A stretch of 64,000 nucleotides of DNA from Octopus vulgaris. Lineage: Eukaryota. The stretch covers positions 190,836,001 through 190,900,000 of the forward strand of contig OX597814.1 of assembly GCA_951406725.2 (NCBI GenBank). Direction: 5' to 3'. Position numbers and translations under genes: made by a program. Below the pieces are notes generated by a model. The model did no database searches. It was not told the origin of the DNA and saw nothing but the letters and a program-made list of their open reading frames with translations. This document shows, in pieces, positions 1 through 64,000 of the stretch (within the stretch, counting starts at the first letter, position 1; each line of letters begins with the position of its first letter).

Positions 1-910
1 ACTACCCACAAGGAGCTAAACACAGAGAGGACAAACAAGGACAGACAAACAATTTAAGTCGATTATATCGACCCCAGTGCGTAACTGATACTTAATTTAT
101 CGACCCGAAAGGATGAAAGGCAAAGTCTACCTCGGCGGAATTTGAACTCCGAACATAACGACAGACGAAATACGGCTACACATTTCGCCCAGCGTGCTAA
201 TGTTTCTGCCAGCTTGCCGTCTCATACCTTGGTGGTTTTATCATGAGTGAGGGCCCCAATAGATTAAAAGCACCTTAATTGAAAACAGACTTGTAAGGGT
301 CAATGACAGGGAAGGCACTTGACTGTAGAACACTTCCTCAATATGTCTCATCCAACCCACACCAGCATTAGAAAAAGTGACCCTGAATGATGACTAATAT
401 ATTTGTCTAATCTTGTTGTCTGTAGGATGACTTCCATCCTTTCTTTTCAAGTAGCTACACATTACATGAAAGGCAGATAGACTAATTTGTGTACTTGATC
501 CACTTTACTGTAATATATAAGCCTATGTTTTTTATCAACATTGTTTGTGAGTCCTGATAATGTACAAGATGAGGAGAACAGGATGATGTTGTGGGAGCCA
601 TTACTGATTGGAAAACCACTAGTGGTTCTCAACTGAGGGCCCGTATGACCCTTTGTTGTGGTCCGTACTCTCTTTACTCTTTTACTTGTCTCAGTCATTT
701 GACTGTGGCCAAGCTGGAGCACCGCCTTTAGTCGTGCAAAACGACCCCAGGACTTATTCTTTGTAAGCCTAGTACTTATTCTATTGGTCTCTCTTGCTGA
801 AGTGCTAAGTTGCGGGGACGTAAACACACCAGCATTGGTTGTCAAATGATGTTGGAGGGACAATCACAGACACACAAATATATATACACACATACATATA
901 TATATGTGTA

Positions 911-956
<46 letters not shown>

Positions 957-2784
957 GAAATGAGGTAATCAGAAGATCGGATGGTTCATGTTTATAGATA
1001 TTTATTTATATATTACATTTTTTACATATATATATCATATCATTCAGATCATATCATTCAGATTATTAGCGCTTTCTCCCATTCCAGTGGGGTTTTCAAA
1101 TCAAATTAATTCCTTTGTGGGGAATTTGATCATTTTATAGAGTTTCGTAGTAGTGAGGAGGAACAAGACAGTATAAGAGGGTGAGGTGGATGAGGAGGAA
1201 GTGAGAGAGAGAACATGTGTGTATGTATGTGTGTGTGTGTGTGTGTGTGTGTGCGTTTGTATCTGAGGCTAAAGAGAAAAAGGGGAACGGAGAGGGAAGA
1301 AGAAGAATATATACATATATATATACATGACAGACTTCTTTCAGTTTCCGTCTACCAAATCCACTCATAAGGCTTTGGTCGGCCCGAGGCTATAGTAGAA
1401 GACACTTGCCCAAGGTGCCACGCAGTGGTACTGAACCCGGAACCATGTGATTCATAAGCAAGCTACTTACCACACAGCCACTCCTACGCCTGTGTTAAAT
1501 TTAATACTTATTTATTTACATTGTTTTGAATTAATCATGCATTATTATCTCATAGCTTTGAGATTTTTATGATGTGATTGTTTATTTTTAGAGTGACATT
1601 TTAGGGTAGGTGTGAAAGGTGGATCTGGTCAGTTTGAACATAACATGGATAAAATATCTGGGTTAGATATGGCCAATTTAAATGCTAAGGGGTGAAACAA
1701 CAACAATTTTTTAGTTGGTAGATTGGCGGTGTCATTAGAGCAGTGTGTGGTATTTGTTTTGAATTTCTGAAGTCTAAGTTCAAATCCTACCATGGACAAC
1801 TTTCATCTGTTTGGAATCGATAAAAATGTACCAATCCAGGGCAATGGATTGATGGAACTGTAAGGATGTTGGGCTGGATTCCTCGTGGCATTTGTTTCAG
1901 TCCTTTGTGCTCCTGAATTCAAATCCTACCAACACCAGCTTTCAAGGACAATAAAATAACATTCCTGTCTCACTCAGTCATTTCCTTGTTCAATGGGGCT
2001 CAAGTAATCCCAGGGGTATCATTATGCATAGAGTTGACTAAGTCCACCAGTGCCCCCCATCCATTGCTGGTGGTCCCATGTCAGCCCCTCTGCATCTCTC
2101 AAGATGACATCAAACCTCTGGAGACCTTCTTTAATCATGTCCAGCCATCTGGTACAGAGCCTGCCACAGGACCTCTTCCAGCCTGCAGCTGCTGCAGTGG
2201 AGGTGCAATGGCCCAGTGGTTAGGGCAGCAGACTCGCAGTCGGAGGATCGCAGTTTCGATTCCCAGACCAGGCGTTGTGTGTGTTTATTGAGCAAAAAAC
2301 ACCTAAAGCTCCACGAGGCTCCGACAGGAAGTGGTGGCAACCCCTGTTGTACTCTTTCACCCCAACTTTCTCTCACTCTTTCTTCCTGTTTCTTGTCCCC
2401 GACTTCCTATGCAACCGCTGAGCCTGGATGCGCATTCATCCATTCATCGACGCTCTTGGTGTCGGGGGTTGACCTGCTTTCTCTTCTGTGGATCTTACGA
2501 ATGGTGAAGGACCACGTTTTGGACTTCTCCCACTAAACTCTGGGACGAAGACCGCTTCGCTCAACAAACAAACAAACAAACAAGCAGCTGCTGTAATGAA
2601 CAAGAGTAAGGCTATGATAGGACAATCTGGCAAGAAGTAAGGATGTCCATACCAGTGCATGCAGTGGATGGCTATGGGGGGGAAGGTTGTGGGCTGATGA
2701 ATGCAGCTCATCACATACCCTTCTAGGTTAGTTAGAGCACCATAACATTTGTTCTGTCTTTTTGCATTCTATGTTTTTTGCATA

Positions 2785-5700
2785 CATGAAGTCATTGCCA
2801 TTGGGGTGCCAGAAGACATGGCTGATCTTCAGGCTTTTGCTGCCAACTCAGCCAAAGACCTAGGCTGCGTTCCCCCAACGGGTGCTATCCGCCTTGGACG
2901 ACCTGGCCCAAAACCTAGGCTCATCAAGTTGTCTTTTACGGACCCCACTGAGGCAACCTCTTACCATCTGGCCTCAGTTAAAGCTGGGCGGGAAAATCGG
3001 ACCACCTTCCGAACACGCCCAGGCTTACCATCCGATGTACGCCCAAAGCTACGTGTAGTGGCTTCCCTGAATAGGAACTCAGCTCTACAGGAAAGCTTCA
3101 GTCTTCGGGAAGATGGACAAATCTGGAGATTTGTCAAGACTGCTGAAACGTGGAAGAGAGATACCAGCTGGTCTGAGTGCTCTCTACCCACAATAACTAA
3201 AAAAACTACAGCAACTCAGGGAAACTAAGCCAGAACAACCTGCCATCCTCTACACACCATCATAAACTGCGAGCAGGGTACAAATTGTTGTCCTTAAATG
3301 CTCGCAGTTTATGCAACAAAATACATTTGTTCAACGCCTACGTCAGAAGTGTTGACCCTGACTTCATCACTGTCACGGAAACATGGGCGCATTCCTTACT
3401 CTGTGATGGGGTTTTCAACATTACGGGGTACAACCTCTTCCGTAAGGACCGCACTAACTGCCGTGGTGGTGGTGTGATGGTCTACGTTCGTTCAAATTTT
3501 TTGGTAATTCCTTGTGCCGATTTGAACGAATCACAAGAAGAAGTTTTTTTCTGTGACGTGCGTATGACCATGTCAACACTCCTACTTGGCGTTGTTTATC
3601 GTCCCCAAGTTACCATCGGGACACACAGCTTTGCAATGTCCTCCGAGCTGCTGCCAGGAAAACAGCCACTTATGTGTTTATTGCAGGCGATTTCAATCAT
3701 CCTGAGATCGATTGGGAGACCTTCCATTGGCCACAGAGTGCAAACGATTTTGTTGAGCTTGTGCTGGACTCAAACTGGTCACAAGTAGTCACCTCTCCAA
3801 CAAGAGGCGACAACACCTTGGACCTGCTCTTCACCACAACTCCTGAAGCGGTTATCAATTGCACTACGGAGGAACCTCTAGGTGACTCTGATCATGCTAT
3901 GATCATCGCCAATCTGGCTCTTGCGGGCAACAAAAACCTGAACCATCTCCAATCTGCTTCCTTCGATTGGAAGAGAGCAGATTGGAAGCTGTACCACACT
4001 GAACTACAGCACCCAAACTGGCGTGAATTCTACAACTCTGGAGATGTGAATACTATACTCCAGAGTATCCTGGACTCAATATGGGCAGCATGTGCAGCAT
4101 CAGTGCCACGTAAACAAAAAAGAAGAACCGCCCCAAAAGGGCAATTTGGGAAACTTCAGCGGTCCGACTTGCCAGGAGGGAACGTCGGACTGCTGAACGG
4201 GAATACAGGTTGCATAAATCAGACACCAACAGGAAGAAGCGGAATAAATCCTCCAACCATCTCAAGCAAGTGACAAAAAAAGCAGTGCTTGAATTTGAAC
4301 AGTGCATAGCAGCCAATCCTGACAGCAAGGTTTTCTGGAAATATGTGCACTCAAAGCAGAGACCTCACTCTCCAGTGGGCCCTCTTCGCAACCCTCACAC
4401 AAACCAGATCACTGACGACCCCAAGGAATGCGCAGAACTCATTGCCGAGTGCTATGCAAACATATTCACTGTTGAAAGTCAAAATGTACCATCTTCACCA
4501 TCACTAACAGCAAACTCCATAACAACTATGGAATTTACACCTGCAATGCTGCGACGTCACCTTCAAAATAAGCGCAACTATGCCTCCCCTGGTCTCGATG
4601 GAGTTACATACCTGCTTCTCAAACGTGGCAGGCACTTCCTTTTACACCAGCTTTCTATTTTCTTCCAGTACTGTCTCAACAATGGTGCTACTCCGGAGCA
4701 GTGGAAAACTGCCAGTGTCATTCCTCTGTTCAAAAAGGGCGACCGCACATCACCTGTCAACTATCGCCCAGTCAGTCTCACTAGCTGTATTGCAAAACTG
4801 ATGGAATCGTGTGTCAGAGAAACACTCTGGAACTTCTGGAGCTCTCACAGTCTCATCCGACCCTCACAATATGGATTTGTCCCTAACTCCAGCTGCAGTG
4901 ACCAGCTTGTCGAGTTCCTTGAGGACATTACTCAGATTACTGACAGTGGCTCATGGGTGGATGTTGTCTACCTTGACTTTGCTAAGGCTTTCAACTCTGT
5001 GCCACACAAAAGGCTTATGGTGAAACTCTCTGCAATGGGTGTGGGGGATGACCTTTTTAACTGGTTGAAATCCTTCATCCTCAGCCGAGAGGAGGTAGTC
5101 ACAGTTCTAGGACAGCACTCTACACCATATGAGATGTCATCGGGTGTACCACAGGGATCTGTCCTTGGCCCCCTCTTGTTTGTGGCATACATTAACGACA
5201 TAGATGCCAATTTAAAGAATGCCACAGTATTGAAATATGCAGACGACATCAAGCTGTACCTTGAAATCAAGAGGACAGATCCTGATGTCTACAACTCTTT
5301 CCTGCAATCAGACCTAGACACAATGCAGCAATGGATCACAGACTGGCAACTGAAACTGGCTGTGGACAAGTGTACCACCATGCATTTTGGGAGAAAAAAC
5401 CCTGCGTTCACATACTCCCTCCACAACACTGATATCAAGAAATCCTCTTGCGAGCGTGACCTAGGCATCACTGTCAGCAGTGATTTGCGTTGGTCAAAGC
5501 ATATCTCTAAGATTGTCAGGAAGGCCGAGGGTGTCTTGGCATCACTCAGCAGGTCTTTTGTTAGCCGCTCTCCAGCCATCTATTTAAAACTGTATACAGC
5601 TATGGTACGACCACACTTGGAATTCGCATCATCAGTTTGGAACCCCTATCTTGCACAGAACATTGACCTCCTGGAATCTGTCCAGAGACGTGCAACCAAA

Positions 5701-6120
5701 CGCATACCCTCCACCAGACACCTACCATATTCTGAGCGCCTTGTTTCCCTGGGCATGGATTCACTGAAGCTCCGGCGTTTGGCGACGGACTTGGTAAACA
5801 CCCACAAAGTTATCAACCACCTCACCAACAACAACACTGAACACCTTTTTGATCTCCATGTGTCTAACACACGTGGACATGCCTACAAAGTCAGAAAACA
5901 ATACAGCTCCCATGACTTTCGGAAACATTTTTTCACGCTCAGAGTTGCTGAAGCATGGAATAAACTGCCTGCGTCAGTTGTTGACTGCCATGACACTGCA
6001 TCTTTTAAGGCCCTCATGCTTTCCGAAATCTGCCGAAACTTCACCTGATTATATATACACTTTAGATGAGTTGTAGTGCACCTGAGCACTGTACACAATT
6101 ATTATTATTATTATTATTAT
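2785..6120 (+). mobile_element. CR1-clade LINE, 5'-truncated in ORF1; ORF2 (APE endonuclease + RT) broken by about two frameshifts; (ATT)n tail
   Basis: ORF1 remnant (IRLGRPGPKPRLIKLSF). APE motifs LNARSL, VTETW, RGGGV, VYRP, GDFN, LDL, SDH across ORFs 3285-3788 and 3674-4273. RT motifs NYRPVSLTS, YLDFAKAF, GVPQGSVLGP, YADD, RDLG in the 612-aa ORF 4210-6048. Tail attattatt 6098-6120. Confidence 0.95.
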
Positions 6121-6262
6121 GTTGTTGGGTGGCAGACTTAATCTGTTACTCTGCTTTGACATCACCACTGTGTCTTTAAGTGCCCGTAGTGAAGTCCACT
6201 CTGTTACAAGCAGTCAGGCTAGGTTCCTGGTTTGAGGATATCTTACATTCTTCCTCCCACCA

Positions 6263-7052
6263 ATCTTGGAAGCCCTGTAAAGGGTCATAGACATTGACTT
6301 CCTACCTTACTAAAAATGAAAAAAGAAAATTTTTTAAAAAATTAAAACCATGTTAGTGGAGTTTTTTTTTATTTTTTAAATTTACTTTTGAATAATTCCA
6401 TAAAATCCAATATGAAAATCTTAGAAGCCCTGTAAAGGGTCATAGACATTGACTTCCTACCTTACTAAAAATGAAAAAAGAAAATTTTTTAAAAAATTAA
6501 AACCATGTTAGTGGAGTTTTTTTTTATTTTTTAAATTTACTTTTGAATAATTCCATAAAATTCAATATGAAAATCTTAGAAGCCCTATAAAGGGTCGTAG
6601 ACATTAACTTCCTACCTTACTAAAAATAAAAAAATAAAATTTTTTTTTTAGATTAAAACCATGTTAATGGAGTTTTTTAAAAATTTTTTTATTTAATTTT
6701 GAATAATTCCAGTTAAAATCCAACATGAAGATCTTGGAAGCCCTATAAAGGGTCATAGACATCGACTTCCTACCTTACTAAAAATAAAAAAATAAAATAT
6801 TTAAAAAAAATTAAAACCATGTTAATGGAGGTTTTTTTTATTTTAAATTTTTTTATTTACTTTTGAATAATCCAGTTAAAATCCAACATAAAATTTTGGA
6901 AGCCCTGTATAGGATCATAGACATTGACTTCCTACCTTACTAAAAATAAAAAAAGAAAATTTTTTTTTTAGATTAAAACCATGAATTAATGGAGTTTTTA
7001 AAAAAAATTTTTTATTTAATTTTGAATAATTCCAGTTAAAATCCAACATGAA
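6263..7052 (+). repeat. Tandem repeat of five 155-162 bp units that includes the CEP95 last-exon acceptor
   Basis: Units start near 6263, 6418, 6573, 6731 and 6893 (atcttggaagccctgtaaagggtcatagacattgacttcctaccttactaaaa...aataattccagttaaaatccaacatga). Confidence 0.92.
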
Positions 7053-7221
7053 AAAAGAGTTACGTAGCAAGATGGAGAAAGACATCCACACCATCCAGAA
7101 GCAACTGTGTGATGACGATGACCACATTCACTTCCGTCAACTCGACACCGACAGGTTAAAACAAGAGTTACAAATGGCTAATTATATTTTTAAATCTCGA
7201 CCGTATCAGTACGTTGAATGA
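7036..7221 (+). CDS. CEP95: Terminal coding exon of a CEP95 (CCDC45)-like centrosomal coiled-coil protein; upstream exons lie left of the window
   Basis: AT/pyrimidine-rich acceptor ...aataattccAG|; phase-0 frame LKSNMKKELRSKMEKDIHTIQKQLCDDDDHIHFRQLDTDRLKQELQMANYIFKSRPYQYVE* (TGA 7219-7221). It resembles, from memory, the CEP95 C-terminus (KRELRSKMEKEIQ..Q......DDD..FR.LE..R....LQ.A). Unique non-repetitive sequence; possible ATTAAA polyA signal near 7417. Confidence 0.72.
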   Translation, partial: LKSNMKKELRSKMEKDIHTIQKQLCDDDDHIHFRQLDTDRLKQELQMANYIFKSRPYQYVE

Positions 7222-7568
7222 TTCGTTAAAGAGACAACAGTAATCAGCAATCCTTTCTCGATGGTCATCTGACATCCATCAACACCACCAAACGTGCAGA
7301 ACGAACTTGATGACTGATTGATTAACTTTTCAAACAAGATTTCATTTCCATGTAAATATATGCAATACATAAAGCAGATAACATTCGTTTCCATCATCTA
7401 ACTAAAACAGCAAATAATTAAAACTAATTTTTTTCTCCTCCTGTTCTGCTGCCATTTTGAAAGCATTAAGTGCTGCATGGCCCCTTGGGCAAGTGTCTTC
7501 TATTATAGCCTCGGGTCGACCAAAGCCTTGTGAGTGGATTTTGTAGATGGAAACTGAAAGAATTCCGT

Positions 7569-7637
<69 letters not shown>

Positions 7638-7844
7638 GTATATGTTTGTGCGTCTGAGTTTGTCCCCCAACATCGCTTGACAACTGATGCTGGTGTGCTT
7701 ACGTCCCCGTAACTTAGCGGTTCAGCAAAAGAGACCGATAGAATAAGTACCAGGCTTACAAAGAATAAGTTCTGGTGTCGATTTGCTCGACTAAAGGTGG
7801 TGCTCCAGCATGGCCACAGTCCAATGACTGAAACAAGTAAAAAA

Positions 7845-7878
<34 letters not shown>

Positions 7879-8061
7879 CAAATAAGAAAATGGAGAAACA
7901 ATTTAGTTGGTTCATCAGCTTTCGGATATTAGAATGTTGACTTATTTATTCATTTAGCAAAAACGAGAACCTTAATAGCATACATAAGTGTGTGTATAAT
8001 ATAAATATATATATATATTGCACATATATGTATGATGTATATACATGTGAGCATGTATATA

Positions 8062-9036
8062 CAGGGTGCAGTAAATAAATTGTTGTGTAAATTAAACAAA
8101 AATGAAAGTAAAATGGACATCTCATTTTAACAGATATATTTACCAAAATTACATAAAAATTTCTTGAAATACTAAAGAGTAAATTTATTTAATAAAATCG
8201 TCATTGATTTCAACCACAGCCTCCAGACAACTTCGAAATCTCCTACAATTCTTCTGGACAGTCTCCTTGTTTAAGTTGGTCAATGCTGCCATAATCCTTG
8301 CCTTCAGTTCATCTTTGGTGTTACAAAGAGTTTTGTTGGTCTCTTACTCAACTGCAACCCTCACAATAATCAATGGGGTAGCAGCCTGGGGAGTTAGGTG
8401 GCCAGATATTAGGGGTGATGTGGTCACAGAAATTGTCTGACAGCTACAACTGGGTCCTCCTACTTGTGTGGCATGGTGCAGAGTCCTGTTGCTAGACATA
8501 GGGTGTTCCAGCTGCCACCCTCTTGACCCAGGGCAGTACTACCTCCTCCAGGTACTTGATGTAGGCCTCTGTGTTGAATCTGAAGTCGTTTGGGAAGATG
8601 AATGGAGGCATAATGTCACCATCACTAGTTATCACTCTAAACACCATAATGTTGATTGGATGTTTGATTTTTATCACTCTCAATACATGTTTTGGGGACA
8701 CGGCAAGCCAACAGTTGTTCTGTGTGTTCACCATCTGATCCTGGCAGAAATTTTTCTTGTCTGAGAAAAACCAAAGCATGGGATGCTTGAGTTTGTTCAA
8801 AAGCTTCATAGTACGGTCTTTCCTCTTCTCCTTGATGGTTTGGGATAAAAGTTGACCCTTTCTCATCTTGTGTGAGGAATACTAAATGTCTTCATGCACT
8901 ACCTGTCTGATAAGAAGCTCAGACACTCCCATGTCCCTGGCAATGGGCCTGATTGATTTGGAGGGATTGTTGTCAATCATGGCCTGGATCTCACCAACAA
9001 AGTCGCCTATTGTCCTTGCCTTCGAAATGCGGAGTA
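8062..9036 (-). mobile_element. Degenerate Tc1/mariner-superfamily transposase, DD37D (maT-like)
   Basis: WFFSD(E)KNF...MVF....SDG..MPPFIF and QQDSAPCHTSRRTQL*LSDNFCDHITPNIWPPNSPGCYPIDY, with 37 residues between the 2nd and 3rd D; internal stops; TA-CAGGGTG terminus at about 8062. Confidence 0.88.
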
Positions 9037-10872
9037 GATGAAACAGGGACAACTGAAGAAGGGGAATATTCTTTATGTTGCATGTCTCGTTTCTCTGTTT
9101 GTTTTTTTTCATTGTTTGAAAAAAGTTTGTTTTCTATGTTTTTGTTTTCATGGTTTCTTTTCTCATTGTGTTCAACGTTTTTTTTTTATGTCCTGTACCC
9201 ATATATGCATGTGTATATACATATATATGGAGGTATATACATATATATATGTATATATTCATATATTTATATATTATCTATATCATCATCATCATTTAAC
9301 GTCTGTTTTCCATGCTAGCATGGGTTGAACGGTTCAACCGGGGTCTGGGAACCCAGAAGGCTACACCAGGCTCCAGTCTGATCTGGCAGTGTTTCTACAG
9401 CTGGATGCCCTTCCTAATGCCAACCACTCCGTGGGTTCTTTTTACGTGCCAGGCGAGGCTGGCAACGGCCACGATCAGTTGGTGCTTTTTACGTGCCACC
9501 GGCACGGAAGCCAGTCATGGCGGCGCTGGCATCGGTCACGTTTGGATGGTGCTTTTTATGTGCCACCGGCACAGGGATCACAACTACAATTTCCATTGAT
9601 TTTTGATGTTGATGTACTTGACTCAATAGGTCTCCTCAAGCACAGGGTCGAAACGGTGTTTCTTTACTTGCCACCTGCACAGATGCCAAGTTCTATTGTC
9701 TTCTTTGGCATGGTTTCTGCAGCTGGATGTCCTTCCTTACATCAACCACTTTATAGAGTGTACTTATTGCTTTTTACACAGCACCAGCACGGTCACCAAG
9801 TGACTTGCTAGACAAGATCCCTCAACTGAAGGGAAAATAGTTTTGGGGGAGGTGGCTTAGTGCCAGTTGATGAGAGGTTAGAGTATGACTAGAGGGACAG
9901 AAATAGGTGACTTGTGGTAGAAGAGATCCATAGCTACCTTAGTTGAAGAGAGAGTGGAGAGAGCGAAGATGGTGGAGATGTACTGGGGGCACACTCGAGT
10001 TGCAGGGAGGTTTGTATAAGTGATGTGAAACCAAGGGATGCGTAGGGTGAGTGAGTGGGTAAGCTCAAAAGGGGAGCTGATTATGGAGAAGGAGGGGAAG
10101 GAATGTAGTGAGTGGACATGGCAGGAGGGAGTAGTATTAAGAAGATATTTTGTAGGGAAGAGATTTGACAGAGGTCCATTATGTGCAGGTAAGGTCATGA
10201 GGGTGTGAAGGGAGTGGAGAACCTAAGTAGAGGGAGGAGGTGTTAGGATGATGGGTTATGAAGAAGAGGCTTGTCAGGAGTAGATTGTGTGCAGGGGTAT
10301 GGACATAAATGACCGCCTGTATGACCTTGCTTTTACATAATTAGACATGTTTTCTCAAGCACAGCAAATAGCCAATTATTTCAGGCCTTTGTTGTCTCCT
10401 CTGTGAGGCTTAACATCTGAAGAAAAGTTTTCACCACTTCATCCCATATTTTCCTAGGTTTTCTTCTTCCTCAGGTTCCTTCCATATGTAGAGATTGGCA
10501 CTTTAGCTGTTCATACACAAGCATCATACAATTCCCTGATAACTCTAGGGAAGAGGCCCTTAGTAACCAACATGGGTAAAAGCTCTCTGAACTTTACCCA
10601 GCTGGCTCTTATTCTCCTCCATTGCTAATCTGGTCGCCTAGGTAACAGAAACTATCTGCCATCTTGAAGGATTCCCTTGAGCATTGGAGGAAATCTATTT
10701 CCCATATGTGCCTAGTGTTTATAGTTCCTGCACATCCACCTCTCACAAAGACTACTTTCTCTGTTAATCTTCCTCTGATTCCACTGCCCCACTTATGTAT
10801 CTATACATTGCACTGGGTACACATAGAATTTCTACCTGCTCCTTTTCTACATACCAAACAGAGCCATTTCCC

Positions 10873-11100
10873 TTAACCCTTTTGTTATTAACCTGGCCAA
10901 AACCAGCTCTGGCTCTGTGGTAAAATGTCTTGTTTTCATAAGTTTTGAATTAGAATATTCCACTAAGCCTTAGTCACAATTTACATTCCTAACACTAGCT
11001 TAATGATAACTCAGTTATTTTACTAAATTCTTTGTTATACTTAAAATAATTGAAAGAAACACAGAGCATCTCGAAATAAATACAGTAACGAAAGGGTTAA
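10873..11100. mobile_element. piggyBac-like MITE (TTAA-CCCTTT...AAAGGG-TTAA)
   Basis: TTAA flanks and CCCTTT/AAAGGG terminal inverted repeats; same family as 16009-16742. Confidence 0.75.
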
Positions 11101-11889
11101 GGAATTAATAATTTATCTGCTTTCCTACTTACAAGTACTTTGGTCTTTGCTAAATTAATGCTAAGGCCCTTTGATTCCAAGCCTTGCTTCTACTCCTGAA
11201 ATTCCTTCCCTAATTCTACAAAAGATTCAGCTATAAGAACAAAGTAATCAGCTAAGCTCCTGTGGGCAACCAGTTTTAATTTCCCCCAAATCCGCTCACA
11301 AGGCTTTGGTTAACCTGAGGATATAGTTAGTAGAAGACACTTGTCCAAGGTGCTACACTGTGGATCTGAACCTGAAACTATGGTTGGTTGGTTGGTTGGT
11401 TGGGAAATAAATTATTCAGCCATGCAGCCACACCTCCACCTTTGTTGACCCACTCACTATAGCCACCCATATGTATCTCTAGCCTCCATTTCTCACATTC
11501 TGGCCTGATTCAGCCCTGTGGATCATTGGATCTTGTCAAACTATCCAACCCATTCCAGCTTGGAAAATGGACATTAAATGATAATGCTGTATACACACAC
11601 ACACATATATATGTGCATGCATGTGTTGAATGGAGTTTAATGAGGCATATTTTCTATGGCTGGATGCCCTTCCTCTTGCCAATGCTAGCCTATTTCCAAG
11701 CAGGATAATATTTTCCCATGACCAGATGTGTTTTTGCAGAATACTGGAAATGAATAACAGTGACACTCGTTTACAACTATCATGTGATGTGAAGAGAAAG
11801 TGACACAAACATACACACAGACAAATATTGATAATGTTCATTCTCTCTTTCCTCTTTATAAATTGTGTGACTCCGTCCATGTGTGTGTG

Positions 11890-11924
<35 letters not shown>

Positions 11925-11927
<3 letters not shown>

Positions 11928-12235
11928 GAGGTGTTATGGCCCAGTGGATAGGGCAGCGGACTTGCAGTCAGAGGATCGCGGTTTTAATTCCCAGACCAGG
12001 CGTTGTGTGTGTTTATTGAGCAAAAACACCTAAAGCTCCACAAGGCTCCGGCAGGGAGTGGTGGCGACCCCTGTTGTACTCTTTCGCTCCAACTTTCTCT
12101 CAGTCTTTCTTCCTGTTTCTTGAGTAACACTGCGATGGACTGGCGTCCCGTCCAGCTGGAGGGAACACATACGCCATAGAAACCAGGAAACCAGGCCCAT
12201 GAGCCTGGCTAGGCTTGAAAAGGGCGCATAAATAA
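11925..12235 (+). mobile_element. SINE family D: tRNA-derived head tggcccagtggttagggcagcggactcg...gtttcgattccc with variable tails. Copies at 2197-2585, 11925-12235, 14930-15290(-), 38530-38830(-), 55545-55822(-), 62270-62478(-)
   Basis: A/B boxes in the head; this copy has the V-domain-like tgcgatggactggcgtcccgtccag. Confidence 0.85.
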
Positions 12236-12245
12236 AATATATATA

Positions 12246-12632
12246 TCTCTCTCTATATAAACGGCAGTTTGTCTGTGCGTGTTTCTGTGTGTCTGTTTGG
12301 TTGTACCCTCACTCTGACCACGGCTTTCAACCGATTCTGATGAAACTTGACACACACATAGCCCAATGTCATAATTCAAAACTAACGCAGCGAAAATTTT
12401 GAAAAGTTCCCCCAGTTCTGAAAAAGATCGATAAATTCGAAATGGGGTCGACAATCAGAAACACAAACCACAGACTGTCTAGGGGACGCAACTCGACCTT
12501 TTTAACTATCAAAAAAAAAATTTACCATAATTTTTTTTCCCATTTTTTTGCTATTTTTTGGCTATAACTCTCTAAAAATGCTTTATAGTTATTTCCCTTA
12601 CAAACCCGAGCAACGCCGGGCGATACTGCTAG
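12246..12632 (+). mobile_element. Non-autonomous Helitron-like element
   Basis: 5' TC start in TA-rich flank; 3' hairpin cccgagcaacgccggg then CTAG|T (12629-12632); the same 3' end recurs at 63241-63268. Confidence 0.7.
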
Positions 12633-12644
12633 TATATATATATA

Positions 12645-13357
12645 CACACCTCCTCCTCAACTTACGAATGTGTCCCACTCCAACTGACAGGTCGTAAGTT
12701 GATCTAGTTGTATGTTAGATTTTTATTTTTCAACACTATTTTCATTCAAGCAGGTTATAAAAATATAAAACACAAAAATTTAATCCATTATTGTACATAA
12801 TGAAAAAAACATATGTACTCTATTGTACTGTAAACAAAAATACAGTCTAAAATTAATGTAAAAATTAATACAAATGATATTCTGTATATATATATACAAT
12901 AAAAAAATTGTTCCTATGAAAAATATCCAATTGAAAATAAATTTTTAATCTTCACAGTCATGTTCTTGGTTTGAAGTAGATGGTTTTGCGAGGAACATGG
13001 TGAGATTTGTTTGAATAGTTTTTTTCTTTTTTCTTCATATATCGTACAATAGCATCTTGAATGATACTTCAACCTTTGCAAAACATTTGACATTAGGGTC
13101 TATTGCTTTGAAACTGGTGAGAGCTGTCACTCTGTATGCTTTCAATTCAATCAACTCTTCATCTGAAAGTTCTTTTGTCTCACAATCTAGCCATATGTAT
13201 CCCTGGGTCTGAGGGAGGCCTGCAATGTCAGATGCTGCCATAGTTATCATACACACAGCTACCCAACGTCCGAAAATTGATTTCATATTTTAGCTTTTTA
13301 TTTATTTATCGTTTATGGTCGTAAGTTGCATAGGTTGTAAGTTGAGGAGAAATTGTA
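12645..13357 (-). mobile_element. Internally deleted pogo/Tigger-like DNA transposon
   Basis: Inverted termini ctcctcaacttacga.../...tcgtaagttg..gtaagttgaggag with TA flanks; remnant ELSDEELIELK...DPNVKCFAKV...KKTIQTNL typical of the Tigger transposase C-terminus. Confidence 0.65.
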
Positions 13358-13579
13358 TATGAAGACAAACACCAATTTTTCTATGTGATCAGTTTGAAGA
13401 ATTGTTAAGATATTTCTTAACATGAAACCAATGGTAGCCTTGATACACATATAAAGAATTTTTATCCATCAATGAAGTGTTGAGCACTCGTTCTCATTGT
13501 TTGATATTTATGTATCAATGTTTCCGGCATTCTTGAACATTGGATAAGCATTAAACACAAACAGAGAATCAAAACGGAC

Positions 13580-14065
13580 CATGGTAAAACATGAAATAAG
13601 AACGTCATTGAAGAATATTGCTATACCACCAAGGAAAGTGTACATCAAGCTTCTTATCAATAAAACAGAAAACATCCCAAGGAGAATGAAATAGAATGCT
13701 TATTTTTTCGATAAAGGTACGTGCATCCCCCATTCGGAGGACAGCTATTTTTTTAGATCTTACAAAATCTACCACATATTAAAGACCTAGATAATTTTGA
13801 AGACAATCTCATGAAATTAGTTAAAAATGTCAAATTTAACCATAAATCCAACAACTGCCACCACAAACTACAAACATACTTTGAACCTTTTAAGACATCT
13901 CCAAACATGTTTATTAAAGCAGATAAAATATAAAATGTTTATGAAGTAAACAGCCACACGCATAGCAAATTACTATCCAATAATATAATGAAAAGAAAAC
14001 AAGCCCCACCACCTATATTTTAATCAATGTTGAAGCAAAAAAAATTAGCTACAAAGTTTAAAATC
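13580..14065 (+). mobile_element. Penelope-like element, N-terminal ORF fragment (pseudogenised)
   Basis: Translates to SLKNIAIPPRKVYIKLLINKTE..PRRMK*NAYFF...FEDNLMKLVKNVKF...MFIKADK.*NVYEV....SKLLSNNI...INVEAKK, matching the pre-RT region (SLKNIP..., ADK motif) of invertebrate Penelope-like elements. Confidence 0.7.
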
Positions 14066-15337
14066 AAAGGTCCGGAGTGAGATGGTGAGGGAGGGGGCGG
14101 GAAGTTGTAAGAAAAATAATTTTTCAAAACTTTTTTCATACAATTATGCCCCACTTCCACTCCATCAATTCAAAGGCTGTGGTTTAAAAAAAATTAGGAA
14201 AACCCCCATCAAAACAGTAGTTCTAACTTATTTGCTCTTCCTGATCTGAAAATTCTCTCCCCACTCTCTTGGAAATACTTTCCCCACAAATTTCTTTATA
14301 ATTGTAATTTAAACCGTTTGTAAGGTATTTGTATTAACTTTCATTAAAAGATAACCATTTTCCTGAAAGTTATGAGAAAAAAAGTCAGATTGTGTGAATT
14401 TTCCGAAACTCCTCTCTCCATCCCCTCAGAAAAATTCTTTCCCATAAATCCCTATATATTCTGAAGCTACAACATCTAAGCAGTATTTAGAGAAAATTTG
14501 TGTATTCGATCTTTTCATTTCATGCACATTTCATTTATTGTTTGAAATGTTCTTTCTCACATACACACATTGCAAGGCTTACAGATGGACTGCTGAATTG
14601 AAATCTCTGTTGCTTTGAGAGGAAGGTAAAACTTGACAAACTGGTTCCCTCTCCGTAGTTGGACTACTTTGATGTTTGTTTAAAAAAGAGAAATTATGAC
14701 TGTGATAAAATAATGAAAGCAATATTTACTAAACAAGTGAGCACTATTATGCAATGAAATAATTAGACGTAAAATATCATAAAAATTATTATAATTGGGA
14801 ATCAAATGGGAAAATATTATCAAGTGACTAGTAGAAAACTACCCAGAGGGCAGTCTTTCTGCTAGTAGTATGTGCATATATATGTGTGTGTGTGTATAGA
14901 TATATAGTATATTTTTATATATCTGTATGTCGTGGCACTCCGTTGGTTATGACGATGAGGGTTCCAGTTGATCGAATCAACGGAACAGCCTGCTCATGAA
15001 ATTAACGCGCAAGTGGCTGAGCACTCCACAGACACGTATACCCTTAACGTAGTTCTCTGGGAGATTCAGCGTGATACAATGTGTGACAAGGCTGGCCCCT
15101 TTGAAATACAAGTACAACAGAAAACTGGAAGAAAGAGTGAGAGAAAGTTGTGGTGAAAGAGTACAGCAGGGTTTGCCAGAACCTCGTGGAGCTTTAGGTG
15201 TTTTCGCTCAATAAACACTCACAACACCTGGTCTGGGAATCGAAACTGCGATCCTACAACCACAAGTCCACTGCCCTAACCAGTGGGCCATGTATGTATG
15301 TAAATATATAATATATGCATGTGTGTGTATACATATA

Positions 15338-15549
15338 CAGGATGGCCTAAAAGTAGGTTTACAGTTATCACGTAGGCACTTCAAATTTCTTTTAAAACAT
15401 TTTATTGCATTTAAACTTCTCTCTTACAATTAACTAAATTAGCATAGAATAATGGTTTCATATTTTTTTATAATTAAGATCTAAACTGTTAATATATGAA
15501 TGCGAAAGAGATAGTTGAATAACTGTAAACCTACTTTTGGGCCACCCTG
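15338..15549. mobile_element. Tc1/mariner-type MITE
   Basis: TA-CAGGATGGCCTAAAAGTAGGTTTACAGTT ... AACTGTAAACCTACTTTTGGGCCACCCTG-TA terminal inverted repeats. Confidence 0.8.
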
Positions 15550-15639
15550 TATGTATCAGTGATGTCCACTCCAGCCATGCAAGTTATACATTACATAGCT
15601 GTTTATTTTTTATACAAATCCAAAAATAAATTTAAAAAA

Positions 15640-15885
15640 TGGTAATTCTATCTGTAACTACATTGAAAACTGAACCGACCCATAAGTACGATGAAAGATT
15701 GGCAAGCCACTTCTGTTTTCTCAGGTTTCTCAAATAGAATTCAAAATGGTTTGATCAATGTGGTTCAAAATGTTATGTTGAACGAAATAGAAAATGAACT
15801 GAAGCAGGTTCAATTTGTAGCTATTCTTGTAGATGAGGCTTCCAATGCTCAAAAATAAACTTGATTTCTCAGCAGTTTGTGAAAT
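15640..15885 (+). mobile_element. hAT transposase remnant (DUF4371/ZMYM1-like region)
   Basis: KYDERLASH...SGFSNRIQNGLINVVQNVMLNEIENELKQVQFVAILVDEASNAQK*, the typical IQN.LI...F.ILVDE.TD signature. Confidence 0.7.
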
Positions 15886-16008
15886 GTTAGGGAGGAAATA
15901 GGGAATCAAGCAGAAATCCAAATTAAGAGACCTAGGAATGAATCTGTTGTTCCCCAACGACATTATAGAATTCTCTTTAGTAAAATTATTGGCACAATTG
16001 TTGACAAT

Positions 16009-16742
16009 TTAACCCTTTCATTTCTGTATTTATTTTGGGATGCTCTGTGTTTCTTTCAATTAATTTTAAATATAACAAAGAATTTAGTAAAATAGCTTAG
16101 TTATCATTCAGCTAGTGTTAGGAACATAAATTGTGACTAAGGTTTAGTGGAAGATTTTAATTAAAATCTTATGAAAACAAGACATTTGTACTATAGAGCC
16201 AGAGGCAGTTTCAGCTGGGTTGGTATCAAAAGGGTTAAGAATTGTTTCTCTATTATATATCTTAACCCTTTCGTTACTGTATTTATTTTGTGATGCTCTG
16301 TGTTTCTTTCAATTATTTTAAATATAACAAAGAATTTATTAAAATAACTTAGTTATCATTCAGCTAGTGTTAGGAACATAAATTGTGACTAAGGTTTGGT
16401 GGAAGATTTTAATTAAAATCTTATGAAAACAAGACATTTGTACTACAGAGCCAGAGGCAGTTTCAGCTGGATTGGTATCAAAAGGGTTAAGAATTGTTTC
16501 TCTATTATATATCTTAACCCTTTCGTTACTGTATTTATTTTGAGATGCTCTGTGTTTCTTTCAATTATTTTAAATATAACAAAGAATTTATTAAAATAAC
16601 TTAGTTATCATTCAGCTAGTGTTAGGAACATAAATTGTGACTAAGGTTTGGTGGAAGATTTTAATTCAAAACTTATGAAAACAAGACATTTGTGCTACAA
16701 AGCCAGAGCTGGTTTCAGCTGGGTTGGTAACAAAAGGGTTAA
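16009..16742. mobile_element. Three tandem piggyBac-like MITE copies (16009-16238, 16262-16490, 16514-16742)
   Basis: Each is bounded by TTAACCCTTT...AAAGGGTTAA; the spacer gaattgtttctctattatatatc between them is identical. Confidence 0.88.
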
Positions 16743-17182
16743 AAACATGTTATTTATCCTTAGAAAGGCTTAAATTCATGGAATTTTGTTTACCATTCCT
16801 TCCACATCACCACTTCCAAACATAGTGATTCCTCTTTAGGCAGTATATGAGTTAGCAGTGTAAAATCAACACCCAGTCTCCTTGGAGATTTCTCAAACCT
16901 GTTTTTCCTTATCGGACCTCAGTGCCCTTGACTACTTCACATCTTAGCCCTTGAAGCAAATCACCAGAGGCCCTAGACAATCTTGCCCTGCAGCTGTACT
17001 CCATCAATGTAAGGGTCTCTCTGAAATGGAAACGTTTCCTGACCCATTTTTGAAAACCAATCCACTCCCTAGCCATTGACATCAGGATGTCCCTGTAAGT
17101 GTTTTTATATTTTTACAATTGCTTAGTGTGTGTGTGTGTGCCCTCATGCTATGTTTAAATGAACATGTATGTATGTTAGTAA

Positions 17183-17415
17183 AGGCAGTGAGCTGGCAGA
17201 ATCGTTAGCACGCCGGGCAAAATGTGTGACGGAATTTCGTCTGTCTTTATGTTCTGAGTTCAAATTCCACCGAGGTCGACTTTGCCTTTCATCCTTTCAG
17301 GGTCGATTAAATAAGTACCAGTAATGCACTGGGGTCGCTGTAACCTACTTAATCCGTTTGTCTGTCCTTGTTTGTCCTCTCTGTGTTTAGCCCCTTGTGG
17401 GTAGTAAAGAAATAG
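17183..17415 (+). mobile_element. SINE family B: tRNA-like head + Meta-like domain gcctttcatccttt.ggggtcgataaa..agtaccag. Representative copy; others at 1-220(-), 20487-20718(-), 46390-46594(-), 51727-51955, 54063-54498(-, two copies), 59216-59445, 60960-61350, plus an (ATT)n-tailed variant across 24600-35180
   Basis: B-box gagttcaaattcc; many dispersed copies; short TSDs visible (e.g. gtatgtatgttagt on both sides of this copy). Confidence 0.9.
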
Positions 17416-17824
17416 GTATGTATGTTAGTGTATACATGTGTATGTCTATATACACAAGAAAACCATTTATTCCTTTGTTATTTTGTTTTATTACTATATA
17501 CACACACACACACATACACACGTATATTTTATTTGTCTCACATCTTAAGGCTTAACATGTTTCAATTTCAAACTCTTTGATTTTATATTTTTAATTTCCT
17601 ATATTATTTTAAGATTTTATCTTCATTTTATCTTTTAATCTTCTACATTTAAGTGTAAATTAAACTTTTATAAAATTTCTTTTCAATCCTTAAATCTGTA
17701 AAAAAATTTTTTAATTTAATTTTAATTTTTATTTTTGACTTATTTTTATTCTTGGAATTAAAAAAAAAATTTCATTATCTTGTGAGTGGATTTGGTAGAC
17801 TGAAGAAACTGAAGGAAGCCTGTC

Positions 17825-17936
17825 ATATATATATATATATACACATATATATATATATACATATATATATACATATATATGTACATATATATATATACAT
17901 ATATATGTACATATATATATATACATATATATGTAC

Positions 17937-17989
<53 letters not shown>

Positions 17990-18015
17990 TATATATGTGT
18001 GTGTTTATATGTATA
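17825..18015. repeat. Long compound (TA)n/(TATACA)n microsatellite inside a family-A SINE, representative of dozens in the window
   Basis: Directly visible; source of the YIYIYI-type spurious ORFs. Confidence 0.95.
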
Positions 18016-18989
18016 TGCTTGTGTGTCTGTGTTTGTCTCCCCAACATCGCTTGACAACCGATGCTGGTGTGTTTACATCCCTGTAACTTAACGGTTCAGC
18101 AAGAGAGACCGATAGAATAAGTACTAGGCTTACAAAGAATAAGTCCTGGGGTTGATTTGCTCGACTAAAGGCGGTGCTCCAGCATGGCTGCAGTCAAATG
18201 ACTGAAACAAATAAAAGAATAAAACAAAAAAAAAATTGTTACCTTTAATTTTTAATATCAGTTTTATATTTTAAAATCCAATCTTTTGATTTTAATTTTT
18301 TTTAAGTTCTCAACTATACCAGTTGGAGATGTACTCCCAATCAGGTGTCCAATGCTATTCATATTTTGTCGCTCATTAAAAAAAGACTGCTCTGGTATAC
18401 TTGCTGGTGTTTACTTCCTTTTTATCAAACATTCGTGCCACCATTCAGTTTCTAAGTATGGAATTCAATTACTTCTCTCCACTATTGTAGCTAGAGTGTG
18501 TGCTGCCCAGAGTGACCTTTCCATTTGCTGCCGTCGGACCCCACAAAAATCACATATTGTCTACAGCAATAGCCTACAACAGGATGAAAATTGCTGCCCG
18601 GGTCAGACCCTCCTTCCCCAATCCCAGTTACAACAGCGCTTCTCTCTCTCCCTTCCGCTTTCTTTCTCTCCCCCATCCCTCTCCACCTCACTTTCCTATT
18701 TTTTAAACCTTGATCTTTGTCTGATACATCCTTCCTTTCCATAATTTTTTTATATGTTTTCCTGCAGTGATGCATTGGAATGAGCCATCACAATTCAAGT
18801 CAGTTCTTATTCAGTGTTTCTCCCCTCCTACATGAGTCAGAGGACTAAATCTCACTCGTCTCAGATCTTAGCATGGTTTCTGTGGCTCTAGGCCCTTCTA
18901 ACACTATTCATCATACAGAGTTTGCTGGGGGTATTTTATCATTACACCAGCAACAGAAATGTTGTCTTGCTCTTAGTGAGACTTGAAGG

Positions 18990-19310
18990 TGAAAGTGCGT
19001 GGCTTAGTGGTTAAGGCATTTGGCTCATGATTGTAAGATCGTGAGTTCAATTCCTGGTGACGTGTTGTGTCCCTGAGCAAGACACTTTATTTAACATTGC
19101 TCCAGTCCACTCAGCTGGCAAAAATGAGTTGTACCTGTATTTCAAAGGGCCAGCCTTGTCACACTCTGTGTCACGCTGAATCTCCCTGATAACTAGGTTA
19201 GGGGTACACGTGTTTGTGGAGTGCTCAGCCACTTGCACGTTAATTTCACGAGCAAGCTGTTCTGTTGATCATATCAGCTGGGACCCTTGTCATAACCGAT
19301 GGAGTGCTCC
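18990..19310 (+). mobile_element. SINE family E: tRNA head + CORE-like tgtccctgagcaagacact + conserved body; degenerate copies at 60585-60850 and 61508-61692
   Basis: tggcttagtggttaag...gagttcaattcc head; its body is shared with 14930-15120(-). Confidence 0.75.
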
Positions 19311-19650
19311 TTGAAACTTGAAGAGTCTTCTCGACCTTGCTTTCTCGCTGCTCTCTTTACCAACCACTTTACAGTGTGTACTGAATTCGTTTTATATTGG
19401 TACCAGCACCAGAGAGGTAACCTTGTAACTGAGCCTCCATACTTAGAAAAGTGAATAAGAGATGATAACAGAACTAAACTTAGAGTGAAATAGTGTAAAG
19501 AACAATAGTAAGATAGAAAGAACATTGCAGTTGCTGTAAAACAGTAGTGGAAGAGAGAGTATGAGAGGATAGAGGGCTGGGGGAAGTAATGGAAGAGAGA
19601 TAGTAATGTCAAGGGTTTGACATTAAATATTAAATATTTTCATATGCACA

Positions 19651-19681
<31 letters not shown>

Positions 19682-22600
19682 TCAAGTGTGTTAGGTCGGA
19701 CAGTTTGACAGGATCCAGCTGTCTGTGTCAAACTCCACTGTCATTCAATTTATATCATCATCATCCATGCTTGCATGGGTTGGACGATTTGACTGAAGAC
19801 TGACGAACCAGATGGCTGCACAGGAGCCATCTGCACAGGAACCACCTACACATAAGCCAGTCCAGCGGCACTGGCAATGACCTCGCTCGAATGGTTTTCA
19901 CGTGCCACCGGTACAAGTGCCAGTTAGGCGATGCTGGTAACGACCATGTTTGAATGGTGCTTTTAACGTGCCACCGGCATGGAAGCCAATCAGCTGCTCT
20001 GGCAATATATATATATATATATATATATATATGACCCACCAAGCCGAGCAAAATCACAGCTGTTACAGATACCGGTGGCATGTAAAAGTACCCATTACAC
20101 TCTCAGAGTGGTTGGCATCAAGAAGGGCATCAAGCTGTAGAAAACCATGCCAAATCAGACTGGAGCCTGGTGCAGCCTTTCAGCTTACTAGCCCAGTCAA
20201 GCCGTCCAACCCATGCCAGCATGGACAATGGACGTTAAATGATGATGATGTTCCCATAGTCAGACATATTTTTCATGGAAGACTGGAAATGAATTACCTC
20301 ACTTGTATGACAATGATTCTCATTTACAACCATCACATAATGTCTAGACAAGGGCAAACATGCATGCACACACACACACACACACACACACACGATGGGC
20401 TTCATTTAGTTTCTATTTAATGAATCGTTTCTCAAGGCCTTTGTTGGCTCAGGGCTATAGCAGGAGAGGCTTACCCAAGGTGGTATCTATTTCTTTACTA
20501 CCCACAAGGGGCTAAACACAGAGGGGACAAACAAGGACAGACAAACGGATTAAGTCGATTATATCGATCCCAGTGTGTAACTGGTTCTTATTTAATCGAC
20601 CCCAAAAGGATGAAAGGCAAAGTTGACCTCGGTGGAATTTGAACTCAGAACATAGCGGTAGACAAAATACCGGTAAGCATTTCACCCAGCGTGCTAATGT
20701 TTCTGCCAGCTCACCACCTCATTTAGTTCCTATTTAATGAATCGTTTCTCAAGGCCTTTGTTGGCCCAGGGCTATAGCAGGAGAGGCTTACCCAAGGCGG
20801 TATGCAGTGCAACTGAACCCAAGATCACATGGTTTTGGAAAAGTACTTTGCAAAATGGGTATAGGAAATAGGAAATGCCTCATCAAGGATTAGACAGAAT
20901 CATGTGAGTGAAATATCAAAGCTAAGAACAAGGAACAAATCTTCAATAACACAAACTAGTAGCTGCATGGTTCAATTGGTTATATCTGCAGTGGGTTTGA
21001 TTGGTGATTGTGTAGAGAGGAAAACGGAAATAAAAGTATGATGCATTTTGGGGTTGAAAGAACTCAAGGGTTCCTTTGTAACATAAATTCTACTCACCAT
21101 CAATGCAGGGGGTTTGGGGTGGGGTAATATAGGTTTTAAGTTTTGGCTCAAGGCCAGCAATTTCAAGAGAGGAGATAAGTCACTTACATCGACCCTAATG
21201 CATAACTGGTACTTATTTTATTGACCCTGGAAGGATGAAAAGCAAAGTTGACCTCAGCAGAGGGTAATAGTATTGTCAGAAAATTCTGTAAATATTGTGA
21301 TCTCCCACTGACTGCTGAGTGATCTACAATTCAATCATCATCATCATCGTTTAACATCCGCTTTCTGTGCTAGCATGGGTTGGACGGTTCGACTGGGGTC
21401 TGGGAAGCCAGGAGGCTGCACCAGGCTCCAGTCTGATCTGGTAGTGTTTCTACAGGTGGATGCCCTTCCTGATGCCAACCACTCTGTGTATATGAAATAT
21501 ACAAAGGTGTGTGTGTGTGTATATACATACTTATATGTGTGTTGACGTGCATATGTACATGTGTGTATTTGTGTCTCGTCTTCACATCACATCATGGTTG
21601 TAAACGAGTATCTCTAATATGAGTGATATTCATCTCCAATCTTTTGAGGAAACATGTCCAGCCGTGGGGAAATATTACCTTACTTGGAAATAGACGAGGG
21701 TTGGCAACAGAAGAGCATCCAAACAAGGTAATATTTTCTTATGATCAGACATAATTTTTTGACAGGTTGTATGATAGTGGTGTTCATCTACAACTATCAT
21801 GCAGTATCTGTTTAGATTCTGGGGCAAATATCTTCTGCTATAATCTAAAGCCAACCAAAGCTTTGTCAGGGGATTTGACTGAGACTGAAAGAAGCCTGTC
21901 GTGTGTGCGCGCTCACACACACACACACGTACACACACATGAAGGGGTGCTTAAAAGTTCCTGGCTTTACCCCTTTCGTTACTGTATTTATTTTGAGATG
22001 CTCTGTGTTTCTTTCAATTACTTTAAATATAGCTGGACTGGCTCCTGTGCAGGTGGCACATAAAAGCACCATTTGAGTGTGGCCATTGCCAGTACCTCCT
22101 GACTGGTCCTCATGCCGGTGGCACGTAAAAGTACCCACTACACTCTTGGAGAGTTTGGCGTTAGGAAGGGCATCCAGCTTTTGAAACTCTACCAGATCAG
22201 ATTGGAGTCTGGTGCAGCCATCTGGTTCGCCAGTCCTCAGTCAAATCGTCCAACCCATGCTAGCATGGAAAGTGGATGTAAAAACTATGCCAAAACAGGC
22301 CTCACTGGTACTTATGCCATGTAAAAAGCCCTCAGTCCATTCTGTAAGGTAGTTGATGTTAGGAAGGGTATCCAGCTTTAAAAGAACCCTGCCAAAACAC
22401 ACAGTGAAGCCTGGTGCAGTATTCTACCTATCCAACCTTTGGGAAACCATCCAACCCATGCCAGCATGGAGAATGGATGTTAAATGATGATGATGTTAAC
22501 TGCTGTGAATTTGCTTTTAACAGTTGAAATATATTACAAATATATCTTAACTAACCTAAAGTTTGTTTGTGCCTGAACACTGCTTGGCACTGATACTGCT

Positions 22601-25600
22601 GATGTGTGTGTGTAGTGTTTTTACTCTTTTTACTATAGAAGAGAATTTTGTCTCCGTAATAACTGCAGTGAATTTAGCGGTTGGAATATGCCACAAATAT
22701 ATTTTAACTAACCTAAAATGTGCCTAAACACTGCTTGGCACTGATACTGCTGAATATCATCATCATTATCGTTTAATGTCCACCTTCTATGCTATAAAAG
22801 AAGTTGGAAGGTTGGACCTCCAAGGCCTTTCACAGTACCCTTAACCCTCTTGTTACTAACCCACCTGAACCCGGCTCTGGCTCTGAGTACAAATGTCTTT
22901 TCATAAGTTTTGAATTGAAATCTTCCACCTAACCTTAGTCACAATTTATGTTTCTAACACTAGCTAAATGATAACTAAATTATTTTACTAAATTCTTTGT
23001 TATCATCATCATCATCATCATCGTTTAACATCCGCCTTCCATGCTAGCATGGGTTGGACGATTTGACTGAGGTCTGGCGAACCAGATGGCTGCACCAGAC
23101 TCCAATCTGATCTGGCAGAGTTTCTACAGCTAGATGCCCTTCTTAACGCCAACCACTCCGAGAATGGAGTGGGTGCTTTTATGTACCACTGGCACGAGGG
23201 CCAGTTAGGTGGTACTGGCAACGGCCATGCTCAAATGGTGCTTTTTATGTGCCACCTGCACAGGAGCCAGTCCAGCAGCACTGGCAACGACCTCGCTCAA
23301 ATGTTTTCTTTCACATGCCACCAGCACAAGTGCTAGTAAGGCGACGCAGGTAACGATCACGCTCAAATGGTGTTTTTAATGTGCCATTGGCACGGAGGCC
23401 AGCTTGTTGCTCTGGCAACGATCTCACTCGTATGGTATATATATATTTTTTGTGGCATATAAGATGTATTTCTTTCCCCCAAAATATGTCTCAAACCATC
23501 ACCATGAGGCCTGTATGCAAAGTTGGGCTTCCATAAGCTTTAATGCACTGAAAACACATTTTCCAGAATATGTGCTGCTGAAATTGGGGTGTGTCTAAAA
23601 TGTCTATGCATCTTTTATACCATCAAATATATTCACATTTTCCAAGAATTTGTTGCAGAAGGAAAAAGCTTATAAAAATTATTGTTCATTCAGTATTCAC
23701 AACTAAACAATTAGTATATTGTCCCTTTCTCCGTTTAACTAAATTTGTTTAAAATGTCGTTATTAGTACTCCACTATCATTTAAATTACTATTAGTGGAG
23801 AATAATAGATGTGTTGTTAGCAGTGGATAAATCATTTCCTCAATTGTTTGTTTATGACACAATTTTTTGTTTATTAATGATTCACATCATACTTTTCAAT
23901 GAGTAGGGTGAGTCCTTCAGGAAATCATTAAATATTAAAGATCCTGGAAGTTCGCTGACATACAAAATTGGGATGTTTGTGCAGTTGGTTGTGTGATTTT
24001 GGAGAAGAAATTAGACACTGTAAGTACAGAATTTTTTACTTTTATTTATATACTTATTTTTGTCAAATTGGCAAAATCACTAAACATAAAAAAATAATAT
24101 TATTATTATCATCATCATCATCATCATACTCTGCATCCTTCAAAATTTCCATGCTACTTGAAATTCGCCAGCAATACACCTGATGGTCTCATCCACTTTT
24201 TTTAACAACTTATTGTCTTTTTTATTCTATTTTATGTACTGTTTATCCACTTTTGGCTACTATTTCTGAAGAGTTATAGTTCACCTGAACACTGTATACA
24301 ATATTCTCTTGTGTCTGGGGAGAGTCATCTTCTTTTTGTGCCTTATAATTTAACACACTCACTGGTAAAATTTCCACTTATTTCTTATTTTTATTTTCCT
24401 GCAAGATGCGACAAAAATTTTCGGAAAATAAAAATAAGAAATAAGTGGAAATTTTAATGGTGAGTGTGTTACATTATAAGACACAAAAAGAAAATGACTC
24501 TCCCCAGACACAATAGAATATGCTTCAACACACGAACTCATATAAAGAATCTTGCAAACTAAATCCAAAAACAAAATACTGTATACAATAATTTTATTAT
24601 GATTATTGAGCTGGCAGAATTGTTAGGATACCAGACAAAATGCTTAGCATTTCATCTGTCTTTACATTGTGAGTTCAAATTCCACCAGGGTCGACTTTGC
24701 TTTCCATCTTTTCAGGGTCAATAAAATAAGTATCAGTGAAACACTGGTACCCTCCCCCAAAATTTCAATCCTTCTGCCTTTAATAGAAAGGATTATTATT
24801 ATTATTGTTATTATTATTATTGTTATTGTTATTGTTGTAATTATTATTATTATTATTATTATTATTAAGCTGGCAGCATTGTTACCATACCAGGTAAAAT
24901 ACTTAGTGACATTCCATCCATTTTTAGCGAGTTCAAATTTCACCAGAGTCAGCTTTGCTTTTTGTCCGTTTTGGGGTTGATAAATTAAGTACCAGTGGAG
25001 TACTGGGGTTGATGTAATCATCTTAACTCCTTCCCCAAAAAATTTTAGACCTTGTACCTTTAGTAGAAAGGATTATTATTTAAGTGGTGAGTTGGCAGAA
25101 TCGTTTCTGTGCTGGGCAAGATGCTTCATGGCATTCTGTCTGTCTTTACATTCCGAGTTCAAATTCTGCTGGGGTCGACTTTGCTTTTCATCCTTTCAGA
25201 GTCAATAAAATAACTACTAGTCAAATACTGGGGTTGATGTGATTGACTATGCCCCTTCTCACAAACTCCAGGCCTTGTGCCTGTAGCAGAAAAGGTTATC
25301 ATCATCATCATTATTATTATTATTATTATTATTGTTATTATTGTTGTTGTTGTTGTTATTATTTAAGTGATAAGCTAGCAGAGTTGTTACCATGCTGGAT
25401 AAAATGCTTAGCAGCATTTTCTCTGTCTTTTATTCTGAGTTCAAATTCTGCCTAAGGTTGACTTCGCCTTTCATCCTTTTGAGATCAATAAAATAAGTAC
25501 CAGTTGAATCCTGGGGTTGATCTAATCGACTTACTCCCTCCCCCAAAATTGCTGGCCTTGTGACAAAACTTGAAACCAATATTTAAGGCAGTGAGCTGGC

Positions 25601-28576
25601 AGAATTGTTAGCATACTGGGCAAAATTCTTAGCAGCATTTCTTCCAGCTATTTACATTCTGAGTTCAAATTCTGCTGAGGTTGACTTTGCCTTTCATTCT
25701 TTTGGGGTTGATAAATTAAGTACCAGTGAATCTCCCTGTGACCAATATTAAGGGTATGTATGTTTGTGGAGTGCTCAGCCACTTTTATTCTTTTACTTGT
25801 TTCAGTCATTTGACTGTGGCCATGCTGGAGCACTGCCTTTAGTCGAATCAAATTGACCCTAGGACTTATTCTTTGTAAGCCTAGTACTTATTCTGTTGGT
25901 TTCTTTTGCCAAACCGCTAAGTTTACGGGGACATAAACACACCAGCATTGGTTGTCAAGTGATGGTGGGGGGACAAATACAGACACACAAACACACACAC
26001 ACATATACATATATGCTTCTCTATAACATTGTTCTTTCATAAACATACATTGAGGTATTAACCCTCTTACAATTTTTCAATATTTAAACATATATTGAGG
26101 TATTAAACCTTTTACAATTTTTTCTATATCAAAACATACATTGACGTATTAAACCTCTTACAATTTTTCAACACAGACCATTTATTTGGGCTAAAAAGTC
26201 CATTACAGATTAAAACATACTTGAGGCAATAAACCTCTCATAAGCAAGCCACTTACCACACAGCCACTCCTGCACCACTCCTGCTCATTAATTTTACAAA
26301 CTGGATGTTCTGTTGAATGGATCAACTAGAACTCTTATTGTCATAACTGATGGAGTGCCAGTTATTTTTTCTACTAAAGTGCAGTGAATTTGCCAGAATT
26401 ATTGGTGCAGAGAACAAAGTTGCCTGAAGAATTTCTTCTGCATTTTTAACAGATGGAATTCAAATCTTGCCTATGTCAACTTGGCTTTCCAACATTCATT
26501 AAATAAAGTACCAGTTAATATCTGGGGTTGATTTAATCAATTGTTCTTCTCCCCAGTATTTCTGATCATGTGTAAGAACTTAGTGGTAGTAGTAGTTGGT
26601 GTTGTTAAGCAACAAGACAGGTAAGGGTGATTAGATGATGGTCTAGGGTCCAAAGTCTTGAACAGCTGTCATTGTTGGTGGCGGCAGGCAGGCTATATTG
26701 TTAGCATGCTGGGCAAAATACTTAGCATTTCGTCTATCTTTACTTTCTGAGTTCAAATTCTGGTGAGGTCAACTTCGCCTTTCATCCTCTCAGGGTCGAT
26801 AAATTAGGTACTAGTTGAGTACTGGGGTCAATGTAATCAACTTAACCCCACCCCTAAAATTTCAGGCCTTGTGCCTATAGTAGAAAGGATTATTATTATT
26901 ATTATTTTTATTCAGATGGCAAGCTGGCAGAATTGTTGGTGTGCTGGACAAAATGCTTAGTGGCATTTCACCTGTACTTACATTCTGAGTTCAAATCCCA
27001 CTGAGGTCAACTTTGCTTTTCATCCTTTCAGAGTTGATAAATTAAGTACCAGTTACGTACTGGGGTCAGTATAATTGTCTTAACCCCTCCCCAAAACTTT
27101 TAGGCCTTGTGCCTATAGTAGAAAGGATTATTATTATTATTATAATGGACCAATTATGAGGTTTCGCCTGTAATTGAAAAAGGTATTATAAAAGGAGAAA
27201 GGGGCTCTCTACCCCCCTTTTGACCAAGCTCCCGTTGGCTTTTATGGGTTTTTCCACCAGGAACCTTTCGTAACGCCTCCCTCTATTGGGAGTTTTTCGT
27301 TGTTATATTGTTTGATTGTTACACTGTTTTTACACGATTTTTTCACAAACGGACAAAACCCTTTGTAACCTTTCGTCCTGTTTTGTCCTTTTATGTTTTC
27401 CAATCATGTTTGTCAGCCCTTGTGGCCAATAAAAAGAATTAATTATTATTATTATTAGGGTGCTTTGCCATGTCTTGGGGATGACAGAGTAATCCAGGAT
27501 TTTTTGCATGGGATTTACCCCAAATTATCCTAAGTGGACTCCTCCCACTATTAGGGATTCTAATTATCATTTTATGAATTTATTTATTTCTCTAATTTCT
27601 ATTTATATATCTTTTGTTACATCTTTTAATGTGGTAGTATCTCTCTTTAATTGATGTAAACGCCACATTTTTTTTTTGTGTGTGTTGTAATTTGTCCTTT
27701 GATATTGTCGCCCATGTGTTGGGCCCTTGTGGCTAATAAAAGAAATCATTATTATTATTATCATTATTATTATTATAGCACAAGATGCTTAGTGGCATTT
27801 TGTCTGCCATGATGTTTTGAGTTCAAATTCCACCGAGGTCGATTTTTGCCTTTCATCCTTTCGGGGTCAATAAATTAAGTGCCAGTGAAATACTGGGGTC
27901 AATGTAATTGACTAGACCCTTCCTCACAAATTTCAGGTCTTGTACCTTTAGTAGAGAGGATTGTTTTGGAGCCTGGTGCAGCCATCTGGTTCGCCAGACC
28001 TCAGTCAAATCATCCAACCCATGCTAGCATGGAAAGCGGATGTTAAACGATGATGATAATGATGATTAAGGTAGTGAGCTGGCAGAATCATTAGCACACT
28101 GGGCGAAATGCTTAGCAGTATTTTCTGTCTTCATGTTCTGAGTTCAAATTTCGCCAATTTCTTAATGGGGCCTGGTTTCTGTCTTTTGTTGTATTAGTGA
28201 TTGCATTGTGTGCTGTGTGCAGCACTGGATTAACCATTAAGCAAAATAAGCACGTGCTTAGGGCATCAAGGGAAAGAACGGGAACCACAGAAATGGTAAA
28301 TGGTTTATGGTACAAAAGAAATCACTTTCAACTTGCTAAACAGAGTCAATAAATTAAGTACTAGTTGCATACTGAGGTCAGTCTAATCAACTGGCACCCC
28401 CCAAAAAATTTGGGGCCTTGTGCCTAGAGTAGAAAATTATTGATGGTGTCTTGCGTAGGATGTCAGCTGTTCCTGGCAGGTCTTATTATCATTATGCTTT
28501 TCTTTAATTTATATAAGCTGCCCCCAAGTCTCAAGCAGAAACCTGAAGGAACAACAAGTTTTTGCATCTAAAGATG

Positions 28577-29018
28577 TGTAGTGACGTCATATTCCAGTGT
28601 GCGCACACGCAACGTCATTCTTCAGTGTTCGTGTGCGGAACGTCCTTCTTCAGTGTGCATGTGCGGGGTTGGAACCTTCTAGAACCTTCTGGAAAGGCAT
28701 AGGGAAGTTCCCTTATGCGCATGCGCTTGAGACTGAAGGGAACATTCTAGGGCGTTTCCTTAATAGCGCCGTCATGACCTGCTCTGTGGCTGCTGAATTT
28801 GTTGTAAGAATCTTACAAATGTTAAAATTCAGCCTTGCTATATCGAACCAAGTGGATACCAATATACCAACGTACTTCTTTTGTAAATAAGAAAATAAAG
28901 AGTTATGTATATGTTTTAAGGTTGCGTTTCTTGTTCCTGACTGGTAGTTTCTGGAATCTAAAGAAAGGAAATTGTGTTGCACCCCAAAAGTGTAAAGAAG
29001 CAACCAGTACCCTTTACA
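28577..29018 (+). mobile_element. Solo LTR (Gypsy-like), about 442 bp
   Basis: TGTA...TACA termini; 4-bp target-site duplication GATG (28573-28576 and 29019-29022); internal AATAAA near 28894; U3-like region with 28-bp tandem repeats and TF motifs. An alternative right end at 29036 has the same tttaca|gatg context. Confidence 0.7.
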
Positions 29019-29924
29019 GATGCAAACAGGTTTACAGATGCAACTGAAAAAAAATTAATGATAGGTGCAGGAATACCTGTGTGGTAAGTAGCTTGCTTAC
29101 CAATCACATGGTTCCAAGTTCAGACCCTCTGCATGGCACCTTGGGCAAGTGTATTCTACTATAGCTTCAAGCCGACCAAAGACTTGTGAGTGGATTTGGT
29201 AGATGGAAACTGAAAGAAGCCCATCGTATATATATATATATGTGTGTTTGTGTCTGTGTCTTTCCCCCCACCTATATTGCTTGACAACCGATGGTAGTGT
29301 GTTTACATCCCTTAACTTAGCGGTTCGACATAAGTGACCAATAGAATAAGTACTAGGCTTACAAAGAATAAGTCCTGGGGTCAATTTGATTCAACTAAAG
29401 GCAGCACTCCAGCATGGCCACAGTCAAATGACGGAAACAAGTAAAAGAGTTAATAAAATAAACTGATGTCTGCGTGTTTTAAAAACAAAATATCTCTTTA
29501 TAAAATTTATAAATAATTTAATGGATAAGATTGTATCAACAGAGTGAGGAATGTAAGTAAAACATCTGAGATGCACATAAATACAATCTTTTGCAATTTA
29601 CTTATTTCAAAGCTGCAAGGAATTTGGTTTGCATATTTGGTTGGCTTCTTTTGATATCGTTCCAATAGCAATGGCTACTGTTGTTTTGAGACTCCACATT
29701 CCTCTGATTTGCTTGATTTCTCGAAAGTTTTCAGAGATGATGATACTACTACTACTGCTACTGCTGCTGCCACCAAGGTTGATTTTGCCTTTCATCTTTT
29801 CGGGGTTGATAAATACTAGTTGAGTACTGGGGTCGATGCCATAGGCTGGACCTCTCCCCACAAAAATTTCGTTATTATTATTATCATCATCATCATCATC
29901 ATTATTATTATTATCATTATTATC

Positions 29925-30250
29925 ATGTTTTTTTTCCTTCTTTCTTCAAATTTTCTTCCGTTTCTCGCCGAGTGTTTTTCATACACCTAGGGCAGAGAAG
30001 CTCATTGTATACATTCCCAGATTACACACGCAAATTCACAGATAAAATATGTATTTAAAAATTAATAACTAAATAAATTCATGATTGGATGTTGTTTTCA
30101 CAGTGATAATGCTCTTCTCAGTACATGAGCCGTTCCAGTTAATACAATTTTTTGCACTTCCTGTAGGGATGGTAAGCCAGGAATCATTTTCAAATAGGTT
30201 TCAGTACCTTTTTTTATCATTCCTAGAGATCCTACAATCACTGGTACTGT
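29925..30250 (-). mobile_element. 3' fragment of an R4/Dong-type non-LTR element
   Basis: Closely similar to the 3' end of 33675-34545; flanked both sides by (ATT/ATC)n. Confidence 0.75.
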
Positions 30251-30569
30251 TATTATCATTATTATTATTAGTATTATTTTTATTATTATTATGGCACTGA
30301 GCTGGCAGAATCGTTAGCATGCTGGGTGAAATGTTTAGTGGTATTTCGCCTGTCTTTACATTCTGAGATCAAATTCCACCAAGGTCTACTTTGCCTTTCA
30401 TCCTTTCAGGGTTGATAAATTACGTATCAGTTGCGTACTGGGGTCAATCTAATTGACTGGCCCCTCCCCCAAAATTTCAGGCCTTGTGCCTATAGTTCAA
30501 AGGATTATTATTGTTGTTGTTGTTGTTATTATTATTATTCAATATTGAGGATGTTGTAATTGGTTTAAT

Positions 30570-30900
30570 TAACACACATGGGCATGCCTACAAAATCAGA
30601 AAACAACTCAACTCCCAAGACTTTCGGAAGCATTTTTTCACACTCAGAGTTGCTAAAGCATGGAACAAACTACCTGTTAGCTGCTGAGACATTGCATTCT
30701 TTAAAACCTCCATGATTCCTGAAATTCCCCAACACTACACCTGATATCCCACCAACTTCATATACATGCACACATGTATATCATGACTCATACACTGTTC
30801 ACTTTCCTGACATTTGTACATAATCCTCTGTATTATACATGCATCTTTGATAAGTTGTAGTGCACCTTAGCACTACAAAGAATAATTTCATTATTATTAT
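30570..30900 (+). mobile_element. 3' fragment of a CR1 LINE related to 2785-6120
   Basis: aacacacatgggcatgcctacaaaatcagaaaaca...ttgtagtgcacc...(ATT)n aligns with 5866-6120. Confidence 0.85.
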
Positions 30901-33189
30901 CAAGTAATATTCATAGCGCAAGAGGACATCTCCTTTCTTAGGGTTAAAAAGTCGCAATAGTGTTCACTCGAAGGGACAGCCATTTTAAAGTGGCTACAAA
31001 TATTACTTGTCAGTATAATTACTGCGTTGATCCCTTAGAGAGATTTTTAGAACTAGCATTTTTGATTATTATTATCATCTTCTATAAAAGCATTATTTTC
31101 TGTTGTTCATTCTGTTCTGACTTTGTATTGAGTACTTGAACTAAGTAAACAAGTTTTCTGTATTCTTCCCACGTTTGGATTATGGTCTACTTTTCTAAGG
31201 TTTGCTCCCAAATTCTTTGCCATAGTTCCCAGGATTACAACTCTGTTAATTTCCTTGTTCTAGCACAGTGGTTCCCAACCTGAACCCCTGGTGGTCCACA
31301 AAGGTAATACTGGGGGTCCGTGAACTAAATTCAAAATTTTGCATATATAATCAAAAATCAAAATGAAAATCAAATTTGATGACTGGTGTCCGTGCTAGCG
31401 GGGTGCAAAGAGCACCATACGAGTGTGATCATTGACAGAGTGGCTAACCGGCTTCCGTGCCAGTGGGACTTAAAAGGCACCATTCGAGCGCGATCGTTAC
31501 CAGTGTCGCCTTACTGGCACTCGAGCACCATCCGAGCATAATCGTTGCCAGAAGGGCTATCTGGCCTCCGTGCCGGTGGCACGTAAAAGACACCATTCGA
31601 GCGTGATTGTTACCAGCATTGCTTTACTGACACCTGTGCTGGTGGCATGTGCAAAAGATTCTAGCAAGGTCGTTGCCAGTACCGCCTGACTGGCCACATG
31701 CCGGTGGCACGTAAAAGCACCCACTACACTCTTGGAGTGGTTGGCATTAGGAAGGGCATCCAGCTGTAGAAATTCTGCCAGATCAAGATTGAAGCCTGGT
31801 GCAGCCATCTGGTTCGCTAACCTTCAGTCATTCGTCCAACCCATGCTAGCATGGAAAGCAGACATTAAACGATGATGATGATGATGATGATATATATATT
31901 TATATATATATATATATATATATACAGGGCCGGATTAAGACCCATCAGGGCCCTAAGCACTTAAAGATTTTGGTGTCCCCATAAAATATTATGTAATTCA
32001 ATATATAAACAATAACAAACCATAAAATAAATTTCTATTTTCCAAAAGCAAAACAAAAAGTAAGAGGGAAAATAATGTTTATTTTTGTATACTTCCACTT
32101 TATTTATATGTAAAAAGTTTCCTCCTACTTTTTTGAATTGAAAAGTCTTTGATTAGATCTTCAAAATAAATCTTATGTAACACATCTGCTTCTATACTTA
32201 GTGGAGATAAAGACATCCCAAATATTATTTTAGTGAGTTTAAAGTGATTTCTTTTGTACCATAAACCATTTACCATTTCTGTGGTTCCCCCTCCTTCCCT
32301 TGATGTCCACTGTTGGGAGCCACTCTGAAGAGATTGGGAACCATTGTTCTAATATTTAAGAATTTCACACTCCAAGGTGGTTTTGTTGTTATAATTACTA
32401 TTATTGTTAGCAGAAAAAGGCATGATGGCAGAATCATTAGCATGCTCGGTGAAATGGTTAGTGGCATTTCATCCATTTTCATGTTCTGCATTCAAATTCC
32501 ATTGAGGCTGACTTTGCCTTTCATCCTTACAGGGTCAATAAATTAAGTACCAGTGAAACATGGGGTTGATGTAATCGACTAGTCCCTTCCCACCCAAATT
32601 TCAGACCTTGTGCCTTTAGTAGAAAGGATTATTATTATTATTATTATTATTATTACCTCCACCCTAGCGAAGGCAGAGGTATTGTCTTCAGTTGTGTTTG
32701 TTTGTTTGGTTGTCTGTGGAAAAATATCTCAAGATCCACTGGATGGATTCAGATGAAACCTTTAGGAATGTTTGGCCTTGTGACTGGCATGAAATGATTA
32801 GATTTTGGGATTGATCTGCTGCTGGACAAGGATTCTGGATTATTTGTTATATTTACTTTACATGAAGTATTACAATCTTTGATTATCTCCCTTGAAAGCA
32901 TGCTCATGGTTTCCGCGTAACTTCTGGCGGCGTTGCTGTTTCCAAAGTTTTATTTTCATTTCTCTATTATTAATTTTACTCACTTCTCTATCTTTTAGAA
33001 ACTGATGGATAAAGAAATCAAACTACATAAACAAAAGGCAGGAAAACCATTCAGAAATTAAATAACACTAGCATATTCAGTAAAAATATTAAATTCAATT
33101 TATCCTTAACAATTTTGAATATATCACTCCTGTTTAAAACCTCTTACCTATTTGACAATTGCATTTCTAGCTCTGCTTTCAAGGAAGCT

Positions 33190-33380
33190 TTATTTCTTGG
33201 ACTCATGTTTTTGTGCGCAACGATGTTGTTAAACCTCCGTTAACAGCACCATATGCAGGTCCTTTCCGTTTTCTTTTATGCATGGATAAATTTTTCACTA
33301 CAGACCTTAATGGTCGCAAACACACCATATCAGTGGATAGACTAAAAAAGGCCATCATAGAGAAAATTGTCCCTGTTCCC
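33190..33380 (+). mobile_element. Gypsy LTR-retrotransposon integrase C-terminal (GPY/F) fragment
   Basis: HVFVRNDVVKPPLTAPYAGPF.......FFTTDLNGRKHTISVDRLKKA. Confidence 0.8.
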
Positions 33381-33674
33381 ACTGCAGACAACACACACAC
33401 ACAGCATTACAAACATGGCCTGCACACCCACCTTCACATTCCATGACTACCATCGGGATCAATCAGGTACAAGACAAGGATTCTGGATTATTTTTCCTGT
33501 CTTTTTTAATTTTTGTGAGCGGTTGGGTTCATTTTTAGTATTCTCATTTGGGAGAGCAGTCAAGTTTTTCAGATATTCTCATTTAAAAAATCATCTCTGG
33601 TGAATCATTGAGAGGACGTTGGTGTTGCCTTGCTGGAGGTTTGCCCTCTCTGAGTGCTCTTATTATTATTATTA

Positions 33675-34545
33675 TATTTTTTTTCCTTCTTTCTTCAAAT
33701 TTTCTTCTGTTTCTCGCCAAGTGTTTTCCATACACCTAGGGCATAGAAGCTCATTGTATGCATTCCCAGATTACACACACAAATTCAAAAATAAAATATG
33801 TATTTAAAAAATTAATAAATTCATGAATGGATGTTGTTTTCACAGAGATAACGCTCTTCTCAGTATATGAATCATTCTAGTTAACACGATTTTTTGCACT
33901 TCCCGTAGGGATGGTAAGCCTGGTATCACTTTCAAATAGGTTTCACTGCCTTTTTTTATCATTCCTAGAGATCCTACAATCACTGCTACTGTAGTCACCT
34001 TGAGATGCCACATTTTTACAATTTCTATTAGCAAGTCTTTATATTTACTGACCTTGTTAAATTTTTTTGCCACTATATTGTGATCGCAAGGAATACTCAT
34101 GTCAATTAATAAACACACCTTTTTTGTTTGATCTTTTATAATAATATCCAGTTTATTAGCTTCTATAGTTTTGTTGGTATGTATGGGGAAGTCCCCTAGA
34201 ATCGACACATTTTCTCCCTCAGTCACAGCTTCAGGATGATGTTTATACCATTTGTCAGCGGTTTTGATTTTATAATGCCAACATCTTGTCCAGTGTAAAT
34301 ACTGGCCGACTCTGTCATGTCTTGCTTTATATTCTACAGGTGCTAAGACTATACACCCTGAGATTAGGTGGTCTATAGTTCTATAGTTTCGGCATTTTGG
34401 GTCAGCTCCAGTTTTTATCACATTGGCTTGGTAGTTCCGGGCTAATAAGCTTTGGTCTTGAACAGCTAATATGAAACCTTCACTCTCTACTTTTAGCCCT
34501 GAGTTTCGTAACCATTGACGCATGTTTCTGGTCGACATCAGCTTG
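33675..34545 (-). mobile_element. 5'-truncated R4/Dong-clade non-LTR retrotransposon (zinc knuckle + restriction-like endonuclease)
   Basis: ORF 33840-34538: EGFILAVQDQ...KCR...TIDHLISGC..LA..EYKARHD...DIIIKD......LID..IP......K..KY.DL; embedded in TAA microsatellite on both sides. Confidence 0.88.
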
Positions 34546-34549
34546 TTTT

Positions 34550-34591
<42 letters not shown>

Positions 34592-36291
34592 GTTATTATT
34601 ATTATCATTCAGTAGTTTTATTTTTATAACGTGCTCTCACCTCACTACCGAGCACAGCTCTGTGTGCCTTGGGTATGTGCTGTGGTTTGGTTTGATGCTC
34701 TTATGGTTACTGTATTATAAGTGTTTTGCATAGGATGTGTGCAGTGCCAAGTAGTGCAATTTTCTGTATGTTATATATATTTGTAAGTCCTGGTGTTTTT
34801 GTTATGTATTTGTCTGAATATTTTTTATCATACCTAATGTACCTATTATTATTATTATTATTATTAATCCCAGCTCTTTACATTTTGAGTTCAAATTCCA
34901 CCAAGGTCAATTTTACCTTTCATCCCTCTGGGGTTGATAAAATAGAGTACTGATCTAGTACTGTAGAGGCTGATAGTATGGATCACTCACCCTTCCCTCA
35001 AAACTGCTGACCTTGTACCCAAACAAGAAACCATTATTATTGTTATTGCTATTGAAGAAAGGTAGCAAGCTGGCAGAACTGTTAGTGCTTCAGGCAAAAT
35101 CTTAGTGACATTTCTTCTGGCTCTTTAGGTTCTGAGTTCAAATTCCACTAAAATCAACTTTATTTTTCATCCTTTTAAGTACATGCAGACACATACACAC
35201 ACATATGGACATGGCAGGTTTCTTTCACTCTCTCTCTCTTTACTCTTTTTTACTTGTTTCAGTCATTTGACTGAGGCCTTGCTGGAGCACCGCCTTTAGT
35301 CGAGCAAATCGACCCCAGGACTTATTCTTTGTAAGCCTAGTACTTATTCTATCAGTCTCTTTTGCCGAACCACTAAGTTACGGGGACGTAAACACACCAG
35401 CATCAGTTGTCAAGCGATGTTGGGGGGACAGACACACAAACACACACACACACACACACATATATATGACGGGCTTCTTTCAGTTTCCGTCTACCAAATC
35501 CACTCACAAGGCTTTGGTCGGCCTGAGGGTATAGTAGAAGACACTTGCCCAAGGTGCCACGCAGTGAGATTGAACCCGGAACCGTGTGGTTGGTAAGCAA
35601 GCTACTTACCACACAGCCACTCCTGCGCCTGTCTATCAAATCTTCTCAAAAACGTTTTGGCCTGTTCGTTAGAAAACACTTGCCCTAGTGCAGTTCATTG
35701 GGACTGAACCTGAGATGACACGGTTGAGAAGCAAGCTTCTTAATGATTCAGTGGAAAACAAGTACTTCTTGAGGAGGAGCTCACTCCCAGCTCTTAGGAT
35801 GTTGTCCTCTTCACTTCTAGGCACTTAGTCGATGTTTTTGTTTTGGCAGTTATTGTTTAACAAGCTGCTATATAAGTGCCACAGTATGACATTCAAAGGG
35901 CGTTGGGAATAAATCTTAAGCTTCTTTCCTTGTCATTTGTATTTGAATCACAACCTGTGACATCAATATTGTTATTTTTTTATATTCTTTTATTCTTTTA
36001 CTTGTTTCAGTTATTTGGCTGCGGCCATGCTAGAGCACTGCCTTTTTGTTGAACAAATTGACCCCACCAGGACTTATTCTTTGTAAGCCTAGTACTTATT
36101 CTATCGGTGTCTTTTGCCGAACCCCTAAGTTATGGAGACATAAACACACCAGCATTGGTTGTCAAGCGATAGTGGGGGGGGGGGACAAACACAGACACAC
36201 AAGCATATACACACACATACATATATATGATGGGCTTCTTTCAGTTTCCATCTGAAATATACATACATACATATACAGTCATACATACATG

Positions 36292-36346
<55 letters not shown>

Positions 36347-36442
36347 ATATAGGGTGGCAAAAAAAATTTTGTAGAATTCTTTTGCCACCAGCGGCCTAGT
36401 AGGAAAAAATTAAAATAGTCATAGACCATTTTTAAGTTCAAC

Positions 36443-36689
36443 ATCAACAATAAAGGAACGGCCATAATAGGCCATTCACCCACTAGAAATAACAGCCAAA
36501 GCTTCAACCGCAAATAAAAGTTAATTCAGTAAACCAGGAGAAAATTTAAAAAACATTTACCCTGTAATTTACAGGGTAAATGTTTTTTAAATTTTCTCCT
36601 GGTTTACTGAATTAACTTTTATTTGCGGTTGAAGCTTTTATTGTTATTTCTAGTGGGTGAATGGCCTATTATGGCCGTTCCTTTATTGT

Positions 36690-36693
<4 letters not shown>
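36443..36693. repeat. Fold-back palindrome (arms about 125 bp) embedded in (TA)n
   Basis: atcaacaataaaggaacggccataataggcc...cctgtaa t ttacagg...ggcctattatggccgttcctttattgttgat. Confidence 0.9.
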
Positions 36694-36741
<48 letters not shown>

Positions 36742-38183
36742 AGCTTCTTTCAGTTTCTGTCTACCAAATCTATTCACAAGGCTTCGGTCGGCCTGCAGCT
36801 ATAGTAGAAGACACTTGCCCAAGGTGCCATGCAGTGGGACTGAACCCAGAACCATGTAGTTGGGAAGCAAGTTTCTTATCACACAGCCACTTCTGTACCT
36901 ATTGCTGTGGAAATTTCTAGTTTATATCAGGATTTTATTATTATTTTATATATATATATCTATAGATATATATATAAAAGTGTAGTTGTGTGGTAAAAAG
37001 TTTGCTCCCCAACCACATGGTTCAGGGTTCAGTCCCATTGTGTGGCACCTTGGGGCTGATCTATCTGAAATTACACTCTGTTATTATCATTTCTATTATG
37101 TGATTGTTTAAGTAATATTCTATTTGGTAAAGAAATGTTGCTTGTTTATGTGTAGTAACTTATAATTAATGGCTAAGATTTCTTTTATATATAAGCAATA
37201 ATAATCAGTGTATTCATGTATGAAAGATACTACTAAAATGTAAAGTTACAAGTGATAGACAGAGTGATAAAGAAATGTGTGTATGTGTGAGTTTGTTTGT
37301 CATATGTAAGTTAAATAGGGTTGCATTTTGTCCAACAAAAGTTTCAGTGACTCTTTGTTTTCTGGTCAGCAGATGGAAAAGGACTTTTTCTTTTCAATTC
37401 AATGACAATGTACTGTCAACAAAATGGATAATTGAATAGAATCTTGGTTCAGATAATATTTAATCTTATTTAACTCATATATGACAAAGATGTCAGCATT
37501 TACATAAGGGTGCTTTAAGCATGTTTTTTTATTTGGTTTTACAAGAGAAAAAAGTGAACAAAAACGATATGTGTGTATGTACATTATATATATGTGTGTG
37601 TGTGTGTATATATACATATATATGTATGTATTCTTTATTCTTTTACTTGTTTCAGTCATTTGACTGTGGCCATGATTGAGCACCACCTTTAGTTGAACAA
37701 ATTGATCCCAGGACTTCTTCTTTGTAAGCCTAATACTTATTGTGTTGGTCTCTTTTGCTGAACTGTTAAGTTACAGGGACATAAACACACCATTGCTTCT
37801 CCAGTAATGGTGGGAGGACAAACACTCAAATACACACACACACACATATATATACATACACACAGAAGTAAATAGACACCCCATAAACATTGTTGTATGT
37901 TTTTATTAACTTGAAAAGGTTTATATTTTTTCCTGTGCCGGTGGCACATAAAAAGTACCATTCAAGCATGGTTGATGCCAGTACTGCCTGACTAGCCCTC
38001 ATGCTGGTGGCATGTAAAAAGCACCCACTACACTCTCAATGATTGGTGTTAAGAAGGGCACCCAGCTGTAGAAACTTCGCCAGATCAGATTGAGCCTGGT
38101 GCTGCCTCTGGCTCATCAGTCCTCAGTCAAACCGTCCAACCCATGCCAGCATGGAAAGCAGACATTAAACAATGATGACAATA

Positions 38184-38215
<32 letters not shown>

Positions 38216-39601
38216 AATGTGAGATAATAGTTTCACTATGTATATATTATATAGATAGTGTAACTATTAAAAATGAAACTATATCTCACATTACAATAGA
38301 GATGTTATTGTTTCACTTTTGACACACAATTCTGAAACAGATTAAGAGATTACTCACGGCTTGCATTTAGCAAGAATTCGAAAATTTTGGCCCATGACAG
38401 TCCATGGACCCCAAGTAGTGCATGTGTAAAATTTGAATGAAATCAGTTGGGTAGTTCTCAAGTTTTAGTCATGCACACACACACACACACACACACATAC
38501 ATACAGACAGGCAGATACACATTCTCAGTTTTATATATATATATATATATATCACGTGATCATGTGACCGACCAGACCATCAGATGTTGTTACACATCGC
38601 TGGTCACAATGCGTTTTGCATTGTTTTAGCCTTCGAATGACGCCACCTCGCTGGCTAAGCGAGCAGGCCAATAGAAGAAAGAGTGGGAGAAAGAGTACAG
38701 CAGGGATCACCACCCCCTGCCGGAGCCTCGTGGAGCTTTTTAGGTGTTTTCGCTCAATAAACACAACGCCCAGTCTGGGAATCGAAACCGTGAGTCCGCT
38801 GCCCTAACCACTAGACCATTGCGCCTCCACATATATATATATATAGACAGATAATTGGCAGAGGTTACAGGGTCATTCAGGGGTCAAGAGCTATACACAT
38901 TGGCACTTATTGATAAGTGCTAAAGAATGAAATTCTTGACCTTTCAGTCACTCTGTAGCTTGAGTTTATATATATATGTATGTATGTATATATATATACG
39001 TATATCATATACACACACATCCATATATATACATAAATATACATATATATATAATTGAGACACAGTTGAATTAAGTGCTTAAGTTGAAGCATCAAGTCAG
39101 TCTGGTATTATCTGCACCAGCTCATAGTAAGGTGAATAAAATCTAAATAAGCAACAGGAGATCAAGTAGTAATGCAGTACAACCATTTCAAGCAGCTCCA
39201 TTTAATTGAACAATGCAATCATTACATCAAATTGAATACATTTTATTGCACCCGCAGTCTGATATACTTGTATGTACAGAATATAGTAAATTTTTCAATT
39301 ATAAAATTTATATAATATTCATACGCCTATTTGCAACATAGGTCGAGTTTCCACTACGACTTAAAACAATTAGACTTGGACAAAAAAATGCCCAGTAGTT
39401 GCCATTTGAATGGAAATTTTGTTTGCACTATAAAACACATATTGCTTGGTGTGTACCACCCCCTTGAGACCCAACTACACTCTAGGTGAAAAATGTAGAA
39501 TACCTCATAAGTATTTAAACATCCTAAATTCAGTGGCAGCGTTAATGAAGATGTTACATGTTAATATAGGGTGTTACACTTATCTTTATTAATGTTTATC
39601 A

Positions 39602-39648
<47 letters not shown>

Positions 39649-39797
39649 TGAGACACAGTTGAATTAAGTACTTAATTTGAAGCATCAAGTCAGTCTGGTA
39701 TTATCTGCAGAGCTCATATTAAGGTGAATAAAATCTAAATAAGCAACAGGAGATCAAGTAGTAATGCAGTACAACTGTTTCAGGCAGCTCCATTTAA

Positions 39798-40058
39798 TTG
39801 AGTTTTAGGCACTGGAACAAAAGAAAAGCAACAAAATTATCTGATCGTATTTGGTCTTTAAAAGATAAAGGTGTTGATTATAACATCCATTGGAAGATTT
39901 TGGCCAAATGTAAGCCCTACACCAACGGCAGCGGAAGGTGCGGTCTATGCGACATGGAGAGATGGCTTATCTGGAAAAGCAGCTTAGACCCTACTACATG
40001 TCTAAACTCAAGGACAGAACTTTTCGGATCATGCCCACATATGACTAAATTTTTGTGA
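39798..40058 (+). mobile_element. Penelope-like element, C-terminal GIY-YIG/zinc-binding fragment
   Basis: SFRH....ATKLSDRIWSLKD...YNIHWKILAKCKPY.NGSGRCGLC..E..LI......CLNSRTELFGSCPH..KFL. Confidence 0.75.
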
Positions 40059-41177
40059 CGTTTTTGGTCCCCTAAAGAAAACAGATAGAACTTGCTTTCT
40101 ATATTATGTCCCAAAAAGTTGTTTATCTCATTATACCTTTTATTATTTCATATATATTTTTATATTTTCACACATTAATTTTTTCTGTACTTTTCTATCC
40201 TGCATTTTTTCCTGTGCCTATATAGATGTGTATATAGATTCATTTGTACATTTGTGTGAATATGTATGAGTGGGCAGTTTTAGATGTGTGCGTGTGTGCG
40301 GGCATAAGAATGCACATATATATATATATAGACGTTTTTACTTAGTATTTTTCCATTTTTTTGGGGGGGGGAGACATATGTATATTCATTTTTTGTACAT
40401 GCGTGTGTATGTATGCGTATATAAATATGTGCGGGTATGTACATATATGGGCATGTGTGTGTATGAGTGCATAGGGGCTTGTCCGTATATGAACGTGGTT
40501 TTTATGCTTTGTTACCTTTAACCATGGTTTTTCTTGTGCTTGTGCGTATATAGACATATGTATGAACTTTTACGGTAGGCATGTGTGTGTGTATGAGTTT
40601 GTATATATATGCGTCGTCCGCCAGCCTCGTCTGGCACCTGTGTCGGTGACACATAAGAAAACACCATCCGAGCGTGGCCGTCTGCCAGCCTCGTCTGGCA
40701 CCTGTGTCGGTGGCACATAAAAAACACCATCCGAGCGTGGCCGTCTGCCAGCCTCGTCTGGCACCTGTGTCGGTGGCACATAAAATCACCCACTACACTC
40801 TCGGAGTGGTTGGCGTTAGGAAGGGCATCCAGCTGTAGAAACACTGCCACATCTGACTGGCCTGGTGCAGCCTTCGGGCTTCCCAGACCCCAGTTGAACC
40901 GTCCAACCCATGCTAGCATGGAAAGCGGACGTTAAACGATGATGATGATGATTAGGCGAAAAATGTGAGTGAAGATGTGTACGTTTTCATAGTGACGTAT
41001 AAGTACGCACGTGGGTCCGCGAGCAGAATTATAACACAGTAATTTCCCTTTATATAACGGTATTTTTTCATAGCGTTTTTCAGATGGCCAGATAAGCGAA
41101 GAGATGGTGTTGTGGATTTCCACTTCGGCATCTGAAACTCAGAGTTTTATCTTGACTATTGAGTAAATGTAACATAT

Positions 41178-41208
<31 letters not shown>

Positions 41209-41291
41209 CACAAGATTTACACAAATATAGAGTTAGAACTTGTGATCCACCAGCGAACCTTTATCTTTGGAAATTTTTGCTGGCTATACTA

Positions 41292-41856
41292 TTGGGTTGT
41301 GCGGAAAGTGTGTGCCAATTTTTAAAGGAAAGAAAAGGGTCAATAACTACTTGCCATAACATTTTTAATCAACAAATTTGAACCAGTATGTTGTACAATG
41401 CGTCATCATCTTTCCATTAACTTGAAAATACCCTCTTCCCAGAATTGAGGTGGTTTCATGGCAAAGAATTCATCAGGGTATCTTTTTACATCATCCAAGG
41501 AATTGAAATTTTTACCTTTAAGACTATTCTGCAGAGACCTGAATTAGTGGAAATCCAAAGGAGCAATATCTGGTGAATAAGGAGGGTGGGGTAACACATC
41601 CCAGCCGAGCTGCAACAATTTTTGTGTGGTTCCCAAAGCATCAAATTCCGAAAATGAACTTCCTTCTCTTCCATTTTAAAGGGTTACAAAATTAACACAG
41701 GTTACAGGAACATAAACCTTCTTCCATGAAAAGATAGCTTAAACTGTGCTTTAAATGGAGGTGTAGTCAAATCCTATTTTATGGGCTCAACCATATTCTA
41801 AAATAAGTCGAAAGGTAAGCTACTATAAATCGGCACAAACTTTCCGGACGACCCAA
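41292..41856 (-). mobile_element. Internally deleted mariner element with both TIRs
   Basis: TA-TTGGGTTGTGCGGAAAGT ... ACTTTCCGGACGACCCAA-TA; remnant VLPHPPYSPDIAPLDFH*FRSLQNSL. Confidence 0.88.
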
Positions 41857-42255
41857 TAAAAAGTTTCCCCACCTCTTGTTTAAAGGAGTGTCATATAGGT
41901 ATGGCTGTGTGGTAACAAGCTTGCTTCCTAATTCCATGCTTCCACATTCAGTTCCACTGTGTGACACCTTGGGCAATTGTCTTCTACTGTATCCTCAGGC
42001 TGACCAAAGCTTTGTGAATGGATTTGGTCAATGGAAACTGAAAGAAGCCCATTAACCCCAGAATTTATTTTTTGTAGGCTTTGTACTTATTCTATCATTC
42101 TCTTTTGCTGAATCGCTAAGTTATGGGAATGCAAACACACCAACATCGATTGTCAAACGATGATGGGGAGACAAACACAGACACAAAAACACACATGCCT
42201 TTGGATTTAATTATCTCTTAGAGGTTTTAAACTCCACTAACTGATACCTACACAA

Positions 42256-42286
<31 letters not shown>

Positions 42287-43899
42287 ATATCATCATCATC
42301 ATCAGTTAGCGTCTGCTTTCCATGTTAGCATGGGTTGGACGGTTCAACTGGGGTCTGGGAAGCCAGAAGGCTGCACCAGGCCCAGTTTGATCTGGCAATG
42401 TTTCTACGGCTGGATGCCCTTCCTAACGCCAACCACTCCGTGAGTGTAGTGGGTGCTTTTTACGTGCCAGACGGTGCTGACAAACGGCCACGGTCAGATG
42501 GTGCTTTTTACGTGCCACCGGCACGTAGGCCAGTCGGGGCGGCGCTGGCAACAGCCATGATCGGATGGTTCGCTTACGTGCCACCGGCACTGGTATCACA
42601 GCTGCAATTTCCATTGATGTTGATCGACTTCGATTTTGGTTCTGCTTTCTCCAACAAATTCCAGATAAATCACCAACATCTGGATGTATCTTTGTGAACA
42701 ATAACTCTGTACTTGAATGGACTATGGTACCCAAACAATGACTATAAGATGGCTTTTGCAGGTGGCATTATCAAGTTAGTCATGGCTTGGGCCAATTCTG
42801 GTCAAAACTTAAGTAATACATGTATCTAAGTATACAAGCGCACACATATGGAAGCAGGCATACATACTTACATACATACATATATATATATATATATACA
42901 CAGATAAATAAACAAATGGAAGTAAATAACTATACACATTTTTTTAATTATTATTACTATTATTATTATCATTATTATTATACATACATAATAATAATGA
43001 TGATAATAATAATAACAATAACAATAATGATAATATATATACACAATGGGCTTCTTTCATTTTCTGTCTACCAAATCCACTCACAAGGCTTTGGTCGACC
43101 CGAGGTTATAGTAGAAGACACTTGCCCAAGGTGCCACGCGGTGGGACTGAACCCAGAACCATGTGGTTGGGAAGCAAGCTTCTTACCACACTGCCACTCC
43201 TGTACCTATGTAAAATATTTCAAATTTTTGCCCATCTTTTGCCTCTTGTCTGCAAGCATAAAGTTACCCCTTAGGGTTCTTTGCCTTGCAAACTGCATGA
43301 GGGCCTCACTAATACTGGTGGCTTGAAGAAACAGTCAGTGGTAAAGCATTAGGAAGAACCTTAGGCTGTGGAAACCAGACCAAATCAGTCACTGGAACAT
43401 GTTGCAATCCTTGGGCCCATTGTATATTACTCTTTTACTCATTTCAGTCATTTGACTTTGGCCATGCTGGAGTACCGCCTTTAGTCAAGCACATCAACCC
43501 CGGGACTTATTCTTTGTAAGCCTAGTACTTATTCTATCGGGCTCTTTTGCCGAACTGCTAAGTTACGGGTACATAAACACATCAGCATTGGTTGTCAAGC
43601 AATGTTAGGGGGACAAACAGACACACACATACATACGTATATTTTTAATTTATTTAATTTAATTTAATTTAATTTTTTGGCTCAAAAAGCAAAAGCAAGG
43701 CCATGTAGGGGGACATGGAGTTATGTACAGGGAGGGTGTTCATACAAAGAGTTCAGGCCATATATATATATATACGACGGGCTTCTTTCAGTTTCCGTCT
43801 ACTAAATCCACTCACAAGGCTTTGGTCGGCCCGAGGCTATAGTAAAAGACACTTGCCCAAGGTGCAAGCTACTTACCACACAGCCACTCCTTATATAAG

Positions 43900-44890
43900 A
43901 TTTGGTAAAGAAGCAAGTCAATCCTAAAACAAAGGATTGACCTGGGTGCAGAAGTGATACCATGTTGCTTTTGGCGATAATCTCACAAGTCAGGAGAGAT
44001 CAGTGATAGAGTGCATTCTTGTCAAGAAGAATCTAATTCGTTGTGCTCCACAGATCTGGTTGCTTTTGCCAAAATGTCCTCCATCGAATGCTTCAAAACA
44101 TCACAGTAGGGCTCTAGATTGACGGTCTGGTCCTGGGAAATGAATTCTTGATGCACAATACCACATTTCTGGGGCTGATGCTTGTGACAGGTCTTCCAGA
44201 TTGCTCATCATCTTTCAAGAATATTCTTCCACTTCTAAAGTGCCTGTGCCACTTGAAACATTGATGCATTTGACTCATTGCCTTGTCACTATGACCCTGT
44301 CATCTGGTCATCGAATCTAAATAGAGACTTCAAACTTGAAATCTTCAAAGCCACAGTCGAACCAATTCTACTATATGGCTCAGAAACCTGGACATTATCA
44401 AAGAAGCTTGAGAGGCGGTTGGATGGAACCCACACTCTCCTCCTTATGAGAGCTCAAAATCTCTCGTGGAAGCGTCATCCAACCAAAATGCAAATATATG
44501 AGAAACTACCACCTGTGTCATCTCTTGTGAAAGGTAGGAGAGTCCAGTTTGCTGGACATTGTTGTAGAGCTGAAAACGAGGGAAGCCATCTGCTCATGAT
44601 ACCAGAGGGTGCACACTCTCCTACCCTGATGTAATCTCCAGGGATACAGGTATCCAGCAACAGGTCCTCCGTAATGCTATGATGGACCGTGAAGTCTGGC
44701 GTAGCATGGTAAATTCCATTGTCTCGACCACGGTTGAACAATGATGATGATGATGATGATGACCCTGTCAAAGCATGCTCAACGTCCCAAGTTTAATGCA
44801 AAATTTCACGTTGGCTCTTTGTTCTTGTCAAGGACAAAATCACAGACTACAGCATCCATGTGATCACAAAAACATAATTTTCACAAGATT
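43900..44890 (-). mobile_element. Degenerate mariner fragment interrupted by an RTE insertion
   Basis: Minus-strand GIVHQEF..QDQTVN...YCDVL motif at about 44090-44165; sequence resumes after the RTE TSD. Confidence 0.6.
44303..44760 (+). mobile_element. 5'-truncated RTE-clade LINE with (GAT)n tail and 12-bp TSD
   Basis: FKATVEPILLYGSETWTL...RR.QFAGHC; TSD ATGACCCTGTCA at 44291-44302 and 44759-44770. Confidence 0.88.
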
Positions 44891-45094
44891 AGGAACGCTT
44901 AGCTGGAGAGAGACGCAGGGGACAAGCCTGTATGCAAGAACAACCGCTCTTTTACTTAGCTCCGGCGTACATATGTACGTAAATGAGTGTGACTTCGTCA
45001 TCATAGGGCGAGCATGAGTTATGACACATAGATACATGTGTGCGTACATACATAGATGACCAGCAAAAAATATTTCAACTACATCAATATATGT

Positions 45095-45310
45095 CAACTG
45101 AGAGGAAGTATAACAAACACAAAATTGTTGTTGAGATGTTACTTCCTGTGAAGTAAGACGTCCAGATATCTGTGAAGCACTTAGTATAGTGTGATACATA
45201 CGAAGAATAAAACAGGAAATTGATGTACAGTAATAATAGTGTGAAGTGTGTACACACCTATTAATATAAACAATACTTGTCGATAGATGAGAAATATTCT
45301 GTCAGTAAAT
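45095..45310 (+). promoter_or_regulatory. Candidate core/proximal promoter with three ETS-type sites
   Basis: GAGGAAGT 45102-45109, ACTTCCTG 45141-45148, ACAGGAAAT 45212-45220, TATAAA 45265-45270, TCAGT 45302-45306, directly upstream of a consensus splice donor. Confidence 0.35.
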
Positions 45311-45401
45311 GTTAAGATATAGTGTGACTAGTCTTCTTTAAGACAAAGGCAAAACAAGACCACAAAAAGATAGCCATCCCTCAAAGAATGAATTAATTAC
45401 G
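45300..45401 (+). other. Probable 5' (non-coding) exon of the transmembrane-adaptor-like gene; left boundary uncertain (TSS near 45304 or acceptor AG at 45341-45342)
   Basis: Consensus donor ACG|GTAAGT at 45401/45402 in unique sequence; upstream TATAAA (45265-45270) and TCAGT initiator-like motif (45302-45306). Confidence 0.45.
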
Positions 45402-45708
45402 GTAAGTGTATAAGGATTATCTCTAATTAATTTTGTTTTTCTTTCTTGTTTATATAAACGTTTTATACATACACACACACATATATGTATGTATGTGTGT
45501 ATGTATACATATATATGTATATATATGTGTGTGTGTATGTATGCATGTATCTATCTATCTATCTATATATATATAAACTGGCAAAATGACCATTCCGAAA
45601 TATAACAATATATATTAGAAGTATTAGAAGAAATGAGGTACTCAGAAATTTGGATGGTTTTATATTTACAGATATTTATTTATATATTACATGTTTTTAT
45701 ACATCATA

Positions 45709-46100
45709 TTAGCAGTACCGCCCATCGTTGCTCGGGTTTGTTTCGACCCTTTAGAATTGGAATTTTTGAAAAGTAAAAATTTTGCATTATGTAGCTTGTT
45801 TATTCTCTTTAAGTGAACATTTTTCTGGTTGAAATACACCAAAAAATGGTGACACAGCAGTCAAAAAATTGTAAAAAATAGGGATTTTTTAAGAAAAAAA
45901 AGCACCTTTTTGATGTAAATAATTTTTGGTGTTAACATGGTCTGATTTGAATTTTATCTTCTATGGAATGAAGAGCAAGCCTTCTTCTATCATACTCTGA
46001 ATTTTGGTCAACTTATGCCGCAGGGTCTCAGAGAAGATAGTGTTAGTTGAAGGCTACCAAACCTGCTACACACAAACTTCAGCTTTATATATATATATAT
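45709..46100 (-). mobile_element. Non-autonomous Helitron-like element
   Basis: Reverse complement of the cccgagcaacg..gggc.gtactgcta 3' hairpin/terminus seen at 12604-12632. Confidence 0.6.
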
Positions 46101-46933
46101 AGATATATATAATAGGGGAGTTTAGTTCACTGGTGATTTAAACAAATAGGTACACTGGGTAAGTGCTGTAATGGATTATCAGGGTTCTGGATATTTATGC
46201 TGTGAAAATACTTTGCTGTAATACATACAGACTAACATCTATACCCTCTGAAAAATGAACTGTGAACTATATTTCTTTACTCTCTACTCTTTCATTTCAT
46301 TGCTTATTATCTGCAAATTTTCCATGTTTAGATCTTTCATATGTTCTCTATTTGTCTCTGATGATGGAATGCCCCATATTCAGGCATACTTATTTCTTTA
46401 CTGCTCACAAGGGGCTACACACAGAGGGGACAGACAAGGACAGACCTCAGTGCGTAACTGGTACTTATTTAATTGACCCCGAAAGGATGAAAGGCAAAGT
46501 CGACCTTGGCGAAATTTGAACTCAGAACGTAGTGGCAAATGAAATACTGCTAAGCATTCGCCCGGTGTGCTAACATTTCTGCCAGCTCACTGCCTATCAC
46601 TTGGGATATCCCAGTAACAGCTGTAAGACCTCAGCTAATTTAAGAATAATAATGTATATGACTTGAGATGTTTGTTATGCCTTGGCGTTTGTTGTCCTCT
46701 TTCACACACACACATATATATATATATATGTATGTATGTATATGTATGTATATATATATCGGAGTAAGCACATAAATGTGAAACAAGGTGGAAAAAAGAG
46801 TACTCAAATACCAGAGGTAGAGTAATATGCTTTATTTAAAAGCAGCAGAAATGTAACGAAAGCCATTACTCAGAGTTTCATGTGAAATTCTGAGTAACGG
46901 CTTTTGTTACATTTCTGCTGCTTTTAAATAAAG

Positions 46934-47021
<88 letters not shown>

Positions 47022-47272
47022 AATGTAGGATAAAATTCTTTTGAAAAAAAATTTTATCAATGGCCTTCATATCAAAATATACCTTTAAAGGTTAAATTTA
47101 TAAATAACATATAAAATAAGGGCAAAAGAAAAATTCTAATGCCAAATATGCCAAAAAAGACAAAATTGTCTATAGCCATTATAATTTATGCGTTTCGGCT
47201 GCATAAATTATAATGGTTATTGACAATTTTGTCTTTTCGGCATATTTGGCATTAGAATTTTTCTTTTGCCCT

Positions 47273-47338
<66 letters not shown>

Positions 47339-48042
47339 TCATCATATATATTAATCCAAACAAGTGGAGGAATAGAAGAAATGAAGTTGCAAAACCAGAG
47401 AGAATAAATCAGAATTATTTCAAAATTCATTATATCTCAAAATATAGGAATGCACTTGGCTGGTTCCACACGAGATTTTTCGAAAGTGTATAGTGTATGG
47501 ACTTGTGTTGTAAATTATTTCTATTCTGATCATTATTATAAAAATAGTTTGTTTTTAAAATAGGAATCCAGCGATATATATAAACAGCCTCTAAATGTAT
47601 ACATACCATTAAAAGGCATGATGTTATGGAATTGTCTGAGATAAAATCTCTTTATTGACCTGTGTTAAAAACACAATGTATATCAGAGCAAGATAAATGT
47701 TGCTGCAGTGACTCGTGAGAATGACTTTCTTTTGCCTTTCTTGAGACTCATCAATGGCAAGCATTTGTCGCCTGCTTGAACAAAAATTTGTACCTTGATA
47801 TATAGGAAACAGTGAATAAAACATTTACTAGCACTGCTGATGTTTGCCACACTGTGGAAAAATTTGGTAAACACAATGGAAACAGCATTAAATTAAAATA
47901 GTCATCTGTGTATCATACTAAATGTATATGTACTCTTAGAAAGCATAATACTGTGTCTGTTTCATATATTTAGCTTTCTCACAAGCCACTACAGGGTTGT
48001 TATTTCATCTCCCTCTGATATCTATCTATCTCTATCTCTCTA

Positions 48043-48085
<43 letters not shown>

Positions 48086-48092
<7 letters not shown>

Positions 48093-48347
48093 GAAATGAG
48101 GTACTCAGAAATCTGGATGGTTTTATATTTACAGATATTTATTAGTATGTTACATGTTTTTATAAATCATATTTCATATATCATATATAAGTGCTTTCGT
48201 CCATTCTAGTGGAGTCTTCAAATTTGAAGACTCCACTAGAATGGACGAAAGCACTATATATATGATTTATAAAAACATGTAACATACTAATAAATATCTG
48301 TAAATATAAAACCATCCAAATTTCTGAGTACCTCATTTCTTCTAATA
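48086..48347. repeat. Fold-back palindrome (arms about 130 bp, no spacer) embedded in (TA)n
   Basis: ...gctttcgtccattctagtggagtcttcaaa|tttgaagactccactagaatggacgaaagc...; single arms of the family also at 951-1110 and 45624-45708. Confidence 0.9.
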
Positions 48348-48657
48348 TATAATACCTGTACATCATCTCAAAACCTTCTAATATATATATATAAGGTTCA
48401 AACGATGAATAGCTTCGCGTAAACCATAGGTTCGTTTTGTTCTCTTACTTTATTATCATCTTATAATCATCTCATAATAATTACTTTTATGACTTGTATT
48501 ACTACCTCAGTCAATCTAAATGTATATATTTGTCGTTACCTGTCATAAATAGCCTTTTTCTATTTGCAATATGCATTTTTGTTGATTTTTCATATTTTAC
48601 CCTTACATTTCCACGTGTATTTTATATTTTCTTTTCGTAACATATTTCTACTATATA

Positions 48658-48696
<39 letters not shown>

Positions 48697-49765
48697 GTTT
48701 TCAAATGCAGTACATCCATAAATGATGTTGTCTTGGATGAATATTCTTCCTAGTTTCTTCAAATGATTAATTAATGATCGTAATGCTAACATTAACTTCA
48801 GTGGAAAGCTCTCTCACTGTTACAGCTGGATTCCTCGTTATCTTGTCTCCAGTATTTCATTATTGAATTCCAGTTCATCAGGCTAACTGAAATTGCCAAG
48901 TTTGAATTTTTCAAACCTTTTTTTGTTATGTTGTGTCTGGGGAAGAGTCATTTTCTTATTGTGCCTTATAATTTAACACACTCACCGGTAAAATTTCCAC
49001 TTATTTCTTATTTTTATTTTCCTAAAATTTTCATTGTGTCTAGCTTGAAAGTCATAAACACGCCGACGGGAAGTAACATCATTAGGTGAGACAAGCTGAC
49101 TTACAGGTGACGGTCGTTTAGAAAAAGAGCGGGTTAAAACTACGCGCCTTCACTAGTCAGTTAAGGTGAGACAGTGTCATGTGACAACTTGCTGATGCAG
49201 CAGGTATTTAAAGGGAAAAATTTGACAAGACAGTCAGTCACCGGCTGACACTCACTGACGATACATCGAAGAGGCCAGGGAACAGAAGAAAGAAGACATG
49301 CACCCAACACCAGAGCTGAAGACACCTCCGAAAGTAAGGGCCCCACCACGTCAAAATGGTAGAGGAGTAGGGGCCGAAACCGGACGTGGTTCCTCCTGAT
49401 GATGTCTTGAGCTAACTGGATCCTATAAAGGAGCTGTTGTGGTAGCAGACCACGAAACACGGTTGTAATTCCTCCTTCAATAGTCCTGACTCTGTCCGTT
49501 ATTTACACTTTTTTTGTTATTTCTTACATATATACATACATGCATTGCCATCTTTGTTTAATGCCCATGTTTTATGCTGGCATGGGTTGGAAGGTTTGAC
49601 AGGATCTGATGGGATCAAAGACTGCATCACACATCAGTGTCTACTTGGGGGCATGAGGATAGCCTCTTAAGTCATATTTATTGTAATTATTCATTAATGC
49701 TTTGTCTGTTAATTTGCAGAGATTACAAACCATCAATAAAAAAGAAAGAAAACTTGTATTAAATA

Positions 49766-49850
49766 ATGAAGAACTTCCAAACAACACCAATTCTTGAAAG
49801 GAATAATTCAACAGATTCAGACCAATCACATATACTACATTTCCATGCAA
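49766..49850 (+). CDS. Coding exon 1 of a 161-aa single-pass membrane protein (exon spans 49720-49850): MKNFQTTPILERNNSTDSDQSHILHFHA
   Basis: Acceptor tttgtctgttaatttgcAG| (49718-49719); ATG 49766 with in-frame TAA at 49760-49762 upstream; donor CAA|GTAAGT at 49851; phase 1 fits the next exon. Confidence 0.6.
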
Positions 49851-51095
49851 GTAAGTTCTTAATTATTTTAATACATTTCATATATTAGTGTATGTCATCT
49901 GGGAGTGTTACCATACTTGCCACGCTTGGCATAGTGGGTTTGTAAGCCCCTTTAGAGAGCTTTTACCTCATTGCAGGAATATGTTAGGGCTTGTTCTTTA
50001 CTGTTGAAACTCACATGACACATGGACACACACACACACACACGACACATGGACACACACACACACACACACATGAAAATCATCATCATCATCATTATCA
50101 TCATCGTTTAACGTCCGTTTTCCATGCTAGCATGGGTTGGACGGTTCAACTGGGGTCTGGGAAGCTAGAAGGCTGCGCCAGGCCCAGTCTGATTTGGCAG
50201 TGTTTCTACAGCTGGATGCCCTTCCTAACATGAAAATAAATAAGTAAAAAAAAGTTGAAAGGTTAAAAATTATATACATACATGCTCACAGTCCCTCCAC
50301 CACCACCACTGGATGGCCACTGACTTTCCTGAATTCCTCTGCTCTTTTGGATGGGTTTTGTTTTCTGTCCTGCAGGGTGTCTAATAACCACCCTCCTCAC
50401 CCAGCTCATTTGGTGGGGTCACCAGTTTAGTTACCAATGACCCAACCAAGACAAAATACAATATGACAAGATGATCTCAGCTGCTATCTGGGCCTGCATG
50501 ATTGTGACTGATCAGAAATAGGCAGTAGTGGAAGGAATCCAGAAAGGGATCCCGCTTTTAGGAGCAACAAAGCCCAGGTTGAGGTTTAATGCAATGGTTG
50601 GAAATTTCTATAGAAAAACAACTAGTAGGGACCTACGAATCTTCTGGTGTGTTTACGTCCCTGTAACTTAGTAGTTCGGCAAAACAGCCCAGTCGAATAA
50701 GTACTAGGCTTACAAAGAATTAGTCCTGGGGTCCATTTCATAGACTAAAACTCTTTAACTGAAACAAGTAGAATGATATATTTGTGTAGCCAACTTTCCT
50801 TTTGTCAATGTTAAGTTTAAGTAAAGGGAGATAACTCCTTCTGAACCTGAATTATTTCCCTCTTCTCATCTATCGTGTGCTCTTTCGCTTTATAGTCATA
50901 ATTTCCACCTTCTTATGCACATATATATATGATAGATCGTTAGCCACTACACACATTTTTTTTTATCTCCCCATTTCTGTAGAAGAGCGTAGGCTCGAAA
51001 CGTAAAAGACTTTTTCTATTCCTGAGCATTATACTAATACATCTGTTTGTTTTGTACACCACCTGTCTTCGTCTTTTGTTTTTTTCGTGAACTCT

Positions 51096-51131
<36 letters not shown>

Positions 51132-52439
51132 CAATAATAAAATAATTATAATAATAAGGATTATTTATTTATTTTTTTGCCAAATAAATTATTACTGTGC
51201 TCTTATTCTAACTGAGGCCTGGCCAACTCGAATTACATTGTGGGTCACTTTAATCACAGAAAGTTTTTTGAGGGCTGCTTGTATATTGACAGAATTGAAA
51301 GCATTTTGCTTTCTCATGCTATTATTACAATAATGAATGAATGATCATTGATTCAACATGAAATATTATCGTTGCAAAAACAGTAGTATCTTTCTTTTTA
51401 GCTTTCTGTTACAATCTTTAATTTTTGATAAAAATTTTTAAAATGTTTGTTTAAAGAAACCCATTTCAAGAAAGTATGAAGCAGCCCGCAAGATAAAAGT
51501 CTGCGGGTCACATGCAGCCAATGGGTTTTAGGTTGGCCAGCCCTGTTCTAACACATGTCCATTGTCTGTAAATCTTTCATCACACATCTGTGACCTCTTC
51601 AGTGGCACTTTTCGTCTGCGTGTGCTCTTACTGCACTTATTTTATTCTGCCCTTCTATGATGCGTATCCTTATGTGCACGTGCATTTGCATCCGCGTTTA
51701 TGTATGTTTGCATGTATGTGTGTGTCATTGAGCTGGTAGAAACGTTAGTACGCCAGGCGAAATTCTTAGCGGTATTTTGTCTGCCGCCATGTTCTGAGTT
51801 CAAATTCCGTCGAGGTCGACCTTGCTTTTCATCCTTCCGGTGTCGATTAAATAAGTACCAGTTACGCATTGGGGTTGATATAATCGACTTAATCAGTTTG
51901 ACTGTCCTTGTTTGCACCCTCTGTGTGTAGCCCCTTGTAGGCACTAAAGAAATAAGAGTATAAATTTTCCCTCAGCCCCATCCTCTTCCCCTGTTGTTGC
52001 TGCTGATCTCCTAGGACCCCAAAATTTGGTATAGTTTCTGTATCCCTCTGTGTTTGTGTGTTCGCCTATGATGCTGCCATCGTGGTAGTTGTTGTTGTTA
52101 TTATTGCCATCGTTGTCACCACCGCTACTGCTGTCATTGTTAGTACTGTTGCAGCTGTCTGTGAAGTTATTGTGTGTGTTTGTGTGTATATATGGGTTCG
52201 CTTATTATGTTGTTTGTATCCATGCCCTTTATTTTCATCTACTTCTATTTCTTATATTTATCACTGGTATGTGACAAATATATTAATTTATTTATCTATA
52301 TTTCTTATATGTATCACAGGTATGTGCATATATGTCTACTGTGTGTGTATTACCCGTTTGTGTGTGTTTTATTTATATTATTATTTTTTCCTTCTCTCTT
52401 CTCCTCTCATCTGTCTTTAGTCATGTGGTGTGGTGGTGG

Positions 52440-52880
52440 GTGTTACTGTTCCATTTGTGTTTTCTATTGAGGCTCAGCTTGTCTACTGTTATGTGTGTAG
52501 CCTCTGTGATCTGTCTAAGTGTTATATCAGTTCTATATGTCGATAATACTTTAACCTCTATGTTGTTAATCAAGCCTCCAAGTTCTGCTTGAGTATGTTA
52601 GCAGAGCACTAATGAGCCTTTCTCTTCTTTGAGCTCTTGCCAGTGTTCATCTATGCGTTCCCCTATGCTGCATGCAGTCTCTCCAATGTAAGTAGTTGTC
52701 AGGTTTCCACACTGTTCCTCAGTACATCATCAGCTATACACTATATTCCTAATCTTACAGTTAATCCAAAGGTTCATCCTACATAAGACACAATTGTTCC
52801 CCGTAGATGGGAACTTATCAAAGGGATAGGTTCTACAGATCAAGGATTATATAGGGGCATCAGGCCTTTCTTCTACCTTA
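52440..52880 (-). mobile_element. Penelope-like (Neptune-type) GIY-YIG endonuclease remnant
   Basis: NCKIRNIVYS**CTEEQC...TYIGETACSIGERIDEH...LRQITEATHI......LNRKHKWN. Confidence 0.78.
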
Positions 52881-54612
52881 ATCTGTAGAGTAAACTTACT
52901 GGCACTTGTGCTGGTAGCACATAAAAAAACATTCATGCGAGGTTGTTGCCAGTGCTGCTGGACTGGCTCCTGTGCAGGTGGCACGTAAAAAACACTATCT
53001 GAGCATGACCGTTGCCAGTGCCTCTGTCTGGCCCCTCATGCCAGTGGCACGTAAAAGCACCCACTACACTCTGAGTGGTTGGCGTTAGGAAGGGCATCCA
53101 GCTGTAGAAACTCTGCCAGATCAGATTGGAACCTGGTGCAGCCATCTAGTTTGCCAGACCTCAGTCAAATCGTCCAACCCATGCTAGCATGGAAAGCGGA
53201 TGTTAAACGATGATGATGATGACAGCCTACATATATACATATATATAGAACAAAATACTTTGTCCCCTCTCTCTCTATATATATATATATCACAAGATTT
53301 GGGCTCAGAATGCAAAGAACTGAGACAGATCCCATCTGACACTCCAGTTATTTTGCTAGTACCCCGCCCTAGATTGCTACTTCATTCTATTGACCCCAAA
53401 CAGGTTGAAATGGAAAGGTGACCTCAGCATACACAGGTTTTAGTTGGTTATTTTGAATATCTAATATTTACTGTGAAATATCTAATCCAGCCATAAATTA
53501 TTTCCTAATGAACGTGGGAATTATTTATCCATACACGAGATGATTAACCTCTATCTGCCAATGAATTATCTACTAAATACTTATCCACTAACGATATAAA
53601 TTATTCATGAGATATCAGCTATAAAATATTTTAATATTCATCCAACCATGAAATAATTGACATTTATTCAGCTATGAAATATCTAACACATATTTATCTC
53701 CATTCAGAGCTCATTGCTCATCATCCTCATGGGTCGGGCATAATTTGCTGAGGCAGAGTTTCTTATGGCTGGACGCCCTTCCTGTCACCAAACCTCACCT
53801 GTTTCCAAGAAACATAATATATCTAGGAAGAACAGAAACAAGGGACACCACTTGTATGATGGTGACACTTATTTACACCTACTGCATGATATCAAGGCAA
53901 GGGGACAGTAACACACACACACAACAGGCTTCCACACAAGTTTCCATCTACCAGATTCATTCACAAGGCTTTGGTCGGCCAGAAGCTGTAGCAGAAGAGA
54001 CTTGCCCAAGGTACAATGCAGTAGTACTGAATCTAAAACCATCTGGTTAGGAGGTAAACTTCTTATTTCTTTATTTCCCACAAGAGGCTAAACACAGAGG
54101 GAACAAACAAGGTCAGATAACAGGATTAAGTTGATTACATCGACTCCAGTGCATAACTGGTACTTAATTTATCGACCCCGAAAGGATGAAAGGCAAAGTC
54201 GACCTCAGCGGAATTTGAACTCAGAACGTAATGGCAGACGAAATACCGCTAAGCATTTCACCCAGATTGCTAACTCTTCTGCTAGCTAGCCGCCTTACTT
54301 CTTATTTCTTTATTGCCCACAAGGGACTAAACATCGAGGGGACAAACAAGGACAGACAAAGTGATTAAGTCAATGATATCGACCCCAGTGCATAACTAGT
54401 AAAATTCATCGACCCTGAAAGGATGAAAGGCAAAGCCAACCTCAGCAGAATTTGAACTCGGAACGTAGTGGCAGACGAAATACCGCTAAGCATTTTGCCT
54501 TACTTCTTAACTTCTTAACCACACAGCCATGCCTGCCCCTATCTGACACAAAAATCTCATGCTTATGTCTTTTCATGTTTATATTTTTATCCTTTTCCTA
54601 ATTTTCTTTTAG

Positions 54613-54697
54613 GATTAATTACTTATATTGGCGCTACCATATCTATTGGATTATGCATCATCACTCTTTGTGTCTTGATTTGGTACATCAGGAAACA
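54613..54697 (+). CDS. Coding exon 2, transmembrane helix: (R)LITYIGATISIGLCIITLCVLIWYIRK(Q)
   Basis: Long polypyrimidine tract ...attttcttttAG|, donor ACA|GTGAGT, 85 nt, phase 1 in and phase 2 out; about 24 hydrophobic residues followed by basic RKQK. Confidence 0.85.
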
Positions 54698-54841
54698 GTG
54701 AGTATCCATTTTTCATTCTTTATTAGGAAGTTATTCCTCAGAGAATAAAGAACTTGATAAACCTAGCATTCCAATCAGACCAAATTCCCAGATAAATTCT
54801 ACAGAATATGTTTGCATTGTTTTCATCATCATCATTATTAT

Positions 54842-55468
54842 CAGCATGTAAAAAGCACCATCCAAACGTGATAGATGCCAGTGTTCCCCCACTGGCTCCC
54901 GTGCTGGTGGCATCATCCAAATATGGTCGCTGCCGGTGGCACGTAAAAAGCACCATCCAAACATGGTCGATGCCAGTGCCCCCTGACTGGTTCCTGTGCT
55001 GGTAGCACGTGAAAAGCACCATCCGAACATAGTTGATGCCATGCCCCCTGACTGGTTCCTGTGCTGGTAGCACGTGAAAAGCACCATCCGCACATAGTCG
55101 ATGCCAGTGCCCCCTGACTGGTTCCTGTGCTGGTAGCACGTGAAAAGCACCATCCAAACATGGTCGATGCCAGTGCCCCCTGACTGGTTCCTGTGCTGGT
55201 AGCACGTGAAAAGCACCATCCGAACATGGTCGATGCCAGTGCACCCTGACTGATTCCTGTGCTGGTAGCACGTGAAAAGCACCATCCGAACATGGTCGAT
55301 GCCAGTGCCATGTAAAATGCACCCACTACATCTCGGAGTGGTTGGCATTAGGAAGGGCATCCGTGCCAGGTCAGATTGGAGCTTGGTGCAGCCTGCTGGC
55401 TTGCCAGTCCTCAGTCAAACCATCCAACCTTTACCAGCATGGAAAACGGACGTTGAAATAATGATGAA
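54842..55468 (+). mobile_element. SINE family C: (GAT)n-tailed, RTE-like, with an internal 66-bp VNTR of about 6 units. Other copies at 9282-9590(-), 23000-23435(-), 31385-31890, 37935-38180, 40615-40952, 42292-42610(-), 52897-53222
   Basis: Shared ggttggcgttaggaagggcatccagctgtagaaac...acccatgctagcatggaaa..gacgttaaacgatgatg; repeat anchors at 54951, 55017, 55082, 55148, 55214, 55280. Confidence 0.85.
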
Positions 55469-56307
55469 TAAGTGAGAGACATAGCAATTATTAACTGAAC
55501 ACAGCTAACACAAACACTTTCTCCTCATTACAAAAATTTTTTTTTTCGCCCTTTTCAAACTCATGGGCCCAGTTTCTTGGTTTCTGTGTCGTATGTGTTC
55601 CCCCCAGCTGGACGGGACACCAGTCCATCGCAGCATTACTCAAGAAACAGGAAGAGAGAATGAGAGCAAGTTGTGGCAAAAGAGTACAACAGGGATCACC
55701 ACCCCCTGCCGGAGCCTCGTGGAGCTTTTAGGTGTTTTCGCTCAATAAACACACACAACGCCTGGTCTGGGAATCGAAACCGCAAGTCCGCTGCCCTAAC
55801 CACTGGGCCATTGCACCTCCACTAAGAAAAATATGCTCGCATACATAAGCTGAGAGAAAGAGACAGATGGAAAGTGAAGGAACTCACTGCATTGCACAGA
55901 CCACAGCTTGCTCATCTCTAAAGGTCCAAGCAATCCTTTTGCTTTCTTGATAAAAGGACTGCTATCAAGGTGGCAAGTTGGCAGAAACGTCAGCATGCCA
56001 GGCGAAATGCTTAGCAGTATTTCATGTCTTTATGTTCTGAGTTCAAATTCCGCCGAGGTCAACTTTGCCTTTCATCCTTTTGGGGTGGATAAATTAAGTA
56101 CTAGTTGCGTACTGGGATCAATCTAATTGACTGCCCCATCCCACCAAAATTTTAGGTCAACGGTTTATACTTTTAACTTGTATTTCAAGGTTAGCATTAG
56201 GAAGGGCATCCGTTCTTCAGAAAATCTTCTGAGAAATGGTCTTGTAAAAAAATACAAACCATCAATCTGTATTATTTCTAAACACACACATATATATATA
56301 CATACAT

Positions 56308-56340
<33 letters not shown>

Positions 56341-56853
56341 CACACACGTTATATTTGGTGTTAGGAAGGGCATCCAGCTGTAGAAACATTGCCAGATAAG
56401 ACTGGAGCCTGGTGCAGCCTTCTGGCTTCCCAGATCACCGGTCAAACCGTCCAACCCATGCTAGCATGGAGAACGGATGTTAAACGATGATGATGACACA
56501 CAAGGTTTAAAAAAAAGACCTGGCTGTGTGATAAGAAGATAACTTCCTAATCACATGGTTCTGGGTTCTGTCCCACTATGTTGCATCTTGGGCAATTGTC
56601 ATCTACAAAAATCCTCAGGTTCACCAAAACCTTGTGAATGGATTTGATAGATGGAAACTGAAAGAAGCCTATCATATATATGTGTGTGTGTGTCTGAGTT
56701 TGTCCCCCACCACCATTTCACAACTGGGCTTGGTGTTTACATGACCATAACTTAGCAGTTCAGTAGAAGGCAACAATAAAATAAGTACCAGGTTTTGTAC
56801 AAAAGATAAATACTGGGGTTGATTTGTTGGACTAGAAAAAATAAAAATTCAAA

Positions 56854-57233
56854 TAGGTGCAGGAGTGGCTGTGTGGTAAGTAGCTTGTTTACGAACCACA
56901 TGGTTCCGAGTTCAGTCCCACTGCGTGGCATCTTGGGCAAGTGTCTTCTGCTATAGCCCCGGGCCGACCAATGCCTTGTGAGTGGATTTGGTAGACGGAA
57001 ACTGAAAAAAGCCTGTCGTATATATGTGTGTTTGTGTGTCTGTGTTTGTCCCCCTAGCATGACTTGACAACCGATGCTGGTGTGTTTACGTCCCCGTCAC
57101 TTAGCGGTTCGGCAAAAGAGACCGATAGAATAAGTACTGGGCTTACAAAGAATAAGTCCCGGGGTCGATTTGCATGACTAAAAGCGGTGCTCCAGCATGG
57201 CCGCAGTCAAATGACTGAAACAAGTAATAGAGT
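56854..57233 (+). mobile_element. SINE family A: tRNA-derived head, CORE-like ccttgggcaagt, internal (TA)n/(TG)n, tail ...tgactgaaacaagtaaaa. Representative copy; others at e.g. 669-1492(-), 7480-7845, 17780-18220, 29062-29455, 35240-35631(-), 43430-43890(-), 57970-58360(-)
   Basis: A-box tggctgtgtggt and B-box-like gttcagtcc; many near-identical copies on both strands. Confidence 0.9.
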
Positions 57234-57359
57234 AGTGCCCTAATATGGCTACAGTTTAATGACTGAAGCAAGTAAAAGATAGATAACATGCATCTTCATT
57301 CATCATCTGTTCATCAAATTTCCTTAATTAAGAAATAATTATTTTATTTTCTCTCACAG

Positions 57360-57675
57360 AAAAACTTTAACTTTTGAGCAAGTTCCAGTAGAAGATGGCA
57401 ATACAAACGATGCTAAAAGTAACACGAAAAACGTATACGACGACTTCCAATATCTCCGATGTAAAATCACTGAGAACAACACGCAACAGAGTGACAACAG
57501 AATGCAACAGACCAGTGTTGTCTATGAAACACCGACAATACAAAGGGAACACGTGACACCAAGAGGAAACATTGCAGATGAAGATGCAAATATTTATGGC
57601 AATACTCTGCAACACCAGAGGCTTGAAAGGCAGCCCACGAATGAAATATATATGAACATGGATACCAATAGATAG
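57360..57675 (+). CDS. Terminal coding exon, cytoplasmic tail with tyrosine motifs: KTLTFEQVPVEDGNTNDAKSNTKNVYDDFQYLRCKITENNTQQSDNRMQQTSVVYETPTIQREHVTPRGNIADEDANIYGNTLQHQRLERQPTNEIYMNMDTNR*
   Basis: Acceptor attttattttctctcacAG| (57358-57359); phase 2 matches the TM exon; 104 open codons to TAG 57673-57675 in unique sequence; candidate AATAAA at 58445-58450. Confidence 0.85.
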
Positions 57676-57907
57676 AAGAGGTAGAGTAATTAGAAGAGGA
57701 CTTGTACATATCTTAATCAAAAATGTCTACTGAATTTTCCCCTTGTCTGTATTCCATTTGTTTTAGCTAATACAGCTAAGGCCCACCAGGACATGTCAGG
57801 TCAGAGCAGCAATGTTATATATATATATATACATATATATTTATTCAAACTGAGATTTTTAGCCTACATTTCAGTAATGGCCTAAAATATCAATTTTAAA
57901 ATATATG

Positions 57908-58161
57908 CAGGATGGGCCAAAAGTCACGCACCAAAACATTTGACATTTTATTTATAACATGTTGTTTTATGCTTTTATTTGTTTCAGTCATTTGACTGCG
58001 ACCATGCTGGAGCACTGCTTTTAGTCGAACAAATCGACCCCAGGACTTATTCTTTGTAAGCTTAGTACTTTTTCTATTGGTCACTTCTGCTGAACTGCTA
58101 AGTTACGGGGACGTAAACACATCAGCATCGGTTGTCAAGCGATGGTGGGAGACAAACATAT

Positions 58162-58196
<35 letters not shown>

Positions 58197-58435
58197 CATG
58201 GGCTTCTTTCAGTTTCCATCTACCAAATCCACTCACAAGGCTTTGGTTGGCCCACGGCTATAGTAGAAGACACCTGCCCAAGGTACCACACAGTGGGACT
58301 GAACCTGGAACCATGTGGTTGGGAAGCAAACTACTTACCACACAGCCACTCCTGTGCCTACTAAAAATTGAAGCTACCCCTTAACAATTCCATAGCTAAG
58401 TTTTAATCTTGGTGCCTGAATTTTGGTCCACCCTG
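57908..58435. mobile_element. Tc1/mariner MITE with a nested SINE, in the presumptive 3' UTR
   Basis: CAGGATGGGCCAAAAGTCACGCACCA ... TGGTGCCTGAATTTTGGTCCACCCTG-TA; SINE at about 57970-58360. Confidence 0.6.
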
Positions 58436-59145
58436 TATATTTACAATAAATGTATTTATAAACTGTTACATGTGAGTGTGCATGCATGTGTGTGGTTAAG
58501 GTCATGTTGCAACCACTTGATTTTGAGTTCAATCCCACTGCATGGCAGCTTAATCAAGTGTCTTTTACTTACAACCCTGGGATGACCAATGCCTTGTTAA
58601 TGAATTTAGCAAATGGAAACAGTGTGGTAGCCTGATATTGTGTGTGTGTGAATGCATGTACATGTTTATCTTATTACTTGACGGTGGTTAGCATTAGGAA
58701 GGGCATCCAGCCGTAGAAACATTGCCAGATCAGACTGGGCCTGGTGCAGCCTTCTGGCTTCCCAGACCCCAGTTCAACCGTCCAACCCATGCCAGCATGG
58801 AAAGCGGACGCTAAATGATGATGTTGGTTTGTTTATGTCCCTGTAACTTGGCAGTTTTTTTTTTTTTTAAATCAATGAAAAAGCAAAAATGCTGGGGCCA
58901 CTTTGATAGACCGAAATCTTTGAGACAATGCTCCAGCATGGCCACAATCCAATGACTGAAACAAGTAAAAAAAATATATATATACACAGACACATTTGTG
59001 TAGCACACTGTTGTTGAATCATTAAGTCCTTTTTTACTTAATTTATTGTGAACACCATTGAATTTTCAACTGTTATTGAAGAAAATTTTCTAAAGTATAT
59101 TTTATTCAGTAAATGATGTTATGGACTTGGCAGGTCAATTTAGAC

Positions 59146-60158
59146 CAGGGGTCAGTGAGCAATTACAGCGGGGTCGATGAAAGCCAAGGGGCCGAATAGG
59201 GGTCAGTATGCGAAAGCGGTGAGCTTGCAGAAGCGTTAGCACGCCGGACGAAATGCGTAGCCGTATTTCGTCTGTCGTTACGTTGTGAGTTCAAATTCCA
59301 CCGAGGTCGACTTTGCCTTTCATCCTTTCGGGGTCGATAAATTAAGTACCAGTTATGCACTGGGGTCGATGTAATCGACTTAATACCTATGTCTGTCCTT
59401 GTTTGCCCCCTCTATGTTTAGCCCCTTGTGGGTAATAAAGAAATAGGTATGCGAAAGACCAGCTCACACAGATGAACTGTTTGAAATACTTAGTGCCATA
59501 AAACGTGGGAAAACAAATTTTCACAGCAGTGAGAAGTCTGCTGTTGCTAACGTTTGAGGCCTGGTGTCATAATCTGTATCATAATTGAAGATTGAGAGGT
59601 GAGATTGAACGGATATGGACTGTCAAGTGTTTGCTTATAGAAATTGCCTGAACCTGGAGGAATGAGGTGATTTGAAACTGAAACTGACCGACATTCAGCC
59701 TGATATCAATGCCTCAATTCAGGATCACTTTGCTCATACCTCGCTTTGATGTTGTCAATTTCAATAAAAGATATTCCAACAATATGATGTGTTTTTCACA
59801 TTTTCTAACTGTGAGAACAATTTCATAAAAATTGAAAGTTTATACTCAAACACGTCTTAAATATAAAAAGTATGTCATCTTCAATAGAATTTCTGAATTT
59901 GTCACTCATGTATACTTTAGGTAACATTTTGAATTGCCAGCATCAGTAACTGGGTATGCATTTAAGATATGGTATGGTAGGGTATTAAGATATTTTAAAT
60001 GAGGAGGGTGGTCAATGTAGAAGAAGTGGATAAAGGGGCTCAATGTGGAAGGAGAGGTGGCTAAAGGGGATCAATGCGGAAGAAGTAGTGGCTAAAGGGG
60101 GTTCATGTAGAAGAAGTGGCTAATGGGGTCAATGGTCAAAAAAGTTTGGTAACCACTG
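59146..60158 (+). mobile_element. Non-autonomous hAT (Buster/Charlie-like) element with 8-bp TSD and a nested SINE
   Basis: CAGGGGT...ACCACTG termini; TSD ATTTAGAC/ATTTAGAT (59138-59145, 60159-60166); remnant GDLKLKLTDIQPDI.......AH.S*; about 35-bp subterminal repeats 60005-60135; nested SINE 59216-59445 with TSD GTATGCGAAAG. Confidence 0.8.
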
Positions 60159-62874
60159 ATTTAGATGATGCTAGAAATCAATATATCTGTTGGAAAGGTC
60201 AAAAGGATGGCGGGGGGGGGAGAAGGGTAGTGGCAGCTAGAAGTTTGTGTGAGGTGTTTAGGGTTGGGTTTGGGGAGTTGAAAAGCAGGAGAGGAATTGC
60301 AGGTGAAATGAGTAGCACATAAGCTTACCGGTTCAAAAGAGTTGGAATCATTATTTAACGTCCATTTTCCATGCAGGCCATGGGTTGGACAGTTTGAGTG
60401 TAGCTAACCAGCCAAAGAGCTGCCTGGGCTTCAGTTGTCTGTTTAGGCATGGTTTCTACAGCTGGATTCCCTTCTTAACACCAACCACTTTAGAAAGTGC
60501 ACTGGGTGCTTCTTACAAGGCACTGGCACTGGGGCATTTTTACATGGCACCAGCAGAAATAGAGGGAGGATGCTGGAGTTAGTGTGAAGGCATGTGGACT
60601 AGTGGTCAAGGAGTTCCACTTGCAATCAGAAGATCAGTCTTTGTTCTCAGATCAGGCCAAGCCTTGAGTTCTTTAGCAAAACATTTCATTCTACATTGCT
60701 CAATCCACTCAGCCATAGATGAGTTTTTGAAATAACTGGGAAGTTAACCAAATGATGGACTAGTGCCTCGTTCAATGGAGAAGTGTTGTAATCTCAGTCA
60801 CTTGTACACCATGGAAATCCGGTTAATCTTTGGCCTTATGAGGCCCACGGCTTCATGACAGACCCAAGTCCTAACTGGTGCTAGCAGTTGTCATATTAGT
60901 CGGTAGAGATTTGTCAGAAATAGACGGGTACAGTCTACAATGTTTGAGTCTGCAATATCTGACGGAATTGTTAGCACGCTGAGCAAAATGCTTAGTGGCA
61001 TTTCGTCAGCCGTTACATTCTGAGTTCAAATTCCGCTGAGGTCGGCTTTGCCTTTCATCCTTTCGTGGTCGATTAAATAAGTAGCAGTTACACACTGGGG
61101 TTGATATAATTGACTTAATCCGTTTGTCTGTCCTTGTTTGTCCCCTCTCTGTGTAGCCCCTTGTTGGCAGTAAAGAAATAGGTATTTTGTCTGCCATTAA
61201 GTTTTGAGTTCAAATTCCGCTGAGGTTGATTTTGCCTTTTGTCCTTTCAGGGTCAATTAAGTAAGTACGAGTTACGCACCAGGGCCAATGCAATCGACTT
61301 ATTCCCTTTGTCTGTCCTTGTTTGTCCCCTCTTGGGCAATAAAGAAATATCTGGTCCATTTTAGGATCTGCTCTCATACTTTGGAGAGAGAAACATTGGA
61401 ATAGGGTTGGAGTTCAGATGAATTTAGACCAGTGGTTCTTAAGCGAGCTATAAGAATTCCTTGGGGCTGGGCATGCACTGCAGATGTCAAGATATTATGT
61501 ACACTAGTGAAGGCACGTGGCTTAGTGTTTAGGATATTTGGTTTATGATCGTAAAATTGTGAGTTTGATTTCCAGTGGCACGTCATGTCCTTGAATAAAA
61601 CACTACTTCATGTTACAAATGAGTAGCGCCTGTATTTCAAAGGGTCAACTTTGTCACATTGAGATTGTGAATCTCTCTCTGAGAACTACGTTTCGACCAG
61701 AGCTAAGAAGCCAGAGAGCTGCACAATGCTCCAGTTTGATCTGGCTTGGGTTCTACAGCTGGATGCCCTTCCTAATGCCAACCACTTTATAGTGTGCTTT
61801 TAACATGGGACCAGCACTATACACACACACACGTTTGTAACTGTCACCTCCCCACCACCACAACCACTTGACAACTGGTGTTGGTGTGTTAACATCCCCA
61901 TAACTTAGCAGTTTGACAAAAGAAACCAACAGAATAAGTACCAAACTTAAAATACGTACTGGGGCCAATTGATTCGATTAAAAATTCATCAAGGTTGTGC
62001 TCCAGCTTGGCCACAGTCTGATGACTGAAACAAGTAGAAGATATATGTATATATATATATAGTTAATCCAAACATGAAAGCACAAAGAGAAAACACAACA
62101 ATGTGAGGACATAGAACAAGTATAGTGTTATTGGACGCTCAGGAAAGAAGGAGGATTTAATGTTTCGAGCAGAGCTCTTCGGCAGAAACATAGGAAAAGG
62201 AAAGATCCAAGGAAGGGAAGACAGAGGAAAAATATTGCCAACGGTGCACACGTGGTCACACACACACATTTTTTTTTTTTTCTAGTTTCAGCTCAGAGCT
62301 GCGGCCATGCTGATGCACCGCCGTTGTAGTGAAGGAGTACAGCAGGGATCACCACCCCCTGCCGGAGCATCGTGGAGCTTTTAGGTGTTTTCGCTCAATA
62401 AACACTCACAACGCCCGGTCTGGGAATCGAAACCGCGATCCTACGACCGCGAGTCTGCTGCCCTAACCACTGGGCCATTTAATATATATATTAAATATAA
62501 TAAAGGGTTAATTACAAGTTGCTCAAAACCACATACCGAAAATATTAGAAATAGCAGCCAAATAGATCACTATTTCTACTACTATTAAAAAAGTCTCCAC
62601 AAACAAACAGAATTTGTAACCCGTCTATGGCAAAGAGAAAGAAAACAACGAAATCCCAGCCAATTGGATTAGTAGAAATAGTAATCTATTTGGCTGCTAT
62701 TTCTAATATTTTTGGTATGCGGTTTTGAGCAACTTGTTGCAATTAACCCTTTATTATAATTAATATAATTCTTACCAAATATGGTCATTTCCATACCGAA
62801 AAAACTACTAGGTGAAATTTATTAATTTTATCAAATTAATTATATTTCACCCTTTTTGTATATATATAAATATA

Positions 62875-63268
62875 TCTTTATATATAAAACTGTAGTTGTG
62901 TGAGTGTCTGTCCCCTTCGATTTAGATTCCTAACTACTCCCACATTTTGCGGTGCAGTTTAACCAAAACTGGGTATCCTATAGTCGTGATTCATATCGAG
63001 CCCTTCTGGGTATTAGTGCTTGTCTATGATGAGTTACGATTTTAAAAATAATTTACCATCACTTTTTTTCCATTTTCATGCATATTTTTTTAAAGGGAAG
63101 TAACTCTCTAAAAATGTCTACGATGAGTCAACGATTTAAAAAAAAATTTACCATCATATTTTTTCCATTTTAAATGCATTTTTTTGCTATTTTTTGGCTA
63201 TAACTCTCTAAAAATGCTGTATAGTTATTTCCCTTACAAACCCGAGCAACGCCGGGCGATACTGCTAG
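62875..63268 (+). mobile_element. Non-autonomous Helitron-like element
   Basis: 5' TC; 3' hairpin + CTAG|T; last about 100 bp nearly identical to 12530-12632. Confidence 0.7.
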
Positions 63269-64000
63269 TATATATATATATATAAAAATACAGTAAAACA
63301 TTAATGGCAAGTGAACCGAGTACCTGTGGAGTATAATATATTATTTTAACGAAAGCAAAAGAGAAAAAAAAATACATATACAAACACAAAGGAAAAATAA
63401 ACAAAAACAAATAGCTTCCAACTTGTAACATTTATTCAAAAGCAAAATTTGAATATAGTATAAGAAAATGTTTCAAGCAAAAATTATTTTACGCCATGAA
63501 TATATTCTGCAGAGGTGAACTTTTTAGCTTGCAAGGCAAACTTATTTCTTTTGGGAACACTGACATCAGATTTAAAAAAAAATTTTCCATGTTCCATCAA
63601 TGACAAACGAACTCTGACCCCATGTAACCACACTATGCAGAAAGAGGGAAAACACTTGGCGTTAGCCAGTCATACAGCCACAACTGCTGCCACTGTTTTT
63701 TGTTTTGTTTTGTATTTTTTGTTGGGATTTTTTTTTTTTTAAATTCTCAAATTTAATTATTATTTTTTTTTTATTGTTCAGTAATGTAATTTTAGTTTAT
63801 GTCTTCAATGACTATTAGTGACCCTCACAAAACACCAAACACATATCGATACTATTTATAGACTGAACTGTCAAGATGATGATTCACTTAGAAGGAACAC
63901 TGTACCCTCTATTTAAAAACCAAACCTAGGCACATACTTTTAGAAGGGGGGTGGGAGATGGAGTGGGAGTGTGGTTGATATATATATATATAAAAAAAAA

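Follow-up and report, generated by a model that had tools for sequence, protein, structure and literature searches.

Gene structure and transcripts

The octopus DNA analysed here, a window of 64,000 nucleotides from Octopus vulgaris, contains a gene for a small protein of 161 amino acids. The gene was originally described as missed by the ORF track; it is in fact present in the NCBI records, though unnamed, as the 'uncharacterized' LOC115214262, and its product is a 100% match to CAI9716530.1 and XP_029639267.1 (O. vulgaris and O. sinensis). Its exons are arranged as follows.

44817..45401, + strand: exon 1, non-coding, 5' UTR; donor GTAAGT at 45402; 14 upstream ATGs
49720..49850, + strand: exon 2, end of the 5' UTR and residues 1-28; in-frame TAA at 49760-49762, ATG at 49766
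54613..54697, + strand: exon 3, single transmembrane helix and basic RKQ; helix at about residues 30-54 (codons 54615-54689), from hydropathy, alignment and model
57360..58015, + strand: exon 4, predicted cytoplasmic tail (residues 58-161) and 3' UTR; stop at 57673-57675, 3' UTR reaching at least 58015

The three exons of the original prediction are bounded by AG/GT, and splicing them (phases 1 and 2) gives the 161-aa ORF from ATG 49766. Among public contigs, junction 49850^54613 (GT..AG) lies within a single contig in all four runs examined. The other predicted junction, 54697^57360, was deduced from contig coordinates in three of the four (X4, X9 and X13), where the exon-2 and exon-4 pieces are exactly 85 nt apart; it is not among the 15 joints listed, beside which there are 533 further joints. 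No run bears a tissue label. Fourteen of 20 sequence runs were taken as RNA by guess, from a record without an RNA label, and contig depth was 219 in run X13 and 6-10 in the other three, values that are not read as expression levels. Exon 1 is additional to the predicted exons and was found in two of the four runs: a contig of X13 spans 44817-45400 and joins 49720 with one letter between, and X8 does likewise from 45213-45400. The 5' limit at 44817 is the contig end rather than a mapped transcription start.

The product had been taken for a transmembrane adaptor, for which a long in-frame ectodomain was named as contrary evidence. Because an in-frame TAA lies upstream of the ATG, there is no ectodomain in the transcripts seen; exon 1 is non-coding and every isoform in the databases is short. 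The same short protein is encoded by each of three O. sinensis and two O. bimaculoides RefSeq accessions, a point in favour of the adaptor reading. None of the three refuting outcomes listed with the original prediction turned up.

Protein architecture

The N-terminus preceding the helix measures 27-29 aa in three species (O. vulgaris, O. bimaculoides and Argonauta hians), that of Argonauta being equally short. Its N-glycosylation sequons (NNS/NST), part of the initial description, are not conserved: they are absent from O. bimaculoides, and sequons occur in two of the three N-termini. No N-terminal Cys and no juxtamembrane CxxC motif are found in any of the three proteins. Both the hydropathy profile (peak of 2.39 at residue 34) and the predicted structure agree with the single transmembrane helix that had been proposed. 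As for the two cysteines noted in it, Cys43 in mid-helix is kept in Argonauta, but C48 is replaced there by Ala. When the three proteins are aligned, G35, S39, C43 and T46 appear as a conserved small face of the helix, and identity to Argonauta is 13/24 in the helix, 4/23 in the N-terminus and 37/95 in the tail. The charge just after the helix is +3 in all three proteins and that of the 15 residues before it is -1, 0 and +3; Argonauta carries +3 on both sides, which leaves its charge bias unclear and counts against an adaptor.

The predicted model (pTM 0.22), based on an alignment of only three sequences, shows a single helix (17-58) followed by a coil tail whose pLDDT is mostly below 50, in support of the unstructured tail suggested before. 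Likewise borne out is the lack of recognisable domains: no Pfam family matched (best E not under 0.07), PDB gave no match under E 0.4, and in the structure search with the Atlas model all TM scores were under 0.5. By these results, the tail is non-enzymatic and without a folded domain. A homodimer prediction for residues 20-66 scored 0.09 and is counted neither for nor against the adaptor reading.

Tail tyrosines and their conservation

The tail contains four tyrosine motifs.

57436..57456, + strand: Y83-DDF-x-Y88-L, kept in all three proteins
57520..57534, + strand: V-Y112-E-x-P, kept in all three proteins
57592..57603, + strand: I-Y136-x-N (YxN), kept in all three proteins
57643..57660, + strand: E-I-Y154-M-N-M (YxN + YxxM), C-terminal; EIYYNM ends the Argonauta protein

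Tyrosine codons at 57436, 57523, 57595 and 57649 are as originally placed, but a fifth tail Tyr at 57451 had been omitted. The expected conservation in orthologues was observed, as all five tail tyrosines occur in the three species and the terminal YxNM is YMNM in Octopus and YYNM in Argonauta, which also carries an additional EVYAN. NEIYMNMD and the Argonauta NEIYYNMN are identical at 6/8 positions; automatic alignments place YMNM opposite Argonauta YANT, and the YxNM correspondence requires a manual shift. Motif conservation here refers to three sequences, two of them close.

In the Argonauta comparison, the tyrosines are kept in 5/5 cases versus 39/99 for other tail residues (p about 0.009), which speaks for an adaptor; aromatic residues tend to be kept regardless (Phe 2/2), which counts against this argument. 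The proposal that motifs are kept over spacers is borne out significantly by the O. bimaculoides comparison (29/29 vs 59/75, p = 0.003); with Argonauta the difference is not significant (16/29 vs 28/75, p = 0.077). Two further results from Argonauta count against the adaptor reading: 1616 of 20000 random window sets equal the conservation of the motif windows, and the motif flanks minus Tyr (11/24, p = 0.31) are not significant. Residue contexts were also compared with shuffled tails, using motif features picked after sequence inspection. An I, V or L directly before four of the five tyrosines is reached by 0.15% of the shuffled tails (Argonauta, 0.45%) and YxNM by 1.8% and 3.7%, both in favour of an adaptor. 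Motifs that shuffling often produces weigh against it: YxN twice (11.5%), YxxM (13.6%) and YxxP (17.8%).

Taxonomic distribution and genomic context

Two orthologues were found and no others, in O. bimaculoides at 86% and in Argonauta hians at 42%. Profile searches return octopod proteins only, with 2 matches among 1.84 billion representatives and no vertebrate match. Such adaptors lack domains and change quickly in sequence, which puts them beyond the reach of homology searches. No second gene copy was found. A search for paralogues and retrocopies gave 13 non-self matches (E 0.003-7), none of which was accepted. Sixteen candidate loci (12 of these 13 and 4 from other searches) were aligned at the DNA level. 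Of these, 15 scored no higher than 30 shuffles did; the remaining one, L019, exceeded them slightly (41 vs 39) and was still not accepted. The 200 kb of flanks contain no similar sequence at E < 0.8, and the exons recognised there are those of a DUF5745 (CEP95-like) and a DUF2046 (CCDC6-like) gene.

An origin of the helix from the first transmembrane segment (TM1) of adhesion/secretin GPCRs (7tm_2) gained no support, the likeness being neither significant nor helix-specific. ADGRG1 gave E 4.3; of 30 proteins compared, the best octopus TM1 reached E 0.07, and there was no 7tm_2 match; the TM1 profile score was equalled by 6, 4 and 114 of 500 shuffles, and another helix window was equally good (4, 2 and 30). 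The nearest clusters in a language-model search are those of opalin, SCIMP, GAPT, poxvirus A36R and LIME1, each scoring below 0.9. They are leads only, as is the best score (0.87) of the Argonauta protein against unnamed Atlas clusters.

Six accessions and locus ids of the gene were not found in any paper of the largely non-subscription literature searched, and no description of the gene or of any invertebrate transmembrane adaptor appeared there. The locus is also absent from the readable supplement files of PMC13230822, PMC12607849 and PMC11202624 and from part of those of PMC9712504 and PMC9699675.

Possible function and alternative explanations

Judged from its sequence, the protein is rather probably a convergent transmembrane adaptor whose tail, once phosphorylated by Src-type kinases, would recruit Grb2 and PI3K. 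It would be inserted N-out/C-in without a signal peptide. Engagement of a partner receptor, perhaps contacted via the small face G35/S39/C43/T46, may then lead to phosphorylation of the tail by Src-, Abl- or Syk-type kinases. The choice of kinases follows known preferences for Tyr contexts, and Nck/Crk-type proteins, by their known preferences, may bind at YDDF and VYExP. A Grb2-type protein could bind at IYxN and EIYxNM, and p85/PI3K at YxNM; YxN is given as a Grb2 motif and YxxM as a p85 motif in the parts of PMC3342071 and PMC5852076 available. Candidate readers are encoded in the genome, which argues for the adaptor reading: 36 SH2 matches, p85 iSH2 exons, a Csk-like SH2 and a Grb2- or SHP2-like SH2 exon. 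The origin would probably be separate from that of the vertebrate adaptors. More tentatively, and with some doubt, a LAT/LAX-type scaffold may have evolved independently in octopods, connecting Grb2 and PI3K with a receptor of haemocytes or with a sensory one.

One special case of the adaptor reading is a DAP10-type subunit, not a free scaffold but stably paired within the membrane with one ligand-binding receptor to which it lends its YxNM tail. DAP10 pairs through an acidic transmembrane residue, while the octopus helix is without a charged residue, has five tyrosines behind it instead of one, and belongs to a protein for which no partner was identified. We therefore find this form improbable, even though the helix is better kept than the N-terminus or the tail, its small face is conserved, and the terminal YxNM resembles the YINM of DAP10, a binder of p85 and Grb2 (PMC5852076, in part). 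The protein might otherwise be a stub or short isoform of a type I receptor, its ectodomain lost or contained in an unseen isoform, and act as a decoy or as an ordinary receptor tail. A phase-1 intron lies immediately before the transmembrane exon, as is common in modular receptors, and two weak phase-1 AGs occur within exon 2, downstream of the stop. Moreover, the available part of PMC10875847 describes fast-evolving single-pass immune genes in snails, with SIT- or TMEM154-like labels and lengths of 354-817 aa. Such an origin seems unlikely, however, given that a weak search among 29 candidates of 183-2000 aa yielded no longer relative, and given the scarcity of profile matches, the dissimilar flanks with their DUF5745 and DUF2046 neighbours, and the uniformly short isoforms.

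It is also conceivable that this is a small trafficking or structural membrane protein, in which the tyrosines are sorting signals or packing residues and not SH2 docks. YDDF and the terminal YxNM (YMNM/YYNM) both match YxxPhi, a sorting signal motif, and both are conserved; the top language-model neighbour is opalin and no immune adaptor. Yet Y112 (YExP) and Y136 (YxN) are conserved outside YxxPhi, and sorting requires neither Asn at +2 nor I/V at -1, both of which are conserved, so we give this explanation little credence.

If the adaptor reading is true, the gene would represent a protostome member of a class whose described members have so far come from leukocytes of vertebrates. The adaptor design would be able to arise again, which argues for screening invertebrate proteomes by architecture, and the protein would be a defined bait with which to catch the receptor and the kinase acting in phosphotyrosine signalling of cephalopods. 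At present the gain is confined to one lineage-restricted, already annotated gene of putative function.

Comparison with known systems

The known transmembrane adaptors belong to the blood cells of vertebrates. The class is defined by a short outer part, one transmembrane segment and a non-enzymatic tail with Tyr motifs (PMC3342071, in part), and in amphioxus a study of the SLP-76 complex, in its available part, reports no LAT-like molecule and suggests an unknown membrane protein in this role (PMC5431462). The original LAT/SIT/TRIM-type assignment is upheld as to architecture, but homology to LAT, SIT and TRIM was not seen. With the vertebrate adaptors (LAT, NTAL, LAX, PAG, GAPT, SIT, TRIM, LIME and SCIMP) the octopus protein shares this architecture and a tail with several Tyr motifs, YxN and YxxM among them; it differs from them in being known from octopods only and in having no sequence homology, the LAT, SIT, TRIM, SCIMP, GAPT and LIME Pfam families being absent at E up to 5. 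SIT is a disulfide-linked dimer. So is TRIM (PMC2212462, in part), whereas the octopus protein lacks an outer Cys for such a link. Its N-terminus is slightly long beside the 16 aa of PAG (PMC3342071, in part). Unlike the palmitoylated LAT, NTAL and PAG, it is without a juxtamembrane CxxC.

The YMNM of CD28 is a dual Grb2/p85 motif. The YINM of DAP10 likewise serves Grb2 and p85 (PMC5852076, in part), and the octopus YxNM, a four-residue match only, could serve both. In contrast to CD28 there is no Ig ectodomain; the octopus protein also has no charged transmembrane residue, and it has four further tyrosines. Opalin, SCIMP and poxvirus A36R (feature scores of 0.89, 0.88 and 0.85) are also small single-pass proteins with unstructured tails, having 131-141 of 256 features in common with it, as leads and not homology. 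The Biomphalaria PTC/GRC immune genes are likewise molluscan, fast-evolving and single-pass, some with SIT or TMEM154 labels, but those listed in the available part of PMC10875847 are clustered and encode 354-817 aa, whereas the octopus gene is single-copy and encodes 161 aa without an ectodomain; no sequence match between them was seen. The nearest of the known adaptors are the non-palmitoylated LAX, with YxN and YxxM and no CxxC, and, in size, GAPT.

Gene model and transcripts

The gene is real and conserved, restricted to octopods as far as the searches reach, and built like a transmembrane adaptor. The three exons originally predicted are present, with AG/GT ends and phases 1 and 2; joined and translated, they give 161 codons from the ATG at 49766 to the stop at 57673-57675. 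The gene, originally noted as missed by the ORF track, is already in the databases. Its product is letter-for-letter CAI9716530.1 (O. vulgaris, hypothetical) and is also identical to XP_029639267.1, XP_029639276.1 and XP_036363768.1 (O. sinensis LOC115214262), and hence the gene is annotated but has neither name nor function. No publication naming the locus was found in the literature covered.

Four public runs, each from a separate study (X4, X8, X9 and X13, presumed to be RNA, without a tissue label and read for presence, not level), supplied contigs for alignment on 38501-58400. The predicted junction 49850^54613 (GT..AG) lies within a single contig in all four runs. The second, 54697^57360, is absent among the 15 joints listed but is indicated by contig spacing in X4, X9 and X13, each having one contig in which exon-2 and exon-4 pieces are separated by exactly 85 nt, the length of exon 3. 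The contigs also point to an upstream exon:

44817-45401, + strand: first exon (X13 and X8 contigs), donor GTAAGT at 45402

The X13 contig (1440 nt) starts with 44817-45400 and that of X8 carries 45213-45400, while 32 and 24 nt 5' of exon 2 in X4 and X9 are unplaced among the alignments listed. An in-frame TAA (49760-49762) stands six bases upstream of the ATG, and the first exon is therefore non-coding for the 161-aa protein. It contains 14 upstream ATGs, and at its last base the X13 contig has A where the genome has G.

Genomic neighbourhood

No sequence similar to the gene was detected in the 100 kb on each side, where the identifiable coding exons belong to DUF5745 upstream and DUF2046 downstream genes. 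Features noted around the gene are:

window 2746-6048, + strand: LINE-type retrotransposon, endonuclease and 644-aa open RT frame (RVT_1 E 1.5e-37)
window 7030-7218, + strand: ORF, possibly the last exon of the DUF5745 gene (by eye, without Pfam match)
locus L035, 8003-8293, + strand: DUF5745 exon of the upstream neighbour (domain match)
loci L025 and L029, about 35-80 kb downstream of the gene, - strand: DUF2046 exons on the opposite strand (domain match)

We take the upstream neighbour to be CEP95-like and the downstream gene CCDC6-like; the DUF2046 exons are a useful synteny marker. The endonuclease and RT parts of the retrotransposon are in different frames.

Distribution and conservation

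Near the query length, word-index searches returned only O. bimaculoides LOC106873026 (159 aa, 86%), and no relative among longer proteins. When 1.84 billion representatives were scanned in full with HMMER, two matched, the new one being Argonauta hians GAB1597841.1 (175 aa, 42%), and a three-sequence profile run against 1564 candidates returned the same three proteins. None of these searches found a relative among squid, cuttlefish or other mollusc proteins; rapid divergence or gaps in the databases may be the reason. For the split between Argonauta and Octopus, PMC12682272 gives a calibration of at least about 29 Ma. The O. vulgaris genome yielded no second copy; a putative old retrocopy (L005/L043, G000:C17:56.02 Mb), matching weakly across the TM-region exon junctions (E 0.003), was rejected as its DNA score fell within the shuffle range.

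Counting positions identical to Argonauta gives 4/23 for the N-terminus, 13/24 for the helix, 8/13 for the stretch directly following the helix and 37/95 for the tail. The four tail tyrosines originally located are correctly placed, and a fifth lies at 57451. All five are kept in the orthologues, compared with 39/99 other tail residues in Argonauta (p about 0.009). The proteins share the motifs YDDF-x-YL, VYExPTI, IYxN and E(I/V)YxN. Aligned automatically, YMNM falls on Argonauta EVYANT (3/8 identical). The Argonauta C-terminal end NEIYYNMN matches NEIYMNMD at 6/8, a pairing chosen after seeing the data; YxNM is thus kept, with one extra YxN in Argonauta. The expectation that tyrosine windows outlast their spacers holds for O. 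bimaculoides (29/29 vs 59/75, p=0.003) but not clearly for Argonauta (16/29 vs 28/75, p=0.077), and the tyrosine flanks alone show no enrichment in identity to Argonauta (p=0.31). Shuffling the tail rarely places I/V/L before four tyrosines (0.15% and 0.45%) and seldom yields YxNM (1.8% and 3.7%), whereas it commonly produces two YxN, a YxxM or a YxxP (11-18%).

The helix forms a single hydrophobic peak (2.39). Its residues G35, S39, C43 and T46 are conserved and would share one face; one of the two helix cysteines pointed out earlier, C43, is kept, but Cys48 is not. The NNS/NST sequons are not conserved either, being absent in O. bimaculoides, with three at other places in Argonauta. Neither Pfam nor PDB gave a match for the protein. 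A model built from three sequences (pTM 0.22) predicts a helix spanning 17-58, the rest being coil. The language-model neighbours opalin, SCIMP, GAPT, poxvirus A36R and LIME1 (all <0.9) are alike in build, not homologous. A likeness between the helix and TM1 of adhesion GPCRs did not prove to be specific.

Proposed mechanism and alternatives

A transmembrane adaptor is the best reading, and we lean modestly towards it. Such a protein would be inserted N-out, and its tail would be phosphorylated by kinases once some receptor is engaged. Candidate sites for Grb2-type SH2 domains would be IYxN and EIYxNM, and YxNM would be one for p85, while YDDF and VYExP would perhaps serve Nck/Crk-type domains; beyond the anatomy, we infer all of these steps. 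YMNM is the motif of CD28; the phosphorylation step follows general kinase preferences, and the YDDF/VYExP assignment follows Nck/Crk rules. The O. vulgaris genome has 36 SH2 matches, p85 iSH2 exons, a Csk-like SH2 and an SH2 exon with about equal matches to Grb2 and SHP2, which makes the adaptor model no more than possible. The available parts of PMC3342071 and PMC5852076 give YxN as specific for Grb2 and YxxM for p85.

A receptor-bound subunit like DAP10, in itself improbable, would add a little to the adaptor reading. The small protein might instead serve trafficking or structure, which we regard as improbable. Equally improbable is a receptor stub; the long in-frame ectodomain that would make the gene an ordinary receptor tail, a concern raised with the original prediction, occurs neither in the contigs nor in five RefSeq accessions from two species, all of which give the short protein only. 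A rare long isoform may exist. Within the adaptor reading, it is a tentative and rather unlikely proposal that the protein is a functioning Grb2/PI3K scaffold which arose independently and acts in haemocytes or sensory cells.

Other loci were observed in the same genome. Three similar SH2 exons lie within 82 kb at G000:C3:157.80-157.89 Mb (L075-L077; L075 best matches Csk), possibly a local Csk-like expansion. A p85 iSH2 segment (profile 44-85) is present in two copies separated by about 0.9 kb at G000:C23:13.986 Mb (L105, L106), possibly a duplicated or mutually exclusive exon. A tandem cluster of >20 family-2 GPCR genes occupies G000:C9:28.19-28.90 Mb (L045-L051, L053-L066, L068), in which a single open frame, mostly of 630-710 aa, spans the entire 7TM region; the one member inspected, L045, has a Cys-rich N-terminus.

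Comparison with known adaptors

No invertebrate adaptor of this kind was found in the literature covered, and subscription papers may hold precedents. The available sections of PMC5431462 report no LAT-like molecule in amphioxus, and those of PMC5549309 and PMC13186322 add nothing on the gene or on precedents. Snail single-pass immune genes, some with SIT-like labels, differ in being long, as far as the accessible part of PMC10875847 describes them. Transmembrane adaptor proteins (TRAPs) are defined, in the portion of PMC3342071 available, by a short outer part, one helix and a non-enzymatic tail with tyrosine motifs. The octopod protein has these features at the sequence level, and the predicted topology, with the tail cytoplasmic, is partly supported. 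Unlike the palmitoylated adaptors (PAG/LAT) it lacks CxxC, unlike the disulfide-dimer adaptors (TRIM/SIT) it lacks an outer Cys, and it shows no homology to any named adaptor. As read from its sequence, it is therefore not a LAT, SIT or TRIM family member, but likely works like a TRAP.
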